DNA from: Acidimicrobiia bacterium
Lineage (GTDB): Bacteria > Actinomycetota > Acidimicrobiia > Spongiisociales > ZC4RG35
DNA length: 64,000 nucleotides
NCBI GenBank assembly: GCA_041744375.1
Contig: JBGTLA010000053.1
Coordinates: 44,536-108,535 of the forward strand
Direction of reading: 5' to 3'
Translations under genes and position numbers: made by a program
The notes under the pieces: model-generated
What the model was told of the DNA's origin: nothing
The model's database searches: none
Seen by the model: the letters and a program-made list of their open reading frames with translations, nothing else
Part shown: in pieces, positions 1 through 64,000 of the stretch
How positions within the stretch are numbered: the stretch's first letter is position 1
Layout of the letters: every line of letters starts with the position of its first letter

Positions 1-68
1 GCCGACGCCCTCAAGCCGAAACAACAAAGGGCGACTGTGTTCTTCGAATACCCTGTCGAGGTTTGCTG

Positions 69-1727
69 ATGAGGAGCGGTGGTGAGGTCCTCGTCGACCA
101 GCTGCGAATTCACGGGGTAGACACGGTCTATACGGTGCCCGGCGAGAGCTTCCTACCAGCACTGGACGCTCTCTACGAGGGTCGTCAGGATATTCGGCTC
201 ATCACCGCTCGACATGAGGGTGGTGCATCGAACATGGCCGAGGCCCATGCCAAGCTGACCGGTGCCCCGGCAGTCTGCTTCGTCAACCGTGGTCCGGGGG
301 CCACCCACGCCACCAACGGTGTGCACACCGCCTATCAGGACTCGACCCCGGTGGTCGTCTTCATCGGGCAGGGGCCGCGGGGATTTCTCGATCGGGAGTC
401 GTTCCAAGAGATCGACCACAAGTTGCTGTTCGGCGAGCTGACCAAATGGTCCGGCCAGGTCGAAGATCCAAGGCGGATCCCCGAAATCGTCAGCAAGGCC
501 ATGCATGTCTCCATGGGAGGAAGGCCGGGCCCGGTCGCTGTTGCTCTTCCTGAGGACGTCTTGACCGAGAAGATAATTGTTGCCGACGCCCGGCGCTACC
601 GCATCACCCGGCCGCATCCGGGCACAGCGGAGATGACGGAGCTCAGGTCGATGCTCGAGCGGGCATCGCGGCCGGTCATGGTGGTGGGCGGTGGGGGATG
701 GACCAGGACCGCCAGCAGAGACCTACTCGCCTTTGCGGAGGCCAACCGCATACCGACCGCCGCCTCGTTTCGATGTCAGGACTACATCGACAACCACTCC
801 GACATCTACTTCGGTTACGGGGGCCTCGGTATTCGTCCCAAGCTGGCCAGCCGCATAACGGAAGCGGATCTCTTGTTGGTGGTGGGTGCCCGGCTGGGCG
901 AGGCCACCACCAATCGCTACTCGTTGGTGGATATCCCCGTGCCCCGCCAAGCCCTGGTGCACGTACACCTCGGACCTGAGGAACTCGGCTCGGTCTACCA
1001 ACCGGACCTGCCCATCAACAGCGGATACGCCGAGTTCGCCTCCGCCGCCCGGGCGTTGGAGCCGGTGGACCACGGGAGATGGGACTCTTGGGCCACCGAG
1101 GCTCGTTCCGACTACCTCGACGATCTCGAGCCACCCGATGCCCCTGGCCCCTTGAACCTCGCCACCGCAGTTCGACACATGAGTCGCGTGTTGCCCCCCG
1201 AGTCCATCATCACCAACGGTGCCGGCAACTTCACTGTTTGGGCTCACCGGTATTACGAGTTCACTCAGTTCAGAACGCAACTGGGCCCGACCAGCGGGTC
1301 GATGGCGTACGGGATACCTGCTGCGATCGCTGCCAAGGTCGTTCACCCCGGTCGCCCGGTGGTGGCCTTCACAGGCGACGGCGACTTCATGATGTCGGTC
1401 CAAGAGGTGGCCACGGCTGTCCAGCACCGCCTCGACCCGGTCATCGTGCTGATCAACAACGGGATGTTGGCCACTATGCGCATGCACCAGGAGCGCCAGT
1501 TCCCGGGACGTGTCTACGGTACCGACCTCGTGAACCCGGACTTTCAGGCGTTGGGCGCTTCGTTGGGCCTACACACTGAGATGGTCCGAAGCGATGCGGA
1601 TTTCCCCGGTGCCTTGGAGCGGGCCCTGGAGGCCGGCCGGGCAGCGTTGATCGAGCTGGTGGTCGACCCGGAGCAACTGACGCCCGGCAGGACGCTTTCC
1701 GGCACTCGCGAAGCGTCGTTGGGCTGA
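69..1727 (+). CDS. Thiamine-pyrophosphate-binding enzyme, acetolactate synthase large-subunit-like
   Basis: 554-aa ORF. The N-terminus 'GGEVLVDQLRIHGVDTVYTVPGE' matches the TPP-enzyme N-terminal domain. A central domain and a C-terminal 'GDGDFMM' TPP-binding motif are present. The ATG at 69 has GAGGT 8 nt upstream, and the ORF track's TTG at 63 is an alternative. Confidence 0.8.
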   Translation: MRSGGEVLVDQLRIHGVDTVYTVPGESFLPALDALYEGRQDIRLITARHEGGASNMAEAHAKLTGAPAVCFVNRGPGATHATNGVHTAYQDSTPVVVFIGQGPRGFLDRESFQEIDHKLLFGELTKWSGQVEDPRRIPEIVSKAMHVSMGGRPGPVAVALPEDVLTEKIIVADARRYRITRPHPGTAEMTELRSMLERASRPVMVVGGGGWTRTASRDLLAFAEANRIPTAASFRCQDYIDNHSDIYFGYGGLGIRPKLASRITEADLLLVVGARLGEATTNRYSLVDIPVPRQALVHVHLGPEELGSVYQPDLPINSGYAEFASAARALEPVDHGRWDSWATEARSDYLDDLEPPDAPGPLNLATAVRHMSRVLPPESIITNGAGNFTVWAHRYYEFTQFRTQLGPTSGSMAYGIPAAIAAKVVHPGRPVVAFTGDGDFMMSVQEVATAVQHRLDPVIVLINNGMLATMRMHQERQFPGRVYGTDLVNPDFQALGASLGLHTEMVRSDADFPGALERALEAGRAALIELVVDPEQLTPGRTLSGTREASLG

Positions 1728-1795
1728 CGGCGTTTTCGGGAATGGCGCTCCAGGGAACATCACTAGGGTGAGTGCACGGAGCCCAGGAGGAGTAG

Positions 1796-1999
1796 TTGCC
1801 ACTGATTCGAGTCGAGCTGTTCGATCACCGCATCGACGATGCGGTGAGCGCCAAGCTGATCGCGGGGATGACCGACGTCATGTGTGACGTCATCCACGAG
1901 AGCATGCGCGATCACACGTTCGTGATCGTCGAAGGCCATTCGCCGAAGAACTGGGGAGTGGGGGGTCGGCCCTGGCCGATCGAGGAAATGGAAGTCTGA
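1796..1999 (+). CDS. 4-oxalocrotonate tautomerase family protein
   Basis: 67-aa ORF starting 'MPLIRVELF' with Pro directly after Met, the size and catalytic Pro1 of the 4-OT family. TTG start with GGAGG 5 nt upstream. Confidence 0.7.
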   Translation: MPLIRVELFDHRIDDAVSAKLIAGMTDVMCDVIHESMRDHTFVIVEGHSPKNWGVGGRPWPIEEMEV

Positions 2000-2231
2000 T
2001 CGACCACGTTGCCCGTCGACGAGCAGCGCCCGGCAGTCGTGGGGGAGTTGGCCATGACTCAACCTATCCGGTCGGCCATCCACGCAGGCGTGAGCATGGC
2101 GGTGAGGGGCCGGGCGGCTCCGGCTCATCAGCGCCGGCCCCGCCATCGCGGGTTTCGTGGCGAGCAGGGTCCCGAAGACCTCGAGAAGCGATCGGGGACG
2201 GAAACGTGACCATCTTCGAAACGGAGGGCTC

Positions 2232-3809
2232 ATGGTGGTAGAACCCGTGCTCATCGACGGGGAGTGGCAGAAGTCCACCGGCGTGGGGACGTTTACGGCT
2301 CACGATCCGAAGACCGGCGAGGCCCTGCCTGCGAGTTTCCCGATGTCGGGAATGGATGACCTGGCCAGGGCACTGGACTCGGCTCGTAGGACCGTCCGAG
2401 AGCTGCGTCAGGTCCCCGCGGAGGTATTGGCAGGGTTCTTAACTGCATTTGCAGACGGGCTTATCGCCAACCGAGACGCATTGGTGGTGAGCGCCCATCA
2501 AGAGACCGGGCTCGCGGTCGAGCCTCGACTGAACAGTGTGGAGCTACCCCGCACTGTCGACCAGCTCCACCAGGCGGCGCGAGAGGTGCGCGATCGTTCC
2601 TGGGTAGCGGCGACGATCGACACAGCCGCCGGAATCCGGTCGATGTTCCGTCCGTTGTCAAAACCCGTTGCGGTATTCGGTCCCAACAATTTCCCATTCG
2701 CCTTCAATTCGGTCTCCGGTGGCGACTTCGCGGCGGCGGTGGCCGCGGGCAATCCGGTCATCGCCAAAGCCCATCCCGGTCACCCGATGACTACGAAGCT
2801 GATCGCCGATGTGGCCCGGGAGGCGATCGAGTCGTCGGGGCTGCCTCCCGCAATGCTGCAGTTGGTCTATGGGCTCCGGCCCGAGGACGGGACGGCCTTG
2901 GCGAGCAGCGGCGACTTGGGGGCGATCGCCTTCACCGGCAGCAGGCGCGGTGGTCTGAGTCTCAAAGCACCGGCGGACGCCGCCGGTGTTCCGATCTACC
3001 TGGAGATGAGCAGCGTCAACCCGGTGTTCGTCCTGTCGGGCGCACTGGCGAGCAGAGGCGACGAGATCGCCGTCGAGTTCTTCGGCTCTTGCACTCTCGG
3101 CGTGGGGCAGTTCTGCACCAACCCCGGCCTCGTGGTCGTTCCGGCTGGGCCCGAGGGAGACGCGTTCGTCGACACCGCCAAGAGACTCTTCGGAGAGGGA
3201 GAAACGGGTACGTTGCTCGGGCCGTCCAGCCATGTGGCTTCGGCGGTGAGGGAGCTCGAGGCGGCGGGAGCCGAAATCCTCATCGGCGGGTCGAGCGGGA
3301 AAGGCGAAGGCTTCCGATTCGCCAACACACTGCTCACCGCCTCCGCCGGCCAGTTCCTGGCCGATCCGGTGGCGATGCAGGCAGAAGCGTTCGGTCCGGT
3401 CTCGCTCATCGTCAGGGCCGGCAGCGTCGACGAGATGGTGGGCATAGCCGAAGCGCTCGAAGGCAATCTGACCGGGTCCATCTATTCGGCTGCGAACGGC
3501 GCCGACGAAGATGCCTACCGGCTGCTCGAGCCGGAGTTGAGGCCGCACGTCGGCCGTCTTCTCAACGACAAGATGCCCACGGGAGTAGCTGTCTCGCCGG
3601 CTATGAACCATGGCGGGCCTTACCCGGCGACAGGTCATCCGGGGTTCACGGCTGTTGGGCTGCCGGCCGCCATCCATCGCTTCGCCGCTCTTCATTGCTA
3701 CGACAACGTGGCTCATCATCGACTGCCGATCGAGATCCAGGACAAGAATCCCAACGGCAGAATGTTCCGCTACATCGACCGGGTGTGGACTCGCGAGGAC
3801 GTGTCATGA
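2232..3809 (+). CDS. NAD(P)-dependent aldehyde dehydrogenase (alpha-ketoglutarate semialdehyde dehydrogenase-like)
   Basis: Aldehyde dehydrogenase superfamily fold with 'FTGS' and 'EMSSVNP' style motifs. The ATG at 2232 (MVVEPVLIDGEWQ) is preceded by GGAGGG. The ORF-track start at 2157 is an upstream in-frame extension. Confidence 0.8.
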   Translation: MVVEPVLIDGEWQKSTGVGTFTAHDPKTGEALPASFPMSGMDDLARALDSARRTVRELRQVPAEVLAGFLTAFADGLIANRDALVVSAHQETGLAVEPRLNSVELPRTVDQLHQAAREVRDRSWVAATIDTAAGIRSMFRPLSKPVAVFGPNNFPFAFNSVSGGDFAAAVAAGNPVIAKAHPGHPMTTKLIADVAREAIESSGLPPAMLQLVYGLRPEDGTALASSGDLGAIAFTGSRRGGLSLKAPADAAGVPIYLEMSSVNPVFVLSGALASRGDEIAVEFFGSCTLGVGQFCTNPGLVVVPAGPEGDAFVDTAKRLFGEGETGTLLGPSSHVASAVRELEAAGAEILIGGSSGKGEGFRFANTLLTASAGQFLADPVAMQAEAFGPVSLIVRAGSVDEMVGIAEALEGNLTGSIYSAANGADEDAYRLLEPELRPHVGRLLNDKMPTGVAVSPAMNHGGPYPATGHPGFTAVGLPAAIHRFAALHCYDNVAHHRLPIEIQDKNPNGRMFRYIDRVWTREDVS

Positions 3810-4999
3810 CCGTCGCCATGGTGTCTGCTCTTCGTCCCGAAGCGGCCCTTCCGTTCGACGCCACCACCGGGACCCTCGTCGGTCGGGCCTGGCTACCGGG
3901 AAATCCTCCCGGGCCTGGTGTCGTGGTCGTGAGAGAAGGCGCTGTGTACGACATCTCGACGACAACTCCGACGATGTCCGCCTTGTGTAATCACCCGGAT
4001 CCGGTGGCCGTGGCGTCATCCGACGGAATCGCCCTCGGCTCCATCGAGTCGATACTCGCCAACAGTGCCTGGGACCTGCGCGAGCCGTCTCTGGCGTGGT
4101 TGATGGCGCCGGTCGACCTGCAGACGGTGAAGGCGAGTGGCGTCACGTTTGCCGAGAGCCTGTTGGAGAGGGTGATCGAAGAGCAAGCAGGAGGCAACAG
4201 AGCGGCGGCTGATGAGATCCGGGAGCGAATCACCGCCGTCATCGGTGACGACCTGTCTCAGATCGTGCCCGGTTCCGACGCGGCCATGAGCCTGAAGCGC
4301 CACCTCGTCGCCGAAGGTGTCTGGTCCCCCTACCTGGAGGTCGGCATCGGTCCTGACGCCGAGGTGTTCACCAAGGCCCCGCCCATGGCCGCCGTCGGTA
4401 CTGGGGCCGAGGTGGGTGTTCGTCGCGACTCCGACTGGAACAACTCGGAGCCCGAATTGGTGATGGTGGTATCCGCGGCCGGCACAATCGTGGGCGCTTC
4501 CCTCGGAAACGATGTCAACCTGCGCGACATCGAAGGCCGGAGCTCACTCCTGCTGGGGAAGGCAAAGGACAACAATGCAGCCGCCGCCATTGGCCCATTC
4601 CTGCGGTTGGTGGATGGGTCGATGTCCGTGGGGGACTTGAAGGGACTGACCATCGACATCTCAGTGAAGGGCGAAGACGGTTTCGAGATGCACGGACACA
4701 ACTCGATGAGCCGGATCAGTCGAGACGTCGAGGATCTGGTGGCAGCAACAATCGGAGAGAGCCATCAGTATCCCGACGGCATGGCCCTGTACGCGGGGAC
4801 GATGTTCGCTCCCACCATGGATCGCGACATACTCGGCGAGGGATTCACCCACAAGGTAGGGGACATAGTCGAGATCTCCTGCCCACAGTTGGGAACCCTG
4901 GTGAATCGTGTGAATCTGTGCGAAGACGTCGAGCCGTGGACGTTCGGGGCAGGGGCTCTCATGGCCAATCTGGCCGAGCGGCGTCTGCTGGGAGGCTAG
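3806..4999 (+). CDS. Fumarylacetoacetate hydrolase (FAH) family protein, possible 2-keto-3-deoxy sugar-acid dehydratase
   Basis: 397-aa protein whose C-terminal half resembles the FAH fold ('GDIVEISCPQLGTLVNRV'). The ATG overlaps the upstream stop (ATGA). The long ORF called at 3089 is an out-of-context 5' extension. Family call is moderate. Confidence 0.5.
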   Translation: MTVAMVSALRPEAALPFDATTGTLVGRAWLPGNPPGPGVVVVREGAVYDISTTTPTMSALCNHPDPVAVASSDGIALGSIESILANSAWDLREPSLAWLMAPVDLQTVKASGVTFAESLLERVIEEQAGGNRAAADEIRERITAVIGDDLSQIVPGSDAAMSLKRHLVAEGVWSPYLEVGIGPDAEVFTKAPPMAAVGTGAEVGVRRDSDWNNSEPELVMVVSAAGTIVGASLGNDVNLRDIEGRSSLLLGKAKDNNAAAAIGPFLRLVDGSMSVGDLKGLTIDISVKGEDGFEMHGHNSMSRISRDVEDLVAATIGESHQYPDGMALYAGTMFAPTMDRDILGEGFTHKVGDIVEISCPQLGTLVNRVNLCEDVEPWTFGAGALMANLAERRLLGG

Positions 5000-5093
5000 A
5001 GGACAGTGTTGAAAGGTTCGACCCCCACCAGCCGGGGGACGTTCTCACCGTTAACCCCCTACCCTGGATGAGAATGCGACACGGGAGATCTAG

Positions 5094-6683
5094 ATGAGAT
5101 CGTTGAAACCCCATGGGATCACCCCGGCTCTTGCCGTTCATTGGGATCTGACCACGCCCGAGCTCTATGAGCACACGCTCCTGCGGGGGGAAGGCGAAAT
5201 CGCTCATCAGGGAGCCTTGGTGGTCGACACGGTCCCCTACACCGGTCGCAGTCCCAAGGACAAATATGTGATCCGAGAAGCGAGCACCGAGGGTGAAATC
5301 TGGTGGGGAGAGTTCAACCACCCCATGGAACCTGAGGCGTACGACGCCCTCTATGCGCGCGTGTGCGAGCACCTGAGCCAGCGTGATCTGTACGTGCAGG
5401 ACATGTATGCGGGAGCCGATCCCAAGAATCGTCTGTCGGTGCGGGCCATCACCGAGAGCCCTTGGCATGCTCTGTTCTGTAGGAACATGTTCATCCTTCG
5501 ACGCAGATTCGAGAGCTCAGACGAAATCGAGTCCTTCGTGCCCGACTTCACGATCGTCCACGCTCCGAGCTTCCAGGCTGTGCCCGAACGTGATGGCACC
5601 CGCAGTGAGGTCTTCATCTGTATCAGCTTCGAACGCAAAGTGCTGCTCATCGGCGGCACCACCTACGCCGGGGAGATGAAGAAGTCGGTCTTCTCGGTGA
5701 TGAACTACTTGCTCCCCAAGCGCGACGTGCTGTCGATGCACGCTTCCGCCAGCGTAGGACGCGAAAGGGGCGACTCGGCCGTCATCTTCGGGCTATCCGG
5801 GACTGGGAAAACCACCCTGGCCACCGACCCGTCCCGCCTCATGGTGGGTGATGACGAAATCGGATGGGGGGCCGGAGGGATCTTCAACATCGAAGGCGGT
5901 TCGTACGCCAAGACCATCAACCTGTCGGTGGAGGATGAGCCGCTCATCTTCCAGGCGGCCAATCGATTCGAGACCATTCTCGAGAACGTGGTGGTCAGCC
6001 CTGACACCCGTCGCCCCATCTTCAGCGACGGGTCGAAGACGGAGAACACCCGCTGTGCTTATCCGCTGGGTCATCTCCCCAACGCCGAGCCGAACATGAC
6101 CGGGCCCCACCCCCGCAACATCGTGTACTTGTCGGCCGACGCCTTCGGCGTCCTACCACCCATCTCCCGGCTCACACGTGAACAGGCCATGTACTACTTT
6201 CTCAGCGGGTACACCGCCAAGCTGGCAGGTACCGAGCGGGGCGTAACCGAGCCGGCGGCCACCTTTTCGCCCTGCTTCGGAGCACCTTTCCTTCCGCTCC
6301 CACCCTCCTACTACGCCAACGTCCTCGCCGGCAAGATCGACGAGCACGACTGTCGAGTGTGGATGATCAACACCGGATGGAGCGGCGGACCCTACGGCGT
6401 GGGCAGCCGTATTCGCATACCGCACACCAGGGCAATGCTCAACGCCGCCCTCGAAGGAAAGCTCGACGACGTCGAGTACATCGACGATCCCGGCTTCGGT
6501 CTTGCCGTGCCCGCTTCGGTTCCGGGCGTTCCCTCAGAACTGCTGATGCCAGAGAGGACGTGGAAGGACGGCGCCGCCTTCAAACAGGGGGCGCGTGATC
6601 TCGCCGAGATGTTCGAATCGAATTTCGCGTCCTACGCAGACGGCGTCGACGAGTCCGTCGCTCGGTCAGGACCGAGGGTTTAG
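5094..6683 (+). CDS. pckA: Phosphoenolpyruvate carboxykinase (ATP)
   Basis: 529-aa protein with the ATP-PEPCK kinase-1a P-loop '[11 protein letters not shown]' and an N-terminal '[14 protein letters not shown]' region. Confidence 0.93.
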
Positions 6684-6686
6684 GCC

Positions 6687-7391
6687 TCAGGAGCCGACTT
6701 TCCCGGCCACGTCTGGGGGTCCGCCCGTTCTCTTCTGCAGCCGGGATGCCACAGAGCGGGCGCCCACGGCGAAAGTGGCGTTGACCACGGCATGGACGCC
6801 GACGGAGGCCCAGATCCCCCCGGTGACGAGGCGGAGCCATCCGAGGACGAATCCGGCGACGAGTGTCATCGCCAGGGTGGTCGAGAGCCAGCGACCGATC
6901 GGATAGCCCTCGCGTCGGGCTTGCTGGCGGGCCACCACCACATGTCCCAAGGCGAAGGCGACCGAGCTACCGACCCACGCCAGCGGCACCCCCCCGAGTT
7001 GGGCCAATAGGGCCCAGACGACGCCCCGGAACAAGATCTCCTCGGTGAGGGCCGTGAGCACGGGGATGCGCACGAGCGTGTGGGCTACGAATCCTCTCCG
7101 CGACATGCCCATGATCCGGCGATCGGCGATCAGGCGGGCGATGGCAGGAAAGACGTGGCCTAGTATCACCACCGAACCGGAGATCACCGCTGCCACGAGT
7201 GTCCAGGTGCCTGCTTGCCTCCACCCGCGTTCGGGATCGACGATGGAGAACAGCCACAGCGCCCCGCCGAGTCCCGCCAAGGTCAGACCGACTGAGACGA
7301 CGAGCTGGCGACAGCGCGCCGGCGTCAGATGGAGAGCGTTGTTCCAGCCGGTCACCGAGACGACGACCAAGGCTGCGACTACGGTCTCCAT
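6687..7391 (-). CDS. CPBP family intramembrane metalloprotease (CAAX protease-like)
   Basis: Polytopic membrane protein carrying the CPBP motifs 'EEILFRG' and 'FALGH'. Confidence 0.8.
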   Translation of the reverse strand: METVVAALVVVSVTGWNNALHLTPARCRQLVVSVGLTLAGLGGALWLFSIVDPERGWRQAGTWTLVAAVISGSVVILGHVFPAIARLIADRRIMGMSRRGFVAHTLVRIPVLTALTEEILFRGVVWALLAQLGGVPLAWVGSSVAFALGHVVVARQQARREGYPIGRWLSTTLAMTLVAGFVLGWLRLVTGGIWASVGVHAVVNATFAVGARSVASRLQKRTGGPPDVAGKVGS

Positions 7392-7605
7392 GATTTCGCT
7401 CTCCGCCCTTCGACGATCGATGGGTGGGCCGCAACGGCGGAGCAGTCGTGAGAGCGCCGCCGCAGGCCATGCCTTCTTCCCAGGCTATCGGACTGCCAGG
7501 GGAATGAGCTGAAGCGATGCGGCATCGAGGTCCGAGACGATCCATGTTGGATATGGTTGTGCTCGCTGTCTGATCGGAAGAGCCGGGCCAAAGGAGCGCA
7601 GAGAG

Positions 7606-9633
7606 GTGTCGCGATCGAAGGATCTTCGTCGGCTGATGGCTCGACGCGCCACCGACGCGGGGTTGGTGGCGGCCGCCGCCGGCGTGCCCGACGGTTTTCA
7701 ACGCACCCTCACCAGTCGTTCCAATCTCGACCAGGCCATAGTGTCGGGCCTGACTTTCGTCATCGAACAAGGCGTCGTCTCGACCATTCAGGAGACCATC
7801 CAGAGTCTGGCGTTGAGGGTGGCCAACGAAGGTTCGGGCCTCGACCCGCGCACGTGGAGTCGTTTCAGCCTCGGGGCCGACGGAGTAGCGGTAGCGGTGG
7901 GGCTCGGGTTGCAATCGGCTTTGCGCCAGACCGAGCAGGAATCGACCGCACGGGCGGTTGGGCGCACCGGCGGGCGGTTTCTCTCGCTGGCCGGAATCTC
8001 GGGCGTCGTGGCCGGGGGCGTGCACGAAGCCGCCGAGGCTGGAAGGTCCCCTACGAGCCGCTCGAGCAGAATCGGCCTCGTCGTCGCCGCCGGATCTGCG
8101 GCCGCCGTCGGCGAGTACCGCCGCCGTCGCCGAGAACGCCTCGATGAAAGCGGCCATTCTGAGGAAACGGAGATCTCGGCTGTCCGCTCCCTGGTGCTGG
8201 GGGTGGCAGTGTCGATCGGAGCGACGGGCATGGGGCGAGCCGAAGGCTGGTTCAGTTGCAGGGTGTCCGACGTGCTCTCTCGGGTGCTTCCCGGCGACGA
8301 GTTGATCTGGCGTCCTGTTGGTCACCTTGCCGCACTCGGTCTGTTCGCGTTGGGGGGCCGTGCCGGAGCCCAGGTCGTCTTCCGTCGGATCGAAGGAGGC
8401 CAATTCGGATTCGAGGCGGCGTTGGACGTGCCTCCTCTGGAGAGGGAGGTGTCCGGGTCCTCTGCCAGCATCGTGCCGTACCCGACCATGGCGAAAATGG
8501 GCCGGAGAATGGTATGGACACTGCGACGGCCCGAAGAGATCGGGCGGGTCATGGACGAGAATGCAGTCGCCCATCCGGTGCGGATCTACGGCGGCCTGGC
8601 ATTGGCGGACACGCCGGCGGAGAGAGTCTCGATTGCCCTCGACGATCTCGAACGTGCCGGGGGTTTCGATCGCTCCTGGCTCATGTTGGTATCCCCGACA
8701 GGGACTGGGTATGTCAACTACGCCGCCGTCGGGGCACTCGAGTTCCTGACGAAGGGCGACTGTGCCACGGTGGCGTTGCAGTACTCGGCTAGACCCTCGC
8801 CGATATCTCTCGATCGAGTCAACGAAGGGCGAGAACAATTCCGCCTCCTCGTAGATGCCGTCATGTCACGACTGTCGACCCGGGGGTCGGTACCTCGGAT
8901 CGTAATTTTCGGCGAAAGTCTGGGAGCGTGGACAAGCCAGGACGCATTCCTCCATCGGGGGACCGAAGGTCTGGTGGAAGTTGGAGTCGACCACGCTGTC
9001 TGGATCGGCACCCCCTACGAGAGCAAGTGGAAATCCCAGGTACTGAAGGAGGACCGATCCGACGTCGATCGGTCGCTGGTCGGGGTGTTCAACGACATCG
9101 GGGAGTGGGACGCCCTCGACGACGAGACCCGGGCAGGGATCCGATACGTGATGGTCACCCACCACAACGACGGCGTGGCCTTGTTCGGGGCATCACTGCT
9201 CGTGCGCCAGCCCGACTGGCTAGGAGACCCGGCCGAGCGTCCGCCCGGGGTTCCTCGGTCGCAACGATGGATACCCGTGACGACCTTCGTCCAGACGCTC
9301 ATCGACATGAAGAACGCAGCCCGGGTGGTGCCGGGGGTCTTCGAGGCCGACGGTCACGACTATCGGGCCGACCTTCCGCCCTTCCTGAGAGCCGTGCTCG
9401 GGCTGGAGGCGACTTCGGAGCAACTGGAACGAATCACGCTGGCGCTGGAGGCGGAAGAAGCCCTTCGAACCGAGTGGCTGACACGGCACGGGAGCACCGG
9501 TCAGGGCATGGCGAACGAGCTGCTCCGTCGTATCCGGGACGCGGCTCCCGAGGTGTACGAGGCGGCTTTCGCCGAACTCAGAGATGACATGCGCGCCAGG
9601 CAGGAGGTTTGGGAGTCCAACCGGCGGAGCTGA
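7606..9633 (+). CDS. Membrane-anchored alpha/beta-hydrolase family protein (Abhydrolase_9-like)
   Basis: 675 aa with N-terminal transmembrane segments and a C-terminal alpha/beta-hydrolase region containing the nucleophile elbow 'GESLG'. GTG start with AAGGAG upstream. Family assignment is moderate. Confidence 0.6.
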   Translation: MSRSKDLRRLMARRATDAGLVAAAAGVPDGFQRTLTSRSNLDQAIVSGLTFVIEQGVVSTIQETIQSLALRVANEGSGLDPRTWSRFSLGADGVAVAVGLGLQSALRQTEQESTARAVGRTGGRFLSLAGISGVVAGGVHEAAEAGRSPTSRSSRIGLVVAAGSAAAVGEYRRRRRERLDESGHSEETEISAVRSLVLGVAVSIGATGMGRAEGWFSCRVSDVLSRVLPGDELIWRPVGHLAALGLFALGGRAGAQVVFRRIEGGQFGFEAALDVPPLEREVSGSSASIVPYPTMAKMGRRMVWTLRRPEEIGRVMDENAVAHPVRIYGGLALADTPAERVSIALDDLERAGGFDRSWLMLVSPTGTGYVNYAAVGALEFLTKGDCATVALQYSARPSPISLDRVNEGREQFRLLVDAVMSRLSTRGSVPRIVIFGESLGAWTSQDAFLHRGTEGLVEVGVDHAVWIGTPYESKWKSQVLKEDRSDVDRSLVGVFNDIGEWDALDDETRAGIRYVMVTHHNDGVALFGASLLVRQPDWLGDPAERPPGVPRSQRWIPVTTFVQTLIDMKNAARVVPGVFEADGHDYRADLPPFLRAVLGLEATSEQLERITLALEAEEALRTEWLTRHGSTGQGMANELLRRIRDAAPEVYEAAFAELRDDMRARQEVWESNRRS

Positions 9634-10036
9634 CTCGGGACGCCGACAACCAACTGCTGTCGACTTCGCACTGCGGCCAAGCCCCACCAACCCCCCAGCC
9701 GGTAGCTCGAACCCCCTAAGAGAACAGGCGGATAGACGGCCGGCCAGGGAGCGCCGCGATAGCGCGGCTCCGGTTCCTTCAGCCGTCCCTATCCCCTAAG
9801 CCGACGCCGGGGTCATGAAGGCAGCCCCGTCAGTATATCCAGGAGGCTGCCGGCGCCACGTCCGCGGCCGACGAGCTGGCCAAACTGGCCGACCTGAAGA
9901 ACAGTGGCGTTCTCACAGACGACGAATTCCACCGTCAGAAGGCGAAATCCTCGTTTGACGGCGGCCTCGGCCGGGTGAGCGGTCGCAGCCTTCGCACGGC
10001 GCGGTGCAGGATGTCTGGCGGGTATCCTCGGAGGCG

Positions 10037-11092
10037 ATGCGGGCCGCCTTGATCACCGAGTACGGGCGGCCGCTAGAGATGGCCGAAGTTGCGGATCCCG
10101 AACCTACCCCCGGGGGAGTAGTCCTCCGGGTAGAAGCCGCTGGGGTCTGCCTGAGTGACTGGCACGCGTGGATGGGGCGTGAGGAGCTCCCCGGTTTGCC
10201 CCATGTCCCCGGCCATGAGATGGCGGGGGTGGTCGAAGCCGTTGGTGGGCAAGTCACACGGTGGCACATCGGGGACCGGGTGACGGTGCCGTTCTCCATG
10301 GGATGTGGCCGATGTCTTTCATGCGGGCAGGGCCACCTGAACACGTGTGACCGCGCCTTCACCCCCGGCTTCAGCCACTGGGGGTCATTTGCCGAACTGG
10401 TGGCCCTCGACCACGCCGACGTCAACCTGGTAGGTGTGCCCGAAGACCTGCAGCCGGTCCACGCTGCCGCCCTGGGCTGTCGCTTCATCACTGCCTTCCG
10501 GGCGGTGGTCGACAGGGGACGAATTGAACCGGGTGAATGGTTGGCGGTGCACGGATGCGGTGGTGTGGGACTGTCGGCGGTGATGATCGGCGCCGCGCTC
10601 GGCGCCAGGGTGGTGGCCGTGGACATCAGCGGCGAGAAGTTGACGATGGCCGGCGAGTTGGGGGCCGAAGCCACAGTGGATGCCACCACCGTCGACGACG
10701 CTGCCAACGCGATACGCGACCTGACCGGTGGGGGTGCCCACGTTTCCATCGATGCCGTTGGCAGCACCAGCATCGCGATCGCCTCGATCGGCTCGGTGCG
10801 CAAACACGGGCGCCACATCCAAGTGGGCCTCATGCTGGGCGCCGACGCCGCCCCACCGATCCCGATGGAGCCGATCATCATGGGCGAGGTCGAGGTCCTG
10901 GGAAGTCGCGGCATGCCGGCCACGGATTACCCACGCGTGTTCGAATTGATTTCGTCGGGAGCCGTCGACCCGAGGCGACTCGTCACCCGGACCGTGGCGT
11001 TGGAGCAAGCATCAGGTGTACTGGCGGCCATGGGTGCATTTGCGGTTGTCGGCATGACGGTGATCGACATGGTCGAGTTCGGCGGCCGGTAG
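10037..11092 (+). CDS. Zinc-dependent alcohol dehydrogenase (MDR family)
   Basis: Carries 'GVCLSDWH', 'GHEMAGVV' and a structural-Zn motif 'CGRCLSCGQGHLNTC', plus a Rossmann 'GCGGVG' motif. Confidence 0.85.
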   Translation: MRAALITEYGRPLEMAEVADPEPTPGGVVLRVEAAGVCLSDWHAWMGREELPGLPHVPGHEMAGVVEAVGGQVTRWHIGDRVTVPFSMGCGRCLSCGQGHLNTCDRAFTPGFSHWGSFAELVALDHADVNLVGVPEDLQPVHAAALGCRFITAFRAVVDRGRIEPGEWLAVHGCGGVGLSAVMIGAALGARVVAVDISGEKLTMAGELGAEATVDATTVDDAANAIRDLTGGGAHVSIDAVGSTSIAIASIGSVRKHGRHIQVGLMLGADAAPPIPMEPIIMGEVEVLGSRGMPATDYPRVFELISSGAVDPRRLVTRTVALEQASGVLAAMGAFAVVGMTVIDMVEFGGR

Positions 11093-11172
11093 GACCAGAG
11101 CCATCGTTGGGGCGGGAAGGGTGGGTTCATCGTTGAGGCGGGTGGATGCACGGGCGCCTTGGAGGGATCGGC

Positions 11173-12690
11173 TCAAGAACCCACCAAGACCAGCCCGAAC
11201 GCAACGACACCTCCGGCGGCGAGGTATGCAGCCGTGATCCACAGAGTGGTGGCGAGAACCTCGCCTTCCTTGCCAGTCTGTTCCACCACGGCGTTGGCCG
11301 CGATCACGTTGTGGGGGCAGATCATGTTGCCGGCGGCGGCGCCAAAGCCCTGGGCTCCGATGAGCGGGAGGGGGGGCAAGGCCAGCGTGTTGGCGGTTGT
11401 GTTCTGGAAGTCGGTGAAGAGGATATTGGAGGCGGTGGCTGAACCGGTGACAAAGGTGCCGAGTGCCCCTACCACCGGGGCCAGCAAGGGCCAGCCCGCA
11501 CCGGCGAGGTCGGCGGTGGCGCCGGCCAGGGCGTCGATCATCCCCGAGTGGACCATGACTCGCGAAAGGCCCAGCATCGCCACGAGCGCGACGGTGACGG
11601 TGCCCACCTGTTGGATTGCCTTTCGCACCGCCTCCGTGAGATTGCTGTGCGGCAATCGCTGTAAAGCCCATCCCAGGAGAAGGCCGCCCACCACCATCGA
11701 GCCTGGGTGGTAGAGGGGAGCAAAGCTTCCGGCGAACCCACCCTGTAGCCTCCAGGTCCACTCGAGCCCGCTCAGGGTATCGCTGACTCGTGGCGGAAGG
11801 CGGGTGGCCAGAACCAGGCCGACGACCCCCAGGTAAGGCGCCGCGGTCCACACCGGGCCGGGGAGGTCGGCCTCCGGCGGTTCGTCGGCGATGGGGCGGA
11901 AGCGACGGACGAGGGGAACGAAGGCCAACCCCCCGATGAGCGCTCCGCCGAGGGTGGGCAGCTCGGGCCCCAGGAACCAGGCGATGGCGAGATAAGGCCC
12001 GAGAAAGAACAGGGCGGCGGTGGCGGTGGCAGGGACGGCGGTGCGGGTCATGTCGCCGGTGGTCCTGGCCCGCCTGGCGATGATCACTACCAGTGCCGCC
12101 AGCCCGGCTCCCAAGATGGCGTGATACGGAGCGGTGGCCCGGGCCAGTTCCAGAGCAGAGAAGCCGGTGGCCGCCACCTGGGGAAGGATCGGTGTGCCCA
12201 CCGCCCCGAACGAGACCCCGGCGGCGTGGCCCACCATCGCCATGATCACCGCCTGGATGGGACTGAATCCCGTCGCCACCAAGAAGGGAGCGGCCAGGGC
12301 GGCTGAAGTCCCAAAGCCGGCGGCACCCTCCATGAAGAGGGCGAAGAACCATGCCACCAGGAGAGCAAGCACGCGCGGGTCTCCGGTGAGGCGGCCGAGG
12401 GACCCTTCTATGGCCTCCAATGCCCCCGAGGTTGATTGCATCTGGTGGAGGGCGAGAGCGGGAACGATGATCCACAAGATCGTGATCGACGTGAAGATCG
12501 CCTCGGCCATCGCCCCGCCAGTGGCGGCCAACGGCCCTACGTCGGCGGTGTACCCCTCGCGGAACGGCCCCAAAGCGAGGAGTAGCGCCACGGCCAGTCC
12601 GGCCAGACCGGCCCTTGATGCCGGCCATCGCATGCCCAGCATGAGGACCAGGATGACCACGATAGGAAGTGCTGCCAGACCAGCCGACAT
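11173..12690 (-). CDS. L-lactate permease (LctP family)
   Basis: 505-aa polytopic membrane protein with the LctP-family glycine-rich membrane segments. The overlapping 639-aa ORF at 11012..12931 is treated as spurious. Confidence 0.8.
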   Translation of the reverse strand: MSAGLAALPIVVILVLMLGMRWPASRAGLAGLAVALLLALGPFREGYTADVGPLAATGGAMAEAIFTSITILWIIVPALALHQMQSTSGALEAIEGSLGRLTGDPRVLALLVAWFFALFMEGAAGFGTSAALAAPFLVATGFSPIQAVIMAMVGHAAGVSFGAVGTPILPQVAATGFSALELARATAPYHAILGAGLAALVVIIARRARTTGDMTRTAVPATATAALFFLGPYLAIAWFLGPELPTLGGALIGGLAFVPLVRRFRPIADEPPEADLPGPVWTAAPYLGVVGLVLATRLPPRVSDTLSGLEWTWRLQGGFAGSFAPLYHPGSMVVGGLLLGWALQRLPHSNLTEAVRKAIQQVGTVTVALVAMLGLSRVMVHSGMIDALAGATADLAGAGWPLLAPVVGALGTFVTGSATASNILFTDFQNTTANTLALPPLPLIGAQGFGAAAGNMICPHNVIAANAVVEQTGKEGEVLATTLWITAAYLAAGGVVAFGLVLVGS

Positions 12691-13004
12691 CGTCGCCGGA
12701 GGCTAGTCGGGTCGGCTCCCGAGGACGGGGCGTGCGGTCATTAAGAGTTCCTCGAAGCGATATGACCGAGCCCGGCCGCTTGGGCGTCAAAGTGAGGTCG
12801 TCGGCGCCACGGCGACGGCCACACCGTGTCAACGGCCAGGTGGTTGTCCACCATTCACGACGCGCGATCCAGCCGCGGGCGGCGAACAGAACGACCGCTC
12901 CGATCGAGGCCGGGGTCACGCGAGCCTTCACCGGCTGATTGTTTCACACGACACTGATGGAGAGAACCATCGCCACGCCACCCTAGGTCGACAACCGAAA
13001 AGGT

Positions 13005-13691
13005 ATGCTCGGGCGCATGCTGGCCGATTTCACCGTCACGGACCAGGAGGGCAATCCCTGGGTCTTATCGGACCATCTCGACGCGGCCGCCCTGCTGGTG
13101 TTCCTGCGTGGCGACTGGTGACCGTATTGCAATGGCCAGCTGGTCAGCCTGGCAATGCACCACGATCGGTTCCTGAAGGCGGGTACCCGCATCTTTGCGG
13201 TATCGGTAGACAGCCCCGGGCGCAACGCCGCCCTGGTGGAGAAACTGTCGCTTCCCTTCCCCCTGCTTTCCGACCCTGATCGCGCCGCCGTCATCGATCC
13301 CTATGGGCTGGCAGACCCCCACGATGAGCGCAACATCGCCATTCCGGCCATCGTGCTCGTCACCCCCGACCGACAAGCGGCCTTTCGCTTCGTTTCCCGT
13401 GACTTCGCCGACCGGCTGCCAGAAGAAGAGATCCTCGAAAAGGCCGCCGGCCTTGGCCTCGCGGCCACATCCCAAAAGGAACCGGCCGTCGCCGACCCCG
13501 AACCGGGCGAGCGATCGCTGAGCCCCGAGCAGCTGCGCCTCTATTTCCGCGCTGCCCGCTTCGCCGCCTACGCCCTGGGTCGACGCCATCGAAGCTACGA
13601 GGACGTGAAGGCAGACAGTAAGGCCTTCGTGGCCGAGATGGATCGGTATACGACGGCGCTCGACTGGCTCTCTGCAGCGCATCGCTCCTGA
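13005..13691 (+). CDS. Redoxin/AhpC-TSA family thiol peroxidase, candidate selenoprotein with in-frame TGA at the active site
   Basis: The frame reads 'MLGRMLADFTVTDQEGNPWVLSDHLDAAALLVFLRGDW-TGA-PYCNGQLVSLAMHHDRFLKAGTRIFAVSVDSP...LPFPLLSDPD'. The TGA at 13119..13121 sits exactly where the first Cys of the redoxin 'WCPxC' motif belongs. A hairpin with GGUC in its loop lies 11-35 nt downstream at 13132..13156. The ORF caller reports only the post-TGA part (13155..13691). The call is either a selenoprotein or a nonsense pseudogene. Confidence 0.55.
13132..13156 (+). promoter_or_regulatory. Candidate bacterial SECIS element
   Basis: Stem 13135-13139/13149-13153 (GCCAG/CUGGC), extended by 13132-13133/13155-13156. 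The 9-nt apical loop CUGGUCAGC contains GGU and starts about 13 nt after the in-frame UGA. Confidence 0.35.
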
Positions 13692-13723
13692 GAGTCGACC
13701 TTGGCCGTCGACCTCGGTTTGAA

Positions 13724-14608
13724 TTAGCCCTGGGCCCGCCAGCCGCCAACGATGTCGGCGGTCTGGGCGATGGTGTCGAGCGTGATCGGGTCGAGAACGA
13801 GTTGCACGGTGGCGACGCCGGCCTCGTCGAGGGCAGTCAGGGCCTGTTCCTTGGCTCTCCGATCGGAGAGGCGATGTGCGGCGTCACGCCGGACGGGGTT
13901 CAATTCGAAGTGCCACAGCATCGCCAGCGTCTTGGCGACGGTGTCCGGGTCGCGTCGAACCGTTCGGCAGGCTTCGTCGATCTGGCTCAGCAGAGCGGGG
14001 ACCTTCGCCGGGTCGTTGTCGTAGGAGGCGTACCAGGCGTTCCACTGCTGCACGTGCGGAAGCGTCGCCGCCAGCATCCTTCGGCCGGTGGAGCCAATGA
14101 GAAGAGGTGGGCCCCCGGCCGTCGGGCCGAGGGGATCGATCACGCAGTTCGGGAAGTGGTAGTAGGTGCCGTGGAAGTCGATGGCGCCTTCTCGTAACAG
14201 AGTGCGGATGACGGTGAACGCCTCCTCGAAGCGGCTGGCCCGGTCTTCGAACACGAACCCGAAGGCATCGAACTCGGTCCGATTCCACCCCGACCCCAAG
14301 CCGAGGATAAACCGTCCGCCGGAGATCTCGTCGAGGGCCGCCGCCTGGCGCGCCAGCACGGCCGGGTTGTGAAAGGGAGTCGCGGCCACCAAGGGACCGA
14401 TGGCGACCGTGTCGGTGGCTTCGGCCAGGGCCGCCATGGTCGTGAACGTGTCCCACGGACCCCGCCAACCCTCCGGGGTTTGGTAGAGCAGGTGATCGCC
14501 CACCCAGATCGAGTCGAGCCCACTCTCTTCGATGAGGCGCGCCATTGCCTTGATCTCGATCCACCGAACGCGCCGCTCGATCTCGGGAAGCTGAACCCCG
14601 ACATTCAT
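13724..14608 (-). CDS. LLM-class (luciferase-like) flavin/F420-dependent oxidoreductase
   Basis: TIM-barrel luciferase-like monooxygenase signature ('SIWVGDHL', 'GRFILGLGSGW'). Start taken at the internal Met 'MNVGVQLPE'. Confidence 0.75.
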   Translation of the reverse strand: MNVGVQLPEIERRVRWIEIKAMARLIEESGLDSIWVGDHLLYQTPEGWRGPWDTFTTMAALAEATDTVAIGPLVAATPFHNPAVLARQAAALDEISGGRFILGLGSGWNRTEFDAFGFVFEDRASRFEEAFTVIRTLLREGAIDFHGTYYHFPNCVIDPLGPTAGGPPLLIGSTGRRMLAATLPHVQQWNAWYASYDNDPAKVPALLSQIDEACRTVRRDPDTVAKTLAMLWHFELNPVRRDAAHRLSDRRAKEQALTALDEAGVATVQLVLDPITLDTIAQTADIVGGWRAQG

Positions 14609-14821
14609 TCCTGCTCCTAGGCGGCTTGGTGGTCGACTCTCTGTCCATCTAAGCAAGCGCGGAGATGACGTACGATCTCCTCTGAGAAGTCGTGTGCCTC
14701 CGCCTGCAGCTTCTCGGCTCCCTAACGTCGGCGGTGTCGTTTCGTCGGTGAGGGACGATCGGCGTCTCGATACGGTCTTTGGACCCGTGACATTGCGCGG
14801 TCCGGGTCGAACAATCGACTC

Positions 14822-15298
14822 ATGATCGATTCACACGACTACCGATTGACATTGAGCGGCACCGGAGTCAAGACCGGCCGGTTCTCGGCCGGCGACGGGC
14901 GGCTGCCTCCTCTCGAGGTGGCGTCCCCTCCCGAGTTCGGTGGGCCGCCTACGACGTGGAGTCCGGAGGACCTCTTCGTGGCCGCCATCTCGGCCTGTCT
15001 CATGACGACGTTTCGAGCCATGGCGGATCTGTCCCAGCTCGAGGTGCTTGCCTACGCCGACGAGGCGTCGGGCCGACTGGCGCGCGACGAGGCGGGGGGT
15101 TACCGCATGGAGTCGGTGACGCTCCGCCCGCGTGTGCTCATAGGCGACCGCGACAAGGTCGCCAAGGCACATCGCCTACTCGAAAAGGCGGAGAAGGCCT
15201 GTTTGATCAGTCGCTCGGTGAGTGCAGAAGTGCGGATGTCCGCCTCGGTAGACGTCCCCGAGGTTGCGCACACCGTACCCAGCCTCAGTGGGCCCTGA
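14822..15298 (+). CDS. OsmC/Ohr family peroxiredoxin-like protein
   Basis: 158 aa. The OsmC family fold shows the conserved Cys pair context 'AAISACLMTT' and 'EKACLISRS'. Confidence 0.75.
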   Translation: MIDSHDYRLTLSGTGVKTGRFSAGDGRLPPLEVASPPEFGGPPTTWSPEDLFVAAISACLMTTFRAMADLSQLEVLAYADEASGRLARDEAGGYRMESVTLRPRVLIGDRDKVAKAHRLLEKAEKACLISRSVSAEVRMSASVDVPEVAHTVPSLSGP

Positions 15299-15373
15299 CC
15301 CATTCTTCCTGCTCCCGTCGGCAAGAGGCCGACGCACAAAGACCCACTCGGCGATCACAAGGAGTCACCTCCC

Positions 15374-15754
15374 ATGCAACCCATCGAGACAACGGTGGCG
15401 CTTTCCCTCGAACGGGCGGAAGAAGCCGTGCGAACCACCTTGGCGGCCAACGGGTTTGGGATCCTCACCGAGATCGACGTGGCGGCCACGCTGGCGTCCA
15501 AACTCGGAATCGAGCGTCCACCTTTGAAGATCCTCGGCGCCTGCAACCCGGTCTTCGCTCATAGGGCTCTCGAACTGGATCCCGACGCAGCGATGGTCCT
15601 TCCCTGCAATGTCGTGCTGGAGCCTGCGGCGGGAGGCGGCACCAGGATCAGAGCCGTGAATCCGCACGACTTGATGCCCGATCCGGCTTTCGCCGAACTA
15701 GCCGCGGCTGCGGCCCAGGACCTGACCGCTGCCCTCGATGCTGTGGGCGAGTGA
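15374..15754 (+). CDS. DUF302 domain protein
   Basis: 126 aa with 'FGILTEIDVAATL...KILGACNP' matching DUF302. AAGGAG RBS upstream. Confidence 0.65.
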   Translation: MQPIETTVALSLERAEEAVRTTLAANGFGILTEIDVAATLASKLGIERPPLKILGACNPVFAHRALELDPDAAMVLPCNVVLEPAAGGGTRIRAVNPHDLMPDPAFAELAAAAAQDLTAALDAVGE

Positions 15755-15788
15755 ACCCTGCGCCCCGGCGTTGATCCCAGACCGGCCG

Positions 15789-16067
15789 CTACCGTCCGAG
15801 ACGTCGCCGCCACCGTTCCCACCACGAGGGGGACTGCGGTTGTGTTGCTCTCCACTCGTCCCAGGTGGGAAGGTCACCGGCGGCGCGGGCCTGGGCGACA
15901 CATTCCGTGTGGGCGTGCCGGCGGCGTGCACCGGCTCCTTCGGGGGTGACGAGCATGTGCTCGGAGAGCGCCGGGATGCGATTGTCACAGAAGGGGCAGC
16001 GGTACACCGAAGCCGAGCGGTTCTGGGCCCGACGGAAAGCCCACCAGCGAACGTCGTCGTTGCTCAT
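15789..16067 (-). CDS. Small Cys/His-rich hypothetical protein (putative zinc-binding)
   Basis: 92-aa ORF 'MSNDDVRWWAFRR...YRCPFCDNRIP...HMLV...HAHTECV', with GGGAGG 9 nt upstream of the ATG. Function unknown. Confidence 0.4.
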   Translation of the reverse strand: MSNDDVRWWAFRRAQNRSASVYRCPFCDNRIPALSEHMLVTPEGAGARRRHAHTECVAQARAAGDLPTWDEWRATQPQSPSWWERWRRRLGR

Positions 16068-16125
16068 GAGGGCACACCTCCCCACGTCGGGCCACGAGTG
16101 GCGCTGGCTGGCCCGTTCACGCCGA

Positions 16126-17340
16126 TCACGTCTCGTCACGGGTGGCTTCGAGGAACCAGGTGGCGAGCGCCCCTTTGCCCTTCGCTTCGATCGTTCCCCG
16201 GGGCACGCACACGAAGTCCTCGGCGATGAGCCGATAGGTGCTCTCGGAGATCTGGATGCGACCCGGTTCACCGTGCGATTCCATCCGACTGGCGGTGTTC
16301 ACCGTGTCGCCCCACACGTCGTATTGGAACTTGCGGGTGCCGATCACTCCGGCCACAGCCGGGCCGGAATGGATCCCGAGTCGGAACTGCAGCCCGCTGT
16401 GGCGGCTGTACTCCAGCATCTCCAATGACATGGCCGCCAGGGCGTGGGCGTGGTCCGGTCGTGCCACGGGCACACCCGTCGCGGCCATGTAGGCGTCACC
16501 CATGGTGCGGATCTTCTCGCAGCCATGCTTGTCGGCGAGAGCGTCGAAATGTGAGAACACTTCGTTGAGGCGTCCCACCATTGTCTCGGGGTCGGTGTCG
16601 GCAGACATGACGGTGAACCCAACGATGTCGGCGAAAAGGACGCTGATCGACTCGAACCGTTTGGCCGTCGTCTGGCCGTGCTCTTTCAACTCGGACGCCA
16701 CTTCAGCCGGAAGGACATTGAGCAGAAGACGCTCAGCCCGCTCCCGCTCGAACATGAGACGTTTGAGGAAGTACACCAGAACCGAGGTGACCATGGCCAG
16801 ATTGCCCACCAGCACGGCCGTGAACATGGCGGTCGACAGAGTGGAGGAGGGGGGCGGTCGTGTGGCGGCAACGCGTGCCTCGACGAGGCCGAGCGCGATG
16901 GCGGCTGCGACGTAGAAAGCCCCCACCGCCGTTGCCTGTCGACGACCCAGCATGAGAACGAGAGCGAATGTCAAGCTGATACCCCACATCAGGTAGGCGC
17001 CGGAATGGGCGTATCCCCCCAAGAGGAGGTGGACCGCCACCTGGTTGGCGACGCTGGCTCCTGCCGCGAACCAGGCCGGGCCACTCACGTTGCCCGTGGC
17101 GGCGTGCCAGCCCCAACTCGTGAGGTACGCCAAGCTCAAGCCGAGCGTGACCCACCCCGCCGGGGCTTCCCCGAAACCGAAAAGGACGATCCCGATCAGG
17201 GCCGTGAGCAGGGCAGCGCCACCCAGGGCACCGGTGACCAGCCAACCCACCGTCCTCGGATTCTCGAGAGTCGCCAGCGCCTCGGCCGGGGTGGTGCGGG
17301 CGGCGAGATTGTCCCAGAACTGGCCACCAGACTCTTTCAC
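16126..17340 (-). CDS. Membrane-anchored class III adenylate/guanylate cyclase
   Basis: About 200 aa of N-terminal transmembrane helices followed by a CYCc domain ('VLFADIVGFT', 'KIRTMGDAYMAA', 'VWGDTVNTASRMES'). Confidence 0.85.
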   Translation of the reverse strand: MKESGGQFWDNLAARTTPAEALATLENPRTVGWLVTGALGGAALLTALIGIVLFGFGEAPAGWVTLGLSLAYLTSWGWHAATGNVSGPAWFAAGASVANQVAVHLLLGGYAHSGAYLMWGISLTFALVLMLGRRQATAVGAFYVAAAIALGLVEARVAATRPPPSSTLSTAMFTAVLVGNLAMVTSVLVYFLKRLMFERERAERLLLNVLPAEVASELKEHGQTTAKRFESISVLFADIVGFTVMSADTDPETMVGRLNEVFSHFDALADKHGCEKIRTMGDAYMAATGVPVARPDHAHALAAMSLEMLEYSRHSGLQFRLGIHSGPAVAGVIGTRKFQYDVWGDTVNTASRMESHGEPGRIQISESTYRLIAEDFVCVPRGTIEAKGKGALATWFLEATRDET

Positions 17341-17368
17341 AGTGTCTCCTCCGCCGTGCCTACTCGGA

Positions 17369-17809
17369 TCATGGCACCAGCGAAACCGCCACCGCGACGA
17401 CCGCCACGGAAACCACGGCTCCGGTCACTCCGATCGTGCGGGCGGCGCCAGCGGACGACCGCACGGCCGTCATGCCGTGAATCGCCGCCAACCCGAATGA
17501 AGAGAGTGCCAGAGCGATCTTCACAGAGAGCGCCGTCCCATACCCCGGCGAAGCAAGGCCGGCCAAAGTCACGCCACGGTGATAGGCGAGGGCCAGGCCG
17601 CTCCCGAGCAGGATGGGGATGAGGCCAAAAGTGGCCAGCCGACCAAAGCGCGACCCCAGCGCAGATACGAGGTGGCGACGCGCCGCATCGTCCATGAGGC
17701 GGGCCGAAACTGGTCGCACCACCAGACTCAACGTCAACTGGCCACCTACCCACAGGATCGCCGCACCCACGTGGAAGAACCGAACGACAGTCCACCCGTC
17801 CAGCCTCAT
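17369..17809 (-). CDS. Hypothetical integral membrane protein
   Basis: 146 aa with 4 predicted transmembrane helices. Start at the internal Met with GAGGAGG 7 nt upstream. It lies immediately upstream of the cyclase gene on the same strand. Confidence 0.45.
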   Translation of the reverse strand: MRLDGWTVVRFFHVGAAILWVGGQLTLSLVVRPVSARLMDDAARRHLVSALGSRFGRLATFGLIPILLGSGLALAYHRGVTLAGLASPGYGTALSVKIALALSSFGLAAIHGMTAVRSSAGAARTIGVTGAVVSVAVVAVAVSLVP

Positions 17810-18037
17810 CCTTGTTCCTCCTCGGTAAGAAGTTGAGAATCCATCCTGGCAGGCGGCATGAGACATGAAGACGGCGGTCAGGACCCACAATCGGCACTCG
17901 GCCCCGGCCGTCGGCATCAGCCTGCACGGAAAGGGGAAGCCGGCCCCGCCTTCGGATGGAGCCGAGCGTAATTCCGGTGTGCGAGAGAGCGGCGCGACCG
18001 GTTAGGTTCGGGGCGTGCATTTCTTCGAGGAGGTAGG

Positions 18038-20449
18038 TTGAACTCGCAATATCGGGTGGTCGTCGTCGGTGGGGGTGTGGTCGGAGCCAGCGTCTTGTAT
18101 CACCTGGCGAAGCTCGGCTGGACGGACGTGGCGATCGTGGAACGCAGCGTTCTCACGGCCGGGTCGAGTTGGCACGCAGCCGGCGGGGTCCATGCTCTCA
18201 ACGCCGATCCGAACATCGCCGCCCTCCAGGCCTACACCATCGACCTTCTCGCCGAGATCGAAGATGAGTCCGGTGTCGACATCGGGCTGCACATGACGGG
18301 CGGGATCTCCGTCGCTTCTGCCCCCGAGCGGTGGGAGTGGCTGCAGGACGCCTACCGGGTGTACCAGACGATGGGTATCGAGGATGTGAGGCTCATGGAG
18401 CCCGACGAGATTCGAGAGCTGTGCCCGATCATCAACATCGACGGTGTCTTCGGTGGGCTGTGGGCCGACCGCGAGGGATACATCGATCCCTCCGCAGTGG
18501 TACACGCCTACGCCAAGGCGGCGCGTCAGCTCGGCGCCACCGTCATCGAGCACAACCGTGTCGTCGATCTGAACCTGCGAGCCGACGGGCACTGGGACGT
18601 GGTCACCGAGCAAGGCACCATCGAGGCGGAGCATGTCGTCAACGCCGCCGGGCTGTGGGCTAAGCAGGTGGGGAGGATGGTGGGTGTCGAGCTTCCGGTG
18701 TCACCCTTGGCGCATCACTTCCTCATCACCGAGGCGATTCCCGAACTCGAACAGCGGGACTCTGAGATACCGATGATGATCGACCTCGAGGGTTTTACCT
18801 ACATGCGCCAGGAGCTGGGCGGCTTGCTGGTGGGGATCTATGAGATCAACCACCGGCACTGGAACATGGACGGTGCTCCTTGGAACTACGGGATCGAGTT
18901 GATACCTCCCGATGTGGACCGATTGTCCGACGAGCTGGCCGCCGCCATGTTCCGCTACCCGGTCCTCGAGGACACGGCCATCAACCGGTGGGTCAACGGC
19001 GCCTTCACGTTCTCTCCCGACGGAAACCCCCTCATCGGTCCCGTGCCCGGCGTGCCCAACTACTGGTCGGCGTGCGCGGTCATGGCCGGTTTCCTCCAGG
19101 GCGGGGGGGTGGGCAAGTCGCTGGCCGAGTGGATGATCGGAGGGGAGCCGGAAGAGGACATCTTCGGCATGGACGTCGCCAGGTTCGGGTCGTTCGCCGA
19201 GAACCGCGAGTACATCCGGCAGATGACGGGCCAGTTCTACTCGCGCCGTTTCGTGATGACCTACCCCAACGAGCAGTTGTGGGCAGGGCGACCGCTGCGG
19301 ATGGCCCCCGCCTATGACGCCATGACCGAGGCCGGGGCACAGTGGGGATGCTCCTACGGCCTCGAGGTACCGATCTACTTTGCCGAGCAAGGATTCGAGG
19401 AGACGCCCACGTTGCGGCGCTCCAACGCTTTCGACATCGTGGGCGAAGAGTGCCGTCGGGTACGGTCGGGTGTGGGGATCCTCGACATCGCCGGCTTTTC
19501 CCGGTACGAAGTCATCGGGCCCCACGCGGAAGAATGGCTCAACCATCTGGTGGCGAGTCGTCTCCCGGCGCCGGGCCGAATCAAGCTCGCTCCCATGCTC
19601 GGCCACGACGGGCGTCTCAAAGGCGATCTGACTCTCTTGAACTGGGGAGACGGGGTCTATTGGATCATGGGCTCCTACTACCTGCGGGCCTGGCACATGC
19701 GCTGGTTCAACGAACATATGACCGAGGGGGTGACGGTGCGCGACATCTCGGATGCCGTCGTAGGGTTCTCGCTTTCGGGGCCGAAATCGCGCCAGCTGTT
19801 GGAGCGGCTGACTCCCGACGACGTGTCGGCGGAGGCGATTCCCTTCATGAGTTGCAGCCGGCTGGATGTGGGGTTGCTCCGGGCCGGGGTGGGGCGGATT
19901 TCGGTGACCGGTGAGTTGGGTTATGAGATCCATTGTTCGGCGTCCGAGCACATCGCCCTACGGCGGATGCTCGTTGAGGCCGGCGCAGACCTGGGTGCGG
20001 TCGAGTATGGGTACAACGCGCTGTTGTCATTGAGGACGGAGAAGAGTTTCGGGGTCTGGTCGGCGGAGTTCCGACAGGAGTACACCCCCCAGATGACCGG
20101 AATGGATCGCTGGATCGACTGGTCGAAAGACTTCATCGGAGCCGAGCCGGCCCGCAAGGAGCACGAAGCCGACAGCGCTCCCCACAAGTTGGTGACGCTC
20201 GAGATCGATGCCATCGACGCCGATGCCTCGGGATACGAGCCGGTGTGGAGCGGCGCCACCCGGGTAGGGTTCATCACCTCGGGTGACTACGGCCACACCG
20301 TTGGGAAGAGCCTGGCAATAGCGTTGTTGGATCGGGGTTTCACCGACGAGGGAACCGAGCTGACCACCCATGTCGTGGGTGTGGAGCGCCCCGCCCGGGT
20401 CGTTGCCCCCTCCCCCTACGACCCGACCGGATCAGCGATGCGGCTGTGA
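18038..20449 (+). CDS. Dimethylglycine/sarcosine dehydrogenase family protein (FAD oxidoreductase plus GcvT-like aminomethyltransferase domain)
   Basis: 803 aa. N-terminal DAO FAD-binding region 'VVVVGGGVVGASVLYHL', C-terminal GcvT-like folate-binding domain. TTG start with GAGGAGG upstream. Confidence 0.85.
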   Translation: MNSQYRVVVVGGGVVGASVLYHLAKLGWTDVAIVERSVLTAGSSWHAAGGVHALNADPNIAALQAYTIDLLAEIEDESGVDIGLHMTGGISVASAPERWEWLQDAYRVYQTMGIEDVRLMEPDEIRELCPIINIDGVFGGLWADREGYIDPSAVVHAYAKAARQLGATVIEHNRVVDLNLRADGHWDVVTEQGTIEAEHVVNAAGLWAKQVGRMVGVELPVSPLAHHFLITEAIPELEQRDSEIPMMIDLEGFTYMRQELGGLLVGIYEINHRHWNMDGAPWNYGIELIPPDVDRLSDELAAAMFRYPVLEDTAINRWVNGAFTFSPDGNPLIGPVPGVPNYWSACAVMAGFLQGGGVGKSLAEWMIGGEPEEDIFGMDVARFGSFAENREYIRQMTGQFYSRRFVMTYPNEQLWAGRPLRMAPAYDAMTEAGAQWGCSYGLEVPIYFAEQGFEETPTLRRSNAFDIVGEECRRVRSGVGILDIAGFSRYEVIGPHAEEWLNHLVASRLPAPGRIKLAPMLGHDGRLKGDLTLLNWGDGVYWIMGSYYLRAWHMRWFNEHMTEGVTVRDISDAVVGFSLSGPKSRQLLERLTPDDVSAEAIPFMSCSRLDVGLLRAGVGRISVTGELGYEIHCSASEHIALRRMLVEAGADLGAVEYGYNALLSLRTEKSFGVWSAEFRQEYTPQMTGMDRWIDWSKDFIGAEPARKEHEADSAPHKLVTLEIDAIDADASGYEPVWSGATRVGFITSGDYGHTVGKSLAIALLDRGFTDEGTELTTHVVGVERPARVVAPSPYDPTGSAMRL

Positions 20450-20531
20450 CCGACCCCTTCCCAGTGCCACCCAGGCACTTGACAGCCCCCAGCGGAGGGA
20501 GAAGACATTCGCCCGTTCCCAACGGCATACG

Positions 20532-22010
20532 TCACCAGCGGAACAAGGCCTGGGCCACCGCTTTCCAATAACGCAGACCGCGCCGGCGGGGATACCGTGC
20601 TCCGAGCAGCGCCGACGTCGAGATGGGCAGCCGGGTGGCGGTGATCCCTTGGGCGTAACAGAAAGAGCGAATTCCCTCTGGGCCGAAGGCCACCCCGAGA
20701 CCGGAGTCCCCGATGCCGCCGAAGGGCAGGGAGGGCATGATGAAGTTGACATCGAGATCGTTGATGGCGACTGTGCCCGAGCGGATGCGGGAGGCGATGC
20801 GGGCGGCGCGACTGCGGTCGCGCCCCCACACGGAGGCGTGGAGTCCGTAGCGGTTGTCGTTGGCCATCTCGACGGCGGCTTGTTCGTCGGCCACGCGCAT
20901 GACCGAGATGATCGGGCCGAATGTTTCCTCCCGCATGATCGCCATCGTGTGGTCGACCTCGGTGAGCAGGGTGGGTTCGTAGTAGAAGCCGGAGACGTTC
21001 TCGACCCGTCGGCCGCCCCGCACCAGTCGAGCTCCCTTGGCGAGGGCGTCGGCGATGTGAGCTTCGATCAGCTCGAGCTGAGCCTGGTCGATGACGGGGC
21101 CGATCTCGTGACGGTCGTCGGTGCCGGCGGCCACATCCTCCAGCGCCCTGTCCAACTCGGCGAGGAAGGGTGCGTAGATGGCGTCGACTGCATAGACCCG
21201 TTCGACGGAAACGCAGGTTTGCCCGGCGTTGAGCATGCCGCTCCAAACCACCGCCTGGGCGGTGCGCCTGAGGTGGGCGTCGTCGAGGACGATGATGGGG
21301 TCCTTGCCGCCGAGCTCGAGAACGGCCGGTATCAGGCGTCGGCCGGCCGTCTCCCCCACTTTCTTGCCTACCGCGGTCGAGCCGGTGAAGGCGACCGCAT
21401 CGACTTGATTGACGAGGGCTGCTCCTACATTTCCGGCTCCGTGGACGACCTGGACCAGATCCGGCGGCAGGCCGGCGTCACCGGCGATGTGCCCCAAGAG
21501 CTCTCCGGTGAGGGGGGTCTTCTCGGAGGGTTTGAGCACTACCGAGCACCCGGCGGCGAGGGCTGTGAAGGCGGGAATCATCGAGAGAAAGAACGGGTAG
21601 TTGGAGGGTGAGATCACGCCCACCACCCCCCTGGGGTGGTATTCGGTCCATCCCCGTGTGGAGAGGTAGGGCCAGGAACCGGCGCGACGTGGCTTGAGGT
21701 AGCGGTGGGCATGGCGAAGGTAGTGGTCCATAACGGTCAGGGAGGTGACGACATCGAAGGCGTAGGCATCGCCGATCGGTTTACCCGTCTCCGAGGCCAC
21801 CGTCCGGGCCACCTCGTGGCCGCGAGCGAGGACCGTGCGCTTGAAAGCCCGCAGCACGATCCGGCGGTCGTCATGTTCGAGGGAGCTCCACTCTGCGAAC
21901 ACCTTGCGTGAGCGCTCAACCACCGTACCTATCGATTCGGGTGAGGTGACGGCGACGTCACCCACCGGCTCCAGCGTGCAGGGGTCGTAGGAGATGATCC
22001 GTTCTTGCAT
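20532..22010 (-). CDS. Aldehyde dehydrogenase family protein
   Basis: 492 aa with ALDH motifs 'ELGGKDP' and 'GQTCVSVERVY' (catalytic Cys). Confidence 0.85.
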   Translation of the reverse strand: MQERIISYDPCTLEPVGDVAVTSPESIGTVVERSRKVFAEWSSLEHDDRRIVLRAFKRTVLARGHEVARTVASETGKPIGDAYAFDVVTSLTVMDHYLRHAHRYLKPRRAGSWPYLSTRGWTEYHPRGVVGVISPSNYPFFLSMIPAFTALAAGCSVVLKPSEKTPLTGELLGHIAGDAGLPPDLVQVVHGAGNVGAALVNQVDAVAFTGSTAVGKKVGETAGRRLIPAVLELGGKDPIIVLDDAHLRRTAQAVVWSGMLNAGQTCVSVERVYAVDAIYAPFLAELDRALEDVAAGTDDRHEIGPVIDQAQLELIEAHIADALAKGARLVRGGRRVENVSGFYYEPTLLTEVDHTMAIMREETFGPIISVMRVADEQAAVEMANDNRYGLHASVWGRDRSRAARIASRIRSGTVAINDLDVNFIMPSLPFGGIGDSGLGVAFGPEGIRSFCYAQGITATRLPISTSALLGARYPRRRGLRYWKAVAQALFRW

Positions 22011-22059
22011 CAGGGGCGAATCGTACGCTCACTCCGGCGGTGTGGCGACAATCGTCTGT

Positions 22060-22584
22060 CTAGTGCGATCGAATGGTGTCGGCGAGCCGTCGTGCCAGGT
22101 TTCGCAACATCCCCAGCGCGATAGTCGGCTCTCTCTCCAGTAGTTCGTCGAGATCCAGACGGCTGATGGCCAGGGCTCTCACATCCGTCAACGCCGATAC
22201 CCGGGCAGTCCGGGGTGTGTCTGCCAGGACCGACAGTTCCCCGACGAACCCTCCCGGCCCCACGGTGATCGGGGCGTTGTCGCCCATGTCGACTTGGACC
22301 GAACCGTCTTCGATCACGAACAGGCCGTTGCCCGCCTGACCCCGCTCCATCAGCACGTGACCTTTCGAGGCCTGGAACTCGTTGGCGATGGCTGCCAGGT
22401 GCTCCAGGCCGCTCTGATCGAGTGACGAGAAGATGGGCACCTGGTGCAGGCGTTGGGTATCTGGTGTTGTCACACGCTCAGGGTAGCGATGGAGGCGTGG
22501 GGCATCCGCCGACCAGCGTCGATGTCCGGGACAGTCGTGAGCAACTGTTTCCAAGGCGTCGACGACAGTCCTGCGCCCGCGCAC
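22060..22584 (-). CDS. Standalone cyclic-nucleotide-binding (cNMP) domain protein
   Basis: CAP-family cNMP-binding beta-roll ('GHVLMERGQAGNGLFVIEDGSVQV', 'FVGELSVLADTPRTARVSALTDV') with no HTH domain. The exact start is uncertain. Confidence 0.65.
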   Translation of the reverse strand: MRGRRTVVDALETVAHDCPGHRRWSADAPRLHRYPERVTTPDTQRLHQVPIFSSLDQSGLEHLAAIANEFQASKGHVLMERGQAGNGLFVIEDGSVQVDMGDNAPITVGPGGFVGELSVLADTPRTARVSALTDVRALAISRLDLDELLEREPTIALGMLRNLARRLADTIRSH

Positions 22585-22623
22585 CGGCGACCAAGCTCCG
22601 CTCTTACCTGACCATTCGCCAGT

Positions 22624-23118
22624 TCATGTCGCGGTGGGATCGGCCCGCTGCTGGAACCTTCTCAGCTGGTCGGCCGCACTCTGGCGGATTCGGTTCTGCA
22701 TCCACGGTGTCCGGCCCAAGAGCACACCCGGCACTCCGGTGGCCTGGCGGGCCCAGGCGCCCAGGTCGAAGTGGTCGCGATGGGCCACAATCTGTCCGCT
22801 TGCGAACTCGAACTCGGCTGCGATGAGGTTGCGCACGGACCGTCGGGTCGGAGGAAAAGCGTAAGAGGCCTGCCAGCGGGCCGTGCCCTCTCGGTCGTCG
22901 GCGGTCACGTCTGAGAACTCCACCGTGAGGTCGGCCCCAGCAGCGCAGAACATCCGCCACATGTCACCGATATCGGATCCGGTCAGGTCGAAGATCGGAT
23001 CGTGAAACGTTGCCTCGGGGTGGTACAGGAGCGCCATGGCTTCGGCATTGCCGGCCCCGAGCGCCTGGTAGAGCAGGGTGATGGTGGCGGCGTTGGCATG
23101 CACGGTGCTGGTCCCCAA
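22624..23118 (-). CDS. NTF2-like/SnoaL-like family protein
   Basis: 164-aa small alpha+beta protein with a ketosteroid-isomerase-like pattern. Moderate call. Confidence 0.5.
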   Translation of the reverse strand: MGTSTVHANAATITLLYQALGAGNAEAMALLYHPEATFHDPIFDLTGSDIGDMWRMFCAAGADLTVEFSDVTADDREGTARWQASYAFPPTRRSVRNLIAAEFEFASGQIVAHRDHFDLGAWARQATGVPGVLLGRTPWMQNRIRQSAADQLRRFQQRADPTAT

Positions 23119-23124
23119 CTTCTC

Positions 23125-26100
23125 TCAACCGGTGGCGGCTTCGGCCGGAGCGGCTGTGGGTAGGCCGTCGGCGAACACCTCGAGCAGGTTGACCCGACCA
23201 TGACCGACGAAGATGCGGTGGGCGGATTCCGCCGCCTCGGCTCCGAGCGGGTCCTCGGGTCCGAGGAGTCGGGCGACGGTGGCGTTGATCACCCCCACCA
23301 TGCTCTCATGGCGAATCTTGTGGGTTTCATCGAGGAGGTGGCGGGCGAGGTTGGTGGCGTCGTCGACGTCGCCACCACCTGCTGTCGCCGCAGCCGCGAA
23401 TGTCTGCAGGGCGGAGATGAGACGGCCTCGCTCACGAATCATCGAGATTCTCTCGGCGGCGGCGGCGACCTGGTCGGGGTCGTCGAGCCAGATGGCGGCG
23501 ATGAGAGCCCATTCGAGCTCGCTGGGATATCCGTACACGTGCTCCACGGCCATCGCCTGGTCGTAACCCTCGGCGAAGTCCCCCGCCATGACGCTCACTT
23601 CGGCGTTGAGCCACCCGGCGATGGCCTTGATCTGCGGCTCTTGTGTCTCGCCCAGGACTTCGAGGTTGGCTCTGACCTTTTCGAGGCCGGCGGCCGCATC
23701 TCCGTTGGTCAGTTCGACGAAGGCCCACAGGTACTCGAATTGCCGTCGGGTGGTCTCCGGCATGACGGCGGGGTCCAGCTGAGCTTCGATGGCACGCACC
23801 TCGCTCAAGCGGCCGTTCTCCTGGAGGACCGCCGCCCGGTCGAAGGCGTAGCGGTAGATCCACGACGGATCCCCCAGCGCCAGCGCCTTCTCCCAGGCAG
23901 CCCTGCCGTTCTCATCGGTAGCTTTGTGGTCTTCGAGCCCGAGGACCACGCCGATGTTGTTGTGGGCTCGCAGAGCGGCCAGGGTCAGGTCGTGTGCCTC
24001 GGCCAGAGCGAGCGCGCCCCGGATGACGGCCAGGCTCTCGTGTCGCCGTCCTACCTCGATGAGCGACGTCCCCTTGGTGATGAGGAGGTCGACGAGCACG
24101 GGGAGATCCTCCGATCGCTCGGCGGCGGGGAGGGCCGCCTCGGCCACCTCAATCGAGTCGATGGGTTGGTTGGCCATCATGTGAGCCCGGGACAAGGCCG
24201 CCGCCAGTGCCAGCTCGGGCGAGGTGGCGGGCGGATCGTGGTCGGCGAAGACGGGCTTCAACTCGTCGATGGCGTCGAATGGGCGGTTGCTGTCGATGAG
24301 GCCCGTCCCGACCAACGTCATCGCCCGCAGTCGACCGTCTTCGTCGGGAATATCGGCGAAGTTCGACGCCGCCGACCGGGAAGCGGCGAGCGCCTGCTCA
24401 CCGTCGGCCAGGCCCCCGGCGGCTCCCGACCGCAGCAACTGCAGCTCGCCCTTGACTCGTTCATCGACGGCCATCGCCCTGGCGCGGTCGCTCAGTGCCA
24501 GGACCTGGCGGTGGGAGTGGAGGTCCGCGGCCCGGCGAGCGCTGCGCATCAGTGCTTCCAGGCCGCGGTTGGCCAGCTCCGCCGCGTCAGGTGCCTCAGG
24601 ATCGGCCCGGTGGGCGTCGATGAGGTGAGAGGCGACGACCCCGGCCACCTCGACGTCCTCGATCTGCTCGAAATAGTCAGCGACGGCGAGGTGGCGCTTC
24701 TTGCGTTCCCCCAAGGTGAGGCGGCCGTACGCCACCTCGCGAATAAGGCCCTGGATGAATTGGTACTGGCCACGTTCCGGTGAACGCGGGTCGTCTTCGA
24801 GCCGCAGGATCTCGGTGTCGACGAGGCGGGCCAGGAGTGGTTCGATCTCCTCTCGTCCCGTGCCGGCCACGACGCCGAGACCTTCGATGGTGAAGGACTG
24901 GCCCAAGACGGCGGCGTTCTTGAGCAGCGCCCGCAACTCCGGCTCGAGACGATCGATACGCGCACCGATGACGGCCTGGAGGGAGTCGGGAACCGTGATC
25001 CTCGCGATGTCGCCCTCGACGCGGTAGGTGCCGTCTCCGGCCGCCACGACGGTGCCGTCGTTGACCAGGGTTCTGATCATCTCGACCGCGTACAACGGAA
25101 CACCGGCGGCGCGTTCGACGATGGCGCTGAGGATGTGCCTGTCGAGGCCGGGAACGGTTCCTCCGACCAAGTCGCGCATGGAGCCGTCGGCGATGGGTCC
25201 GAGGTGGATCGAAGTTAGGTTGCGGCGTCCCCCTCCCCACCCTTCGGCACGGTCCAACAGGTCGGGGCGAGCCAGTGAGACGACCAGGATGGGATGGTGG
25301 GGTGAGCGGTCGATCAGCTCTTCGATGAATTCGAGAAGGCCGGCGTCGGCCCAATGGAGGTCCTCGAACACCAGCACCGTCGTGCCTCGCTCGGAGATGC
25401 GCTGGAAGAAGGTGCGGATGGCGGCGTACAGCTCGGTGCGGTCGCCGGCTGGCATCTCTTCCAGGCCGAGGAGCCCCGCCAGACGCGGTTCGATCCAACG
25501 CTGGTCTTCGGAGTCGGGGAGATACTCGGCTACGGCGGTCCGCAGGCGCATGCGGGATTTCTGGGGATCTTCGAGCTCGCCCAAACCCGTGCGACGCCGA
25601 ATCATTTCTCCCAGCGACCAGAACGTCAGTCCGTCGCCATAGGCCGGGGAGCGGCCCTGGTGCCAATAGATGTCGTCGACGAGCCCATCGACATACTTCT
25701 GGAACTCCCAGGCGAGCCTGCTCTTGCCGATCCCGGGCTCCCCGACGATCGACAACATACGGGCCCGCCGTTCGGATCCGGTGACGTGGAGAAGGTCTTT
25801 CAAGAGCCTCAGCTCGTGGTCACGGCCGACAAAGGGAGGCTCGAGGCCATCGCTACGGCCGCGGCCACCTCGGGCGGTAGCCACCCGGACGGCCCTCCAC
25901 ACTCGAATCGGCGCCTCTTTCCCCTTCAGCTCTCTCAGTCCTATCTCCTCGTAGGTGATCGACCCGTCGGTGAGTTCTTTGGTCGAGTCGCCAACGGCGA
26001 CCGTGCCGGGGGTGGCGATGGATTGGAGCCGGGCGGCCGTGTTGACCACGTCGCCCAGGACCAGGCCCGTTTCGTTCCCACCCGGTCCGACGGCGGTTTC

Positions 26101-26664
26101 GCCCGTCAGCACTCCCACCCGGAGACTCAAGTCGGCCACCCCGATCTCCTCTCCGAGGGAGCCGATTGCATCCACCAGTTCGAGGGCCGCCCGCACGGCG
26201 CGTTCGGCGTCGTCCGGTTCGGCCACTGTGGCCCCCCAGAAGACGGTGATGGCGTCACCAGTGAATTTGTCTATCACACCGCCGAACCGCTCGACGATCG
26301 CCCGGGACCTGTCGAAGTATGCGGTGAGCATGGCCCGTACCCGCTCCGGATCCCGGGTTTCGGAAAAGGCGGTAAACCCGACCAAGTCACAGAAGAGCGA
26401 GGTGACCAGTCGCCGTTCGGCCAGCGCGGGTGTCGGAGCCGTGGCGGCGGGAGCGTCCGCCGGCGGTGAGTGCTGCAGGGCCGAGCCGCACTCGGGACAG
26501 AACCTGTGGCCCGGTTGAGCATGGTGACCACACTCAGCGCAGCTGATGCTCAGCCTGTTTCCGCACTCAGCGCAGAACTTGTGACTGGCGTCGTTGTCGA
26601 ACTCGCAGGATGGGCAATACAAGGCGTCCTCCCTGCCGGAGGGTACCGGCGGGGGGCGCACCAC
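23125..26664 (-). CDS. Multidomain signalling protein: double zinc-ribbon, class III adenylate cyclase, AAA/STAND ATPase and TPR repeats
   Basis: N-terminal 'CPSCEFDN...CAECGNRL...CAECGHHA...CPECGSAL', then a CYCc domain ('LFCDLVGFTAFSE', 'KFTGDAITVFW', 'GDVVNTAARLQS'), a P-loop 'GEPGIGKSRLA' with Walker B 'VLVFEDLHWAD', and a long TPR-like C-terminus. Start reassigned to GTG 26664 (GGAG 7 nt upstream) because the ATGs at 26862 and 26823 overlap the RRM gene and its terminator hairpin. Confidence 0.8.
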   Translation of the reverse strand: MVRPPPVPSGREDALYCPSCEFDNDASHKFCAECGNRLSISCAECGHHAQPGHRFCPECGSALQHSPPADAPAATAPTPALAERRLVTSLFCDLVGFTAFSETRDPERVRAMLTAYFDRSRAIVERFGGVIDKFTGDAITVFWGATVAEPDDAERAVRAALELVDAIGSLGEEIGVADLSLRVGVLTGETAVGPGGNETGLVLGDVVNTAARLQSIATPGTVAVGDSTKELTDGSITYEEIGLRELKGKEAPIRVWRAVRVATARGGRGRSDGLEPPFVGRDHELRLLKDLLHVTGSERRARMLSIVGEPGIGKSRLAWEFQKYVDGLVDDIYWHQGRSPAYGDGLTFWSLGEMIRRRTGLGELEDPQKSRMRLRTAVAEYLPDSEDQRWIEPRLAGLLGLEEMPAGDRTELYAAIRTFFQRISERGTTVLVFEDLHWADAGLLEFIEELIDRSPHHPILVVSLARPDLLDRAEGWGGGRRNLTSIHLGPIADGSMRDLVGGTVPGLDRHILSAIVERAAGVPLYAVEMIRTLVNDGTVVAAGDGTYRVEGDIARITVPDSLQAVIGARIDRLEPELRALLKNAAVLGQSFTIEGLGVVAGTGREEIEPLLARLVDTEILRLEDDPRSPERGQYQFIQGLIREVAYGRLTLGERKKRHLAVADYFEQIEDVEVAGVVASHLIDAHRADPEAPDAAELANRGLEALMRSARRAADLHSHRQVLALSDRARAMAVDERVKGELQLLRSGAAGGLADGEQALAASRSAASNFADIPDEDGRLRAMTLVGTGLIDSNRPFDAIDELKPVFADHDPPATSPELALAAALSRAHMMANQPIDSIEVAEAALPAAERSEDLPVLVDLLITKGTSLIEVGRRHESLAVIRGALALAEAHDLTLAALRAHNNIGVVLGLEDHKATDENGRAAWEKALALGDPSWIYRYAFDRAAVLQENGRLSEVRAIEAQLDPAVMPETTRRQFEYLWAFVELTNGDAAAGLEKVRANLEVLGETQEPQIKAIAGWLNAEVSVMAGDFAEGYDQAMAVEHVYGYPSELEWALIAAIWLDDPDQVAAAAERISMIRERGRLISALQTFAAAATAGGGDVDDATNLARHLLDETHKIRHESMVGVINATVARLLGPEDPLGAEAAESAHRIFVGHGRVNLLEVFADGLPTAAPAEAATG

Positions 26665-26708
26665 GCTCGATCTCCGGTGAGGCGGAGTTTCGATGCCCCC
26701 ACGAAGAA

Positions 26709-26733
26709 GGTCCCCGTCGGTACGACGGGGACC
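26709..26733 (-). terminator. Intrinsic terminator-like hairpin downstream of the RRM gene
   Basis: Perfect palindrome GGTCCCCGTCG-GTAC-CGACGGGGACC (11-bp GC-rich stem), followed on the minus strand by UUCUUCG, 38 nt after the RRM stop codon. Confidence 0.55.
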
Positions 26734-26770
26734 TTCCGTGGCGGCTGTCGCTGCCCTTAAGCGTGCTTCC

Positions 26771-27025
26771 TCAGCGGGAGCGTTCCTTGGCGAGGTTGAC
26801 GGTGAGCTCGCGCCCGTCGACATCCTTGCCGTTGAGTGACGAAATGGCCTTCTGGGCCTCATCGGCGGAGCTCATCTCGACGAAGCCGAAACCGCGTGAG
26901 CGGCCCGAGTCCCGATCGGAGATGACCTGGGCGCTCGTGACCTGACCATGGGGCGCGAAGAGCGTCTCCAGGTCGTTCGAGCTGGTGTTGAACGTGAGGT
27001 TTCCCACGTAGAGTTTGTTGGACAT
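26771..27025 (-). CDS. RNA-binding protein with single RRM domain
   Basis: 84 aa with RNP-2 'LYVGNL' and RNP-1 'RGFGFVEM'. Confidence 0.9.
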   Translation of the reverse strand: MSNKLYVGNLTFNTSSNDLETLFAPHGQVTSAQVISDRDSGRSRGFGFVEMSSADEAQKAISSLNGKDVDGRELTVNLAKERSR

Positions 27026-27339
27026 TGCCTTGCTCCTTTGAGCTGAACCGTCGAATTGCTAGACGCCTCCGCAGGTCGAGCAGATGAATCCGGGTCTGTC
27101 TATGCGACGGGTGGAGACTTGCTTGCCCTGCGGCGACTTCACCCGACGGAACGAGACAAGCGAAGAAGAGGCGCAGCACGCACCAGGCGTGCGCTGTGAT
27201 CCCGAGTATAGCGGCTCGGTGGGGATGTGGCCCAAGTGTCACCCAATCTCACATCTGCGGTAGGGTCGGGCGTGAAACCCCGATTCTCCCGGATCGGATC
27301 GCTCTCAAGGACACGTGATGTCTCAACCAGGTTCTCCCC

Positions 27340-27636
27340 TTGTCTTCCTTTCCCGCTCGACCGCCGAAACTGGATCCTGACATGGCCAGGCGAGGACGCG
27401 AAGCGATGAACAAACGAGCCCGCGAAAGGGCGCGTCAAGAGAGACAAGAGGCCAAACAGGAAAAGCGAGAGTTGCGCGCCGATGAGCCGGCGCCCGAGGT
27501 CGTCGACGAAAACGCACTCATGGACGAGTTTGCCCGGCTCAGCGAGATGTACTCGGCCGAAAAGATCACCGAGGGAGAGTATGCCGAGGAGCGCCGCCGC
27601 ATCTTCGAAGAGCTCGGCATACCCAGCGACGGCTGA
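27340..27636 (+). CDS. Small charged protein with SHOCT-like C-terminal motif
   Basis: 98 aa with a Lys/Arg/Glu-rich N-terminus, then 'LSEMYSAEKITEGEYAEERRRIFEELG', which resembles SHOCT. Confidence 0.4.
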   Translation: MSSFPARPPKLDPDMARRGREAMNKRARERARQERQEAKQEKRELRADEPAPEVVDENALMDEFARLSEMYSAEKITEGEYAEERRRIFEELGIPSDG

Positions 27637-27990
27637 CGCGTCTGACCCAACGGGCCGGCGGTAGGCTCGACTCTCATGGAGGGACAACAGCCACGGGTGT
27701 GCGGTTGGCGGGACGACCTCGACTCGACACGCCGGGGTGAATTCTGGGTGGACCGCGAGGCTCTGACCGAGGTCATGTCGAGTCTCACGCCCTCGGAGCG
27801 GTCGATGTTCCGTTGGGGGATCGTGGAGGAATTCAATCGGGGTCTCGAAATCATCTTGGTGCAAGATCAGGCCGTGGGCGAGATGAGAGAAGACTTCACG
27901 GACCAGTGACGGCGTAGCCGCGCGGCTGACTCTTGCGTTCCTGGAGGGCGCTGCGCAGACGCCGAGAGCGATGGTTGGTAGCGTTGGCGG

Positions 27991-30900
27991 GTGGATCCTG
28001 TTGCATCGCCGAGTTCGACTGTCTTGCTCGAGGGGATCCTCGAACGTCTAGCCGACACCGAGGGGTCACTCGCCGCCTTTGCCAACGCCTATCTCCGACG
28101 GATCCCCTGGGACGTCGACATGTCGGAGGAAGCGATTTATCACGAGATAGTCGGCCTGTACGACTTCGTCGGGAAGCGGCCCCCCGGCACCATCTCGGTG
28201 CGTGCCTTCAACCCCACTCTTCCCACCCACGGCTACGCCTCGGACGGAACGGTGGTCGAGGTCAACATCGACGACAGCCCTTTCCTCGTCGACTCGGTGA
28301 CCAACGAGTTGCAGTCCCACGATCTGGCCGTGGTGAGGGTCTTGCATCCGGTGGTGGGGATGACCCGGGATAAGGCCGGACAGCTCTTGTCGGTGCAACC
28401 AGCGGCCCGCTCCCAGGTACGCGAGTCGGTTCAGCACTATGTCCTCGATCGTCATGTCGACTCCGACGACCTGGCGCCACTGGAAGAGAGGTTGGAGGAG
28501 GTGCTGGCGACCGTGCTCTCGGCGGTCGGGGACTTCGAGAGAATGCTCGGGACGGTCGAGAGCATGGTTGAGCTCGTGCGCGCCGGTGCCGGGCACTTTT
28601 CGCCGGTCGAAGTGGATGAAGCGGTCGCATTTCTCGAGTGGCTGCGCGACGACAATTTCGTCTTCCTCGGGTATCGCGAATACCGGATATCGGACACTCC
28701 AGAAGGCAGAGCACTGCATGGTGTGCCCGGGTCCGGCCTGGGAATCCTCTCGGACCCCGAACGGTCCCGGGTGTCGAAGCCGATACTTCTTTCCTCGCTC
28801 TCTCCCGATGTAGCTGCTCGTTACGAAAAGGGTGACCTCCTCGCCATCACGAAGACCAACCGACTGTCGGTTGTCCACCGTCGAGCCAGGATGGATTACG
28901 TCGGTGTCCGTATCGTGGGGCCGAAAGGAGAGACGGTGGGCGAAGCCCGCATGTTGGGCCTGTTCACCTCGAAGGCCTACATGGCGAGCGTTCTGCGCAT
29001 ACCGGTACTCCGTCACAAAGTGGCCCAGATCGCTGCCGCTGAGGATCTCATCGAAGGTTCACACGACCACAAGATGATCGTCGGGTTGGTGGAGGGCTTC
29101 CCCAAAGACGAGTTGTTCGGGTTGCCCACCGAGGACCTGCGCCGAGTCTTGATGGGGCTCCTCGCCTTACAGGAACGGGCACAGGTTCGACTCTTCGTCC
29201 GACGCGACCTCCTCGATCGGGGAGTGCGGGTGTTGGTGGCGATGCCCAGGGAGCGTTACTCGTCCGAGCTCGGCCGCCGCTTGCAGGAACTCTTCCTCGA
29301 GCGATTTGAGGGAACGACCGTCGATTACCACCTGACCTTGACTCGAAGCGACCTCGCCCGGCTCCATTTCACAGTCTGGGTGCCGCAGGGCCAGATACCC
29401 GATGTCCCCTTCGAAGTGCTCGAAGCCGAAGTGGCAGCCCTGGCCCGGTCGTGGTCCGAGCGGGTGGCCGAAGTGCTCACGGCTCGGCGCGGCGCGAGGC
29501 GTGCCCAAGAACTGGTGGAACGGTGGGCGGACCGAATGCCCGGCTACTACTCGGCGTCCACCCAGCTCACCGTTGCGGCCGGCGACATGGAGTGTCTCGA
29601 CGAGTTGACCCGGACCGGTCAAGAGTCCCTGGTGGGGCTCCAAAACGAAGCCGCAGGGCCCGATATCCTCACGCGGGTCGCACTGTATGAGATGCAAGGA
29701 AAACGGCCCTTGTCCGAGCTCATGCCGGCGCTGGAGGACATGGGGCTGAAAGTGGTAGAAGAGGTTCCGACACGCCTCTCGGGTGCTGAGAACATCTTCA
29801 TCCACGATTTTGGAGTCCTGGCGGCCGACGGCAAGCTCCTCGACCTCGAGACGTCGGCCGACAAGGTGGCAGCGTCCCTGGCGGCGGTGTGGGACGGCTC
29901 TGCCGAGAGCGATTCGCTCAACCGGTTGGTTCTGGTGGCCGGCCTCGACCACCATCAGGTCGCCATTCTTCGGGCCTACCAGACGTACTGGCGACGGGTG
30001 GCCTCGATCTTCACGGTGAGGTACGTCAACGACACGTTGGTGGCCCATCCCGAGGCGACGGCGGCCCTGGTGCGCCTCTTCGAACTCAAGTTCGATCCCG
30101 CCTCGGATGGGCACGGCTACCCCGAGGCATGCGACGAGATCATGGCCCGACTCGATGCTGTTCCGTCACTCGACGAGGATCGCATCCTGCGAGGGTTCTT
30201 CCGGCTGATCGAGGCCACCGTCCGCACCAATGCCTATCGGAAGGGTCGCCGGGCCCTTGCCCTCAAGGTGCGCTCGGCCGAAGTCCCGGACATGCCGGCG
30301 CCAAGGCCCTTGTTCGAGGTGTTCGTCGTGGGCGATGAGGTGGAAGGCATCCATCTCCGGGCCGGGCGTCGCGCCAGGGGGGGTATCCGCTGGTCGGAGA
30401 GGCGGGAGGACTACCGCACCGAGGTTCTGGGATTGATGAAGGCGCAGGTCACCAAGAACTCCATCATCGTGCCCACGGGGGCCAAGGGTGGATTCGTCTT
30501 GCGCAGGCCGCCTTCTGGGCGGGAAGCCATGAGAGAGGCGGTTCGCTCGGGCTACGAGACTTTCATTCGCGGATTGCTCGATATCACCGACAATCTCGTC
30601 GGTGGTGAGGTGGTTCATCCTGTCGATACGCGCGTTCACGACGACGCCGACCCATATTTGGTGGTGGCGGCCGACAAGGGAACGGCCAAGTTCTCCGACA
30701 CCGCCAACGACATCGCCCGAGAGTACGACTACTGGCTCGACGACGCCTTCGCCTCAGGTGGGGCATCTGGTTACGACCACAAACGTCTGGGGATCACGGC
30801 GCGGGGGGCCTGGAAGTCGCTGGAGCGCCATTTCCTCCAAGATGGCCTCGACCCTCACACCGAGACGTTCACGGTGGTGGGTATCGGCGACATGTCCGGG

Positions 30901-32754
30901 GACGTGTTCGGGAACGGCATGCTCGGGTCGGACACCATCAGACTGGTGGCCGCCTTCGACCACCGGCACATCTTCTTGGACCCCAATCCGGATCCGCAGG
31001 TGTCGTTCCGAGAGCGCACGAGGCTCTTCGATCTGCCCGCCTCCAGTTGGGACGACTACAACCGGGACCGGATTTCTGAAGGCGGAGGGGTCTTCGCCCG
31101 GACGGTCAAGCAGATCGAGCTCTCTTCGCAGGCACGGGAGAGGTTGGACACCCAAGCCACGGCAGTCACGCCCGCCGAACTCGTCACGATCGTTCTTCGG
31201 GCACCGGTGGACCTGCTCTGGAACGGCGGTATCGGCACGTACGTCAAGGCGACTGACGAGACCCACGAGTCGGTGGGCGATCGAGCCAACGACTCGGTGC
31301 GCGTCAACGGCTCGGACCTCCGCTGCCGGGCTGTGGTCGAGGGAGGGAACCTCGGGTTCACCCAGATGGGACGGATCGAGTACGCCAGTCGCGGGGGAAG
31401 GATCAACGCCGACTTCATCGACAACTCCGGCGGCGTCAACTGCTCGGACCGCGAGGTGAACCTGAAGATTCTGCTGCGTCTGGCCGAGTTGAGCGGCGAG
31501 GTCGGACGTGCCGAGCGTGATGAACTGTTGGCCCGACAAGCCGACGATGTGGTCGAGGGCATTCTCCACGACAGCTTCCGGCAGGTCCAAGTTCTCGCTC
31601 TCGAAGAAGAGGACTCGGCGGAACACGTGGACGCCTACGAGCAACTCATGACTTCTCTGGAGGGTGAGGGAATGCTCGACCGTAGCCTGGAACACCTACC
31701 CACTTCCCAGCAGATGACGGAGCGGGCCAAGGCCGGGTTGGGACTGAGCCGCCCGGAGTTGGCTGTGCTTCTCGCCTACTCCAAGAGAAGCCTGGTCGAG
31801 GCGTTGTTGTCGTCGGATCTTGTGGCAACGGCCTCAGCAGCCGAAGATTTGCACAAGTACTTTCCACGCGAAGTCGTCGACCGATTCGAACACATCGTCG
31901 AGCATCACCCCCTTCGTCGTGAGCTGGTCGCCACCTTGATCACCAACGACGTGGTCGACAGTCAAGGTCTCACTTTTGTGTCTCGCCTCGCCACCCGCAG
32001 TGGCGCCGCCGCGCCCGATGTCGTCGCGGCCTACCGCATTGCCCGCGATTTCGTGGGAGGCGCCCAGCAGCGGAGCGCCATCGAAGCGCTCTTCGGTTTG
32101 GTGGACCCGCGGATCTGGAGCGAGATGATGGCCGCCAACGATCGGCTCGTGGCCACCCTGACCAGGTGGTTCCTGAGGCGTAGGCCCGGGGGTCCGGATC
32201 TCGGCGGGGATCTATCAGCGTGGGAGTTCTCCCAGTTGGCAGAAGAAGCAGCCGATTGGGGAACATTCCAGTGGCGGCTCGCCCGCCGTGCAGGCATCGA
32301 TCGCCTCGAATCCGCAGGGGTACCGGCAGACCTCGCTGGTCGGACGGTGCTGGCTGTCGATCTGGTGCATGCCCCCGACATCATCGAGGTGGCGAGAGCG
32401 ACCGGTCGTTCTCGGGGCGACGTCGGGCGCATGTTCTATCGCGTCGGGCGTGCTCTTCGGTTGACGGCTGTTGGCAGGGTATTGGCGAACTTGCAGTTGG
32501 CCGATGCCTGGCAACGGTGGGCGCTGCAGGAGATCGAAGATGACCTCTTGGCTGCGCGTCGATCCTTGGCTGAGGCAGTCCTGGCCGAAGCCGCGCGGGG
32601 ATCGGTCGACGAAGCGGTGGAGAGGTTCGTGGCACAGCGGGCGGATGAGGTGCGCCGAATCCTAGAGCTGGTGAGGTCTCTCGAATCGGGGCCGGTCACC
32701 GACCCCGCTCCGCTCATGGTGGCGGTGCGCCAGATTCAGGCATTGTCCTCCTGA
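27991..32754 (+). CDS. NAD-specific glutamate dehydrogenase, large bacterial form (~180 kDa)
   Basis: 1587-aa ORF whose length and central catalytic region ('GGIRWSER', 'VPTGAKGGFV') match the Bac_GDH family. Confidence 0.85.
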   Translation: MDPVASPSSTVLLEGILERLADTEGSLAAFANAYLRRIPWDVDMSEEAIYHEIVGLYDFVGKRPPGTISVRAFNPTLPTHGYASDGTVVEVNIDDSPFLVDSVTNELQSHDLAVVRVLHPVVGMTRDKAGQLLSVQPAARSQVRESVQHYVLDRHVDSDDLAPLEERLEEVLATVLSAVGDFERMLGTVESMVELVRAGAGHFSPVEVDEAVAFLEWLRDDNFVFLGYREYRISDTPEGRALHGVPGSGLGILSDPERSRVSKPILLSSLSPDVAARYEKGDLLAITKTNRLSVVHRRARMDYVGVRIVGPKGETVGEARMLGLFTSKAYMASVLRIPVLRHKVAQIAAAEDLIEGSHDHKMIVGLVEGFPKDELFGLPTEDLRRVLMGLLALQERAQVRLFVRRDLLDRGVRVLVAMPRERYSSELGRRLQELFLERFEGTTVDYHLTLTRSDLARLHFTVWVPQGQIPDVPFEVLEAEVAALARSWSERVAEVLTARRGARRAQELVERWADRMPGYYSASTQLTVAAGDMECLDELTRTGQESLVGLQNEAAGPDILTRVALYEMQGKRPLSELMPALEDMGLKVVEEVPTRLSGAENIFIHDFGVLAADGKLLDLETSADKVAASLAAVWDGSAESDSLNRLVLVAGLDHHQVAILRAYQTYWRRVASIFTVRYVNDTLVAHPEATAALVRLFELKFDPASDGHGYPEACDEIMARLDAVPSLDEDRILRGFFRLIEATVRTNAYRKGRRALALKVRSAEVPDMPAPRPLFEVFVVGDEVEGIHLRAGRRARGGIRWSERREDYRTEVLGLMKAQVTKNSIIVPTGAKGGFVLRRPPSGREAMREAVRSGYETFIRGLLDITDNLVGGEVVHPVDTRVHDDADPYLVVAADKGTAKFSDTANDIAREYDYWLDDAFASGGASGYDHKRLGITARGAWKSLERHFLQDGLDPHTETFTVVGIGDMSGDVFGNGMLGSDTIRLVAAFDHRHIFLDPNPDPQVSFRERTRLFDLPASSWDDYNRDRISEGGGVFARTVKQIELSSQARERLDTQATAVTPAELVTIVLRAPVDLLWNGGIGTYVKATDETHESVGDRANDSVRVNGSDLRCRAVVEGGNLGFTQMGRIEYASRGGRINADFIDNSGGVNCSDREVNLKILLRLAELSGEVGRAERDELLARQADDVVEGILHDSFRQVQVLALEEEDSAEHVDAYEQLMTSLEGEGMLDRSLEHLPTSQQMTERAKAGLGLSRPELAVLLAYSKRSLVEALLSSDLVATASAAEDLHKYFPREVVDRFEHIVEHHPLRRELVATLITNDVVDSQGLTFVSRLATRSGAAAPDVVAAYRIARDFVGGAQQRSAIEALFGLVDPRIWSEMMAANDRLVATLTRWFLRRRPGGPDLGGDLSAWEFSQLAEEAADWGTFQWRLARRAGIDRLESAGVPADLAGRTVLAVDLVHAPDIIEVARATGRSRGDVGRMFYRVGRALRLTAVGRVLANLQLADAWQRWALQEIEDDLLAARRSLAEAVLAEAARGSVDEAVERFVAQRADEVRRILELVRSLESGPVTDPAPLMVAVRQIQALSS

Positions 32755-32922
32755 CCCCCACACGGCCGTGTTCGGTTGGTGTGCCACTGCCCTAGACTGG
32801 GATGGACGGCTCGATGGCCGTTTCACTTCTGTTCGCGGAGCCTCGTCGGCTCACCGCTACCCCGCTTGGATGAGTGATGTCGCCCGCTCGCCGCCTCGGT
32901 GAGCTCCCGACGAGGAGGATGG

Positions 32923-34107
32923 ATGGAAGTCGAGATACCTGAAGCCTCGATCGGTTTCGTGAGCACTTATCCACCCACCGTTTGCGGTTTGGCCACCTAC
33001 ACGAGTTCGCTCATCAACGGGATCGCCTACGATCGAGGCTCTCGATCTGGCCTGGGCGTGGTCAGCCTCACCGACCGACACGCCTCACCCAGACCACGCG
33101 ACGTCGTCTTCCGGCATCGTGTGGGCCACGGCCCTTCGCTCGATGCCGCCCTACGAGCACTCAACTCCTACGACGCCGTCTCGATCCAGCACGAGTTTGG
33201 AATCTTCGCCGGACCCGACGGCGTTGAGGTGATGGATCTCGTGGCCGGTGTCACGGTTCCTACCGCTGTGACCTTTCACACGGTGCTCGAGAATCCCACC
33301 GACCACCAGAGCCTCATAATCGCCGGCCTCTCCGAGCACGCCGATCGCATCGTGGTGATGAGTGAGGCAGCCTCGGCCAGGCTCACTCGCCGCTACGGGA
33401 TGGACCCGGGCGAAATCGATGTGATACCCCACGGAGCCGACGCTCGCCTCGCCCGACCCTCGCTCGTCGACGGCGATCGCCCCCTGGTTCTCACCTGGGG
33501 TCTGATCGGCCCCGGTAAGGGCCTCGAAACGGCGATCGAGGCGTTCAGCCAGCTGACCGACCTCGATCCGGCCCCCCGTTATCTCATCGCGGGGTCCACG
33601 CATCCCAACGTGGTGGCCGCGTCAGGCGAATCATATCGGGAGGGTCTGGTCTCGCTGGTAGCTGGTCTTGGATTGGAGGAGCTCGTCGAATTCGACGACC
33701 GATATCTCGATGGTGCAGCCCTGGCCCGTCTCGTGCGCAGTGCAGAGATCGTGGTACTGCCTTACGAGTCCCTCGAACAGGTGACCTCCGGCGTGTTGGT
33801 CGAAGCGATCGCGGCCGCCAAACCGGTGGTGGCTACTTGCTTTCCTCATGCAGTGGAACTCTTGTCGCGAGGTGCGGGACTCACCGTTCCACATGGCGAT
33901 CCGCGGGCTCTGGGTGGGGCGCTCCGGCAGCTGCTCACCAACCGGTCGGTGATGGCCCGGATGGGAGGTGAGGCCCGGCGGATGGCCGATGGCTGGTACT
34001 GGCCGACCATCGGGCGGCGTTTCGGTACCATGATGTCCGCCCTGGCCGCGGCCGACGAGACGGGCGGGCCGGGAACCGTGCCGGAGGTGCGACGTGTCGC
34101 CGGATGA
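32923..34107 (+). CDS. Glycosyltransferase family 4 (GT-B, retaining; mannosyltransferase-like)
   Basis: N-terminus 'FVSTYPPTVCGLATYT' and C-terminal GT1 domain. Paralogous to the GT4 at 56554..57702. GAGGAGG RBS before ATG 32923. Confidence 0.8.
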   Translation: MEVEIPEASIGFVSTYPPTVCGLATYTSSLINGIAYDRGSRSGLGVVSLTDRHASPRPRDVVFRHRVGHGPSLDAALRALNSYDAVSIQHEFGIFAGPDGVEVMDLVAGVTVPTAVTFHTVLENPTDHQSLIIAGLSEHADRIVVMSEAASARLTRRYGMDPGEIDVIPHGADARLARPSLVDGDRPLVLTWGLIGPGKGLETAIEAFSQLTDLDPAPRYLIAGSTHPNVVAASGESYREGLVSLVAGLGLEELVEFDDRYLDGAALARLVRSAEIVVLPYESLEQVTSGVLVEAIAAAKPVVATCFPHAVELLSRGAGLTVPHGDPRALGGALRQLLTNRSVMARMGGEARRMADGWYWPTIGRRFGTMMSALAAADETGGPGTVPEVRRVAG

Positions 34108-35182
34108 CCAAGCCGGACCAGGTACCCATCCCTCCTCACCCGAGTCGGACCGGGGGCATCTGCCACCGCCATTGTTCGCCCATCTCCGGGCCCTCACCGA
34201 TCGCCTGGGAGTCTGGGAGCACGCCAAGTTCTCCGAGCCCCGAGTCGAGCACGGGTTCTGCACCGACGACAACGCTCGTGCCCTGGTTGTCGTCTCGCGA
34301 CAGCCGCAGTCAGGTGCGGATCTGGTAGACCTGTCGGGCATCTACCTGAAGTTCGTGCTGGCGGCTCGGATATCCTCTGGGCACTTCCACAACAGGCGCG
34401 AGGCGGGGGGCGGATGGATCGATGAGGTGGGGAGTGACGACTGTCAGGGCCGGGCCTGGTGGGCCCTGGGAACCGTTGCGCACCGGGGTCCGGGTGCGGC
34501 CATGCGCGCCGCGGGTGCCGACGCCTTCGCCACGTGCGCATCTTTTGGGTCACAACATTTGCGGGCCAACGCCTACGCCTCCCTCGGAGCCTTCGAGATG
34601 CTCCAGGCCGATCCGCGCCACTCGGGCGCCGCTCGCCTTATCGAGCAAAGCTCAGGGGTGATCGCCTCCGCCGCCCGCAGTCGGATTCCGTGGCCCGAGA
34701 TTCGCCTCAGCTACGACAACGCTCGCCTCCCCGAGGCGTTGCTGGGAGCCGGTGCGGCAATGAGCGACGCCAAACTGACCGCCATCGGTATCCGCCTGCT
34801 CGAATGGCTCGTGGGCGTGGAGACCAACGGTGATCACTTCAGTTTCGCGCCCGACCACGGATGGGCGCCCGGTGAACCGCGTCCAGGATTCGATCAGCAG
34901 CCCATCGAGGCATGGGCCATGGCCGATGCTTGCTACCGGGCCTGGATCATCACCGGCGACCCCGTTTGGAAGGCCAGGGTCCTCGATGCGGCCCGCTGGC
35001 TCCTGGGGCACAACGACACTCACCTGAACCTTTACGACCGAATCACCGGGGGGACATGTGACGGCCTGATGGAGCACTCCGTCAACCAAAACCGAGGTGC
35101 CGAATCGACCTTGGCCGGTCTGGGAGCTCTGCAGGCCGCGGCCAGGTGCGAGTCGGAGAGTCCCGCCGACGCCACCCGCTGA
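34094..35182 (+). CDS. Hypothetical protein, possibly (alpha/alpha)6-barrel glycoside hydrolase/epimerase-like
   Basis: 362 aa. GTG start with GGAGG RBS, overlapping the upstream GT4 stop. Fold assignment is tentative. The stop overlaps the next gene's ATG (TGATG). Confidence 0.4.
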   Translation: MSPDDQAGPGTHPSSPESDRGHLPPPLFAHLRALTDRLGVWEHAKFSEPRVEHGFCTDDNARALVVVSRQPQSGADLVDLSGIYLKFVLAARISSGHFHNRREAGGGWIDEVGSDDCQGRAWWALGTVAHRGPGAAMRAAGADAFATCASFGSQHLRANAYASLGAFEMLQADPRHSGAARLIEQSSGVIASAARSRIPWPEIRLSYDNARLPEALLGAGAAMSDAKLTAIGIRLLEWLVGVETNGDHFSFAPDHGWAPGEPRPGFDQQPIEAWAMADACYRAWIITGDPVWKARVLDAARWLLGHNDTHLNLYDRITGGTCDGLMEHSVNQNRGAESTLAGLGALQAAARCESESPADATR

Positions 35183-36645
35183 TGTCCGCCCTGCCCGTTA
35201 CCCGGCTCGGCGTCCAACTGGAGCCGGATCCGCGCCGAGTCATCACCAAGCCGTATCTGCCCACCGACTTTGACCCGGTGGCGGGTCAAAGTCGCATAGA
35301 ACGGGTCATCCAGCGGGTTCTGGCTCTGGCGCCCGAGGACGTGACCCGTTCGCTCGAAGAGCTGGGGGAGCGCTTCTCGGCGCGTCACACCGACCTTCAC
35401 GACATCTTCCACCGGGGTTTTGAGGTGGTGGCGCTATCGGTGCCGGCAAAAGTGACGCTCTCTGACGAGATCAAGATGCTGATTGGCGCCTATTTCACAC
35501 ACGAATATTCGCTGGAAGGGGCTGCTTTCACCAACCCTTCGTTGGTTGCCGCCCCCGACCAGTCGGGGGTGGCGGCCGGTTCCCTCAGGGTGATCGTCAG
35601 CCTGCGGGCAGTGGGAGAGGGCCACATATCCTCGATCGAGTTTCGCAATGGGCTCGTCGGGTCGGAGGGAGAGATCGCACTCGAAGTGCCCGGGGCCCCA
35701 GTGACGGGAACGCGTGAGACGCCGACGTTCGACAAGGCCGTGTTCTCGGCCAAACTTGAAGAGATCGGAGCCGACGCCGACCTCATCTGGAAGACGTTGG
35801 GTCGCTTAACGGACATGTTCTCCATGGCCGACCTCGACACCGCCCTTTCCGATCTCCACCGGAACGAAACCTCGTGGGATGTGGTGCACAACGTGACCCA
35901 CGTCATGCACTGGTTGGCGTCGTCCAACTATCTGCTCTCCTTTCCTCCCCGTACCGATATCTCCCAGCGTGTTCTCTTTCCCAGCGGGCCCGCCGAGAGC
36001 CGGGGAATGGAAGATGCCCGTTTTGTGAGGTTCGTAGACCCTGATGGCGAGGTCGTCTACTACGGCACCTACACCGCCTATGACGGGCTTCATATCCTGC
36101 CGCAGCTCATCGTGACGACCGACTTCCAAGACTTCCGGATTGCCACTCTCAACGGTCCGGCCGCCCAGAACAAAGGCATAGCCCTCTTCCCCCGTCCGGT
36201 GGCGGGACGTTACGTCGCTCTCACCAGGCTCGACGGGGAGAGCAACCTCCTCATGATGTCGGACAACGTGCGTTCGTGGCATGACGCCCAAAGAATCCAG
36301 ATCCCGACTCGTTCCTGGGAACTGATGCAGATCGGGAACGCTGGTTCACCCATCGAGACCGATGCCGGATGGCTGGTGGTCACCCACGGTGTTGGCCCGA
36401 TGAGGCAGTACGCCCTCGGTGCGATCCTGCTCGACATCAACGATCCCCGACGGGTGATCGGTCACCTCCGCGACCCCCTGCTGGAACCAGACGAGACAGA
36501 GCGTGACGGATACGTTCCGAACGTGGTTTACTCGTGCGGGTCGGTAGTACACGGGGACCGGCTCGTCATCGCCTATGGCGCCTCGGATACCTACACCAGG
36601 TTCGCCACGCTGTCTATCGACTCGCTGCTGGGCGAGTTGACGTGA
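35182..36645 (+). CDS. GH130 family glycoside phosphorylase-like protein with N-terminal extension
   Basis: C-terminal ~300 aa carry GH130 signatures ('EDARFVRF', 'YYGTYTAYDG', 'DPLLEPDETERDGYVPNVVYSCG', 'YGASDTYT'). An extra ~170-aa N-terminal domain is present. Confidence 0.75.
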   Translation: MSALPVTRLGVQLEPDPRRVITKPYLPTDFDPVAGQSRIERVIQRVLALAPEDVTRSLEELGERFSARHTDLHDIFHRGFEVVALSVPAKVTLSDEIKMLIGAYFTHEYSLEGAAFTNPSLVAAPDQSGVAAGSLRVIVSLRAVGEGHISSIEFRNGLVGSEGEIALEVPGAPVTGTRETPTFDKAVFSAKLEEIGADADLIWKTLGRLTDMFSMADLDTALSDLHRNETSWDVVHNVTHVMHWLASSNYLLSFPPRTDISQRVLFPSGPAESRGMEDARFVRFVDPDGEVVYYGTYTAYDGLHILPQLIVTTDFQDFRIATLNGPAAQNKGIALFPRPVAGRYVALTRLDGESNLLMMSDNVRSWHDAQRIQIPTRSWELMQIGNAGSPIETDAGWLVVTHGVGPMRQYALGAILLDINDPRRVIGHLRDPLLEPDETERDGYVPNVVYSCGSVVHGDRLVIAYGASDTYTRFATLSIDSLLGELT

Positions 36646-36660
36646 CATGAATGACCGCTC

Positions 36661-37704
36661 TCATTCTTCGAGGATCCGGTGGTAGAGCGCCAGATAGTCG
36701 TCGACCATCCTGGCCGCATCGAACCTGTCCTCGATGGAGCGCCGCACGTGGCGGCGGTCCAATCGGCCGGCTTCCTCGACGGCGTCGGCGGCTGACTGCT
36801 CATCGGTGACCAGGTAGCCGTTGATGCCGGGCTGGATGATCTCGGGCATCGAGCCTCTCGGATGAGCGATCACGGGAGTACCACACGCCATCGCCTCGAC
36901 CACGCTGAAACCGAACGGCTCGTCGAAGTCGATGAGATGAAGCAGGGCTCGAGCGCTCCCTAAGACCTCCTGGCGGTCGGCCGGTCCCACCGGGCCCAGG
37001 TAGGTGACTCGCTCGTCGTCTATGTTCGGTTCGACTTCCCGACGAAAGTACTCGTCGTCGTGGACGATCCCGGCGATCACCAGCGGGATGCCGACGCGAG
37101 CCGCCACCTCGATGGCAGTGGCCGTTCCCTTGTCGGGATGGATCCGACCGAAGAAGACCAGCGGCCCGCCCCCGGGACCCGGTTCGAACGCAGCGGTGTC
37201 GATGCCGTGGTGGATCGTGGCGGCGTATGGCAACGCCGGGTGTCGATCGGCCTCGCTGATGGCGACGTAGCGCACCCGGTCGCGGTACTCCAGGTACGCC
37301 GGCAAGGTGGCGTCCGAGGCAAACCCGTGGATGGTTGTGACCATCGGCGTGTCGACCAGCCTCGAGTACGTGAGCGGCACGAAGTCGAGACTGTTGTGAA
37401 TCACATCGAACTCTGCGGAATGCTCGAAGGCCCTGGCGATATGAAGGGTCTCCCACACCCGGGCGTCGATGGTGGGGTCTTCCGAATACCCCGTCGCCGC
37501 CACCCCCACCAAGCGAGCCGAGGTGACAGAGTCGGCGGTAGCGAAGAGAGTGACATCGACGCCTCGCGACACCAGGCCCTCGGTGAGGAGTGAGGCGAAC
37601 TGTTCCCACGGTCCGTAGTGGCGAGGCGGCACTCTCCACGAGATCGGAGCGAGCACTGCCACGCGCAACCCGTTGGTTCGAGGCCGGGGCTCGGGAGTCA
37701 CCAT
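36661..37704 (-). CDS. Glycosyltransferase family 4
   Basis: GT-B fold with the 'EPFGFSVVEAMACGTPVIA' nucleotide-sugar-binding motif. Start at the internal Met (MVTPEPRP...). The upstream in-frame extension is low-complexity. Confidence 0.8.
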   Translation of the reverse strand: MVTPEPRPRTNGLRVAVLAPISWRVPPRHYGPWEQFASLLTEGLVSRGVDVTLFATADSVTSARLVGVAATGYSEDPTIDARVWETLHIARAFEHSAEFDVIHNSLDFVPLTYSRLVDTPMVTTIHGFASDATLPAYLEYRDRVRYVAISEADRHPALPYAATIHHGIDTAAFEPGPGGGPLVFFGRIHPDKGTATAIEVAARVGIPLVIAGIVHDDEYFRREVEPNIDDERVTYLGPVGPADRQEVLGSARALLHLIDFDEPFGFSVVEAMACGTPVIAHPRGSMPEIIQPGINGYLVTDEQSAADAVEEAGRLDRRHVRRSIEDRFDAARMVDDYLALYHRILEE

Positions 37705-37775
37705 CGCCTCCTTCAGACCCGGGCGGTTGTTCGAGAACTCACCCTTGGGGGCGCGGGTCGGGGTGAGGGCCGCGG

Positions 37776-37901
37776 TCAAACGCTCTTGTGCTGTTTGGAT
37801 CCGGCGGCGGCGCCTTTCGCCTTCTTGTCGAGGCGCTTCTGCTTGAGATCCTTCGCAGCCACCTTCTTGGTGGTCTTGTGACCCTTGTCCTTGGTTCCCA
37901 T
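37776..37901 (-). CDS. Small lysine-rich hypothetical protein (41 aa)
   Basis: 'MGTKDKGHKTTKKVAAKDLKQKRLDKKAKGAAAGSKQHKSV', preceded by GGAGG with a 5-nt spacer. No homology recognised. Confidence 0.4.
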   Translation of the reverse strand: MGTKDKGHKTTKKVAAKDLKQKRLDKKAKGAAAGSKQHKSV

Positions 37902-38013
37902 CGGTGCCTCCAGGCCGGCCGCCGAGCTGGCAGCCACCCTCCATTGTCCCACGGTCCGACTCCTAGGACGGCCGGCCTGGGTATGATCCCCGGGTAGTGC
38001 GCGCCGACCAGCC

Positions 38014-38844
38014 ATGAATACAGCCTTCGTGTTTGGTGGGGGTGGACGGTGGGGAGCCGTCGAGGTGGGCATGGCGGCGGCGGTCCTCGAGGCCGGTATC
38101 CGACCCGACGTCGTACTCGGCTCGTCGATCGGTGCCCTCAATGGAGCAATGGTCGCCGCTGACCCCACCGAAGCCGGAGCCATGCGCTTACGCCTGTCCT
38201 GGGAGCAGGTGGAGAACGAAGATCTGCTGTCATCGGGGATGTTCGACCGCATCAGAACTGCCGCCAGGCAGCGCGTATCCACCCACGACACCGACGAGAT
38301 GCGCCGGATCGTCAGCCAGTTCCTCCCCACCGACCGGTTCGATGAGCTTGTCGTTCCCTTCCAGTGTGTAGCTGCCTCGATCGAGCGGTCCGCTGAGCAT
38401 TGGTTCGACTCGGGGTCTCTCGTGGAAGCGATCCTCGCCTCGTCGGCCATCCCCGTCTTGTTTCCGCCCGTCGTCATCGACGGCGAGTCCTTCTACGACG
38501 GTGGCCTGGTCAACTCGGTGCCCGTCGATCGGGCCGTTCAGCTCGGCGCACGTCGCATCTTCGTGTTTCAGGTAGGACGAATCGAGCAGCCCTTGCGGCC
38601 CCCCACGCGACGGCATGAACCTGCCTTGCTCGCCTTTGAGATCGCCCGACGTCATCGCTTCTCTCGCGCCGTCGAGTCGCTTCCCGCCGACACCGAGATG
38701 CACCTCCTCCCCAGTGGGAACATCTTGAGCTTCGACGACACCCGACAGCTGAAGTGGCGCGACACATCCGATACCGCCTCACTCATTCAGAACGCCTACA
38801 CGGCGACCTCCGTCTACATGGCGGACGTCTTGGGGGCCAGATGA
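38014..38844 (+). CDS. Patatin-like phospholipase
   Basis: 'FVFGGGGRWG' oxyanion motif, 'GSSIG' nucleophile elbow and 'DGG' catalytic Asp motif. Confidence 0.85.
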   Translation: MNTAFVFGGGGRWGAVEVGMAAAVLEAGIRPDVVLGSSIGALNGAMVAADPTEAGAMRLRLSWEQVENEDLLSSGMFDRIRTAARQRVSTHDTDEMRRIVSQFLPTDRFDELVVPFQCVAASIERSAEHWFDSGSLVEAILASSAIPVLFPPVVIDGESFYDGGLVNSVPVDRAVQLGARRIFVFQVGRIEQPLRPPTRRHEPALLAFEIARRHRFSRAVESLPADTEMHLLPSGNILSFDDTRQLKWRDTSDTASLIQNAYTATSVYMADVLGAR

Positions 38845-39854
38845 GACTGCCGCCGAGATGGATCCGCCGTATCGTTCTGGGGCCGGCGGTGATCGCCGCC
38901 ACTGTCGCGTTGATCGTTTCTCTGCCGGTGGTGGCCATCGGTGCTGCTTTCGCCTCCCGCTACGTGCCAGGTCGTTGGCGGCCGCTCCGTCTCGCCTGGT
39001 TCCTGTTGGTGTGGTTGATCTTCGAAAGCATCACGGTGATGGCACTGTTCGTGTTGTGGGTGGCCTCGGGTTTCGGATGGAAACTGCGAAGCGAAGGTTT
39101 CCGATCGGCTCACTACGCACTGATGGCCTGGTTCTTGCGCCGGGTCGTGGGGTCGGCGCGTTTCACCTTCGGTCTCGCATTCGAGGGAGACCGGGTCGGA
39201 GAGGGCGATGTCGTCGGGCGCCCGGTGATCCTCATGGCCCGCCACGCTGGGCCGGGAGATTCTCTCCTGTTGGTGGATGCCGTCATGAACCGCTTCCAGC
39301 ATCGTCCTCGGGTCGTTCTCAAGGAAGCGCTGCAGTGGGATCCCGTCATCGACATCGCTCTCAACCGGTTGCCCAGTCGCTTCGTTGCTCCTGGGGGCAG
39401 GGGCGGCTCGGATGCCGTCGACGCCATCGCCGACCTCGCCGCCACCATGACATCGCGCGATGCCCTTGTGATCTTCCCTGAAGGCGGGAACTTCACGGCC
39501 TCGCGGCGGTTGCGGGCCATCGAGCACCTCGATACGGCTGGGCTCAACGTGTTCGCAGACAGATCGCGGGCGATGGAGTTCTTGCTGCCGCCCAAGCCGC
39601 GTGGTGTGGTGGCCGCCATCACAAATGCCCCCCCGGCTGTGGTCGGTCTGGTCGGTCACGTCGGCCTGGATGACATGTCCACTCTCTCGGACATATGGTC
39701 GGGCCTCAAGATGGATCGCACCGTGTACACCCGCATCTGGCTGACCCCCACCGAGGACCTACCTGCCGATAGGCCAGGTCGCGAGTTGTGGCTCTACGAC
39801 CGCTGGCACGACATGGATGGCTGGATCAGGGAACGGAGACGGGCTGGGGGCTGA
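38841..39854 (+). CDS. Lysophospholipid acyltransferase (PlsC/LPLAT family), membrane-anchored
   Basis: N-terminal transmembrane helices, the acyltransferase 'ARHAGPGDS' (HX4D-like) block and the 'VIFPEGG' block. The ATG overlaps the patatin stop (ATGA). Confidence 0.7.
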   Translation: MRLPPRWIRRIVLGPAVIAATVALIVSLPVVAIGAAFASRYVPGRWRPLRLAWFLLVWLIFESITVMALFVLWVASGFGWKLRSEGFRSAHYALMAWFLRRVVGSARFTFGLAFEGDRVGEGDVVGRPVILMARHAGPGDSLLLVDAVMNRFQHRPRVVLKEALQWDPVIDIALNRLPSRFVAPGGRGGSDAVDAIADLAATMTSRDALVIFPEGGNFTASRRLRAIEHLDTAGLNVFADRSRAMEFLLPPKPRGVVAAITNAPPAVVGLVGHVGLDDMSTLSDIWSGLKMDRTVYTRIWLTPTEDLPADRPGRELWLYDRWHDMDGWIRERRRAGG

Positions 39855-39879
39855 CCGGGGCCATCCAACCCGGTCCACC

Positions 39880-40734
39880 TCACGACGCCGGGTGGTCGGG
39901 CTCGGGGTCGAGATTGGGTCGCAACCGATCGCGCCCGTCGCCGGGACGGATCTCTTTGATGAAGCGGGCCGGTACGCCACCCACGACGGTGTAGTCGGGA
40001 ACGTCTTTGGTCACGACCGAGTTGGCCCCCACGATGGTCCTGTAGCCGAGCGTGACCCCGGCCATGACCACGACGTTGTACCCGATGACGCTGTTAGCTC
40101 CGATACTCACCGGATCGAGGCCTCGCCCGGCATGGGCGATCGGTCGCTCGAAGTTGTCGAAGGGGTGGGTGTGGGTCTCGACGGTGACTCCGGCCGACAA
40201 CATGGTGTAGGCGCCGACATCAATGGGCCCCCGGTCGTCGAGCATGGCGTATCGATTCACCAGCACACCGTCACCGAGCGAGATGTTCCTCCCGTCGGAG
40301 AACAAGACGTTGTGGTGGAAGATCACACCCTCCCCGCAGTGGCGGAAGAGTTTCTTGGCCAGGATCATCCGCAGCGGTATGGCGAAACCCTGAAGCATGG
40401 CGGCGGGCGTCTGGTCGAACATACGCCAGAACATTCGGTAATAGAGAAGGGGATCGTCCACGCCCTCCGGACCGTCTCCCTTGAACGGATCGGGTGGCAG
40501 ATAGAACTCACCCGTGGCCTGCGTGTCTCCCACCAGGCGATCCACCTCGTTCAAGAACCGGGTCGCCCTACCAACGAAGGTGTCGCTCGTTACCTCCTCG
40601 GAGAGTCTGGCAAGCAGATCTCCGGCCAGTCCTTCCGGGGGAGGCGCCGATAGAACGTCGCCCAAGCCAGGGAGCTCTGTGGTGGGCCGGTTCGGAGGCA
40701 CGCCGTCGGCCCTGTCTCCCTGCCCCCTAAGCAC
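39880..40734 (-). CDS. Hexapeptide-repeat (left-handed beta-helix) acetyltransferase
   Basis: C-terminal hexapeptide repeats 'IGANSVIGYNVVVMAGVTLGYRTIVGANSVV'. Confidence 0.75.
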   Translation of the reverse strand: MLRGQGDRADGVPPNRPTTELPGLGDVLSAPPPEGLAGDLLARLSEEVTSDTFVGRATRFLNEVDRLVGDTQATGEFYLPPDPFKGDGPEGVDDPLLYYRMFWRMFDQTPAAMLQGFAIPLRMILAKKLFRHCGEGVIFHHNVLFSDGRNISLGDGVLVNRYAMLDDRGPIDVGAYTMLSAGVTVETHTHPFDNFERPIAHAGRGLDPVSIGANSVIGYNVVVMAGVTLGYRTIVGANSVVTKDVPDYTVVGGVPARFIKEIRPGDGRDRLRPNLDPEPDHPAS

Positions 40735-41464
40735 GGCTGGGTACTTTGGTCAGGCTGTTCCTGTCCTGCCAGGCCCGGTAGACCGTCCGGGCATATCCCG
40801 TGAGCACCATTGTCCGGCCGCGCAAGGGTCCGTAGCGGTAACCCATCTTCGAGGTGTTCGGACCGTAGAGTCGAGGGATGGGGACTTCGCGGAACCGCAG
40901 TCCTGCCCTCGCCACTGCGAAGTGGGACTCGAGTTCGGCCTCGTATCCGCGACCGACCAGTGCGACTACGTCGACTGCTCGTTTCGAGAAGCTGCGGAAC
41001 CCCGAGAAGGGGTCGGTAACCCGGTCGCCCGTGAGCTTCTGCACAGCCCGGATCGACCCGGCCCGCACCATTCGACGATTCATTGGTGCGGATTGAACTG
41101 CTCGTTCCAGATATCGACTCCCCACGCAGAGGTCGACACCTTCGCCGAGCACGGGTTGAACGAGGCTCGGCAGCGAGGAGGGCAGATGTTGGCCGTCGCT
41201 GTCCATCCACACCAGGGCGGCGAAGTCCAGATCCCTGAGATGGTCCATGGCCCTACCCAGGGCCGCCCCCTTCCCTCGGTTTCTGTCCTGACGGATCAAC
41301 CTCACCCCGGCGGCACGAACGATCTCAGAGGTTCCGTCGGTCGAGCCGTCGTCGACCACAACTACCGTCACCTCATGACGACCGATGCTGTTCGGCATCG
41401 AGCCGAGAACCTGCCCGATGCTGGTCGCCTCGTTGAATGCTGGTAGGACCACGAAGACTCCCAT
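40727..41464 (-). CDS. GT2 polyprenol-phosphate glycosyltransferase (DPM1/Ppm1-like)
   Basis: 'VVLPAFNEA', 'VVVVDDGSTDGT', 'RNRGKGAAL' and 'DSDGQH' motifs. Start at the internal Met 'MGVFVVLP'. Confidence 0.8.
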   Translation of the reverse strand: MGVFVVLPAFNEATSIGQVLGSMPNSIGRHEVTVVVVDDGSTDGTSEIVRAAGVRLIRQDRNRGKGAALGRAMDHLRDLDFAALVWMDSDGQHLPSSLPSLVQPVLGEGVDLCVGSRYLERAVQSAPMNRRMVRAGSIRAVQKLTGDRVTDPFSGFRSFSKRAVDVVALVGRGYEAELESHFAVARAGLRFREVPIPRLYGPNTSKMGYRYGPLRGRTMVLTGYARTVYRAWQDRNSLTKVPSRA

Positions 41465-41609
41465 GGTAGGAACGTAACGAACGATCGTTCGTTGGTTGTA
41501 GGGTCCTTGGCCCCTAGTGGTCGCTCGAATGATGCCGCCCAATTCCCAACGATCTGTGCAGGCGAAAGGGACCCGGGCAACGCTCGGAGATGGGGAGGCG
41601 CTGGCCGGG

Positions 41610-42080
41610 TCAGGAGGCCGGGCCGGGGCGTATCGGAGGCGGCCCCCAGTGAGCTGCGAGCGCTCGACGGAGACTTTCCACATGTTCGGTGCCGATCCGT
41701 CCGGCGAGTTCGCCTTCGAGTTCTTCGATTACCTTGCTGGCCGCGTGGGCGAGTTGATTGCCTCGGCTCGATAGGCGCACCAACAAGGAGCGAGCGTCAT
41801 TGGGGTCTGGGTCCGTCGTCAGCAGGTCTCTCTGGATAAGCTTGGATATCACTGTATGCATTGATTGTCGGCTGATGCCGATGCGGCGAGCAAGCTCGAC
41901 GGGCCGCGTCCCGTCCTCGTCCACGAAAGCGAATACGAGCGCTTCGGTACGGCTGAATCTTGGCCACCCCGAGGCTTGCAGCCGGCCAACCAGAGCGTCG
42001 TTGAACCAATCCGACGCGAACAGCAGCGCGGCACCCAGGTTGGTGGTCGGTGGGAAGGGGCGGAGAGTATGGTCCGGCAT
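41610..42080 (-). CDS. MarR family transcriptional regulator
   Basis: Winged-helix 'ELARRIGISRQSMHTVISKLIQRDLL...DARSLLVRLSSRG'. Divergent from the NmrA-like gene. Confidence 0.8.
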   Translation of the reverse strand: MPDHTLRPFPPTTNLGAALLFASDWFNDALVGRLQASGWPRFSRTEALVFAFVDEDGTRPVELARRIGISRQSMHTVISKLIQRDLLTTDPDPNDARSLLVRLSSRGNQLAHAASKVIEELEGELAGRIGTEHVESLRRALAAHWGPPPIRPGPAS

Positions 42081-42135
42081 GGATCTCCACCCTAGCCGCC
42101 ATCGGGCGGTTGTAAGGTAAGCTGACGATCTGATA

Positions 42136-42154
42136 TTGTAAGTGAAACTTACAA
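42136..42154. promoter_or_regulatory. Putative MarR operator
   Basis: AT-rich perfect palindrome TTGTAAGT-GAA-ACTTACAA in the 85-bp divergent intergenic region, with an extra TTGTAAG half-site at 42108. It overlaps the RBS-proximal region of the NmrA-like gene. Confidence 0.5.
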
Positions 42155-42164
42155 AGGAGTCGTA

Positions 42165-42794
42165 GTGAATGTCGCCGTAATCGGGGCAACCGGACGCACC
42201 GGTATTCGGGTCGTGGAAGCCCTCGCACAGCAGGGTCACCAGGTACGGGCGCTGGTGCGGAGCCCGGAGAAGGGGAGGGGCCTTCCGGCCGGCATCGAGG
42301 TGGTGGAGGGCCATGCCACCCATGAGGTGGCGATGTCGAAGCTGGTGGCCGGCGTCGACGCCGTCATCGATGTCGCCGGCCCCAGCAAAGCTCACCCCGT
42401 GATACGCCAGGCCATCACATCCAACCTCCTGGTGGCTCTAAAATCGGGTGGCCGGCCTCGGGTGCTGATGCTCACCGGGGCCGGGGTTCGGTTCCCCGAC
42501 GATGTCCCCCAGCTCATCGACCGTCTCATCGTCGGCGCTCTACGTCGCTTGCAGGGAGCCGTGCTGGCGGATGGTGAGGCGGCGGTCCGACTCCTCGCAT
42601 CGTCTGATCATGACTGGACCGTGGTGCGCGTGCCTCGTCTCGTGCAGAGGCCATCCGCGCGGCCCTACCGAATCGTTTCTCATGTGGGACCGGACTCTGG
42701 CACCCAAATCGACCGCCCACAGTTGGCGGCGGCCCTCGTCGAGATCCTCCAGAGTCAAGACTGGAAACGGCGCGCCCCCGTCGTGTCGCGCTGA
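42165..42794 (+). CDS. NAD(P)H-binding NmrA-like/atypical SDR oxidoreductase
   Basis: Rossmann motif 'VAVIGATGRTGIRVV'. GTG start with AAGGAG 5 nt upstream. Confidence 0.7.
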   Translation: MNVAVIGATGRTGIRVVEALAQQGHQVRALVRSPEKGRGLPAGIEVVEGHATHEVAMSKLVAGVDAVIDVAGPSKAHPVIRQAITSNLLVALKSGGRPRVLMLTGAGVRFPDDVPQLIDRLIVGALRRLQGAVLADGEAAVRLLASSDHDWTVVRVPRLVQRPSARPYRIVSHVGPDSGTQIDRPQLAAALVEILQSQDWKRRAPVVSR

Positions 42795-42816
42795 GCTCGA
42801 GGTCGGAGTCCGGCTG

Positions 42817-43041
42817 CTACCCGCCGCGCAGGAGATCACTGATCCTGGCTGCTTCCTCGTGTGACACCTTGGAGACGGCATACCCGGAGTGGACGAGGAC
42901 GTAGTCGCCGGGCTCGGCCTCGGGCACCATGACCAGATCGATGGTGGTCACCTTGTCGTCACCGAGCGCTACCCGAGCCGGGCGGGAGAACTCTGTGCCC
43001 GTTTCGACGGCGATGACTCGGGCGGCGACCGCCAAGCACAT
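42817..43041 (-). CDS. hypC: [NiFe]-hydrogenase assembly chaperone HypC/HupF
   Basis: 74 aa beginning 'MCLAV' with the conserved Cys2. 1-nt gap to the upstream protease gene. Confidence 0.8.
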   Translation of the reverse strand: MCLAVAARVIAVETGTEFSRPARVALGDDKVTTIDLVMVPEAEPGDYVLVHSGYAVSKVSHEEAARISDLLRGG

Positions 43042-43042
43042 G

Positions 43043-43468
43043 TCAGGCACCTGCCCTCTCGAGCTCGTCGATCACTGTCGACACCGCGGATGCGACTTGG
43101 GGAGAGAGTTCGCTCCCTACTTCGAAGCGGGCACCTTCGATCCCATAGATGTCGAGGCGGGCGGGAAGGCGGTGTACCGCGCGCGCCAGTTCGACGATCT
43201 CGGCCAACCCGAAGGAATGGGATGAGGCAAAACTGCGGGTCGGTAATCGGTCGGCGATGGCGTCGAACCGCACGACGGTGCCGGGCAGCCGGCCGGAGCG
43301 GATGGCGTCGACCACCGTCACGTCTTCTTCGCCTTCCCACAGATCCATGAGATCGGAGCAGTCGCTCCTCGCCACCGACGGGACCGATGTGAGGCGCCGG
43401 GCGACGAGGACCCCGGCGGCGTCGTCGCCACGATCCGGGTGCCCGAGACCGATGACCAGACGACCCAT
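43043..43468 (-). CDS. Hydrogenase maturation endopeptidase (HycI/HoxW-like)
   Basis: 'LVIGLGHPDRGDDAAG' metal-binding motif. The ATG lies 2 nt after the large-subunit stop. Confidence 0.75.
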   Translation of the reverse strand: MGRLVIGLGHPDRGDDAAGVLVARRLTSVPSVARSDCSDLMDLWEGEEDVTVVDAIRSGRLPGTVVRFDAIADRLPTRSFASSHSFGLAEIVELARAVHRLPARLDIYGIEGARFEVGSELSPQVASAVSTVIDELERAGA

Positions 43469-43470
43469 CG

Positions 43471-44763
43471 TCAAATTCGCTCCACCGACAGGTCGAGGAA
43501 GTGGGTGGCACAGGAGATGCAGGGGTCGTAGTTGCGGATGGCCTGTTCGAGCTGCCATTGCAGCGTCTCGTCACTGAGGTGAGTGCGCCCGGGAATGTAG
43601 TCGCGCAAGTCCTCCTCGATGCTCAGCTGATTCTGTGAGGTCGGTGGGACGATCTGGGCGGATTCGATCAGTCCTTCCCCGTCCATCGCGTAACGGTGGT
43701 AGAGGATGCCCCGGGGAGCCTCGGACACTCCGTGACCGGTCGAGGACCTCGGATGAGCCTCCACGGCGGGAGCCTCGGGTCGGCGATAGCTGCCGATCAG
43801 CCGCAAGGCCTCTTCGAAGGCGAACACCAGCTCGACCGCCCGGACGATGACGCTGCGGAACGGGTTGGTGCAAGTGGGTCCGAGGCCGGCCCGTTGCGCT
43901 TCGGCCTGGGCTCGTGAGGTCAGCTGTTCGAAATTGAGGCTGTACCTGGCCATCGGCCCTACGTGGTAGGAGCCTCTTTCTTTGATCCGGGCATGGAGGG
44001 CGTTGGACCACTCGACATGCTCCTCTTCGAAGATGTCGGGCCATTGGCCCGGACCGATGTCGATACCCCGGTTAGAGACGATCCGCCCCCGTTGGATGGC
44101 GTATTCGTCGGGATGGTGGACGGCGACGAATTCGTAGTCCCGTTCGAAGTCCGGGAACGGAAACTCCGAGACCCAGCGTACGGTGTCGACCGCAGCCTCG
44201 AGCCCCCACTCGAGGTCGGCGACGAGGGCGTCGAGCTCGGATCGGGTGGGGACCCGAAAGAATCCGCCGACCTTGACATTGACGGGGTGGATCTCCCGCC
44301 CTCCCAGGACCGTCATCAGGTGGTTGCCGATCTTCTTGAGCCGCAAACCGTTTCGCACGAGATCGGGGAAGTCTGCGGCCATCTCGATCCCGCCCGCGTA
44401 CCCCAAGAAGTCGGGTGCGTGGAGGAAGTACACGTGCAGACCGTGGCTTTCAATCCACTCCCCGCAGTAGATGAGCCGCCGAAGATCCTGCAGCTGAGCC
44501 GGTATCTCCACCCCAGCCGCGTCTTCCATGGCGTTGCAGGCGCTCGTCTGATAGGCGATGGGGCAGATCCCACAGATCCGGGCGGTGATGTCGGGAGCTT
44601 CGGAGAAGCGGCGGCCGGCGAGGAGAGCTTCGAAGAAGCGCGGAGGCTCGAAGATCTTGAACTGGAGATCTACCACCTCATCGTCTTGCAGCTTGAGGTA
44701 CATGGCCCCTTCGCCCTCGACACGTGCCAGGTAGTCGACCGTGAGGTCTCGCTCACTGTGCAT
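43471..44763 (-). CDS. [NiFe]-hydrogenase large (alpha) subunit, group 3b-like
   Basis: N-terminal '[10 protein letters not shown]' and C-terminal 'DPCISCATH' Ni-Fe ligating motifs. The C-terminal motif has Cys, not Sec. Confidence 0.9.
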
Positions 44764-45526
44764 ATGAATCGCTCACTTCTCTGAACTCCGGCGCCCACGC
44801 GTTGAAGGTTCTGAGTGCTCGCACCAAATCCACCTCGGGAACTCCCAACGTCGTCCACCACTCGGCCAGCCCTCTCACGTTGGGCGACTCGGAGGGACCG
44901 AAACACCCGTAGCAGCCCCGGTCGTAGGCCGGGCAGATGGCACCGCAGCCGGCCTGGGTCACAGGACCGAGGCAGGGCACCTTGGCCCTCACCATGATGC
45001 ATGGCGTTCCCCGGGCTTTGCACTCCACACATACGCTGTGGCGGGGCACGTTGGGTCGGCGCTGGTGAAGGAAGGAGTCGACGACCTCGATCAATTGCCG
45101 TTTGGAAATCGGACATCCCCGCAGCTCGAAGTCGACGCCGACATGGTCGCTGATTGGGGTGGAGGTCTCGAGAGTGCTGATGAAGGATGGCTCGGCGTAG
45201 ACGATCGAGGTGAACGCCGACACGTCGGCCCAGTTGCGCAAGGCCTGGATGCCTCCCGCGGTGGCGCAGGCGCCGATGGTCACGAGAGCCTTCGACTGGC
45301 CTCGGATCTCGAGGATTCGGTTGGCGTCGTGGAAGGTCGTGATCGACCCTTCCACCAGCGAGAGGTCGTAGGGGCCCTCGATCACGGACTTGGTGGCCTC
45401 GGGGAAGTAGGCGATCTCGACCGCTTCTGCCAATGCCAGTAATTCGTCTTCACAGTCGAGCAGGCTGAGCTGACACCCGTCACACGAAGCGAACTTCCAC
45501 ACGGCGAGTTTCGGTCGATGGTTCAC
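44753..45526 (-). CDS. [NiFe]-hydrogenase small (delta) subunit
   Basis: Proximal cluster motif 'CDGCQ' and NuoB-like fold. GTG start overlapping the upstream stop (GTGA). Confidence 0.85.
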
Positions 45527-46347
45527 AGCTCGTTCACCGACAACCTCCCGGCGAACTGGCCGTAGGAGACGACCGGTCCCGACTTGCACAGGAAATCCGA
45601 GCCGAACTGGCAACGTCCGCAGAATCCGAGGGCGCATTTCATGTTGCGCTCGAGGCTGATCGAGATCCTGTCGACTGCCACGCCCCGGTCTCTCAACTCC
45701 CGGGCGACTGCTCGCATCATCACCTCCGGCCCACACACCAAGGCATCGGTGGTGGACGGTTGGAATGAGGCACGGCCAATGAGGCTGGTCACCATTCCCA
45801 CGTCCCCCCACCAGTCGGTCGGTGCCTGATCGACGGTGACCTCGAGGTCTATGTCGGGTGATGCCTTCCAGCCGAGCAGGTCCTGCTTATAGAGGAGGTC
45901 GGTGGGGGTTCGGGCCCCATAGAGCAACGTGAGGCTCTGGTACTCGCCACGGCGGGTCAGGCCTTCGAGGACTGCGGGTCGCAAAGGAGCCAAACCCACC
46001 CCCCCGGCAACGATGACAAGGTGACGGTCGGTGGCCTCGTCCACCGGCCAGCCACGACCGTACGGGCCCCTGGCACCAACGACATCACCCGGCCCCAGCG
46101 CGCAAATGGCGTCGGTCACGGCCCCAACGGCCCGCACCGTGTGGACGAGGTTGTGGGGCATCTTCGGGTTTCCGGCGATGGAGATGGGAACCTCCCCAAC
46201 GCCGAACACATAGATCATCATGAACTGGCCGGGTCGAAAAGGGGTGACGGGATCTTCGAGGTTCTCGAGCACGAAAGTGATCGTGTCGGGCGTCTCGGCG
46301 AATCGGTCTTGTATGCGAAAGGGTCGGGGACGCATGGGTTGGGGCAT
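45523..46347 (-). CDS. Hydrogenase gamma subunit (FAD/NAD(P)-binding, 2Fe-2S)
   Basis: FNR-like FAD/NAD fold with C-terminal '[17 protein letters not shown]' [2Fe-2S] motif. Confidence 0.8.
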
Positions 46348-46373
46348 CGTCCCGGTCGGGACCCTTGTCTGGG

Positions 46374-46831
46374 TCACGTCCCTGGCTCCTTGTAGAGGTC
46401 GAGGAGGCGGAGGCGAGCCTGGTGGAGGCGGCGGACGGCTTCTTTGGCCACCGCTCGGTGCACGTTGAGCGCCAGGGCGGTGTCGTGGTCGCATCTCGTT
46501 CGGACCGCTTCGGCGTCGAAGGAGATGACGGTGGTGGCGGCCAGGGCTCGCGCTCGCCAGTTCCACCTGTAATGGGGGAACAGCCAGCTCACTCCCAGAA
46601 GGTCACCTGGTCCCAGCGTCTCGATCAGCACCGCCGGCCGGGTGCGCGGTGGCACCTCGAGCCCCACCTTGCCATCTGTGATGAGAAAGAAGTTCTCGGC
46701 GGGACCGTCCTCCTCGAAGATCACCGTTCCCGTCTCGAATGTGACCTCCTCGGCTACCGACTCCAAGAACCTGAAGCTGTCCTCGGAGAGGTCGGCCAGC
46801 AGCTGGGAGTTGACGCGCAGCTCTTCGAGAC

Positions 46832-46835
<4 letters not shown>
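46374..46835 (-). CDS. Standalone cNMP-binding domain protein embedded in the hydrogenase operon
   Basis: 153 aa with a CAP-type beta-roll ('[25 protein letters not shown]', '[10 protein letters not shown]') and no DNA-binding domain. Its ATG overlaps the hydB stop (ATGA) and its stop lies 24 nt before the gamma-subunit ATG. Confidence 0.7.
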
Positions 46836-47944
<1,109 letters not shown>

Positions 47945-47983
47945 AACGAGGCTATCGATGTCATTGTGAAGATGACGGCCCTC

Positions 47984-48667
47984 TCACCAATTCGGCCTGG
48001 GAACTCCGTACGGTCGGGTTTCTTCGGAGGGACGAGTGTCATCGACCATATAGCCGACGGCACTTTCGACCTCCATCACGCCGTCGACTCCGGCAGTGAG
48101 GTCTTCCAACAGCCTCGCCTCCCTCAGGGTGGGGACGGTGCCCGTCAGCTCCACCCGCCCGTCGTCGACCGTAACCGACACGTTCTTGGGGTCGAGCAGC
48201 ATCACCTGTCCGATCAGGCGGTGGCGAATTTCTTGCTCGATGGCATGATCGGGTCGGGCAAAGACGGCCAGTACGTCGGAACGAGAAACGACGCCGAGGA
48301 GGTGGCCGTCTTCGTCGATGACGGGCAGTCGCTTGACGTTCTTGCGATCCATCTTCCGAGCGGCAGCCCTGTGGCTCATGTCTGGTGCAATGGAGATGAC
48401 GTGGCGGGTCATGGCCTCTCCGACCGTTTCGGCGGTGAGCCGCCGGGTCTTACGATCGAACAACGTGGCAACGAGGCCGGCGCGTTGGCCCGACGAGGCC
48501 CTTTCCACGAAATCGGCCTCGGTCAGCATTCCCACGACGCGACCCTCACCGTCGACGACGGGAAGCCCGCTCACCCCGCGCCCGCTCATCAATCGGGCCG
48601 CCTCTTTGAGCGACGTGCTCTCCTCCACGGTGACGACATCGGTCGTCATCAGGTCCCTGGTTTTCAT
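47984..48667 (-). CDS. CBS-pair plus BON domain protein
   Basis: Two CBS motifs ('LMTTDVVTV...GLPVVDGEGRVVGMLTEAD', 'AMTRHVISIAPD...LPVIDEDGHLLGVVSRSD') and a C-terminal BON-like segment. Lies 37 nt upstream of hydB. Confidence 0.7.
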   Translation of the reverse strand: MKTRDLMTTDVVTVEESTSLKEAARLMSGRGVSGLPVVDGEGRVVGMLTEADFVERASSGQRAGLVATLFDRKTRRLTAETVGEAMTRHVISIAPDMSHRAAARKMDRKNVKRLPVIDEDGHLLGVVSRSDVLAVFARPDHAIEQEIRHRLIGQVMLLDPKNVSVTVDDGRVELTGTVPTLREARLLEDLTAGVDGVMEVESAVGYMVDDTRPSEETRPYGVPRPNW

Positions 48668-48892
48668 GTCCTCCTCGCTTCCGTTCCTCTCAGGATGGGG
48701 GCTGGGGGTTGGCGCCGCTAGGGCCTTTGGCCTCTCGAGTCGGGCCGGTGGTCCCGTCTCGCTCTGCAGGAGCACGCCCGGATCACGCCCTCGGTCTCAT
48801 TGAGACGGTCTTCCTCGTCGAGTGGGACCTCTGCCTCTAGGCGACGGGGAGGTACGGTCGCATGCTGTCGACATCGCGAGAAAGGAGAGCGG

Positions 48893-49480
48893 ATGTACGG
48901 AGATGATATCGACAACGGTTGGGATGAGCCTGAACCCGTGGTGGACCTCCCTCCGACCGGCATCGACTTCGAGGTCGACATGGTTTCGACGATAGCCGGA
49001 GAGGTCGACTCCACGACAGCCGTTCCCGCAGGAATCGTGTCGCCGAATGAGGTGACCTTCCTGGCCGACTCCGCCGAGGTCGACGATGCCCTCATCGAAT
49101 TCGTCGAACTCGTGAATGCGCGGGACCTCGACGGCCTGGCTGATCTGTTGGCTCCGGAGGTAGCCGCCGGTCTCCTCGGTGCGACGTCTCGGGCCGCCGT
49201 CCTCGAGGGGCTCGACGAGTTTTTCGCTGCCAACCCGACATCGGTGGTCACCCGCGGTGATCTCGGCGTCGATCCCATCGCCGTCGTCTGGTCGTACGAC
49301 CCGGACCAGGAGCGATACGGCATGGTGGGCTACTTCACCGTCGAGGTTGCAGAGTCCGACGAAACCCGGATAGAGCGGTTGGACTTTGTGGATGAGATCC
49401 CCGACTGGCCGGAACTGGTGGTCGAGACGCCGGAAACGGCCGAGCGTCCCGAATGGCAGAGCTGGGACACGAACACCTGA
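48893..49480 (+). CDS. Acidic hypothetical protein
   Basis: 195 aa with AAGGAG RBS before ATG 48893. Sits directly upstream of the sigma-factor gene. No family recognised. Confidence 0.45.
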   Translation: MYGDDIDNGWDEPEPVVDLPPTGIDFEVDMVSTIAGEVDSTTAVPAGIVSPNEVTFLADSAEVDDALIEFVELVNARDLDGLADLLAPEVAAGLLGATSRAAVLEGLDEFFAANPTSVVTRGDLGVDPIAVVWSYDPDQERYGMVGYFTVEVAESDETRIERLDFVDEIPDWPELVVETPETAERPEWQSWDTNT

Positions 49481-49633
49481 TCCGTGGAGGGGGGTACGCC
49501 ATCGTGCTGCGATTTCTGCTCAACACCAGGCGTTGCGGGAAGAGGCAAGAACGCCGAGCTCTTCTTGCGCGCCCTCCTAGTTCCTGTCGCAGGTGCCGGG
49601 TTTGATTGAATACCGATTCGGTGATCCACTGGG

Positions 49634-50641
49634 TTGAGTCCACAATGGAATGAGACCGAAAGAACAGGTGTTCGTAGAAGCGTGGAGTACCAACAGACAA
49701 GAACAAAGCGCCATCGTCCGATCGACTTCGCCTCGTCCGGCGTGACACAGGACGTTCTCGGCCAGTATCTCGAGGGTGTCGGGCAACTCGGCCTGCTCAC
49801 AGCCGAAGACGAGGTTCGACTTGCACAGACGATGGAAGCAGGGATCGAAGCGGGCACACTGCTCAACTCCGGCAAGGTCGTCTCAGCCTCCGAGCGGATG
49901 CGCTTGCAGCGCGCCGTCGACGATGGTCGTCGCGCTCGCGAGAAGTTCATCGAGGCGAATCTGCGGCTGGTGGTAGCCAACGCTCGCCGCTACTCGGGAG
50001 CCGACGTCGAGATGACTGAGCTCATCCAAGAGGGCAACCTCGGATTGATCACGGCCGTCGAACGTTTCGACTGGCGTCGGGGTTTCAAGTTTTCGACCTA
50101 CGCCACGTGGTGGATCCGACAGGCCATGCAGCGGGCAAGGGCCAGCCTCGGTGGCTCGTTGCGGATCCCGGCAGCGGTATTCGACATCCTTCCGACCGTG
50201 CGGGCAGCAGCCGAGCGCTTGCAGGGAGCCACCGGCGCCGCCCCCGGGGCCGTCGACATCGCCGAAGCAACCGGAATTCCCACCCGCGAGGTGGAAAAGG
50301 CCTTGTCTGTCACGACGACGGTTGCCCTCGAAGAGCCGATCGGAGAAGACGGGGCGTCCTTGGGAGACCTCATCGCCGACCCCGATGCGATCGATCCGGC
50401 AACCGAAACCGAACGCCGAGTCATGGCCGAACACGTCCGCAGGGGCGTGGATACCTTGCCGCCCTTGCAGCGCCAGATCCTCGAACTGCGATTCGGGTTC
50501 ACAGAAGACGCTCCCACCAGTATCGCCCAGATCGCCCGGGCGACACATCTGTCGGAACGCCAGGCCCGAATCTACCTCTCCGAGGCCTTGGAGTCGCTGC
50601 GCGACCGCCTAGCCGACGTCGAAGAGATGCGGGTCGCCTGA
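49634..50641 (+). CDS. RNA polymerase sigma-70 family factor (group 2/3, SigB-like)
   Basis: Region 1.2 'YLEGVGQLGLLTAEDEVRLA', region 2.4 'TYATWWIRQA' and region 4.2 'IAQIARATHLSERQARIYLSEAL'. Confidence 0.85.
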   Translation: MSPQWNETERTGVRRSVEYQQTRTKRHRPIDFASSGVTQDVLGQYLEGVGQLGLLTAEDEVRLAQTMEAGIEAGTLLNSGKVVSASERMRLQRAVDDGRRAREKFIEANLRLVVANARRYSGADVEMTELIQEGNLGLITAVERFDWRRGFKFSTYATWWIRQAMQRARASLGGSLRIPAAVFDILPTVRAAAERLQGATGAAPGAVDIAEATGIPTREVEKALSVTTTVALEEPIGEDGASLGDLIADPDAIDPATETERRVMAEHVRRGVDTLPPLQRQILELRFGFTEDAPTSIAQIARATHLSERQARIYLSEALESLRDRLADVEEMRVA

Positions 50642-50726
50642 GGGGAGCATTTCCGGGACAGCGTTGACAGGTCGTTCCAGCCACCGACGACTTGGGCCTC
50701 CGCTGTTGGCCAACAGCCCGACTTCC

Positions 50727-51071
50727 TCAGGTCATCGCCTCGCGTGCTTCGGTGTAGGCCTTCTCCACCTGCCGGAAGACGGGACTCAAGTCGACGAGCT
50801 TGTCGGCGAAGGCGTCGCGGACCATGCCGGGTACAGGGCTCAGTTCTTTGCGGGCACTCTCGAGAGCTGCTCGCAACCGCTCCATGCGCGGCGCCAGTTC
50901 GTCTCGCATCTCCATGCGACCCAGTGCCACCTCGAGTTGCAGTTGTTCGATCCTCGTCTCCCAGGTGTTCATCTGGGTGTCCGTCAGCTGCTTGGAAAGT
51001 GACTCGACCTTGCGCTCGAGAGACTCCACCTGCTGTCGCAGGCTGTCCAGGGTGGTGTCGACGGTGTTCAT
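50727..51071 (-). CDS. Coiled-coil hypothetical protein
   Basis: 114 aa with a heptad-rich sequence. GGAGG with a 4-nt spacer before ATG 51071. Confidence 0.45.
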   Translation of the reverse strand: MNTVDTTLDSLRQQVESLERKVESLSKQLTDTQMNTWETRIEQLQLEVALGRMEMRDELAPRMERLRAALESARKELSPVPGMVRDAFADKLVDLSPVFRQVEKAYTEAREAMT

Positions 51072-51158
51072 CTCTCCTCCTATCGGTTGCGTGCTCGCCA
51101 TGTTCCGTTGCGGGATGCTCCCGATACCAGGGTCGAGAGTCCCGATGGTGGGGTGAGG

Positions 51159-52079
51159 TCACTCGCGGAGCCTGACCGGGTATTCCCGGAGGTTGATCTG
51201 GCTTCCGTCCTCGGCGAATGCCTCCCAGACGATGAGCGCACCGAACTGGTCGCGGTCTATCTGGTAGTTGACATCCATCGCGAAGTCGCCCCAGCACCCG
51301 GTGCCACACGACGCCGTCACCGTCTCCTCGAAGAGGGGCAGGCCGTCGTCATCGGTCAATGTCAAATAAAAAACTGCCTCGAACACGTTGGCTACTCCCA
51401 CGACGGTGACGGGACTGTCCACCGGCTGACCCCAGGCCGGCCTGTCCACGAAGATCGCCGGGAGCTGGTCGATGTAGTCCTGTCGCGTCTGGGGACCATC
51501 CAAGACGATCCCCTCACTCGAGAAGGTATCCACCTGTGCTCCATCGACGACCAGGGTGACCCGGTCGATGTCTTGGTAGCGGGTGAGCGTGTACACGACT
51601 TGGGCCAAACGACCGAACATGGCGGCCGAACCTCCTCCGGAGGCATATTCACCAGACAGGTCGACGGTGGCTACGCCGTTTTCCCAGGTGACACCCAAGA
51701 GTCTGGTTCCGACGGGGATGGCGCTTGAAATCGCCGGCAATCCGGCAGTCTCATCGTCGGTGGGCCCAGCGAGGAGAGCAGCCATGGCGGCCTGAGGAGT
51801 GTCCGCTCCCGACGAACCCCGAAAGACCGGAACCAACCGAGGCCCAAGGGATTCTTCGCCGACGTCGTCGACGAAGAAGTAGGCCACCGGACCATCCGCT
51901 CCTTCGATGGTCGTCGTAGGGGTGGTAGTCGCGGGCTGTGTCGATGGGGGCGTGGTGAGGGGCGGCCCGCTCGTGGTGGCGCCCGTCGGCGTTCCACATG
52001 CCGAAACCGCGAGCATCGCAAGGGCGGCGACGGCGACCGATACGGGGGGGAGGTGGTTGAGTGGGCCACCTGCTGACAT
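51159..52079 (-). CDS. Lipoprotein with GerMN-like domains
   Basis: Signal peptide with lipobox 'LAVSACG', a Thr/Pro-rich linker, then a GerMN-like region ('VTLVVDGAQVDTF'). Confidence 0.55.
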   Translation of the reverse strand: MSAGGPLNHLPPVSVAVAALAMLAVSACGTPTGATTSGPPLTTPPSTQPATTTPTTTIEGADGPVAYFFVDDVGEESLGPRLVPVFRGSSGADTPQAAMAALLAGPTDDETAGLPAISSAIPVGTRLLGVTWENGVATVDLSGEYASGGGSAAMFGRLAQVVYTLTRYQDIDRVTLVVDGAQVDTFSSEGIVLDGPQTRQDYIDQLPAIFVDRPAWGQPVDSPVTVVGVANVFEAVFYLTLTDDDGLPLFEETVTASCGTGCWGDFAMDVNYQIDRDQFGALIVWEAFAEDGSQINLREYPVRLRE

Positions 52080-52204
52080 GGCTCTCCTTGTCTGTCTGGT
52101 CCTGATCATCAGGCATCTCGATGCAGGGGAGTAGAGCCGCAAGTCACTTCTAGTGGAGGGGTCGGCGGCCTCTCGGCGGTGCCCGCTCCGAGACCCGGAC
52201 ATCC

Positions 52205-53338
52205 CTACTCGGGTTCGGTCAGACCGAGCTCGTCCGAGCGGCGAACCCAACGGGCGACGTCCCGGGATGTGATGATCCCTACGACTTCGCGACCGTTCAT
52301 TACCAGCACGCGATGTTCCTCGGATTCGTCGAGGAGGTGCATCACCTCTTCGAGGGCGGCGTCGACCGCCACCTTGGGCGCGTCGTCGAGTCGGGTCATG
52401 ACCGACCACACCTGGATGATTGGCCATTGGTCGCGCGGCACCTGGCGGACAGCTCGTAGGGTGAGGATCCCGCTCGTGGTGCCCTCGTCATCGTGCACTG
52501 GAAAGGCGGAGTGGTCGAAGCGAAGGAAGTAGTCGTCGACCGCCTCTTGCACCGTCGTGCCGGTCGAGAGCGCTACCAGGCGAGGGGACATCACGTCGGC
52601 CGCCACCATGCCTTCGAACAGACGCCGAATGATCATCTGTTGCCCGGACACGGCGGCAGCCGAGAACAAGAACCAACCGATGGCTGCGTACCACAGGCCT
52701 CCGAGGTTGCCGCCGAACACCTCCAACAGGCCGAGTCCGATCAGTAATGATGCTATGACCTTGCCGCCCGTGGTGGCTGCTTTGGTGGCCCGGTCCATGC
52801 TGCCGGTGATCTGCCAGATGAACGACCGGAGAACCCTCCCACCGTCGAGCGGGAAACCGGGGAGCATGTTGAACACTCCCAGGGCGAGGTTGATCCACCC
52901 GAGGTGACCGAAGCCGTAGCGGACCGTCGCTGGGAGCACGTCACCGGTGAGGTTGACCAGCGACCAGAAAACACCGGCCAGTCCGATGCTCGTGATCGGC
53001 CCCACGACGGCAATCGCGAACTCTTCTCGGGCAGAGCGCGATTCCTGGCTCGTCTTGGTGACGCCCCCGAATATGAAAAGCGTGATCCCCTCGACGGGAA
53101 TTCCCAGCCGGCGAGCCATGAGCGAGTGACTGAGCTCGTGCAGGACGACGCTGACGAAGAAGAGGATCGCAGTCCCCAAGCCGAGAAGGATGGCGGCAGC
53201 TCGGGCAATCTCGGTGAAGGTCACTTCGAACAGGGTGTAGAAGGACCATGCCAGCAGAAGGGCGATGATGAACCACGATCGGTCCACCGTTACTTCGATG
53301 CCCAGCCACTTTCCCAGGCTGAATCCGTTTCCGAACAC
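52205..53338 (-). CDS. Site-2 protease (M50) with C-terminal CBS pair
   Basis: 'HELSHSL' zinc motif within transmembrane helices, plus a C-terminal CBS pair. Confidence 0.8.
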   Translation of the reverse strand: MFGNGFSLGKWLGIEVTVDRSWFIIALLLAWSFYTLFEVTFTEIARAAAILLGLGTAILFFVSVVLHELSHSLMARRLGIPVEGITLFIFGGVTKTSQESRSAREEFAIAVVGPITSIGLAGVFWSLVNLTGDVLPATVRYGFGHLGWINLALGVFNMLPGFPLDGGRVLRSFIWQITGSMDRATKAATTGGKVIASLLIGLGLLEVFGGNLGGLWYAAIGWFLFSAAAVSGQQMIIRRLFEGMVAADVMSPRLVALSTGTTVQEAVDDYFLRFDHSAFPVHDDEGTTSGILTLRAVRQVPRDQWPIIQVWSVMTRLDDAPKVAVDAALEEVMHLLDESEEHRVLVMNGREVVGIITSRDVARWVRRSDELGLTEPE

Positions 53339-53391
53339 GCTGTTACCTTCCTCTTGGTCCGCTCGCCGCGGTCGGTTTCACGGTTCGGCCT

Positions 53392-54669
53392 TCACCCTTT
53401 TGACTCGGGGGCTTGGAGTGCCCGTTTCACACGCAGGCGACGCACCGCCCGGTTCCGCACGTCGACCGACTCCAAGATCCAACCTTCGATCTCGATCTCC
53501 TCCCCAGGGTATTCGGGAATTCGACCGAGGCGGTCGATGAAGAGCCCCGCCACCGTGGTGTAGGCCCCTTGCGGGAGGTACACGCCGATATCATCGAGGT
53601 CATGGATGGGAAAGGCCCCTTCCAGGAGAAGGGAGCCGTCGGGGAGATGGACCACGGCCTTGACATCGGGGTCGGCATCGTCGTAGATCTCCCCAACGAG
53701 CTCTTCGACGAGGTCTTCGACCGACACAACCCCCTGCACTCCTCCGTGCTCGTCGACGACGATGGCCAGTTGCTCGCGCGCCTCCTGAAGACGCTTGAGG
53801 GCGGCGACCACCGGGATCACTTCGGGCAAGAACACGGCAGGGCGCACGATCTCGCTCAGGTGCAGGCCCGGTTGAGTGATCAGATCGCGCAGCGAAACCA
53901 TTCCCAACACCTCGTCGAGACTTCCATCCACGACGGGTGCTCGAGTGTGACCGTGATCGGCCAGTCGACGGGCGGCGTCCACGGCCTGCTCGTCGGCCTG
54001 GAGGGCAAACACCTGCCCGCGCGGAACGAGTACTTGGCGAAGCAGTCTGTCTCCGATCTCGAAAGCCCCCGAGATGATCCTGCGCTGCTCGATGCTGAAG
54101 GCCGTTTGGGCCGCCACCATGTCGGCCAGCTCCTGTTGGGTGATCTCGATGCGATCGTGGCTCGGGTCGCCACCCAGAAGACGGACCACGAGGTTGGTGC
54201 CGGCACCGAGAACCCAAACGACGGGGCGGGTGAGCTGGGCGAGTGCCGACAGCGGACGAGCGGCGAGAAGTCCCCAACGTTCTGCACGCTGCATCGCCAT
54301 GCGCTTGGGCGCCAGTTCTCCCAACACGAGCATCACGAAAGTGAGTGAGATGGTCACCAGGAGGATGGCAACCGGCTGGGCGCCGGCGCCCAAGAATCCG
54401 AGTGGTTCCACGAGAGGCTGGGCCAGAGAGACGGCCGCTACCGCCGAGGCCAAGAAGCCGGCCAGGGTGATCCCGATCTGGATCGTGGCGAGGAACCGAT
54501 TGGGGTCACCTATGAGCCGAGCCAGCGTTCGACCCCGTGCGCTCTGCTCGGCGAGTCGCGCCACCTGGCTCTCCCGGAGGGAGATGAGGGCGATCTCGCT
54601 GCCGGCGAACAAGGCGTTGAAGAGGACCAACGCACCCAACAAGGCGAGTTGGGGGAGCACCTCAGGCAT
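53392..54669 (-). CDS. CNNM/CorC-HlyC family transporter (DUF21-CBS-CorC_HlyC)
   Basis: N-terminal DUF21 transmembrane domain, CBS pair and C-terminal CorC_HlyC domain. Confidence 0.8.
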   Translation of the reverse strand: MPEVLPQLALLGALVLFNALFAGSEIALISLRESQVARLAEQSARGRTLARLIGDPNRFLATIQIGITLAGFLASAVAAVSLAQPLVEPLGFLGAGAQPVAILLVTISLTFVMLVLGELAPKRMAMQRAERWGLLAARPLSALAQLTRPVVWVLGAGTNLVVRLLGGDPSHDRIEITQQELADMVAAQTAFSIEQRRIISGAFEIGDRLLRQVLVPRGQVFALQADEQAVDAARRLADHGHTRAPVVDGSLDEVLGMVSLRDLITQPGLHLSEIVRPAVFLPEVIPVVAALKRLQEAREQLAIVVDEHGGVQGVVSVEDLVEELVGEIYDDADPDVKAVVHLPDGSLLLEGAFPIHDLDDIGVYLPQGAYTTVAGLFIDRLGRIPEYPGEEIEIEGWILESVDVRNRAVRRLRVKRALQAPESKG

Positions 54670-54887
54670 CTATGACTCCCGGTCGGTTGCAGTCGTTGTA
54701 CAACATAGGAGGCGAACCACCGCCGGGACCTTTCGGCCCTCGAAGGGCCGAAAGGTCCCTACTCGTTCCAACACCCCTCGATCATCTGGGGGCGCGGCGG
54801 CGCAAGCGTGCCCGCGGCCATCGGGAGGTGGACGATGAACCTACCGAATCGATGATGATTCCGGCTTGCCACGATCGCGGCCGGTTG

Positions 54888-55274
54888 TTAGGTGGTGCCG
54901 AGGGGGGCCGGGGCTCCGCCACCACCGAGGGCGTGGCGCTCATGGAACCTGATGATCGTCGTCGGACTGTCGCCGGACTCCACCGAGATGGCGTGGACGA
55001 TTCCCTCTCGCTCCTCGATCCACACCCTGGCAGGGCGATGGATGGCGTGTCGGAGTACCACGTCGGCTTGTTCTCGTCTCCCTCCGACCGATACCTCGAT
55101 GACGTCGTTGCGTGAGTCGTATGTGACGCCGTGCCACGCCAGGTGGTCTGCCGCCACTTGATCACCTACGTCTTCGCCCACCACCTCGATCGTGACGTCG
55201 GCTGTGTTGGGAGCCGGAAGAATGCGGTGCATGTCGTCCACCGCTTTGAGTGGCACTTCTCTGGTATTGCTCAT
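54888..55274 (-). CDS. Hypothetical protein
   Basis: 128 aa with GGAG 4 nt upstream of the ATG. No family confidently recognised. Confidence 0.4.
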   Translation of the reverse strand: MSNTREVPLKAVDDMHRILPAPNTADVTIEVVGEDVGDQVAADHLAWHGVTYDSRNDVIEVSVGGRREQADVVLRHAIHRPARVWIEEREGIVHAISVESGDSPTTIIRFHERHALGGGGAPAPLGTT

Positions 55275-55460
55275 GCGAGGCTCCGTGAGTCGATGTCCTC
55301 ACATGGTCTTGCGAGAAGACGAGAACGACCAGAGTCGAAGGTCCTGACGATGTTCCTGGTCTGAATCTGGCTCTCCCCGGCTTCAGCGGAACGACAGAAA
55401 TGCCGATCCCTCAGGTGAAATCCACCGTGTGGAGCCGTCATCTCGCCAGGATGGACAAGG

Positions 55461-56435
55461 ATGCCGATCGTCAACGTACAGCGACTGAGCTCGGATCCGG
55501 TGCTCGGGCCGGGTTCGGTGCCCGGCTATGGCGCCATATTTAACGCCGGAGTCACTTTCCACGAAGGCCGGTTTCACCTCTTTGCGCGCGGGGTGCGAAG
55601 CGGATACCGGCGCAATCAGGGCGCAGGAGCCCGCTTCTTGGACTATCGCTCCGACGTCCTCTTGTTCAGCTCGGGCAACGGAGTCGACTACACATTCAGC
55701 CGAGTGCTGGCCGAAGGATCCGACGAGGGTGCGGTGTGGTCGTATGAGGACCCCCGGGTTCAATGGGTCGATGCCGACGGTTCTTGTTACATGACCTACA
55801 CCGATCTCCCCGCCCCCCACACCGGAGAACCATGGCGAATCGGCCTACACCGTCTCGTCCCCCGCAACGGAACTTTCGAACTTAACCGCACCTCGGGCCG
55901 CGTGGTCGGCCCACCGGGAACTCCCGACAAGGACGCCGTGATCTTCGACCTCACGGGCGGGGGTGTCGCCATGATTCACCGGGTCGCCCCCGACATCCAG
56001 ATCGCCGTCTTCGAGTCCATGGAGGACCTCATCGATCCTCCTGCGGGCTACTGGGAGGAGCATCTCGAGACGCTGGAGGATCATGTGATCATCCGTCCGT
56101 CCGACGGCGCTCTGGGAGTCGGGGCCGGGGCTCCGCCGATCGCGACGCCAGCAGGACTCCTCTTCTTCTATCACGAGCGGGACGCGTCCGGCGTTTACAC
56201 CGCTCGGGTCGCCTTGCTCGATCCGGGGAGTGGTCACCCCACCGGGGTTGCTCCCCTTCCGATTCTCGTTCCCGAGCTGTCGTGGGAGCGGCATGGTGAC
56301 GTTGACGACGTCGTCTTCGTGCAGGGTGCTCACCGCTTGGAGGACGGTCGAATCTACTTGACCTACGGCGCGGCGGATCGCGCCGTAGGCGTGGGAGTCG
56401 TCGACGAAGGCGAGCTGCTCGACCTCCTCGCCTGA
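55461..56435 (+). CDS. GH130 family glycoside phosphorylase/hydrolase
   Basis: 324 aa with 'GRFHLFARG', 'EDPRV', 'DGSCYMTYTD' and 'YGAADRAVG', matching the GH130 beta-propeller. Confidence 0.75.
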   Translation: MPIVNVQRLSSDPVLGPGSVPGYGAIFNAGVTFHEGRFHLFARGVRSGYRRNQGAGARFLDYRSDVLLFSSGNGVDYTFSRVLAEGSDEGAVWSYEDPRVQWVDADGSCYMTYTDLPAPHTGEPWRIGLHRLVPRNGTFELNRTSGRVVGPPGTPDKDAVIFDLTGGGVAMIHRVAPDIQIAVFESMEDLIDPPAGYWEEHLETLEDHVIIRPSDGALGVGAGAPPIATPAGLLFFYHERDASGVYTARVALLDPGSGHPTGVAPLPILVPELSWERHGDVDDVVFVQGAHRLEDGRIYLTYGAADRAVGVGVVDEGELLDLLA

Positions 56436-56553
56436 TGGGCAAGCCGCCCTCTAGGGCAGTGTTGAACAATTCGTTCCAGCCGTCGACTGCAGTCCTCCGA
56501 GCAGGGACTTTGCCGAGCTACTGGACGGGCTTTCATTGTTATTCAACACCGTC

Positions 56554-57702
56554 CTAGGCCACCCCGGCGGTGGCTGCCGCGTCAACCACCCGACCCGCCA
56601 ATGCCTCACACTGGCGAGCTACCGACGACCAGCTCAGCTCTGGCGCCGAGCGTCGGGCCGCCCAGGCCGAAGCCCTAAGAGCCTGGGGACGGGTCAGATA
56701 GTTCTCCAGCGCGTTCGCTATCGCCAGAGGGTCCCGGTGGGGGACAGTCCGCCCGGCACCATCCGCCAGCATCTCGACGGCGTGGGGGAAGGCCGTTGCC
56801 ACCACCGGTAGGCCGGCGCCTATGGCTTCTACCAGCACTCCTGATGTGACCTGCTCGGTGGAGTCGTATGGAAGCAGGGCCAGGTCCGCCTTTCCGATCA
56901 GGTCGGCCAGTTGGGCCGGTGCCAGGTACCTCTCGTCGATGTCGACCATGTGGGCGACATCGAGGTCGTCGACGAGGGCGAACAGGCTGTTGCGGTAGGC
57001 CTCACCTTGTGCTCTCAAGACATTGGGATGGGTGGCGCCTTGCACCACGTAGCGGGGGAGGGGTCGAAGGTCGCGGAGACGATCCATTGCTCGGATACCC
57101 CATTCGATGCCTTTGCCGGGTCCTACCAGGCCCCACGTCACGATGGTGGGCCGTGTGTGCCGGTTCCGGGTTACCAGACGCGGGTGGCAGTGGGCACCGT
57201 GGGGGATCACAGCCACCTTGTGGGGGTCGACGCGAGTGGTCTGGACGAGCATCTGTTGGGCCGCATGAGACATCACGACCAGCTTCTCGGATCGCCTGGC
57301 CAACGCCTCGACGATCGACCCCTGGCCCGGGGTGGGGTTGCTGAGGACGGTGTGCATGGTCGTCACGACGGGAACCGGGACTGCTTCGCACAGATCGAGG
57401 ACCCGACGGCCGTCGTCGGGTCCGAAGATGCCGAACTCATGCTGAATCCAGAGCACTTCGTAATGCCGGGCAAGGCGGGACACCTCCTCTGGCCAGGTGC
57501 TCGAGTCGACACAAGTCTCGCCGACCACGAGAGGGTCGAGGGAGATGGTGGTGTCCATGGCGGAGTGCACCCGCGCCACCCCCAAGCCCTCTGAACTCTG
57601 GCGAACGGAGGCCACGCTTTCCACCAGGGCCCGGGTGAAGGTGGCGAGCCCGCATGCGGTTGGTGGGTAGGTGCTGGCGAACAGGAGCTGTGGGTGTCGC
57701 AT
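56554..57702 (-). CDS. Glycosyltransferase family 4 (paralog of the gene at 32923..34107)
   Basis: N-terminus 'FASTYPPTACGLATFT' parallels 'FVSTYPPTVCGLATYT' in the first GT4. Start at the Met of 'MRHPQ' after GGAGGGAGG. Confidence 0.75.
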   Translation of the reverse strand: MRHPQLLFASTYPPTACGLATFTRALVESVASVRQSSEGLGVARVHSAMDTTISLDPLVVGETCVDSSTWPEEVSRLARHYEVLWIQHEFGIFGPDDGRRVLDLCEAVPVPVVTTMHTVLSNPTPGQGSIVEALARRSEKLVVMSHAAQQMLVQTTRVDPHKVAVIPHGAHCHPRLVTRNRHTRPTIVTWGLVGPGKGIEWGIRAMDRLRDLRPLPRYVVQGATHPNVLRAQGEAYRNSLFALVDDLDVAHMVDIDERYLAPAQLADLIGKADLALLPYDSTEQVTSGVLVEAIGAGLPVVATAFPHAVEMLADGAGRTVPHRDPLAIANALENYLTRPQALRASAWAARRSAPELSWSSVARQCEALAGRVVDAAATAGVA

Positions 57703-58282
57703 GCTCTCATCCTCCCTCCGCAGTTTGTTTCTCATCTTCGATGGATACCTCTTTGTACGAGGGCTGAAACGGCCATAACAGGGCCAGAAGTCCCGCCGTC
57801 GGATCAGGCCCATCGGGAAAATTCACAACGGGTCTTATTCCCCTGGCCGCGTACAGCCACCTGATCCACTATTGGTCTCATGGAGGGCTCGCACATCCCG
57901 GACGACGAAGTGCGGTGGGCGATCGATGCCGCCGGGCTCGACCTCGCTGAGGAGCCGTTCGGCTTTGCCCAGCTGCAGCGAGGCATAGAAAACGAGCTGC
58001 AGCTCAGGCCTCGGGCGGCTCGCAGCGAGCGCACGCCGGCCATCGTGCTCGCCGCCACCCTGATCGCAGTGTCGCGACTGCGCCACGACCTGGAGCACTA
58101 CGCGCGACTCGCCCAGACGTCGGCGGTGAGCGAGGCCGCTCGTGCCGTTGCCCGGGAAACCGGATTCGGCGTCGTTCATCATCGCCCGGTGGATCGACAT
58201 CGCCGTGAAGGCTGAAGTTGTTCAGCGCCTCGACAAGCGGTAGCTTCCGCCGAGTCTCTCTCACCTAGGCGAAATACTCTTC

Positions 58283-60940
58283 ATGGCTGACCAGCTGGCG
58301 AACGACGTTGCTGATTGGGTGACGATGCCCACCGAGGAAGTGGCCGGTGCCCTCGACGCCGGTCCGGAGGGTCTCAGCGCAGAAGAGGTGGCCGCACGCC
58401 AAGAGTCGTTTGGTCCCAACCTCCTGACCGAGGCCGACCCGCCGGGTGTTCTGGCGGTGCTGTTGCACCAGTTCCAGAGTCCGCTCGTATACATACTGCT
58501 GGTTGCCACGGCTGTCACCCTATTGATCGAGGAGTACGTCGACGCCGGTGTGATCTTCGCCGTCTTGGCTCTCAACGCCGGGATCGGCTTCTTCCAGGAG
58601 CGCAAGGCCGAGAACGCCGTCCGGGCCCTCATGGGTCTGGTCGCGCCAAAGGCTCATGTGGTCCGGTCGGGTGCGGACCGGGTGGTGGAGAGCAGCGAAC
58701 TCGTCCCGGGGGACCTCGTTTTGGTGGAATCGGGTCAGCGGGTGCCGGCCGATCTCCGCCTCGTATCGACCACCTCTCTGGCATGTGACGAGTCGCTCCT
58801 GACGGGCGAATCGACTCCGGTGGCCAAGCGAGCGGAGCCTTTGACCTCAGACTTGCCGCTCGGTGATCGAATCAACATGGCGTTCACCGGCACCGTGGTC
58901 ACCTCCGGGAGGGGTCGGGGGTATGTAGTGGCCACCGCTGACATCACCGAACTGGGCAAGATCGCCACCCAGATTCGCGAAGAGGTGGAGCCGGCCACCC
59001 CCCTCCAGCAGCGTATGACCCGCTTCGCCCGTATCGTTGGGGTGGCCGTGGCCCTGGCGGCGTTGGCCTCATTGCCGCTGGGGTTGATGCGGGGAGAGAC
59101 GCTGTCGGATATCTTCTTGGTGGGTGTGGCGCTGGCGGTGTCGGCCATACCCGAGGGATTGCCGGTCGTGTTCACGATCACACTGGCGGTGGGTGTGCAG
59201 CGGATGGCGCGGCGGAACGCCATCATTCGGCGACTCCCGGCCGTGGAGACTCTGGGCAGCATCACTGTCATCGGTTCCGACAAGACGGGGACGCTCACCA
59301 CCAACGAGATGACCGTGCAAGAGGTGTGGGCGGGCGGGCAGACCGTTTCCATCAGTGAACACGACGATGATGTGGGTGAGGCAATGCGCCTGACCCTGCT
59401 GGCGGGAGTGCTGGCCAATGAGGCGAGCATCCGGGTCACTGGTGACGAGGTCGTGACAACCGGGGACCCGACCGAGACCGCGCTCTTGGTTTCAGCTCGC
59501 CGTATGGGTGTCGATCCGAGCGTCGAGCGCCGGCTCTGGACATCGAGTGCTGAGATCCCATTCGAGCCGGAGAATCGGTTCGCCGCCAGCTTCCGAACAG
59601 ACGGTGAGCGTCACCTGGTGCTGGTCAAGGGCGCCCCCGAGCGGGTGCTGGACATGTGCGCCGACATGGCGACCGATTCCGGGTCGGCACCCCTCGACCC
59701 TCAGCTCGTCAAGGCCACAAACGCCGAGATGGCATCTCGCGGTCTGAGGGTGCTGGCCATGGCCTACCGGGACGACCCGAGCCCCCCTGGGGAGGTGGAA
59801 GAGCCCCAGGGCCTCACATTCCTAGGTTTGCAGGGAATGATCGACCCTCCCCGTGAGGGAGTGAAGGAAGCGATTGCCGGCTGTCAGCGCAGCGGCATCA
59901 GAGTGGTGATGATCACCGGCGACCACGCCGACACGGGTCTGGCCATCGCCACGGACGTCGGCCTCGCCTCCGCCGGCGACCCAGTCGTGACCGGCGAGGA
60001 CATGGAGCAGATGGATGACGAGGTCCTCCGAGACCGGGTTGGTGACGTGGCTGTCTTCGCCCGGGTCTCGCCTCAGCACAAGCTGCGAGTTGTTCGTGCC
60101 CTGCAAGCGAACTCAGAGGTGGTGGCCGTGACGGGTGACGGGGTGAACGACGCTCCCGCCCTCAAGGTGGCCGACGTGGGTGTCGCCATGGGCGAATCGG
60201 GTACCGACGTCGCCCGGGGCGCGGCCGACATGGTGTTGGCCGACGACAATTTCGTCAGCATCTATGAGTCGGTGCGGCAGGGTCGTGTCACTTTCGACAA
60301 CCTCAGAAAGGTCACGTTCTTTCTCATCTCCAGCGGCGCCGCCGAAATCCTGGTCATCCTGGTGGCGGTGGCGGCGGGGTGGCCTCTGCCGATGCTTCCC
60401 GCTCAGATCCTGTGGTTGAACCTCGTGACCAACGGTGTCCAAGATGTCGCCCTCGCCTTCGAACCTGGCGAGAAAGGAATCATCGATCGTCCGCCGCGTA
60501 GGCGTAACGAGGGCATCATCTCCCGTCTTCTCTGGGAGCGTACCGCCCTGACCGGGGTGGTGATGGCCGCCGGAACGCTCGGCATCTTCGGCTGGGTTCT
60601 CGACAGAACCGGTTCTCTCACTCAAGCTCAAAGTGCAGCCCTCACCGCGCTGGTGATCTTCCAGGCCGTTCACGCCGGGAATGCACGCTCCGAACACACG
60701 TCGGTCTTCAGGATCTCCCCGTTCTCGAACCCGTTCCTCCTCACCGCGGTGGCCGGAGCGGTGGGCCTGCACATCGGGGCCCTCTACCTTCCCTTCACCC
60801 AGTTCGTTCTCAGGGTCGAGCCGATCGATCTCACCACCTGGATGGTCATACTGGCCGTGAGCCTGTCGGTGCTGACGGCGGTTGAGGCCGACAAGTACAT
60901 CCGCCGGCGCTTCAGCCGATCAGGGGTCGGAGCGACCTGA
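58283..60940 (+). CDS. P-type cation-transporting ATPase (P2-type, CtpF/Ca2+-ATPase-like)
   Basis: 'DKTGTLT' phosphorylation motif, 'TGDGVNDAPAL' hinge and about 10 transmembrane helices in 885 aa. Confidence 0.9.
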   Translation: MADQLANDVADWVTMPTEEVAGALDAGPEGLSAEEVAARQESFGPNLLTEADPPGVLAVLLHQFQSPLVYILLVATAVTLLIEEYVDAGVIFAVLALNAGIGFFQERKAENAVRALMGLVAPKAHVVRSGADRVVESSELVPGDLVLVESGQRVPADLRLVSTTSLACDESLLTGESTPVAKRAEPLTSDLPLGDRINMAFTGTVVTSGRGRGYVVATADITELGKIATQIREEVEPATPLQQRMTRFARIVGVAVALAALASLPLGLMRGETLSDIFLVGVALAVSAIPEGLPVVFTITLAVGVQRMARRNAIIRRLPAVETLGSITVIGSDKTGTLTTNEMTVQEVWAGGQTVSISEHDDDVGEAMRLTLLAGVLANEASIRVTGDEVVTTGDPTETALLVSARRMGVDPSVERRLWTSSAEIPFEPENRFAASFRTDGERHLVLVKGAPERVLDMCADMATDSGSAPLDPQLVKATNAEMASRGLRVLAMAYRDDPSPPGEVEEPQGLTFLGLQGMIDPPREGVKEAIAGCQRSGIRVVMITGDHADTGLAIATDVGLASAGDPVVTGEDMEQMDDEVLRDRVGDVAVFARVSPQHKLRVVRALQANSEVVAVTGDGVNDAPALKVADVGVAMGESGTDVARGAADMVLADDNFVSIYESVRQGRVTFDNLRKVTFFLISSGAAEILVILVAVAAGWPLPMLPAQILWLNLVTNGVQDVALAFEPGEKGIIDRPPRRRNEGIISRLLWERTALTGVVMAAGTLGIFGWVLDRTGSLTQAQSAALTALVIFQAVHAGNARSEHTSVFRISPFSNPFLLTAVAGAVGLHIGALYLPFTQFVLRVEPIDLTTWMVILAVSLSVLTAVEADKYIRRRFSRSGVGAT

Positions 60941-61741
60941 GCCCTCGTCCTTGGATGGGGGAGGAACGATGAGGACGGCTGCTGTTGCCAGACGAGCGAT
61001 CGCGCCGGCGGTGGACCCCACGAGGACCCGCCGGAGGCCGGTGTGGCCCCGGGTGCCCATGACCAGCAGGTGAGCCGGAAGGGAATTGGCGTGCTCCAGG
61101 AGGGTGGCGGCCACCTGCTCTTCGGCCTCGGCGAGAACGATCTCGGGGTCGAACTCGGCCAGGGTCTGAGCGGCCCTCTCCAATCCCGTGGTTACCACCT
61201 GGCGGTCGCTGGCCAGCGTGTCGACCACACCGAGGACCGAGACGTGACTGGCCTGAGCCGCCAACGGCAACCGAGCGAATGTTTCGATCGCCCGGTGAGC
61301 ATGTTGCGATCCGTCGGTGCACACGAGGATGTGCTGAGCGGAGTCTGGAGTCTTGGCGATGACGAGGGGGGCGGGGGGGTGGTGGAGCAGGTGCTCGGCA
61401 GTGCTCCCCAGCAAAAGAGCTTTCAACCCAAAGCGCCCCTTCGGCCCCACCACTATCAGGTCGGCGTCGTGGCGGGAATCGAGGACCAGGCGGGCGTCGG
61501 CCGTCGCCTGCAGATGCCGGACGTCGCCGAGGCCACATTCGGCGAATGGCTTGCGGGGTGTGTCGGGCTGCCATCGGTGGAGCCTGACCGGGAGATCATC
61601 GCTCCACAAGTCTCCGGGGTCGTAGCGGGTATTGACGACTTCTACGGCCCAGCCGGACCAGCGCTGATGGTTGATCCACAGCCATGCTCGGTCGGCATAG
61701 GTCGAACCGTCGTCACCGAACACGATCAGACGTTCATTCAT
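60920..61741 (-). CDS. Universal stress protein (tandem UspA domains)
   Basis: Two USP domains with ATP-binding 'VMGTRGHTG...GSTA' style motifs. Confidence 0.8.
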   Translation of the reverse strand: MNERLIVFGDDGSTYADRAWLWINHQRWSGWAVEVVNTRYDPGDLWSDDLPVRLHRWQPDTPRKPFAECGLGDVRHLQATADARLVLDSRHDADLIVVGPKGRFGLKALLLGSTAEHLLHHPPAPLVIAKTPDSAQHILVCTDGSQHAHRAIETFARLPLAAQASHVSVLGVVDTLASDRQVVTTGLERAAQTLAEFDPEIVLAEAEEQVAATLLEHANSLPAHLLVMGTRGHTGLRRVLVGSTAGAIARLATAAVLIVPPPSKDEGSGRSDP

Positions 61742-61792
61742 GGGCGGCCTCCAGCGGCTGCTCGCAGGTTCGCGGGCACATATCTTGGTTGG

Positions 61793-62239
61793 TCAATCCC
61801 ACTCAGGAGGAATCTGGCTGTCGGGAAGTCTCCGACCCGTGATCTCATCGGGCAGGATCTGGACCCAGTGCATCGGTCGGAGAGCGGTGCGGAGCCAGGG
61901 CGACAGCCCGCACTCGGCCACCTCTGCCAGGTCGGCTTCGTCGACCGGGGTGCAGATGCCCCGGGCCAGGACACTCCAACCGGTGCGCTCGGCTGCGTTC
62001 CATCCATCGATCTCGAACGCCACTCGCCGACCACCACTTGCAGCCTGGAGCTTCGACCCTCCTGATGAGAGAAAATAGATGCGTCCTCGCCAGAATCGGT
62101 AGGCAACGGGCAGTATCACCGGCTCGTGGTCGTCGGTGACGAACCCCATCCGCCCCAACGTCTGGTCGTGGAGGATCCGAAGGCACTTCTCGCGGGTGAG
62201 GATCTCCATGCCGGCGTGGTCGAAGTGTCTGGCCATCAT
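61793..62239 (-). CDS. Pyridoxamine 5'-phosphate oxidase family (split-barrel flavin-binding) protein
   Basis: 'LTREKCLRILHDQTLGRMGFV' start of the PPOX fold. The exact start could be M1 or M11. Confidence 0.6.
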   Translation of the reverse strand: MMARHFDHAGMEILTREKCLRILHDQTLGRMGFVTDDHEPVILPVAYRFWRGRIYFLSSGGSKLQAASGGRRVAFEIDGWNAAERTGWSVLARGICTPVDEADLAEVAECGLSPWLRTALRPMHWVQILPDEITGRRLPDSQIPPEWD

Positions 62240-62245
62240 CTCGGT

Positions 62246-62683
62246 TCAGTCTTGTGCGTCTTTCGTGTCGACCACCAAGACGTCGCACGGGGCGTCGTGG
62301 ATTACCCCGCGGCTCGTCGAGCCCAGCACCAGGGAGGCGACACCGCCGAGGCCCCGGGTGCCGATGACGATCAGGTCTGCCTTTGCCTGGCGGGCGTAGT
62401 CGGTGATGGCCGAGGGTGGATATCCCTCGAGATCCACTCGCACCCATTCGAGGCCTGAGTCGTCGAGGAGGCGCGCAGCCTCTTCCCACACGGCCTTTCT
62501 CCCCGCCTGGGCGAAGGTCTCCAGTTCTGGGACGTATGCCATATGAATGGTGTACACCATGGCTGGCGGTTGGAAGACATGCACGACGTGGAGCTGGGCT
62601 CCCGTCAACCGTGCCTGTTCGATGGCGCGGCTGATGACTTTCTCTGCGGCCGGCGATCCGTCGGTGCCTGTCACGATGAGCAT
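62246..62683 (-). CDS. Universal stress protein
   Basis: Single USP domain ('MLIVTGTDGS...', 'VIGTRGLGGVASLVLGSTS'). Start at the internal Met. Confidence 0.8.
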   Translation of the reverse strand: MLIVTGTDGSPAAEKVISRAIEQARLTGAQLHVVHVFQPPAMVYTIHMAYVPELETFAQAGRKAVWEEAARLLDDSGLEWVRVDLEGYPPSAITDYARQAKADLIVIGTRGLGGVASLVLGSTSRGVIHDAPCDVLVVDTKDAQD

Positions 62684-62928
62684 GCGCGTTTCTCCTCTTC
62701 GGCCGGGTCGTGGCGCTCGACCACTTCTATTCAGCATCGCCCAGATCTGACCGGTTGGTTAGGGGCATTGTGCCTTCTTGGCGATGGCGGTGGTCCACAA
62801 GAACGCCATGAAAGACCGATAGCCGAGCCTGCCGCCGCGGGTACGCGCGGAGAACAACCTCCCTCGGGTTCGTCGTCGGGAACGATCAAGCGGGTCGCAG
62901 GGGCCGGTAAGAGACGATGGCGCTCGTC

Positions 62929-64000
62929 TCAGGGACGGAAGTAGCGGTCCTCTACGGCTGTGATCAGACCCGCCCTGATCCTCTCTGGATCCTCGCCACG
63001 AGATGTTAGGTCCTCGTTGCTGGCGAGCAGCTCTGCCAGAACCGAGTCTCCCAGCGCGTCCGCGGCCCAGCGCGAAAAGTCCCTTCGCCTGGCATGGTCC
63101 AGCACGGCCGCTGCTTGGGCCGACCGAAGGTTGCGGTGGAACTCGACCAGGTTCTGGGCGACCCTCTCTTGGGCCGATGCACCGTCGATGAAGCGGAAGT
63201 TCAGCATCGGCGGCAGGTTCGCCTCCACGTATTTGTGCCAGTGGCGGACATGGCGCGTAGTTCGGGGGGCCAATCGGAACAGTTGTGGCTCTCCAATTGG
63301 TGGCACCACGAGTGCCTCACCGAGGCGGGGCTGGGTGGCGGGGCCGGTCGGGTCGATCCCACGGGCCTCGAGGAGGGTTGAGATGGCGTCGCGAGCCTCG
63401 TCGTCGTATTCGGGTAGAATCAATAGCGCATCGAGTTCCTGAGTGAATCCAACAGGAAGGTCCTGAGGGCGGTACGTGACGGCGCAGACCCCGCGCGGCG
63501 CCTCTTGGGCAAGTTCGGTGAGACCGTCTTCATCCGACAGGAATCGGTGGGCTTCGTCGAGCACGAGCCAATGGGGGAGCCCGCGTGCCTGTCGCTCACG
63601 GGCCACCTCGGGCAACAACTCACGGACATAGGAATCCTGTTCGGAAGAAGACAAGAGCGACAGGTCGATCACGAGGCTGGTCGAGCGGTGATGCAGGATC
63701 TCGGCGACCCGGTGCGGATCGGGCAACGGCTGGTCGCCTCCCAGTGCCAAAACCTCTCGGAGGGAGGCGAGCTCAACGTGATCACCTTCCACGTCGACGA
63801 CAAGAACGGAGTAACCAAGACGGACGACCAGCTCCGTGAAGAGGCCGGCCGAGTAGGACTTGCCGGCCATGCTGCCCCCGGCGATGAGGAGGTTGTAGCG
63901 CGCGGCCGGAAGCCTTACCGGCCCATCACTCGCCTCGCCTAGCGCGATCGACCAACGGCTGGGAGGAAATCTCTTTAGTTCGGCGGTCGCCGTACCTGCC
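62929..64000 (-). CDS. P-loop NTPase (HerA/DUF87-like ATPase), 5' end beyond the window
   Basis: The frame stays open to the window edge. Walker A 'AGGSMAGKS' lies just upstream of the ORF-track Met, and Walker B-like 'LVLDEAHRF' follows. Confidence 0.5.
   Translation of the reverse strand, partial: AGTATAELKRFPPSRWSIALGEASDGPVRLPAARYNLLIAGGSMAGKSYSAGLFTELVVRLGYSVLVVDVEGDHVELASLREVLALGGDQPLPDPHRVAEILHHRSTSLVIDLSLLSSSEQDSYVRELLPEVARERQARGLPHWLVLDEAHRFLSDEDGLTELAQEAPRGVCAVTYRPQDLPVGFTQELDALLILPEYDDEARDAISTLLEARGIDPTGPATQPRLGEALVVPPIGEPQLFRLAPRTTRHVRHWHKYVEANLPPMLNFRFIDGASAQERVAQNLVEFHRNLRSAQAAAVLDHARRRDFSRWAADALGDSVLAELLASNEDLTSRGEDPERIRAGLITAVEDRYFRP

Follow-up and report, generated by a model that had tools for sequence, protein, structure and literature searches.

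A thiol:disulfide oxidoreductase of peroxiredoxin (Prx)-like type, with a PF00578 domain and a UxxC or UxxU motif, is a recognised family of predicted selenoproteins (PMC13188914, PMC2398784). The Prx-like 1 selenoproteins were predicted by comparative genomics and metagenomics, as described for the Global Ocean Sampling data (PMC2398784) and in a review that names WP_010940744.1 as a reference protein (PMC13188914). The locus described here lies in a 64-kb window (the whole stretch of DNA that was analysed) and has the PF00578 domain and a predicted selenocysteine (Sec) as the first residue of UxxC at the CxxC position, which is how the Prx-like family is defined; the two are likened by domain and motif only. 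Shared with Prx-like 1 are the AhpC-TSA domain, the UxxC motif with Sec first, the occurrence of Sec/Cys pairs and a SECIS directly after the UGA. Unlike Prx-like 1, the Acidimicrobiia clade carries at its C-terminus an additional helical hairpin, approximately 75 residues long and without a Pfam match. The function of Prx-like 1, like that of the present protein with its substrate and the role of its helical hairpin, is inferred only.

Other described systems are less similar. PrxU of Eubacterium acidaminophilum (NF040737) is also a bacterial selenoprotein with the AhpC/TSA fold, however in PrxU the Sec replaces the peroxidatic Cys (TxxU), whereas here it would be at the Thr position with the Cys kept (UxxC). 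The score against NF040737 is 25.9 bits, where the cut-off is 270, placing the protein outside this family. The best NCBIfam match is to the SelL-related or peroxiredoxin-like 2 group (NF040769), which has a CxxC/UxxC-type motif on a Prx-like scaffold; at 50.6 bits against a cut-off of 120, and covering residues 7–95 only, this also falls below family membership. Comparisons were made with solved structures of the ResA/TlpA type and of BCP/PrxQ or AhpE (3c71, 2cx3, 3hjp, 5epf, and 1xxu). The W-C-P-x-C context is similar in ResA ('WGTWCPHC'). ResA/TlpA proteins carry an N-terminal signal peptide or membrane anchor, which the present protein does not have, and its Sec would stand in place of a Cys. 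It is also without the Prx Pro, Thr, and Arg, and it has the additional C-terminal domain.

Comparison of the locus with its relatives suggests, with a probability of roughly nine in ten, that it is an intact gene for a cytoplasmic Prx-like (AhpC/TSA, thioredoxin-fold) selenoprotein with a Sec-Pro-Tyr-Cys centre and a recoding hairpin. The features of the gene are given in Table 1.

Table 1. Features of the Prx-like locus, with positions in the window.
Feature	Position	Strand	Details and basis
Predicted Prx-like selenoprotein CDS	13017..13691	+	224 residues including Sec35; translation, Pfam, homology with 80 relatives
34 codons upstream of the UGA (strands beta1–beta3)	13017..13118	+	Omitted from the annotated protein by gene callers
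UGA predicted to be read as selenocysteine (Sec35), first residue of the U-P-Y-C redox motif	13119..13121	+	Conservation and Cys alignment
TGC codon, Cys38, partner Cys of UxxC	13128..13130	+	Peroxidatic Cys position in BCP/PrxQ (alignment to 2cx3, 5enu)
Stretch with frozen synonymous positions	13130..13153	+	Encodes C-N-G-Q-L-V-S-L-A; constrained as protein and as RNA
Bacterial-type SECIS hairpin, GCCAGCU-GGUC-AGC(C)UGGC	13135..13153	+	19 nt, 7 bp; RNAalifold, 81 sequences
Family-specific C-terminal extension, predicted two-helix hairpin	13524..13688	+	AlphaFold2 model of relative P0002; conserved columns

Gene structure and conservation of the UGA

Translation of 13005–13691 (+) contains a single internal stop, the TGA at 13119–13121, and reads MLGRMLADFTVTDQEGNPWVLSDHLDAAALLVFLRGDW, the stop, then PYCNGQLVSLAMHH and onwards to AAHRS and the terminator; the motif around the in-frame TGA is RGDW-U-PYC. 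When the U is written as C, residues 3–123 match Pfam AhpC-TSA (PF00578) at E = 1e-23, with 84.1 bits where the cut-off is 26, and Pfam Redoxin is matched as well. The AhpC-TSA domain spans the TGA, which confirms the original prediction that this codon is inside a gene of the AhpC/TSA fold. It had also been remarked that only the truncated reading frame after the TGA is visible, and the ORF list does give the 178-aa ORF 13155–13691 alone. The span first proposed, 13005–13691, is correct at its end, where the gene has its own terminator (TGA 13689–13691), but probably not at its start. Relatives start about 4 residues ahead of a 'DFT' motif, several having a stop codon just upstream, and for this reason the start codon is probably ATG 13017 rather than the upstream ATG 13005. 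Matches by tblastn begin at query residues 1–12 of the protein started at 13005.

The TGA is present at the Sec35 codon in all 83 aligned sequences, namely 80 representatives of different species, the window and two further assemblies of its sequence. All of the 80 relatives with the TGA are metagenome-assembled genomes, assigned to Acidimicrobiia or to unclassified Actinomycetota, with 49–70% protein identity. The sole apparently full-length database match, a JGI metagenome contig (L085), has TGA here as well, the 'W' in its database entry being in reality this codon. Purifying selection acts on the peptide before and after the TGA, with second codon positions conserved and third positions free; across the 34 upstream codons the second positions are nearly invariant in 81 sequences. 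At the Cys38 codon the first two bases are invariant and the third is C in 79 of the 81 sequences and T in two, and it is thus always Cys.

When Cys-containing homologues are aligned, as the original prediction proposed, the Cys falls opposite the TGA. More distant homologues of the same architecture (P0123, P0125, P0128, P0134, P0135, and P0141) read GDWC..C at this site, in the forms GDWCPFC, GDWCAYC, GDWCSWC, and GDWCPYC. The DNA of four Cys forms has TGC or TGT at the Sec35 codon. Neither the 80 closest species nor the 120 best database matches include a Cys form.

The original prediction allowed for a nonsense pseudogene instead. A pseudogene, or a sequencing or assembly error of TGC or TGT, would leave only a dead or truncated product, and gene callers do annotate the downstream 178-aa ORF alone, with no Sec machinery nearby in the window. 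However, 80 other species, the JGI contig and two independent Logan assemblies of this sequence share the TGA. In addition, the upstream 34 codons retain a coding substitution pattern, a dedicated hairpin is conserved downstream, and the truncated ORF would lose three strands of the fold together with the entire redox motif. There is only the slightest chance that the gene is defective or misread.

An antisense ORF at 13065–13682 recurs in 38 loci and is regarded as a shadow of the conserved sense gene. The promoter and terminator scan identified neither a sigma-70-like promoter upstream nor a + strand terminator. No neighbouring gene is common to more than 14 of the 81 loci, and the neighbourhood therefore gives no operon clue to function.

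Fold and redox centre

The AlphaFold2 model of the relative P0002 has a pLDDT of 91.7. The closest overall folds are those of Bcp4, BcpB, and AhpE, with target-normalised TM scores of 0.83–0.85 and an rmsd of 1.7–2.4 Å over approximately 147 residues. Matches to PDB structures reach only about the first 147 residues. Beyond these, the model has helices at 170–191 and 196–222, in an extension that carries a conserved YxRGARFAA...G.RH...DSKAYVAEMDR motif. A Pfam search of this C-terminal extension gives nothing significant, with DUF3144 at E = 0.052.

Aligned to the solved peroxiredoxins, the Sec is opposite the conserved Thr/Ser of T/SxxC and the downstream Cys is opposite the peroxidatic Cys, whereas aligned to ResA it is opposite the N-terminal Cys of CxxC. 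The proposal that the TGA is at the catalytic Cys position consequently holds for the CxxC oxidoreductases, but for a canonical Prx the position is that of the Thr/Ser. The canonical Prx motif PxxxT/SxxC is not present, as R-G-D-W-U-P-Y-C has Arg for Pro and Sec for Thr/Ser, and the Cys at the peroxidatic position alone is retained. The catalytic Arg of 2cx3 ('AKRAVFIV') is opposite a family Pro that is at least 95% conserved ('AIPAIVLV'). The Prx Pro, Thr, and Arg have thus become Arg, Sec, and Pro in this family, which is a CxxC-plus-Pro signature. The loss of all three residues makes the 'thiol peroxidase' of the original prediction doubtful, and from its motifs the protein is more likely to be a thiol:disulfide (or sulfenate or persulfide) oxidoreductase than a classical hydroperoxide reductase. 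Sec35, at the N-terminus of the first helix, would be the attacking nucleophile and Cys38 would resolve the intermediate to give an intramolecular selenenylsulfide, which may then be re-reduced by a system of the thioredoxin or mycoredoxin type.

The hairpin downstream of the UGA

The hairpin begins 13 nt after the UGA codon and spans +17 to +35 from its U. Its apical loop is GGUC (13142–13145, +24 to +27), and a single base bulges out at 13149. The consensus generated by RNAalifold on 81 sequences is exactly this structure. A GGUC-looped hairpin had been proposed at 13132–13156; its existence is borne out, although its limits are not, the conserved core being 13135–13153. By the bSECISearch criterion a bacterial SECIS is reportedly a stem-loop just past the UGA with a conserved G/U in the apical loop, approximately 16–37 nt from the UGA, and both the span and the loop of this hairpin agree with it. 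Searches of Rfam gave no SECIS or other family at gathering thresholds, nor at E ≤ 10 on 13080–13220. Bacterial SECIS elements are poorly covered by Rfam.

Across the hairpin, 99.5% of cells are paired in the 81 sequences; the control with shuffled 3' partners does not correct for the kinship of the sequences. A compensatory change is present at pair 18–34, from C-G to A-U, in two sequences (L073 and L081), and G-U intermediates and a variable bulged base are seen among the relatives. Covariation is sparse, limited to the two-sided change at pair 18–34 in L073 and L081, because the hairpin hardly varies. In the subclade of L037, L051, L075, and L078–L080 the loop is GGCC instead of GGUC.

Third-position entropy is 0–0.5 bit at +12 to +33 from the UGA, compared with approximately 0.8–1.7 bits upstream of the W-U codons, approximately 1 bit at +6 and +9, and mostly 1.3–1.9 bits from +36. 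The freezing of synonymous sites is confined to +12 to +35. In the four Cys forms, NGQLV(S/A/E)LA or NGQLASAA is encoded by different codons, 4–5 of the 7 hairpin pairs remain and the GGUC loop is missing; the energy of the structure is −2.0 kcal/mol or weaker in these, against −8.7 in the window. Folding of single sequences gives an energy no better than that of shuffled controls (z = 0.39 and −0.93). The case for a hairpin beyond chance is therefore comparative, based on the TGA in 83 of 83 sequences and on the third-position entropy, rather than thermodynamic. The TGA kept in 80 of 80 relatives, the Cys counterparts and a hairpin under selection at the nucleotide level strongly support the reading of the locus as a selenoprotein of the UxxC type with a SECIS.

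Two other structures were considered. Single-sequence folding predicts a small alternative hairpin in the window, UGGCC-AGCU-GGUCA, which is rejected since most relatives have a C-A mismatch at its pair 15–28, its pairing would be broken by the A18 of L073 and L081, and it leaves the conservation out to +35 unexplained. An extended lower stem, UGCA/UGCA (13128–13131 with 13156–13159), is possible in the window but is not conserved in relatives.

The E. coli fdhF SECIS, taken directly from the E. coli genome, has the same layout. The GGUC tetraloop is at +22 to +25 in fdhF, almost as far from the UGA as here, and the expectation that the present hairpin would be at the distance of a bacterial SECIS is thus confirmed. 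In each, the apical helix has 3 bp and is followed by one bulged base and a second helix of 3–4 bp, the whole lying inside the CDS. They differ in that the bulge is on the 5' arm in fdhF (U) and on the 3' arm here (a variable base, +31), the stem sequences are unrelated, and the present family includes the subclade with the GGCC loop. In the mechanism suggested by this likeness, the hairpin would recruit the elongation factor SelB with Sec-tRNA(Sec), as in E. coli fdhF, and the UGA at 13119–13121 would be decoded as selenocysteine during translation. The second TGA (13689–13691), which has no such hairpin, would end translation.

Genetic code, Sec machinery and annotation

TGA ends 27 of the 35 large coding-like ORFs in the window and is the terminator of 48 of the 81 family genes, the present gene included among the users of this stop. 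The Sec35 codon is the only in-frame TGA in the 64 kb with coding support on both sides, in a genome of 64.5% G+C. TGA is therefore an ordinary stop in this genome, which excludes codon reassignment.

No selenium-utilisation genes had been noticed in the window, and this was found to be the case: tblastn with the E. coli SelA, SelB, and SelD proteins gave no match in the 64 kb, and no tRNA (ARAGORN) or Rfam hit was found there. Likewise, selA, selB, selD, and tRNA-Sec were not found in the approximately 6 kb either side of the loci in the 80 relatives, where ARAGORN was also run. Two long, odd 'tRNA' calls (L035 2269–2361 and L077 8626–8714) are without Rfam support and are probably false. The Sec-decoding trait of the source organism is inferred. 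SelD, SelA, and SelB are present in the cultured Acidimicrobiia Ilumatobacter coccineus, I. nonamiensis, and Ca. Microthrix parvicella, with 15, 10, and 7 selenoproteins, respectively (PMC5029168 Tables S1, S2). Actinomarina has selA, selC, selD, and a divergent selB that is below the KofamScan threshold (bioRxiv 10.64898/2026.04.03.716425).

The UGA could be read as something other than Sec, either through reassignment to Trp or Gly or because the hairpin, without Sec machinery, stimulates its reading by a tRNA that is near-cognate (Trp or Cys). Reassignment of UGA to Trp is reported for Eggerthellaceae, a family of Actinomycetota (PMC13462651), the JGI pipeline rendered the Sec35 codon as W on one contig, and no Sec machinery was found in the window. 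Against this are the use of TGA as a stop and its single coding-supported in-frame occurrence, as above, and the homologues, which have Cys at the site and never Trp, a residue that would destroy the CxxC centre. The hairpin, in addition, copies the SelB-binding layout of fdhF, and SelA, SelB, and SelD are carried by cultured Acidimicrobiia. Decoding as another amino acid is accordingly judged very unlikely.

Nearly all database homologues are annotated as proteins of approximately 180 aa that begin just past the TGA, and are named 'peroxiredoxin family protein' by NCBI. The entries for the family in NCBI, JGI, ENA, and Logan are cut in this way, with the redox centre missing. Could these represent a true second product? 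Under such an arrangement a 34-residue peptide would be made together with a separate 178-residue protein from ATG 13155, with the hairpin as an element of translational coupling or attenuation. This ATG is 33 nt past the TGA, just beyond the hairpin, and many relatives likewise have a Met in this region, hence their annotation as short proteins. The position of the Met is not fixed, however, and the annotated starts differ, giving lengths of approximately 148 to 192 aa. The two pieces form one continuous Prx fold in the model, with the redox motif at their junction, and the Cys forms are single uninterrupted ORFs. Two products would also give no reason for the stop to be always TGA (83 of 83) as opposed to TAA or TAG. 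Separate translation of the two parts is thus extremely improbable, and a single selenoprotein remains the preferred reading.

On the contig of one relative (L027) there is a gene of the glutaredoxin family with TGA at the first Cys of CxxC and a hairpin with a GGUC loop, and the glutaredoxin-like UPFC pattern is repeated on three further contigs. No further selenoprotein genes were found in the window, where only the Sec35 TGA passes the two-sided coding filter. A blind scan of all loci for a TGA plus a GGUY hairpin was too noisy without this filter, with 102 non-focal hits among 5,578 open-frame TGAs.

The UxxC Prx-like selenoprotein type is already known; the present subfamily is unannotated and has the extra C-terminal helical hairpin. 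The chances are about even that it represents a distinct, undescribed Acidimicrobiia subfamily of Prx-like selenoproteins, which always has Sec, has its own C-terminal two-helix domain and a near-invariant 19-nt fdhF-like SECIS, and is mis-annotated as a 'peroxiredoxin family protein' of approximately 180 aa. The understanding of Sec decoding is unchanged by this. It is an example of selenoproteins being lost by standard annotation, and since the entries are cut to approximately 180 residues without the redox centre, predictions of function and surveys of selenium use are biased for Acidimicrobiia, a class abundant in soil, sediment, and sea water. The sequence GGCCAGCUGGUCAGCYUGGC, 12 nt past the UGA, is a simple marker by which such genes can be found and corrected. 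Given the resemblance of the SECIS to the E. coli fdhF element, it may be possible to express the gene in E. coli. A lineage whose cultured members are known for unusually many selenoproteins would gain a further one, a thiol oxidoreductase that depends on Sec across the clade. If true, the subfamily and the glutaredoxin-like UPFC genes would together suggest that uncultured Acidimicrobiia have a rich selenoproteome, most of it unannotated.

Reading frame and UGA conservation

The region 13005-13691 (+) is one reading frame, interrupted once by a stop, ...AALLVFLRGDW*PYCNGQLVSLAMHH..., of which only the part after the stop (13155-13691, 178 aa) is present in the mechanical ORF list. When the stop is replaced by Cys, Pfam AhpC-TSA spans it (residues 3-123, E = 1e-23, 84.1 bits against a cut-off of 26 bits), and Redoxin is also matched. 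Translation and the match across the stop therefore confirm the originally predicted in-frame TGA in a redoxin frame. ATG 13017 is more likely to be the true start than 13005, because the relatives begin about 4 residues ahead of a 'DFT' motif, often with a stop codon immediately upstream. From that start the protein would have 224 residues, the recoded one being residue 35. It is a solitary gene, flanked by a lactate-permease gene (divergent) and a luciferase-like monooxygenase gene (convergent); the neighbourhood is not conserved among the relatives and gives no functional clue. An antisense ORF with coding-like composition (13065-13682, minus strand, 205 aa) overlaps the gene, and similar ORFs are found in 38 loci. 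Rather than a gene, this is most simply read as the shadow of the conserved high-GC sense frame.

Features of the window and of contigs carrying related or glutaredoxin-like genes
Feature	Location	Strand	Remarks
Lactate permease	11173-12690	-	Precomputed Pfam label, identical Logan contig
Internal stop	13119-13121	+	TGA
Candidate SECIS hairpin	13135-13153	+	Loop 13142-13145, bulge 13149
Terminal stop of the Prx-like gene	13689-13691	+	Second TGA of the frame
Luciferase-like monooxygenase	13724-14656	-	Precomputed Pfam label, identical Logan contig
OsmC-family (Cys-containing)	14822-15298	+	Precomputed Pfam label, identical Logan contig
DUF302	15374-15754	+	Precomputed Pfam label, identical Logan contig
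Glutaredoxin-family gene	L027 3487-3804	+	TGA at 3571; Pfam E = 5.4e-10
Glutaredoxin-like TGA gene	L088 1162-1683		Same TGA and hairpin pattern
Glutaredoxin-like TGA gene	L089 1-411		Same TGA and hairpin pattern
Glutaredoxin-like TGA gene	L090 237-725		Same TGA and hairpin pattern

A search of 5.8 billion predicted proteins found 378 homologues. Essentially all of the best 120 of these are about 150-190 aa, cover merely 64-78% of the query and start just past the TGA. The sole 'full-length' match among these 120, database protein P0002, reads 'GDWWPYC', and its contig DNA has TGA at the W. In this contig (L085, JGI contig Ga0633713_0320760, 582-1259) the JGI pipeline rendered the TGA as Trp, apparently because it treated the short contig as using a UGA=Trp code. 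Calls of this sort can make selenoprotein genes look like Trp variants in protein databases.

A scan of GTDB, one genome per species, found 296 relatives. The best 80 of these, all metagenome-assembled and from Acidimicrobiia or unclassified Actinomycetota, have matches extending through the N-terminal part of the protein. The aligned codon is TGA in 83 of 83 sequences (the 80 relatives, the window and two independent Logan assemblies of the same sequence), in the context RGDW-*-[P/S/A/G]-Y-C. Full-length translations are 213-233 aa, with 49-70% identity to the window protein. Upstream of the TGA the third codon positions are free to vary and the second are nearly invariant, which shows that the 34 codons there are translated and evolve under purifying selection. 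This, together with the universal TGA, excludes a sequencing error and the nonsense pseudogene that had been raised as an alternative.

TGA is a normal stop here, which rules out reassignment of UGA. In the window (64.5% G+C), 27 of 35 large ORFs with coding-type composition terminate in TGA, as do the gene under study and 48 of 81 family members, and the internal TGA is the only one in the 64 kb with convincing coding signal on both sides. The same codon must therefore have two readings within one mRNA, which is the situation that a SECIS resolves.

When 1.84 billion cluster representatives were searched exhaustively with HMMER, more distant relatives emerged whose ORFs (213-249 aa) run without interruption and have Cys at the TGA position (GDWCPFC, GDWCAYC, GDWCSWC, GDWCPYC), in line with the original prediction that the TGA replaces a Cys codon. 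Several have a comparable C-terminal extension, and in four the DNA codon at the Sec position is TGC or TGT.

The hairpin downstream of the UGA

The 45 nt from the TGA were aligned for 81 sequences, with the U of UGA as +1. The segment GGCCAGCUGGUCAGCYUGGC (+16 to +35) is nearly invariant. Third-position entropy is about 0.8-1.7 bits ahead of the Trp-Sec codons and close to 1 bit at both +6 and +9, falls to 0-0.5 bit across +12 to +33 and by +36 has recovered to 1.76 bits. The RNA is therefore constrained, and not the peptide NGQLVSLA alone. RNAalifold pairs 17-35, 18-34, 19-33, 20-32, 21-30, 22-29 and 23-28, leaving +31 bulged and 24-27 as the loop. The GGUC-looped hairpin originally predicted is thus present, although it extends over 13135-13153 rather than 13132-13156. 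Standard pairs make up 99.5% on this structure, with G-U intermediates at four pairs; pairing falls to 2-46% when the 3' partners are shifted by 1-3 nt as a control. The bulged base is free to be C, U, A or G. With so little variation in the element, covariation is thin: one compensatory change, at pair 18-34 (C-G to A-U, in relatives L073 and L081). Single-sequence folding energies are unremarkable.

The absence of the hairpin from four Cys forms is the most telling control for the SECIS. Their peptide is NGQLV(S/A/E)LA or NGQLASAA, but the codons differ: Leu is CTC, and the Ser position is TCC, GCC or GAG. Of the 7 pairs they retain just 4-5, and the GGUC loop is missing. The energy of the hairpin structure is -2.0 to +4.9 kcal/mol in these, versus -8.7 in the window. 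With the conserved TGA, the Cys forms and a hairpin that these four Cys forms lack, the original interpretation holds: judged from sequence, this is very probably (about 0.92) a gene for a UxxC selenoprotein, followed after the UGA by a SECIS of bacterial type.

The E. coli fdhF sequence (NC_000913.3; UGA is codon 140), whose SECIS is proven, folds 3' of the UGA with a GGUC loop at +22 to +25, a 3-bp closing helix, a single bulged U and three further pairs. The hairpin described here shares the GGUC loop, 2 nt further on, the 3-bp apical helix and the single bulge; it differs in that the opposite arm is bulged and that four pairs follow instead of three. SelB contacts the loop G and U of fdhF, plus the bulge, and by analogy would bind this hairpin also. 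In a subclade of six relatives (L037, L051, L075, L078, L079 and L080) the loop is GGCC, TTG GCC replacing CTG GTC and the peptide changing from LV to LA, with a compensating C-to-U change at pair 22-29 (U-G). In L075 the loop-closing pair is also broken (U-U). Should SelB contact the loop U here as it does in E. coli, the SelB of this subclade may recognise a different loop.

Fold and predicted chemistry

An AlphaFold2 model of P0002 (68% identical; pLDDT 91.7) has a Prx/BCP-type thioredoxin fold over residues 1-147, with residue 35 at the N-terminus of the first long helix, and two long C-terminal helices (170-191 and 196-222). In the PDB, Foldseek matches Bcp4 (3hjp), BcpB (5epf) and AhpE (1xxu) at a target-normalised TM of 0.83-0.85; the matched part is about 147 residues long and leaves the C-terminal helical hairpin uncovered. 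This hairpin belongs to no recognisable Pfam family and is strongly conserved (YxRGARFAA, G.RH, DSKAYVAEMDR); partner binding and oligomerisation are possible roles.

In alignments to solved structures the Sec lies opposite the Ser/Thr of the Prx T/SxxC and the downstream Cys opposite the peroxidatic Cys (2cx3, 5enu); in the ResA alignment the Sec falls on the N-terminal Cys of CxxC. The 'catalytic Cys position' originally assigned to the TGA is therefore correct for a ResA-type CxxC but not for Prx. The Prx Pro is Arg in this family, and a conserved Pro stands where 2cx3 has its catalytic Arg. The active site is thus of a CxxC-plus-Pro type on a Prx scaffold, and with these three replacements the earlier label of thiol peroxidase is doubtful. 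Neither canonical Prx nor PrxU, which is TxxU rather than UxxC, is matched. The best NCBIfam matches are below cut-off (SelL-related redox protein, 50.6 versus 120 bits; PrxU, 25.9 versus 270), which explains the NCBI name of the truncated relatives, 'peroxiredoxin family protein'. The fitting literature category is 'Prx-like thiol:disulfide oxidoreductase, PF00578, UxxC' (PMC13188914; PMC2398784). Sec35 would attack a disulfide, sulfenate or peroxide, resolution by Cys38 would then yield a selenenylsulfide, and the enzyme would be regenerated by a reductant of the thioredoxin or mycoredoxin type. By inspection the N-terminus has no signal peptide or anchor, therefore the protein is probably cytoplasmic.

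Selenium use in the Acidimicrobiia

As had been remarked from the sequence, the window carries no selenium-utilisation genes: there is no tRNA gene of any kind, no Rfam match and no tblastn match to E. coli SelA, SelB or SelD. The 80 loci of relatives likewise have no such tblastn match and no tRNA-Sec. Two long ARAGORN 'tRNA' calls in these loci, L035 2269-2361 (minus strand, 93 nt, Pro(cgg)) and L077 8626-8714 (minus strand, 89 nt, Asn(att)), have no Rfam tRNA or tRNA-Sec at E <= 0.1 and are probably false positives.

Indirect support for Sec use by this organism comes from glutaredoxin-family TGA genes and from published genomes. L027, a contig of a relative, carries a glutaredoxin-family gene 2.5 kb upstream of its Prx-like gene. 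TGA stands in place of the first Cys codon of CxxC ('IEVFWRPG*PFC'), and the hairpin 3' of it places its GGUC loop at +22 to +25, the position found in E. coli fdhF. Three unrelated contigs repeat this pattern, and close full-length relatives have Cys at the TGA position (WRPGCPFL, WRPGCGFC). The proteins of L088 and L090 have an apparent hydrophobic N-terminal segment. These glutaredoxin/mycoredoxin-like genes may represent a second family of candidate selenoproteins. Among cultured Acidimicrobiia, Ilumatobacter coccineus, I. nonamiensis and Ca. Microthrix parvicella have SelD, SelA and SelB, with 15, 10 and 7 selenoproteins respectively (Peng et al. 2016, PMC5029168 Tables S1, S2). All genomes of Actinomarina, also Acidimicrobiia, are reported to have selA, selC and selD, plus a divergent selB below the KofamScan threshold (2026 preprint, bioRxiv 10.64898/2026.04.03.716425).

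Selenoproteins of this kind have been predicted since the 2000s and the host class is already known for selenoprotein-rich members. The practical value is that a systematic annotation error is corrected, and that a very clean, nearly invariant SECIS marks the subfamily.

Follow-up and report, generated by a model that had tools for sequence, protein, structure and literature searches.

The window, the whole 64-kb stretch of DNA that was analysed, encodes two cyclase domains, two cNMP domains and no further copy of either. A sequence-only reading had described positions 16126-26664 as holding two class III cyclases and a single-domain cNMP receptor, and every gene it named is present at or near its proposed position (Pfam; Table 1). 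Both cyclase genes are real and belong to common families. A plus-strand DAO-GCV_T oxidase gene at 18038-20449 falls inside the same range, and the second cNMP gene, embedded in a hydrogenase operon, sits outside it. An Rfam scan of the whole window returned zero matches. We estimate that two cyclases <10 kb apart are not by themselves beyond chance in the cyclase-rich Actinomycetota.

Table 1. Genes and domains discussed in the text, with positions in the window
Feature	Position	Strand	Basis
Membrane class IIIa adenylate cyclase, 404 aa, Rv1625c/Cya-like	16126..17340	-	Pfam Guanylate_cyc
Small 4-TM protein, 146 aa from ATG 17809	17369..17809	-	Longest ORF 17369-17917; four hydrophobic segments
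Aldehyde dehydrogenase (ALDH), 492 aa	20532..22010	-	Pfam Aldedh, 429 bits
Single-domain cNMP-binding protein, 137 aa, without output domain	22060..22473	-	Pfam cNMP_binding, 60.6 bits
SnoaL_2 (NTF2-like) protein, ~159-164 aa	22624..23118	-	Pfam SnoaL_2, 62.6 bits
STAND cyclase, 1179 aa, whole gene	23125..26664	-	Pfam, homologue alignment, AlphaFold model
TPR-like alpha-solenoid, residues 651-1165, ~26 helices	23170..24714	-	AF2 model
Winged-helix domain of STAND core, residues 591-650	24715..24894	-	AF2 model secondary structure
STAND NTPase module, residues 276-590	24895..25839	-	AAA_16, 85.6 bits
Class III cyclase domain, residues 83-261	25882..26418	-	Guanylate_cyc, 70.7 bits (cut-off 21.9)
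Double zinc ribbon, residues 14-61, four CxxC pairs	26482..26625	-	Pfam DZR, 39.8 bits
153-aa cNMP-domain gene inside group 3b-type [NiFe] hydrogenase operon	46374..46835	-	cNMP_binding, 46.5 bits

Membrane cyclase and its upstream neighbour

The membrane cyclase has a predicted layout of about six transmembrane (TM) helices followed by a catalytic domain that matches Guanylate_cyc (PF00211) at residues 226-398 with 202.2 bits (cut-off 21.9). Hydropathy gives four clear segments and about two weaker ones in residues 30-190. Sequence matches in the PDB include Rv1625c (7yzi; 200 bits over residues 112-398) and mammalian AC5/8/9 (236-242 bits). The metal-binding Asp pair (D238 and D282, the latter in the KIRTMGD motif of the window protein) and the transition-state residues N348 and R352 are all present, and 84/84 relatives retain D238, D341, N348 and R352. 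Asp341 represents the adenine-selecting pair, in which the Lys position is Arg278 (Arg in 63/84 relatives, Lys in 20/84). Its single class IIIa catalytic domain behind a putative six-TM N-terminal half recalls Rv1625c (Cya) and mammalian membrane adenylate cyclases, and it has their metal Asp, specificity Asp, Asn and Arg residues. It differs from these enzymes in carrying Arg at their adenine-selecting Lys, as do about three-quarters of its relatives; it also lacks a HAMP domain, and the alignment of its TM half to Rv1625c begins only at residue 112. Going by its family, it would act as a homodimer.

The 4-TM gene lies 28 nt upstream and likely starts at ATG 17809. Its product has only sub-threshold Pfam matches (CopD, 23 bits; DUF4149, 19 bits). 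Searches with tblastn detected no homologue beside the membrane cyclase in 80 metagenome loci of the cyclase's relatives or in a syntenic sister contig (L085), where HisKA and HTH_20 genes occupy its place. A gene with four hydrophobic segments exists as described, but the partnership with the cyclase proposed for it is not conserved (0/80 relatives; absent from the sister contig). These comparisons rule out a conserved cyclase partner, and the gene is best described as a lineage-specific neighbour.

Architecture and family of the STAND cyclase

A domain HMM scan of the large protein recovers DZR, Guanylate_cyc and AAA_16. Together with a TPR-like solenoid in the AlphaFold model, for which the STAND-TPR protein 6mfv is the closest fold in the PDB, these matches bear out the zinc-ribbon/cyclase/STAND-ATPase/TPR architecture read from the sequence. 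The start at GTG 26664 is supported by homologues, most of them ~1150-1170 aa long and aligning from there; the longest ORF (23125-26862, minus strand) would overlap an RRM_1 gene at 26771-27025. Across 69 sequences, C17, C20, C31, C34, C42, C56 and C59 of the zinc ribbon do not vary, and neither do the metal-binding Asp93 and Asp137, Lys133, Asn208 and Arg212 of the cyclase domain. The STAND NTPase has a Walker A motif (GEPGIGKS) at 308 and a Walker B motif (VFEDLHWAD) at 432. The model has a pLDDT of 87.5, mostly >90 in the solenoid, which consists of ~26 paired antiparallel helices over residues 651-1163, each of ~10-21 residues and mostly 15-18. No Pfam TPR family matches the last 491 aa at E<=1, and precomputed TPR_12 matches exist on some homologues. 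Identity to distant homologues is 23-36% in the solenoid, the least conserved part, versus 61-64% in the cyclase and NTPase, as expected if the solenoid is, as we presume, a variable sensor domain.

The substrate may be ATP, although this is uncertain: Lys133 at the purine-selecting position suggests it, whereas the second specificity position is Leu201, neither the canonical Asp/Thr (ATP) nor Cys/Gly (GTP), which leaves the product uncertain. These positions are reportedly Gln/Asn in Mycobacterium tuberculosis Rv0386 (Castro et al. 2005), and the window protein differs in having Lys/Leu. The closest solved catalytic domains are those of the soluble class III cyclases Cya2 (2w01) and CyaB (3r5g), with 27-34% identity and TM-scores of 0.80-0.86 to the target. 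Cya2 makes cGMP and carries Glu where the window protein has Lys133, and its E-to-K variant in 6fht is, from the alignment, an adenylate cyclase; by analogy, this comparison favours ATP and supports the assignment short of proof.

The sequence-only reading was right that the protein lacks a C-terminal LuxR helix-turn-helix (HTH). No GerE/LuxR or other HTH family matches the whole protein at E<=0.01, and the last 491 aa give nothing credible at E<=1, only a sub-threshold chance match to ParD_antitoxin. A C-terminal output HTH is ruled out by the Pfam search at E<=1 and by a model that ends in the solenoid; the winged helix at 591-650 belongs, according to the model, to the STAND core and is not such an output domain. 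The lack of an HTH was taken as a departure from the typical architecture, but the HTH-less form is the rule in a very large family. A homologue search returned at least 7967 clusters at E<=1e-10, and among the best 120 of these, from which domain content was taken, GerE occurs in 0/120 and most proteins are ~1150-1170 aa long. MAGs of Actinomycetota, Chloroflexota, Dormibacterota and Methylomirabilota contain family members, and single genomes carry several paralogues, in some cases as tandem copies. The best homologues among the matches listed are metagenome proteins of 66-67% identity, and those relatives that have a name come from Acidimicrobiia MAGs. On this basis a mycobacterial origin of the DNA is rejected, and the source is probably an uncultured bacterium of Acidimicrobiia type.

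In M. tuberculosis Rv0386, Rv1358 and Rv2488c (PMC3466318), as in the window protein, a class III cyclase at the N terminus is fused to a STAND-type (AAA_16) NTPase and to helical repeats, and Rv0386 is an active cyclase according to literature cited in that source. Unlike the Rv0386 type, the window protein has no C-terminal GerE/LuxR HTH, carries an extra N-terminal double zinc ribbon and belongs to a separate, much larger family spread over several phyla. No member of this zinc-ribbon-cyclase-STAND-TPR family appears to have been studied; a literature search yielded studies of its LuxR-bearing mycobacterial relatives only. With the STAND-TPR proteins PH0952 (6mfv), MalT-type regulators and Avs3 (8dgc, also a Foldseek match of the model), it shares an NTPase core, a winged helix, a TPR-like solenoid at the C terminus and, presumably, a logic of ligand-gated oligomerization. 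Overall TM-scores to these structures are low because the domain arrangement differs, and the window protein has a nucleotide cyclase as its effector in place of a DNA-binding or nuclease domain. By analogy with other STAND proteins and from the dimer requirement of class III cyclases, we infer an oligomerization-activated enzyme. The variable solenoid would bind a ligand or protein, binding would license nucleotide-dependent oligomerization of the STAND core, and oligomerization would bring the N-terminal cyclase domains into the dimeric state required for class III catalysis, so that cAMP synthesis would switch on. The output of such a protein would be the second messenger itself, and no HTH would be needed.

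Downstream genes and their conservation

The NTF2-like, standalone cNMP and ALDH genes follow the STAND cyclase on the same strand, as proposed (SnoaL_2, cNMP_binding and Aldedh matches). The four minus-strand genes are tightly spaced, with gaps of 6, ~150 and 49 nt, and the SnoaL gene begins 6-21 nt past the STAND cyclase stop. A scan detected no promoter-like site and no minus-strand terminator-like site in the cluster; terminator-like sites occur at chance level, and the scan is uninformative on operon structure. The string is probably at least partly co-transcribed, and the 5-6-nt spacing between the STAND cyclase and its downstream gene, in the window and in its closest orthologues, suggests translational coupling and co-expression. 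The nearest NCBIfam model to the ALDH is succinic semialdehyde dehydrogenase PRK09407 (456 bits, below the cut-off of 521).

The cNMP gene starts at GTG 22473, as fixed by alignment with ~134-aa homologues, and not at the start of the longest ORF (22060-22584). Its sole detected domain is cNMP_binding (PF00027; 60.6 bits, cut-off 27.5), with the phosphate-binding cassette FVGELSVLADTPRTARV, in which Glu116 and Arg125 (longest-ORF numbering) are invariant in 13 sequences. The 137-aa protein is a predicted cNMP receptor whose binding cassette is intact. A CRP/FNR transcription factor is ruled out, as no HTH follows the cNMP domain, and 'Crp/Fnr' names in source records apply at the domain level only. 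Without an output domain, the protein would have to act by ligand-dependent protein binding or by buffering cAMP. A literature search on standalone bacterial cNMP-domain proteins found nothing useful.

Comparative loci indicate that little of this gene string is inherited. In the closest orthologues (66-67% identity; L001-L004), an ALDH of 70-71% identity follows 5 nt after the STAND cyclase, neither the SnoaL nor the cNMP gene is present, and the surroundings otherwise differ from the window. Orthologues of 50-61% identity are solitary STAND cyclases with convergent, unrelated downstream genes. The SnoaL gene is present in the sister contig and absent downstream of all other STAND cyclase relatives examined. 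The sister contig (85-88% nucleotide identity here) has an in-frame deletion of ~2.84 kb that removes the STAND part (window 23181-26022) and retains SnoaL-cNMP-ALDH, with a MITE-like insertion between the cNMP gene and the ALDH. Homologues of the cNMP protein with 53-67% identity either precede a glgC-like gene or follow hgmA, none adjoining a cyclase. On these sequence comparisons, the cyclase-ALDH pair, in the closest clade, is the only inherited link of the string; ALDH, SnoaL and cNMP genes as conserved operon partners are ruled out save for the ALDH in that clade. Because the cNMP family has other homes elsewhere, insertion into the window lineage is the simplest account of the SnoaL and cNMP genes, the alternative from the two lineages compared being loss in the closest clade.

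The hydrogenase-embedded cNMP gene had been taken as a pointer to cyclic-nucleotide control of redox metabolism. The gene has the same operon position in three relatives of 40-57% identity, and start and stop codons overlap at both of its junctions in two of these and at the upstream junction in the third. The phosphate-binding cassette of its product is degenerate. By sequence and position, it is a conserved HoxI-like, subunit-like gene of group 3b-type clusters. HoxI of the Ralstonia eutropha soluble hydrogenase is likewise a small protein with a cNMP domain whose gene belongs to a cytosolic [NiFe] hydrogenase operon, and its presumed ligand is NADP(H) (PMC12319191). The genes follow the order 4Fe-4S / cNMP / FAD-NAD / small subunit / large subunit, as in the group 3b cluster of Rhodococcus equi, where the cNMP gene has already been noted (PMC13332983). 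The likeness to HoxI concerns the gene at 46374-46835 only and not the cNMP gene at 22060-22473. As a fixed, subunit-like component with a degenerate cassette, comparable to HoxI, this gene is weak evidence for cyclic-nucleotide redox control.

At the family level, pairing of cyclase and receptor is more frequent. Across 91 STAND cyclase loci there are 14 cNMP-domain ORFs, versus 1 in 0.41 Mb of membrane-cyclase loci. Immediate neighbours of the STAND cyclase account for 10-11 of the 14, far above the number expected if such ORFs were evenly distributed along the flanks, and 5 of these lie directly upstream on the same strand. The adjacent cNMP genes outside the window belong to other subfamilies (30-36% identity), and many are fused to MFS transporters. 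This enrichment argues that cyclase-receptor linkage can be selected and that the window arrangement may be more than accident. For the suggestion that the downstream cNMP protein is the partner of the STAND cyclase, the evidence is mixed: cNMP neighbours are enriched in the family (10-11/91 loci) and the spacing in the window is tight and on one strand, but the pairing is not inherited, as the orthologues at both identity levels and the deletion in the sister contig show.

Readings of the locus

The best explanation is probably that three independent, ordinary bacterial cAMP-signalling components (membrane cyclase, STAND cyclase and cNMP receptor) were placed side by side by recent rearrangement and do not constitute an inherited system. 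As a recent mosaic, the neighbourhood would be an ordinary signalling locus rather than a new system, in which a local cyclase-to-receptor relay is plausible and not required. It is unlikely that the STAND cyclase and the downstream cNMP protein form a dedicated sender-receiver pair that, with the hydrogenase cNMP gene, places local redox and aldehyde metabolism under cyclic-nucleotide control. Such a pair would fit the short same-strand gaps free of terminator-like sites, the intact cassette and the family-level excess of cNMP-domain ORFs, but the adjacent cNMP genes behind that excess are of other subfamilies, the closest homologues of the window receptor occur in other contexts, and the pair is missing from the closest and the 50-61% orthologues. 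The ~150-nt spacer between the SnoaL and cNMP genes, the MITE-like insertion and the loss of the STAND part with the cNMP gene kept in the sister strain also count against it, as does the identity of the hydrogenase gene as a conserved HoxI-like subunit with a degenerate cassette (PMC12319191, PMC13332983). A juxtaposition free of functional links, with the cyclases feeding and the receptor reading one global cAMP pool, is distinctly unlikely. It accords with a gene order unconserved beyond the STAND-ALDH pair, with the variable context of every component and with the size of the family and its multiple, sometimes tandem, paralogues, yet the 5-6-nt spacing suggests co-expression and the family-level adjacency to cNMP-domain genes is non-random.

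We consider it very improbable that the locus is a defence module of the Pycsar/Pucsar kind (PMC11224242; bioRxiv 10.64898/2026.08.12.744502), in which an NLR-like STAND sensor would trigger the cyclase to make a cyclic mononucleotide alarm read by a cNMP effector. The two have in common a class III-type cyclase gene near a cNMP-binding-domain gene, and PADLOC links each cyclase to PycC and aligns the cNMP protein with the cNMP portion of PycTIR effectors, with no match for the 4-TM and SnoaL proteins. None of these matches is stronger than its generic Pfam counterpart, all of them cover shared domains only, and the cNMP protein lacks the TIR or TM effector domain that defines Pycsar receptors (PMC11224242); membership of Pycsar is rejected on both grounds. 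The Avs3-like fold of the STAND part, its variable solenoid and the tandem paralogue arrays of some genomes would suit a defence role, but the neighbours are metabolic, not defence, genes and constant-length orthologues are conserved across lineages. The window locus further differs from Pycsar/Pucsar in that its cyclase is fused to a STAND sensor, its cyclase and receptor genes are not adjacent and it has no defence context.

With ordinary components side by side as the preferred reading, the main value of the locus as it stands is correct annotation, and the arguments from a 4-TM partner and a hydrogenase cNMP gene fall away. There is a slim chance that the family forms private two-gene modules with cNMP receptors, either ~140-aa standalone proteins or MFS transporters with a C-terminal cNMP domain, each an NLR-like, ligand-gated cAMP switch with a dedicated reader; the window string would then be a newly assembled instance, possibly tuned to a metabolite of the co-inherited ALDH. 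The family is worth keeping in view, being uncharacterized yet abundant in soil Actinomycetota and Chloroflexota, and its adjacency to cNMP genes, including MFS-cNMP fusions, offers a testable lead on how locally produced cAMP may be read in bacteria with many cyclases.

Gene content and the large STAND cyclase

A gene map drawn from a codon-position G+C screen and Pfam (window G+C 63-67%) shows exactly two cyclase domains and exactly two cyclic-nucleotide-binding (cNMP) domains, so the sequence-only reading was correct in counting two cyclases and two cNMP genes, and the SnoaL_2, cNMP and aldehyde dehydrogenase (ALDH) genes that it placed downstream of the large cyclase on the same strand are present.

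Features mapped in the window (~, approximate)
Feature	Coordinates	Strand
Luciferase-like monooxygenase	13724-14656	-
OsmC	14822-15298	+
DUF302	15374-15754	+
Small Rv1322-like protein	~15789-16064	-
Membrane cyclase	16126-17340	-
4-TM protein	17369-17809	-
DAO-FAO_M-GCV_T oxidase (dimethylglycine-oxidase type)	18038-20449	+
ALDH	20532-22010	-
cNMP-binding protein	22060-22473	-
SnoaL_2	22624-23118	-
Large cyclase	23125-26664	-
RRM_1 RNA-binding protein	26771-27025	-
Large NAD-glutamate dehydrogenase	27991-32754	+
[NiFe] hydrogenase operon, group 3b-type, complete	42817-47944	-
Hydrogenase cNMP gene	46374-46835	-
MITE-like element	56451-56561	

The GTG start of the large cyclase at 26664 is supported because its homologues are mostly 1150-1170 aa and align from that point, and because a longer ORF would overrun the RRM gene. 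The protein comprises a double zinc ribbon (Cys of the four CxxC pairs nearly all invariant), a class III cyclase, an AAA_16 STAND NTPase (Walker A GEPGIGKS, Walker B VFEDLHWAD), a winged helix and ~26 paired helices. The zinc-ribbon, cyclase and STAND assignments rest on the Pfam domains and these motifs, and the AlphaFold model has high confidence (pLDDT 87.5). In the PDB its fold comes closest to 6mfv, a STAND-TPR protein, after which come Avs3 and the cyclases Cya2 and CyaB. The proposed TPR region holds as a fold but not as a sequence-family match. Pfam found no HTH family anywhere in the protein and no credible family in its last 491 residues even at E ≤ 1, so the HTH search put forward as a refutation check was negative and the C-terminal HTH is absent, as claimed. 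Metal-binding Asp93 and Asp137, Lys133, Asn208 and Arg212 are invariant in 69 sequences. Lys133 aligns with the Glu of guanylate cyclase Cya2, where an E-to-K change yields an adenylate cyclase in 6fht, and the second specificity position is a non-canonical Leu201. Judged from these residues, the product is likely, though not certainly, cAMP.

The sequence-only reading had set the missing HTH against mycobacterial proteins of this architecture, of which a LuxR HTH is typical. At least 7967 clusters, of 8000 candidates scored, fall at E ≤ 1e-10. Most of the 120 matches listed are ~1150-1170 aa long and share the zinc-ribbon/cyclase/AAA_16 content, a few have no zinc ribbon or are cut short, and none carries GerE. 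HTH absence is therefore not unusual, and the mycobacterial cyclase-plus-LuxR proteins Rv0386, Rv1358 and Rv2488c (PMC3466318) represent a different, smaller branch. The best homologues among the matches listed are metagenome proteins (66-67% identical), and the named relatives are Acidimicrobiia MAGs; the organism does not belong to the mycobacteria. Genome matches extend to MAGs of Actinomycetota, Chloroflexota (Limnocylindria), Dormibacterota and Methylomirabilota, often with several paralogues per genome and sometimes in tandem arrays; three or four stand in tandem at L049, L051 and L055. Other cyclase genes also lie within a few kb of some orthologues (L001 5437-8268, L002 3920-6760, L177-L179), one type being a 943-946-aa cyclase-AAA_16-HTH_77-TPR_MalT protein whose gene adjoins one for a bacteriorhodopsin, the other an Ad_Cy_reg-type (Rv1264-like) cyclase. 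The cyclase and NTPase keep 61-64% identity, whereas the solenoid drops to 23% in its C-terminal half, a gradient that fits a protein whose switch and output are conserved and whose sensor varies.

Inheritance of the cyclase-SnoaL-cNMP-ALDH string

In the four closest orthologues (L001-L004, 66-67% identical), a gene for a 492-aa ALDH starts 5 nt after the cyclase. This ALDH shares 70-71% identity with that of the window, no SnoaL or cNMP gene is present, and the surroundings otherwise differ. At orthologues of 61% and 50% identity the downstream genes are convergent and unrelated, and an ALDH lies immediately downstream of the STAND cyclase in 0 of 80 genome loci. The syntenic sister contig L085 (GCA_965612075.1) lacks the sequence corresponding to window 23181-26022 through an in-frame deletion of ~2.84 kb (~947 codons), with CTC microhomology at a junction that joins ...AARLQ to GVREGLP.... 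Lost with it are the STAND core, the solenoid and the end of the cyclase fold; what remains of the protein is the zinc ribbon with most of the cyclase, running straight into the final 17 residues. The SnoaL, cNMP and ALDH genes are all retained. A second assembly (L086) has the same truncated gene, again without 23181-26022. The family of the cNMP protein consists of single-domain proteins of ~134 aa. Relatives at 61-62% identity have a glgC-like nucleotidyltransferase gene directly downstream of them, and another at 53% (L182) follows hgmA, convergent with a BTAD-AAA_16-TPR gene; none of these is beside a cyclase. From these contexts, only the cyclase-ALDH link is inherited, and within one clade only. 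An insertion is the simplest explanation for the SnoaL and cNMP genes, although they may instead have been lost in the L001-L004 clade.

In several Acidimicrobiia assemblies (L087-L092), members of the 134-aa cNMP family lie 3-67 nt upstream of the glgC-like gene and next to an alpha-amylase-family gene, neighbours that suggest a link to glycogen metabolism. The block 18000-27636 (RRM, STAND cyclase, SnoaL, cNMP, ALDH and DAO-GCV_T oxidase) has 85-88% nucleotide identity to L085, against 73-76% for its flanks (GDH on one side, membrane cyclase to luciferase on the other). This contrast could reflect a recombination tract or uneven selection; if a recombination tract, the two cyclases would have separate histories. 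The window also carries a MITE-like element (~100 nt) that has terminal inverted repeats, GTGTTGAACAAT...ATTGTTATTCAACAC, and forms a long hairpin (-40 kcal/mol); an 86% identical copy, at 8538-8648 of L085, is inserted there between the cNMP gene and the ALDH.

Membrane cyclase and hydrogenase cNMP gene

The membrane cyclase (404 aa) belongs to a well-populated family of class IIIa cyclases and is an ordinary member. Residues 226-398 match Guanylate_cyc (202 bits), ~6 hydrophobic segments, four of them clear and about two weaker, precede the catalytic domain by hydropathy, and solved-structure matches are mammalian AC5/8/9 and M. tuberculosis Rv1625c (7yzi, residues 112-398). D238, D341, N348 and R352 are kept in 84 of 84 aligned relatives and D282 is present; Arg278 replaces the adenine-selecting Lys (Arg in 63/84 relatives, Lys in 20/84). 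The 4-TM gene, 28 nt upstream and with only sub-threshold similarity to CopD/DUF4149, had been proposed as its partner. No homologue adjoins the membrane cyclase at 80 loci of relatives (38-70% identity), and L085 has a histidine kinase and an HTH_20 gene in its place, so the 4-TM gene is a lineage-specific neighbour and no partner. Directly downstream of the membrane cyclase is a 92-aa protein with a CxxC...H...C pattern, found beside no other cyclase relative; its L085 counterpart has a weak PF27609 (Rv1322) flag, and in M. tuberculosis Rv1322 lies near the Rv1318c-Rv1320c cyclases.

Cyclic-nucleotide control of redox metabolism had been argued partly from the hydrogenase cNMP gene. The cNMP_binding match (46.5 bits) and the operon position stand: the order is a Fer4_22 subunit, the cNMP gene, an NAD_binding_1/DHODB_Fe-S (2Fe-2S) subunit, small and large subunits, HycI protease and HypC. 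Relatives down to 40% identity keep this gene in the same place, with start/stop overlap at most junctions and an unchanged five-subunit order, and the same cluster is described for the Rhodococcus equi group 3b hydrogenase (PMC13332983). Its cassette is non-canonical (GDLLG...WRARA versus GE...R[ST]A), and the protein is comparable to HoxI, a cNMP-domain protein from another [NiFe] hydrogenase operon whose proposed ligand is NADP(H) (PMC12319191, citing Burgdorf et al. 2005). Genes of this subunit-like kind are known, and this one speaks only weakly for control of redox metabolism by cAMP.

cNMP-domain genes beside STAND cyclases

An HMM built from diverse cNMP domains was run on all six-frame ORFs of the loci. 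Of 91 STAND-cyclase loci (1.2 Mb), 13 contain between them 14 cNMP-domain ORFs; the membrane-cyclase loci (0.41 Mb) contain one. Ten or eleven of these 14 directly adjoin a STAND cyclase, where ~2 would be expected if they were spread evenly over the 7-kb flanks, although the loci are non-independent, several coming from related MAGs, and represent an estimated four or five lineages. Five come directly before the cyclase on its own strand, with ends that overlap or almost touch (L006, L076, L078, L080, L081); among the others, five are divergent and one convergent. The adjacent proteins are 30-36% identical to the window's cNMP protein and either consist of the single domain (L006, L009, L076) or carry it at the C-terminus of an MFS transporter. 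The MFS-cNMP proteins, ~550-720 aa as longest ORFs, stand immediately beside the cyclase at L033, L051, L055, L066, L078, L080, L081 and L083. Because this adjacency exceeds the even-spread expectation, cyclase-receptor pairing is a recurrent theme of the family; the proposed partnership thus finds backing at family level, but the window's own pair is not inherited.

Three identities were rejected on their defining features: the large cyclase has no C-terminal HTH, as the Rv0386-type LuxR group would require, and the cNMP protein has neither the DNA-binding HTH of CRP/FNR regulators nor the TIR or TM effector domain of a Pycsar receptor. Both cyclases and the receptor belong to already known kinds.

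What the window shows directly is the domains, the catalytic and nucleotide-binding motifs, the fold, a cNMP cassette that is intact and genes lying close together. On a plausible scheme, the STAND cyclase would be kept inactive as a monomer until a ligand on the variable solenoid permits nucleotide-dependent oligomerization, which would pair the cyclase domains as the dimers needed for class III catalysis and yield cAMP. The 137-aa receptor might then bind a target protein in a cAMP-dependent manner or buffer cAMP. More speculatively, the probable translational coupling of the ALDH to the cyclase hints at a sensed signal that might relate to the ALDH's pathway. As annotation the sequence-only finding is sound, but its interpretation reaches too far, and the one lead of broader interest is that an uncharacterized STAND-cyclase family adjoins cNMP-domain genes in a non-random way.

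Follow-up and report, generated by a model that had tools for sequence, protein, structure and literature searches.

Probably three separate gene modules in an 8.5-kb interval of an Acidimicrobiia genome, one of them a candidate beta-mannoside cassette

The eight genes that lie within 8.5 kb at positions 32923-41464 of an Acidimicrobiia contig are, we think, somewhat more probably than not (roughly 55%) three autonomous modules that have come to lie side by side by chance, of which the first, module A, is a self-contained cytoplasmic cassette. Positions refer to the window, the whole 64,000-nucleotide stretch of DNA that was analysed. Module A (32923-37704) comprises a glycosyltransferase (GT4a), an unclassified (alpha/alpha)6 protein, a 487-aa GH130 protein that we call GH130L, and a convergent second glycosyltransferase (GT4b). 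Module B (38014-39854) pairs a patatin with a PlsC-type acyltransferase, and module C (39880-41464, minus strand) pairs a GT2 with a hexapeptide acyltransferase. The likeliest role of module A is to make a soluble, beta-mannoside-containing oligosaccharide in the cytoplasm and to recycle it by phosphorolysis.

Conservation of the modules in other genomes

The original prediction was accurate on the gene list, the families and the start/stop overlaps: all of these recur in Pfam and NCBIfam assignments, in the junction sequences, and in an independent gene call on the identical public contig (L004). It was right, too, that this is not a standard polysaccharide export cluster. None of the interval's genes matches an exporter family in Pfam, and a flippase, polymerase or ABC exporter is absent both from the Pfam assignments across 27991-46566 and from the conserved neighbours elsewhere; lacking these genes, the interval does not qualify as a Wzx/Wzy or ABC-dependent export cluster.

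Modules A, B and C are each conserved in other genomes independently of one another. We compared 42 GH130L loci, from more than 10 phyla, that have at least 5 kb of sequence on both sides: GT4a adjoins GH130L in 39, the (alpha/alpha)6 protein lies beside it in 38, GT4b is present in 26 (at 46-81% identity), and a second, short GH130 occurs in 13. Of 64 cases, 39 have GT4a and the (alpha/alpha)6 domain in a single ORF that encodes a fused protein of ~750 aa. By contrast, within 7 kb of GH130L there is no patatin, PlsC, hexapeptide gene or GT2 at any of the 42 loci, and the first three are missing from all of 80 GH130L loci, relatives at 64-73% identity included. In the closest relatives, the common gene order ends directly after GT4b. 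When all ORFs within 8 kb of 83 GH130L loci were clustered, no further conserved neighbour emerged; neither a transporter, nor a binding protein, nor a Man-1-P guanylyltransferase is conserved beside the cassette.

Seen from module B the result is the same. Of 80 metagenome loci with a PlsC homologue, 69 also have patatin; in 64 it lies directly upstream of PlsC, and in another 4 it is close by but encoded on the other strand. Not one of the 80 carries a glycosyl gene or any other gene of module A or C. The GT2-hexapeptide pair of module C is adjacent at two loci (L166 and L168), the hexapeptide gene following GT2, in unrelated contexts; genes of the other modules co-occur in none of the three GT2 contexts.

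The original prediction had taken the whole interval for a single acylated mannoglycolipid locus, and had named synteny in relatives as a check. That check has now been run, and because the genes of the three modules are not syntenic in relatives, the one-pathway reading fails. Its companion claim, that a phosphorylase works alongside glycosyltransferases, survives for the first four genes, which occur together in more than 10 phyla (GT4b often), and lapses for the rest. In this genome, the three modules may nevertheless lie side by side because they are co-regulated locally. Beyond the interval lies a MarR-family regulator (41610..42077, minus strand; Pfam MarR_2, 1.8e-10), which we count as a flanking gene; it and an NAD(P)-binding gene at 42165-42794 are transcribed divergently.

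The proteins of module A

GT4a (32923..34107, plus strand) is a 394-aa retaining glycosyltransferase of the GT-B fold. Like GT4b, it belongs to CAZy family GT4, both domains scoring above cut-off: Glycos_transf_1 at 63.6 bits and Glyco_transf_4 at 40 bits in GT4a, and 77.3 and 32.5 bits in GT4b. Its best solved relative is TeSPS, at only 1e-12, and its gene overlaps the next by 14 nt.

That next gene (34094..35182, plus strand) encodes 362 aa without a match in Pfam or NCBIfam; an AlphaFold2 model (pLDDT 81.5) is a six-hairpin (alpha/alpha)6 barrel. Homology in both sequence and structure was detected to the YPO2471-like (alpha/alpha)6 proteins (7tem). Two other families were considered and set aside: the AGE superfamily (cellobiose 2-epimerase, mannose isomerase), to which the protein does not belong by sequence profile, and the GH76 alpha-mannanases, whose profile it does not match. 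In mannan catabolism, a cellobiose 2-epimerase is paired with a GH130 mannosylglucose phosphorylase. The epimerase family has a characteristic set of conserved histidines; the (alpha/alpha)6 protein is only 7-13% identical, with no Pfam match, and Asp, Glu and Arg make up most of its conserved residues, instead. The partners differ as well, GH130L being of the E/K (beta-1,2) type and not of the Y/R (beta-1,4) type. The methylmannose-polysaccharide cluster of mycobacteria likewise combines a GT4 (ManT) with an (alpha/alpha)6 hydrolase (MmpH), but it has no GH130, module A has no methyltransferases, and MmpH is not the closest neighbour.

GH130L (35182..36645, plus strand) follows at a TGATG junction in which stop and start share one base. 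PF04041 (91 bits; cut-off 26) matches just the C-terminal 220 aa, over profile positions 86-315, which bears out the N-terminal extension noted at the outset. The protein is a complete GH130 propeller, five-bladed and superposable on solved structures, to which additional N-terminal strands and insertions of helix contribute ~200 aa; domain score and fold together place it in CAZy GH130. Beta-1,2 enzymes account for all of its best sequence matches. All 84 GH130L sequences keep D278 (the proton donor), R349 and H402 (which bind phosphate), and E277 and K331, a pair that aligns with E136 and K184 of Uhgb_MS. Li et al. 2020 (PMC7660257) set out how phosphorylases and beta-1,2-specific enzymes can be recognised within GH130, and GH130L agrees with these rules in its Asp donor, its phosphate-binding Arg and His, its lack of a signal peptide, and the E/K pair at the +1 subsite that marks beta-1,2 specificity. 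It also has a short L2 loop, as in Teth514_1788, an enzyme that accepts GDP-Man (PMC12814180). By sequence, then, GH130L is a predicted beta-1,2-mannoside phosphorylase, and possibly a GDP-Man transferase, too.

It is not, judged on its sequence, an orthologue of any characterised enzyme, and it falls far below the NCBIfam equivalog cut-offs: against the beta-1,2-mannobiose phosphorylase models NF052550 and NF050092 it scores 142-144 bits, over the C-terminal 220 aa only, where 450 and 550 are called for. Where Uhgb_MS has R242, a ligand of phosphate or nucleotide, GH130L has Q in 67 of the 84 sequences and K in 15. GH130L also has an extra motif, R142..GEGH..SS..FR155, that is 100% conserved, and its additional 200 aa could alter substrate or mechanism.

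GT4b (36661..37704, minus strand; ~347 aa, although the gene caller puts its start at 37779) converges on GH130L across a 15-bp gap. It is a retaining glycosyltransferase of the TeGSS/BGluT family, closely homologous to the glucosylsucrose synthase TeGSS (7fg9/8x3q) over its full length (phmmer E 2e-70 over 335 aa, residues 38-370), and its Y55, FFGR motif and PDKG motif align with the UDP-contacting Y18, R179 and K184 that serve as diphosphate ligands in that family. Most likely, by analogy with this homologue, it uses a UDP-hexose. The fructose-stacking W10 of TeGSS is not aligned in GT4b, where S47 takes its place and a Trp comes one position later. The UDP-Glc:tetrahydrobiopterin glucosyltransferase matches GT4b as well (E 9e-31). 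The nearest characterised relative of GT4b makes alpha-1,2-glucosides of sucrose, with no obvious beta-mannoside link.

Upstream of GT4b, at 37776..37901 on the minus strand, is a Lys-rich ORF of 41 aa that was also called in L004. A Pfam search found no match to it, but it has a conserved motif and the same position in two other loci (L001 and L002); tentatively, we regard it as an accessory gene of module A in Acidimicrobiia.

Modules B and C

The patatin-like phospholipase (38014..38844, plus strand; 276 aa) scores 116 bits against PF01734, above cut-off, and has the GGGxxG motif, the GxSxG serine (GSSIG) and the DGG aspartate (YDGG). An ATGA overlap joins its gene to that of the PlsC/LPLAT-type acyltransferase (38841..39854, plus strand; 337 aa), which scores 33.3 bits against PF01553 (cut-off 23), carries the HX4D (HAGPGD) and FPEGG (IFPEGG) blocks, and has two N-terminal transmembrane-like segments (7-42 and 48-79). 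Module B would be an independent phospholipid deacylation/reacylation pair.

Module C, a putative third independent pair, begins with a hexapeptide-repeat acyltransferase (39880..40734, minus strand; 284 aa; Pfam Hexapep) that resembles maltose/galactoside O-acetyltransferases, matches the NCBIfam maltose O-acetyltransferase at 1.2e-23, below cut-off, and has an N-terminal extension of ~120 aa. Its gene overlaps by 8 nt that of the GT2 (40727..41464, minus strand; 245 aa; PF00535, 88 bits), a soluble protein with no transmembrane segment that resembles polyprenyl-phosphate-sugar synthases. We considered the GT2 as an equivalog of DPM1, Ppm1, PpgS or AglJ and rejected it as such: the NCBIfam models that fit it best are PpgS (92 bits; cut-off 370), AglJ (84; 325) and the Dol-P-hexose transferase (56; 375), and it has the general GT2 domain only. 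Modules B and C share catalytic motifs with patatin/PlsC acyl-remodelling pairs and with the Ppm1, PpgS and AglJ polyprenyl-phosphate glycosyltransferase families, but are not orthologues of the named enzymes, every equivalog cut-off being missed.

What the cassette may make

What follows on substrates, flux direction and the nature of the product is conditional, and is read from the gene content, folds, active-site residue conservation, synteny and fusion laid out above. An N-terminal signal or membrane-anchor segment is absent from all four proteins of module A. Three have no hydrophobic segment at all, GT4b has one, internal, at residues 220-240, and nothing ties the proteins to a lipid acceptor. 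GT4a and GT4b, both retaining, would draw on nucleotide sugars for the assembly of an alpha-linked acceptor or primer, to which GH130L might reversibly add, and from which it might remove, beta-1,2-linked mannose by way of alpha-mannose-1-phosphate and phosphate; it may use GDP-mannose as well, like all characterised beta-1,2 GH130 enzymes. The (alpha/alpha)6 domain, fused to GT4a in most phyla, could act on this glycan by trimming, priming or isomerising it. We would expect the end product to be not a lipid but a soluble oligosaccharide inside the cell, where it would serve as a reserve or compatible solute.

Cyanobacteria offer a partial likeness. There TeGSS (tll1591)/Alr1000, which GT4b resembles along its full length, lies beside sucrose-phosphate synthase and makes a stress-induced cytoplasmic oligosaccharide, and TeSPS, the best solved relative of GT4a, is the neighbour of TeGSS. 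Module A, however, has no sucrose-phosphate phosphatase, and no GH130 or (alpha/alpha)6 partner has been described for TeGSS.

Every characterised GH130 phosphorylase has been described in a catabolic or salvage context, and module A might serve salvage, too, GH130L phosphorolysing imported beta-mannosides (fungal, plant or N-glycan-derived, as in Thermoanaerobacter and gut GH130 loci) to Man1P while the GT4s consume GDP-mannose. The locus Teth514_1786-1789 of Thermoanaerobacter sp. X-514 indeed comprises a GT4 alpha-mannosyltransferase, a Man-1-P guanylyltransferase and two GH130 phosphorylases (PMC4264767), and around one-third of our loci also have a second, short GH130. We consider this unlikely, nonetheless. 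The Thermoanaerobacter locus, which has been read as salvage, includes an ABC importer, a GH5 and the guanylyltransferase; no transporter, binding protein or guanylyltransferase is conserved near our cassette in the 83 loci compared, and it has, instead, a GT4-coupled or fused (alpha/alpha)6 domain, a TeGSS-like second GT4 and ~200 extra residues in its GH130. The fusion, and the near-obligate linkage of GT4a to GH130L, argue for synthesis of an endogenous substrate.

It is also improbable that module A glycosylates a non-carbohydrate cytoplasmic acceptor—a small metabolite (pterin-like, compare BGluT), glycerate, an inositol phosphate or a protein—with GH130L adding or editing a beta-mannose cap. 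The family of GT4b does include the tetrahydrobiopterin enzyme, and the invariant motif and large insertions of GH130L could form a new acceptor site; but the E/K pair, also invariant, binds mannose at the +1 subsite and points to a mannoside acceptor, and the (alpha/alpha)6 fold is typical of glycan-acting enzymes. Quite doubtful is the idea that GH130L has lost or changed its classical activity, to become a GDP-Man-dependent beta-mannosyltransferase like some GT108 enzymes or to have a substrate sugar that is not mannose. H402 never varies, nor does R349, the 'H/R switch' residue responsible for Man1P and phosphate binding, and in structure and sequence GH130L is much closer to GH130 phosphorylases than to 2b4w. 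Least credible, and largely refuted by the want of co-occurrence in the loci sampled, is one pathway of all eight genes for the synthesis or recycling of an acylated beta-mannosyl glycolipid, in which the GT2 supplies polyprenol-P-sugar, the GT4s and GH130L make the glycan, and patatin, PlsC and acetyltransferase remodel acyl groups; the compactness of the interval with its short intergenic gaps, the membrane anchor of PlsC and the nearest relatives of the GT2 favour it, but the modules lie on alternating strands with convergent ends, the proteins of module A are unanchored, and the GT2 scores far too low.

We return, then, to a soluble cytoplasmic oligosaccharide. No characterised member of the GT4a/(alpha/alpha)6/GH130L cassette was found, though it spans more than 10 phyla. 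A more specific proposal, which we offer tentatively and with the odds against it, is that across these phyla the cassette produces a mannogen-like cytoplasmic beta-1,2-mannoside, a reserve or stress solute, with the GT4-(alpha/alpha)6 protein as synthase and trimmer and the long GH130 as the phosphorylase/transferase that extends and recycles it. The mannogen cycle of Leishmania uses GT108 mannosyltransferase/phosphorylases, whereas GH130L is GH130 by Pfam and structure; the bacterial cassette adds two GT4s and the (alpha/alpha)6 enzyme. If the proposal is true, a new family of carbohydrate-active enzymes would have the (alpha/alpha)6 domain as its first member, and bacteria would possess in the cassette an equivalent of the mannogen cycle in Leishmania, perhaps the one from which that cycle evolved.

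Eight genes and their surroundings

The interval 32923–41464 holds eight genes, each of which ORF listing and profile searches place where the original prediction had put it. The gene for a glycosyltransferase with GT4 Pfam domains, GT4a (32923–34107, +), overlaps by 14 nt one for a 362-aa protein (34094–35182, +) that has no match in Pfam or NCBIfam. This, in turn, meets the gene for a 487-aa ‘long’ GH130, GH130L (35182–36645, +; PF04041, 91 bits, the match limited to the C-terminal 220 residues), at a TGATG junction. A second glycosyltransferase with GT4 Pfam domains, GT4b (36661–37704, −), converges on these three, and together the four make up module A, or the cassette. Module B comprises a patatin (38014–38844, +; PF01734, 116 bits) and a PlsC-type acyltransferase (38841–39854, +; PF01553, 33 bits), joined at ATGA; module C comprises a hexapeptide acyltransferase (39880–40734, −; Hexapep) and a GT2 (40727–41464, −; nearest to PpgS/AglJ/Dol-P-hexose transferases, far under the cut-offs) that overlap by 8 nt. 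Independent gene calling found the same eight genes on an identical public contig, L004, and the best homologues come from Acidimicrobiia MAGs. None of the eight matches an exporter family, and scans for promoters and terminators were uninformative, giving signals not beyond shuffled expectation.

Upstream lies a 1,587-aa NAD-specific glutamate dehydrogenase (27991–32754, +), and downstream a MarR-family regulator, an NAD(P)-binding protein and a NiFe hydrogenase; the dehydrogenase and hydrogenase bear no relation to the finding. The hydrogenase gene set occupies 43471–45811 (−), where HypC and HycI are also called in L004. The MarR gene (41610–42077, −) has a clear Pfam match, yet went uncalled on L004; it is divergent from the gene for the NAD(P)-binding protein (42165–42794) and lies 145 bp upstream of GT2. 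About 6 kb upstream of the cassette is a large adenylate/guanylate cyclase–AAA_16 protein with a double zinc ribbon (23125–26862, −), and a similar protein occurs near the cassette of a 73%-identity relative (L003, 19151–21476).

One locus or three modules

The original prediction took the eight genes for a single acylated mannoglycolipid locus. This reading was rejected on synteny: in the loci sampled elsewhere, GH130L, PlsC and GT2 occur without each other's modules. Scanning an alignment of GH130L against one genome per species gave 80 loci of 44–56% identity, from Acidimicrobiia, Chloroflexia, Pseudonocardiales, Verrucomicrobiota, Planctomycetota, Bacteroidota, Desulfobacterota, Spirochaetota, Fibrobacterota, Acidobacteriota and Melainabacteria, and from one Asgard MAG. 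Forty-two of these have at least 5 kb on both sides, and when they were searched by tblastn with every protein of the window, GT4a was found within 7 kb in 39, the 362-aa protein in 38 and GT4b in 26; patatin, PlsC, the hexapeptide gene and GT2 were found in none. Across all 80, GT2 matched only twice, at 29% identity and more than 8 kb from GH130L (L022, L085). Clustering of all ORFs within 8 kb of GH130L revealed no further conserved neighbor, neither a transporter nor a guanylyltransferase among them. In the closest relatives (64–73% identity), the common gene order ends right past GT4b and a small Lys-rich ORF.

The other modules keep company of their own. The PlsC-like protein, scanned against metagenomes, gave 80 loci, of which 69 contain a patatin—64 directly upstream, four nearby on the opposite strand and one at the locus edge—and the remaining 11 end too near the PlsC gene to reveal what lies upstream; genes of the other modules appear in none of the 80. 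The patatin motifs (GGGxxG, GSSIG, DGG) and the LPLAT motifs of the acyltransferase (HAGPGD, FPEGG) are intact, and the latter enzyme begins with two TM segments; the two genes of module B are an ordinary pair for deacylating and reacylating lipids. In module C, a soluble GT2 is paired with an acetyltransferase-like enzyme. Homologues of this GT2 at 61–63% identity are followed by a hexapeptide gene in two unrelated neighborhoods, and one at 53% identity stands on its own.

The interval, then, is three autonomous modules that abut in this genome by happenstance, and the glycolipid hypothesis in its specific form is best abandoned. For annotation, the lesson is that neighboring lipid and sugar genes should not be taken for one pathway before synteny has been checked. 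Module A is the notable unit: a cytoplasmic cassette without a transporter, in which a new (alpha/alpha)6 enzyme is fused to the GT4. The fusion with GT4a, a single protein of ~750 aa, is seen in 39 of 64 cases, one natural example being a 749-aa Treponema protein (L050); separate genes are found mainly in Acidimicrobiia, Chloroflexia and Pseudonocardiales.

Cassettes in other phyla vary. About a third carry a second, canonical GH130 of ~311 aa next to GT4b (L042, 8834–9775; L033, 11622–12875; and 15 more loci); it is present in 13 of the 42 loci and absent from the window. Among the copies examined, those of the Desulfobacterota type show an E/R pair (predicted beta-1,3), and that of L033 shows E/K (beta-1,2). 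By analogy with Thermoanaerobacter, two GH130s per cassette suggest a two-enzyme specialization in chain length or linkage. Four cassettes include a GH5-like gene without a signal peptide (L014, 11460–12884, −, and three loci of the same ORF cluster), which in L014 separates GH130L from the (alpha/alpha)6 gene and has a weak Pfam Cellulase match (25 bits). A complete five-gene cassette, comprising a GT4a–(alpha/alpha)6 fusion, GT4b, a short GH130 and GH130L, occupies a 10.2-kb contig of a Promethearchaeota MAG (L063); its presence on an Asgard-binned contig is due to horizontal transfer or else to faulty binning.

Enzymes of the cassette

GH130L has more than 8,000 homologues of 480–500 aa, and its N-terminal 250 residues, searched alone, yield 1,415 clusters at 50% identity. 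Cultured Lentzea, Saccharothrix and Actinosynnema carry homologues as well. It contains the entire propeller, and the ~200 extra residues, which are less conserved, make up N-terminal strands and two helical insertions (residues 37–104 and 185–248). GH130L scores far under the NCBIfam equivalog cut-offs; its best sequence matches, 9fj8, 7fip, Lin0857 and Uhgb_MS, are all beta-1,2 enzymes. GH130 phosphorylases are recognized by an Asp donor, an Arg/His phosphate site and the lack of a signal peptide, and an E/K pair denotes beta-1,2 specificity (PMC7660257; PMC12814180). E277-D278, K331, R349, H402, Y410 and D469 are kept in 84 of 84 GH130L sequences from more than ten phyla, and GH130L has no hydrophobic N-terminus. 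Its L2 loop is short, as in Teth514_1788, an enzyme that takes GDP-mannose too (PMC12814180), and the position of R242 in Uhgb_MS is Q or K, unlike in characterized enzymes. GH130L has all the hallmarks of a beta-1,2-mannoside phosphorylase, its predicted activity. It may be one of the uncharacterized GH130 meta-nodes of Li et al., several of which are non-gut and predicted beta-1,2 phosphorylases (UC2, UC5, UC8, UC9; PMC7660257), and so the prediction at the level of the enzyme is not new.

A motif, R-x2-G-E-G-H-x-S-S-x2-F-R, spans residues 142–155 of GH130L (window 35605–35646) in at least 97% of the 84 sequences, with R142 present in all 84. It does not occur in alignments to canonical GH130 enzymes, and may represent an extra ligand or acceptor site. 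In one 751-aa protein (P0380), the GH130L N-terminal region is found at residues 280–514, preceded by a further domain of ~280 aa.

No curated family claims the 362-aa protein. The original prediction called it (alpha/alpha)6-like, correctly, because an AlphaFold2 model from 36 homologues (pLDDT 81.5, pTM 0.86) folds it as paired helices. Across phyla, conservation reaches at least 93% at 22 polar or aromatic positions: H30, H43, D58, D59, R62, N100, D116, R120, R157, W200, E202, Y207, N209, Q268, Q269, W302, N307, D308, D323, N333, E337 and S338. Their pattern is the predicted signature of a catalytic sugar-binding pocket. Since AGE enzymes are fold neighbors, a GH130 partner of the cellobiose-2-epimerase type was considered and not adopted: no profile matches, and most of the conserved residues are acidic. 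MmpH is another fold neighbor of the model.

GT4b matches the glucosylsucrose synthase TeGSS (7fg9/8x3q) over its full length (E 2e-70) and retains the UDP-diphosphate ligands Y18, R179 and K184; the fructose-stacking W10 of TeGSS is unaligned. The next relative is UDP-Glc:tetrahydrobiopterin glucosyltransferase. TeGSS makes cytoplasmic alpha-1,2-glucosyl-sucrose oligomers, induced by stress. GT4a resembles GT4 enzymes only generically; sucrose-phosphate synthase was rejected as its identity, an E of 1e-12 to its best match, TeSPS, being of this generic kind. A 41-aa Lys-rich ORF (MGTKDKGHKTTKKVAAKDLKQKRLDKKAKG..., 37776–37901, −) with no Pfam match directly precedes GT4b on its strand, and its motif recurs at the equivalent position in two Acidimicrobiia relatives (L001, 12590–12847, −; L002, 12591–12770, −). 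This ORF may encode a genuine small basic protein and be transcribed together with GT4b.

A proposed scheme and its meaning

In what we infer to be the most economical mechanism, substrates and product included, the GT4s would build an alpha-linked primer out of nucleotide sugars; GH130L would reversibly lengthen or shorten it with beta-1,2-mannose, via Man1P/Pi or GDP-Man; and the (alpha/alpha)6 domain would prime or trim the glycan. The outcome would be a pool of intracellular oligosaccharide, for which the Leishmania mannogen cycle, the Thermoanaerobacter beta-1,2-mannoside locus and the cyanobacterial glucosylsucroses offer analogues. Another analogue is the mycobacterial methylmannose-polysaccharide pair of a GT4 and an (alpha/alpha)6 protein, the latter being MmpH, the fold neighbor named above.

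Literature searches (YPO2471/7TEM, GH130+GT4 operons, bacterial mannogen) turned up no account of the cassette, nor of GH130 in its long form or of the (alpha/alpha)6 family. What appears to be new is that GH130L has a conserved link to a GT4 fused with an (alpha/alpha)6 domain and to a second, TeGSS-like GT4. GH130 enzymes are wanted as tools to form beta-mannosidic bonds, a use for which new acceptors could come from a natural GT4/GH130 pair. If the cassette works as its residues suggest, the (alpha/alpha)6 protein would be a new enzyme family, and a GH130 group of more than ten phyla would gain a physiological role. Soil, sediment and gut bacteria would then possess an unrecognized intracellular pool of mannosides.

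Follow-up and report, generated by a model that had tools for sequence, protein, structure and literature searches.

A small gene for a protein with a cyclic-nucleotide-binding (CNB) fold is the rule rather than the exception in bacterial group 3b [NiFe]-hydrogenase operons across phyla. The operon examined here is part of a 64-kb stretch of DNA, referred to as the window, and its CNB gene belongs, as a typical member, to a widespread family that has been annotated before. From the conserved position of the gene, its overlapping junctions and the occurrence of natural fusions, a connection of the CNB protein with the hydrogenase itself is very probable. Classical binding of cAMP or cGMP appears unlikely, as judged from the residues of its phosphate-binding cassette. 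The reading preferred here, to which an about even chance is given, is that the protein would be a non-catalytic accessory or regulatory subunit residing on the beta-gamma module, and not a classical cAMP/cGMP receptor.

Bacterial group 3b hydrogenases are widespread and have been connected with survival under hypoxia and with redox balancing; in soil Actinomycetota and Acidobacteriota they rank among the most common hydrogenases. The standard description of the operon, hyhBGSL, leaves out the CNB gene, and to our knowledge biochemical and structural characterisation within group 3b has been limited to archaeal enzymes of four subunits. Control of the bacterial enzymes could plausibly be approached through the conserved fifth gene of their operons.

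The hydrogenase operon in the window

Eight co-directional genes are located on the minus strand, running from 48667 to 42817 in the coordinates of the window:

47984-48667, minus strand: CBS-CBS-BON protein (Pfam CBS in two copies, and BON)
46832-47944, minus strand: hydrogenase beta subunit, HyhB-like Fe-S protein (Pfam Fer4_22, E=1.2e-31)
46374-46835, minus strand: CNB protein, 153 aa (Pfam PF00027, cNMP_binding, E=3.3e-12)
45523-46377, minus strand: hydrogenase gamma subunit, HyhG-like, FAD/NAD(P)-binding and 2Fe-2S (Pfam NAD_binding_1 and DHODB_Fe-S_bind)
44753-45526, minus strand: hydrogenase small (delta) subunit (Pfam Oxidored_q6, E=1.2e-17)
43471-44763, minus strand: [NiFe] large (alpha) subunit, group 3b type (PDB 9nez_D, motifs)
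43043-43468, minus strand: hydrogenase maturation endopeptidase, HycI/HyaD type (Pfam HycI, E=6.6e-12)
42817-43041, minus strand: HypC chaperone (Pfam HupF_HypC, E=2.9e-18)

The junctions of these genes are tight. Read directly from the sequence, beta and CNB overlap by 4 nt in an ATGA. The CNB/gamma junction is a GTGA, likewise with a 4-nt overlap, provided that gamma starts at GTG 46377; an alternative in-frame start codon, ATG at 46347, is present 30 nt downstream. A further GTGA overlap of 4 nt joins the gamma and small subunit genes, and the small and large subunit genes overlap by 11 nt. The remaining spacers measure 2 nt between the large subunit and protease genes and 1 nt between the protease gene and hypC, with HypC starting at ATG 43041 (MCLAV...) and not at GTG 43050. 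The CBS-BON gene is separated from the beta start by 39 nt on the same strand.

A first-pass annotation of this DNA had reported the order beta, CNB, gamma, small, large, protease and hypC on the minus strand, and this order was confirmed. Its ATGA and GTGA overlaps were recovered as well, while the junctions which it had listed as overlaps of 1-2 nt proved to be spacers of that size, and its distance of 37 nt between the CBS-BON gene and the operon had to be corrected to the 39 nt given above.

Homologs of hypA, hypB, hypD, hypE and hypF were not found within the 64-kb window, nor was a second CNB gene or a second CBS-BON gene. A scan of positions 42400-49300 detected no promoter-like sites, and terminator-like sites in this interval showed no excess over shuffled sequence.

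For the alpha and beta subunits, the best matches among solved structures were the corresponding chains of Pyrococcus sulfhydrogenase I (alpha, 9nez_D, E=9e-66; beta, 9nez_B, E=3.5e-37). Sulfhydrogenase subunits were also the top NCBIfam models for alpha (ShyA/HydA) and beta, all with scores under the equivalog cutoffs. Also under these cutoffs, the top model for gamma was 'cytochrome-c3 hydrogenase subunit gamma', and sulfhydrogenase gamma models ranked third and fifth. Since sulfhydrogenase I provides the best PDB matches and sulfhydrogenases the top NCBIfam models for alpha and beta, a bacterial enzyme of group 3b type is indicated. In the large subunit both Cys-x-x-Cys metal-binding motifs are kept, RICGICP at the N-terminus and DPCISCATH at the C-terminus. 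By its PDB and Pfam matches and these motifs, the operon is therefore assigned to the group 3b [NiFe]-hydrogenases (hyhBGSL or sulfhydrogenase type).

Fold and conserved motifs of the CNB protein

PF00027 is the sole Pfam domain of the CNB protein and scores 46.7 bits, the gathering threshold being 27.5. AlphaFold2 (AF2) modelling yielded a mean pLDDT of 86 and a pTM of 0.78, and the predicted structure is an eight-stranded CNB beta barrel followed by one helix of 29 residues (residues 119-147). Foldseek matches of the model include CRP, PKG and PKA domains, and according to these matches the long helix resembles the dimerisation helix of the CRP family. The chain stops about six residues past this helix. 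A helix-turn-helix or winged-helix DNA-binding domain was not detected in the protein by Pfam, by NCBIfam or in the AF2 model, in agreement with the first-pass annotation, which had stated that the protein is not a Crp/Fnr regulator.

NCBIfam contains no model for the hydrogenase-linked CNB proteins, and the family was defined in the present analysis by its conserved motifs. These are a cassette motif, G-[WV]-S-W-L-x-P-P-Y-R-W, and a C-terminal motif, R..L...TRxxLLDxY. Invariant positions are G81, S83, W84 and L85; P88, W91, R136, L137, [T/A]140, R141, L144, L145, D146 and Y148 are invariant or nearly so. The copy in the window has G81, V82, S83, W84, L85, R90 and W91 in the cassette and R136, L137, R141, L144, L145, D146 and Y148 in the C-terminal motif. 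Its only deviation is H88, a position occupied by Pro in 58 of 59 linked sequences, so that His is unique in the sample. In size, too, the window protein with its 153 aa falls among the linked homologs, which range from 148 to 171 aa with a mode of 155.

Distribution and gene order

A search of 5.8 billion proteins yielded 58 relatives, of which almost every one is 149-159 aa long. In a profile search of 1.84 billion representatives, 710 representatives at the 50% identity level were obtained at E<=1e-30. When one genome per species was scanned with the cassette pattern, the family cassette was found to be carried by at least 597 species-level genomes.

For the analysis of gene order, the best 80 of these at least 597 loci were taken and the other operon proteins of the window were mapped on them; 78 loci could be scored. 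The order beta-CNB-gamma-small-large on one strand, usually followed by the protease gene, is present in 58 of the 78. Loci with this order belong to at least seven phyla, the taxa being Actinomycetota, Acidobacteriota, Verrucomicrobiota, Burkholderiales, Binatia, Planctomycetota and Armatimonadota (Chthonomonas), and it was also detected in one metagenome-assembled genome labelled Bathyarchaeia. With start codons chosen heuristically, the beta/CNB and CNB/gamma junctions each have a median gap of -4 nt, and distances of 10 nt or less were counted at 50 of 56 beta/CNB and 37 of 56 CNB/gamma junctions.

An independent sample consisted of plasmid records that had been picked by the gamma subunit rather than by the CNB protein, 15 of which were of the hydrogenase type. 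The CNB gene is located directly upstream of gamma in at least 11 of these 15, from Burkholderia, Paraburkholderia, Pandoraea, six Rhodococcus and S. rimosus; one further Streptomyces record was left unscored. On three related Streptomyces plasmids the only CNB match is found 12-20 kb away from gamma. In one of these three plasmids (L083), beta adjoins gamma and the CNB gene is positioned about 9 kb past the end of the operon.

Unlinked copies of the CNB gene account for 20 of the 78 scored loci. For these, and for the detached genes in some Streptomyces, a freely diffusing factor fits equally well.

Earlier reports of the gene

The CNB gene has been mentioned only in passing in papers on Frankia, Rhodococcus equi and a methanotroph. 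The genes in all three belong to the same family. Francci3_4499 of Frankia casuarinae is flanked by the beta (4Fe-4S) and gamma (FAD/NAD(P)-binding) genes; its product was named a 'small transcriptional regulator' and the gene was taken as peculiar to Frankia (PMC11879354). In R. equi 103S, WP_013415449.1 is encoded at the same position of the cluster, in the beta-gamma interval (PMC13332983), and the cluster of the methanotroph 'M. acidophilus' 29 encodes such a protein under the name 'HoxI' (PMC12319191). The copy in the window shows no essential difference from these three; it has Val82, as do 5 of 59 linked sequences, and His88.

The gene is not unusual: it is routine in bacterial group 3b operons and had been noted in three papers. 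The comparison of gene order with other hydrogenase operons, proposed in the first-pass annotation, gave the same picture. Literature searches found no functional or structural study of the CNB subunit, and neither a functional nor a cryo-EM study in which a bacterial enzyme of group 3b contained it. What the present survey adds to the earlier mentions is that the gene is the rule across phyla, that fusions of its product to the beta or gamma subunit occur in some cases, and that the predicted pocket is unlike a classical cAMP/cGMP site.

Natural fusions and probable association with the beta-gamma module

The profile search with the family revealed natural beta-CNB fusions of about 542 aa, which form 13 clusters. 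Identity to the query P0130 is 48-75% for 12 of the 13, and in one cluster two members carry scattered substitutions with the fused frame kept in both. Fusions on the other side, CNB-gamma proteins of 468 aa, comprise 11 members; these come from separate contigs of JGI and ENA, and all but one are full length (10 of 11). That the fusions are frameshift artefacts can be ruled out for beta-CNB by the 13 clusters reaching down to 48% identity, and for CNB-gamma by the full-length members from separate contigs. One apparent fusion of 720 aa (P0336) was discarded, its contig being visibly frameshifted.

In one locus (L088) the order is beta-CNB fusion, a second, free CNB gene, gamma, small, large, protease and HypF. 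Two CNB modules in one operon would fit a CNB dimer mediated by the long helix. An AF2 model of the fusion P0130, based on an alignment of 63 sequences, reached a pLDDT of 78.7 and a pTM of 0.64; it resolved no docking of CNB on beta, and the linker (residues 375-388) scored below 50.

Taken together, fusions to both neighbours, the conserved position and the overlapping junctions point to a physical association of the CNB protein with the beta-gamma NAD(P)H-oxidoreductase module. The proposal of the first-pass annotation that the protein is an accessory subunit was strengthened by these observations and by the analogy to HoxI described below; the association itself, that is binding to beta-gamma and dimerisation, is what we infer from them.

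Some hydrogenases appear to lack the protein. The PDB entry of the Pyrococcus enzyme comprises alpha and beta chains, and the best 60 PDB matches did not include a CNB protein. For M. smegmatis Hyd3, consecutive locus tags are assigned to beta, gamma, delta, alpha and protease, and no gene is placed between beta and gamma in the locus-tag table, both by annotation only (PMC2799521). From the Pyrococcus enzyme and, by annotation, Hyd3, the CNB protein would be dispensable for core catalysis.

These data bear on the possibility that the protein acts purely as an assembly or stability factor for beta-gamma, a ligand-free scaffold with no regulatory role that would support, for example, oligomerisation or the loading of Fe-S or FAD. 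The fusions, which keep CNB together with beta or gamma, would be explained, as would the apparent absence of CNB from archaeal 3b enzymes and, by annotation only, from Hyd3, and the most conserved segments, the Trp-rich cassette and TRxxLLDxY, could be protein-protein surfaces. However, CNB folds are nearly always ligand sensors, and HoxI, the sole characterised analogue, confers a nucleotide-dependent effect; a mere scaffold is thus considered rather unlikely.

The cassette and the question of cyclic nucleotides

In cAMP- and cGMP-binding domains the Glu following the first Gly of the cassette contacts the ribose 2'-OH. The cassette of PKA RI-alpha, G199-A215, comprises 17 residues, and that of the window protein, G81-A97, has the same, canonical length. 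The position of the canonical Glu, 82, is Val in the window copy. Among 59 linked sequences it is Trp in 54, Val in 5 and Glu in none, and in the unlinked copies it is Trp in 20 of 20. HMMER, hhalign and hmmalign comparisons with PKG, CRP and HoxI agree in placing the Glu column at position 82. The cassette Glu is lost from the family.

For the phosphate-binding Arg the alignments are divided. With hmmalign and in an ungapped alignment of the 17 residues, W91, present in 56 of 59 linked sequences, falls on the canonical Arg, while hhalign, by introducing a gap, sets R90 on Arg82 of CRP. R90 is found in 48 of 59 linked and in 0 of 20 unlinked copies; the replacements in the other 11 linked members are V, Q, H, A, K or C, and Glu is present at this position in two database homologs of unknown context, P0016 and P0053. 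Following two of the three alignments, the position of the canonical Arg is probably occupied by Trp; following the hhalign placement of R90, most linked members may have a shifted phosphate-binding Arg. With the cassette rebuilt into a Trp-rich motif, a classical cAMP/cGMP receptor is unlikely.

The first-pass annotation had considered direct control of the hydrogenase by cAMP or cGMP, and had named the phosphate-binding cassette as the point to check; the outcome speaks largely against such control. If the protein were a true receptor, it would act as an allosteric second-messenger switch on the bound hydrogenase. The Pfam cNMP_binding score above the gathering threshold and the canonical cassette length agree with this, as does the finding that the nearest structures after 3mdp include cAMP-bound and ligand-free members of the CRP family (MtbCRP, GlxR). 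R90, present in most linked copies, also adjoins the canonical position and is paired by hhalign with Arg82 of CRP. On the other hand, the ribose-binding Glu is replaced by W or V in 59 of 59 sequences, two alignments set a near-invariant Trp on the phosphate-binding Arg, R90 itself is lost in 11 linked members and is Glu in P0016 and P0053, and HoxI, the nearest functional precedent, has been reported with a site for NADPH and not for a cyclic nucleotide. We therefore regard a second-messenger receptor as improbable.

That the protein is a truncated CRP/FNR co-regulator acting in trans on hydrogenase or hypoxia genes, for example as a C-helix heterodimer with a full-length regulator, is implied by database annotations and by the Frankia paper (PMC11879354) and would agree with its homology to the N-terminal domains of CRP-family regulators, its long CRP-like C-helix and the location of about one quarter of the sampled members away from hydrogenase genes, some beside CBS-BON, but it is very improbable given that a DNA-binding domain is absent, that in-frame fusions to an Fe-S or flavoprotein subunit in diverged lineages are hard to explain in this way, and that stop/start overlaps with the structural genes suggest near-stoichiometric synthesis.

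The CBS-BON neighbour

The CBS-BON gene upstream of beta had been suggested to add a second ligand-sensing module. Such a role as a general second sensor of the operon was rejected: the gene does not belong to the conserved operon and is lacking from most related loci. In seven loci of Streptomycetales (L011, L014, L025, L026, L027, L031 and L033) it lies less than 8 kb away from the CNB gene, and on the Streptomyces plasmid with the detached CNB gene (L083) it is located directly downstream of the latter. The association of the two genes is thus weak but recurrent in Streptomycetales, and this recurrence would allow for a loose functional link. In the window, the CBS-BON gene is best described as a neighbour, possibly co-transcribed with the operon.

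A possible role for the CNB protein

As an accessory or regulatory subunit, the CNB protein would be synthesised in step with the hydrogenase and would dock on the beta-gamma (NAD(P)H-oxidoreductase) module, probably as a dimer held together by the long helix. The docking would parallel that of the HoxI dimer on the diaphorase of the soluble hydrogenase of Cupriavidus. The pocket would take a ligand other than a cyclic nucleotide, for which NAD(P)H-type nucleotides are obvious candidates by analogy to HoxI, or would act as a protein interface.

A wider proposal, put forward tentatively and regarded as somewhat doubtful, is that most bacterial group 3b enzymes are five-component enzymes, the fifth component being a CNB dimer whose Trp-rich pocket senses a non-cyclic-nucleotide ligand and gates H2 turnover. 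If this were true, NADPH, NADH or another metabolite of redox or energy metabolism would be candidate ligands, and H2 production or consumption would be gated. The CNB fold would then have been recruited to a pyridine-nucleotide-linked hydrogenase independently of HoxI.

Comparison with known CNB proteins

With the CRP/FNR regulators, represented by M. tuberculosis CRP, C. glutamicum GlxR and E. coli CRP, the CNB protein has the fold of the sensory domain and the long C-helix in common. It differs from them in lacking the winged-helix DNA-binding domain and in the cassette, where the Glu is replaced and the canonical Arg probably as well.

The closest solved structure is 3mdp (Gmet_1532) from Geobacter metallireducens, a structural-genomics entry described as a 'putative cyclic nucleotide-binding protein' (Foldseek E=1.5e-12, TM 0.81/0.93, rmsd 1.5 A, 30% identity). 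Like the CNB protein, it consists of a CNB domain alone, with a profile match of E=1.8e-21 and a related cassette, GVSSLIKPYHY..ARA. Its score of 85-93 bits with the family HMM nevertheless places it in a sister group, and its gene is part of an ETF/thiolase/SDR cluster with no adjoining hydrogenase. The C-terminal motif TRxxLLDxY is absent from 3mdp as well as from HoxI and CRP. A relative of 3mdp, P0274, is encoded directly after an operon for NuoEF-like and molybdopterin (formate-dehydrogenase-like) proteins, with a gene for a CBS protein upstream (L086).

HoxI belongs to the soluble NAD+-reducing hydrogenase of Cupriavidus necator (Ralstonia eutropha), HoxHYFUI2. According to published work, it binds to the HoxFU diaphorase as a homodimer, gives an NADPH activation site and comes off at high ionic strength. 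Like the CNB protein, it is a small CNB-only protein encoded in one operon with the structural subunits of a cytoplasmic [NiFe]-hydrogenase linked to pyridine nucleotides. HoxI has His in place of the canonical cassette Arg, a position that in the CNB protein is probably occupied by Trp according to two of three alignments. The contexts of HoxI and P0274 indicate that small CNB-only proteins recur beside soluble pyridine-nucleotide-linked redox enzymes.

The differences between the two are substantial. The HoxI enzyme belongs to group 3d, the enzyme described here to group 3b, and BLASTP detected 31% identity over 94 aa. HoxI keeps the Gly-Glu of the cassette and has neither the GWSWL/PPYRW nor the TRxxLLDxY motif. 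The hoxI gene (L001:24836-25339) is positioned at the end of its operon, after hoxFUYHW, and the partner diaphorase HoxFU, which is NuoEFG-like, is unrelated to the AsrAB-like beta-gamma module. With the family HMM, linked members score 179-257 bits and unlinked ones 156-195, compared to 44.6 for HoxI and 40.4 for E. coli CRP. HoxI thus resembles the family no more closely than E. coli CRP does, and for this reason orthology as implied by the name 'HoxI' for the methanotroph protein (PMC12319191) was rejected. HoxI is the best functional precedent for the CNB protein, by an analogous rather than an orthologous relationship.

Surroundings of the hydrogenase operon and its maturation genes

The group 3b [NiFe]-hydrogenase operon is flanked on both sides by unrelated genes of the housekeeping type. 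The outermost genes of the operon region and the flanks are arranged as follows:

39880-42794, flank: hexapeptide acyltransferase, family-2 glycosyltransferase, MarR regulator, NmrA-like NAD(P)H-binding protein (divergent)
42817-43050, minus strand: HypC, mechanical ORF with GTG start at 43050
47984-48667, minus strand: CBS-CBS-BON protein, 39 nt upstream of the beta subunit gene
48800-52427, flank: SnoaL-like ORF (weak), sigma-70 family sigma factor, Germane/Gmad2 lipoprotein-like protein

For HypC, the start yielding the conserved N-terminal Met-Cys is the ATG at 43041, 1 nt past the stop codon of the protease gene. Only hypC and the endopeptidase gene accompany the structural genes as maturation genes in the window; tblastn searches of positions 1-64000 with Hyp proteins of pHG1 revealed no homologs of hypA, hypB, hypD, hypE, or hypF. 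The CBS-CBS-BON gene is not a conserved member of the operon. In Streptomycetales, CBS-BON genes recur at a distance of up to 8 kb from genes of the hydrogenase-linked family of cyclic-nucleotide-binding-fold (CNB) proteins (loci L011, L014, L025, L026, L027, L031, and L033).

CNB genes apart from hydrogenase genes

Unlinked copies of the family, without hydrogenase genes within 8 kb, are present at the loci L009, L018, L049, L051, L054, L060, L061, L064, L065, L067, L068, L074, L077, L079, and L081. Most of their hosts are Streptomyces and Kitasatospora, two belong to the Verrucomicrobiota, and none of these copies retains R90, the arginine at or beside the canonical cassette arginine position. 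At L060, a phosphoketolase gene is located near the CNB gene. On a plasmid of Streptomyces sp. NBC_01340 (NZ_CP108366.1; L083:12818-26552), the beta and gamma genes of a group 3b operon adjoin each other directly, not separated by a CNB gene. The CNB gene is about 9 kb distant, where a CBS-BON gene immediately follows it; another CBS-BON gene is close by.

Fused and repeated CNB modules

The following loci carry reading frames that combine beta and CNB sequences:

L088:6001-8184 (ENA contig k141_1200358): beta-CNB fusion gene, 542 aa, and the free CNB gene after it
L089:6001-9673 (ENA contig_46403): 'beta-CNB' protein, 720 aa

At L088 the gene order is beta-CNB fusion, free CNB, gamma, small, large, protease, HypF, giving two CNB modules per operon, one fused to beta and one free. 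The cassette of the free copy is divergent (GYCWIVPPFQCRFDA). The L089 protein was not counted as a real triple fusion, because its contig, on which the large-subunit gene is split into fragments, is probably an indel-rich long-read assembly. Tandem CNB repeats were detected in some top scorers against the family profile (protein representatives P0059 and P0060-P0066), with five matched stretches in 840 aa, three in 532 aa, and two in proteins of about 300-350 aa.

A CNB-only protein beside another redox enzyme

Locus L086:778-6459 (GCA_041753035.1, JBGSVI010000059.1) specifies a 152-aa CNB-only protein of the sister group containing the solved structure 3mdp. Its gene lies directly 3' of a NuoE/F-like gene and NuoG/molybdopterin genes, resembling an NAD-linked formate dehydrogenase, and a CBS-pair protein is encoded upstream. 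The placement is like that of HoxI, the CNB-only subunit of the Cupriavidus necator soluble hydrogenase, but the redox enzyme is a different one.
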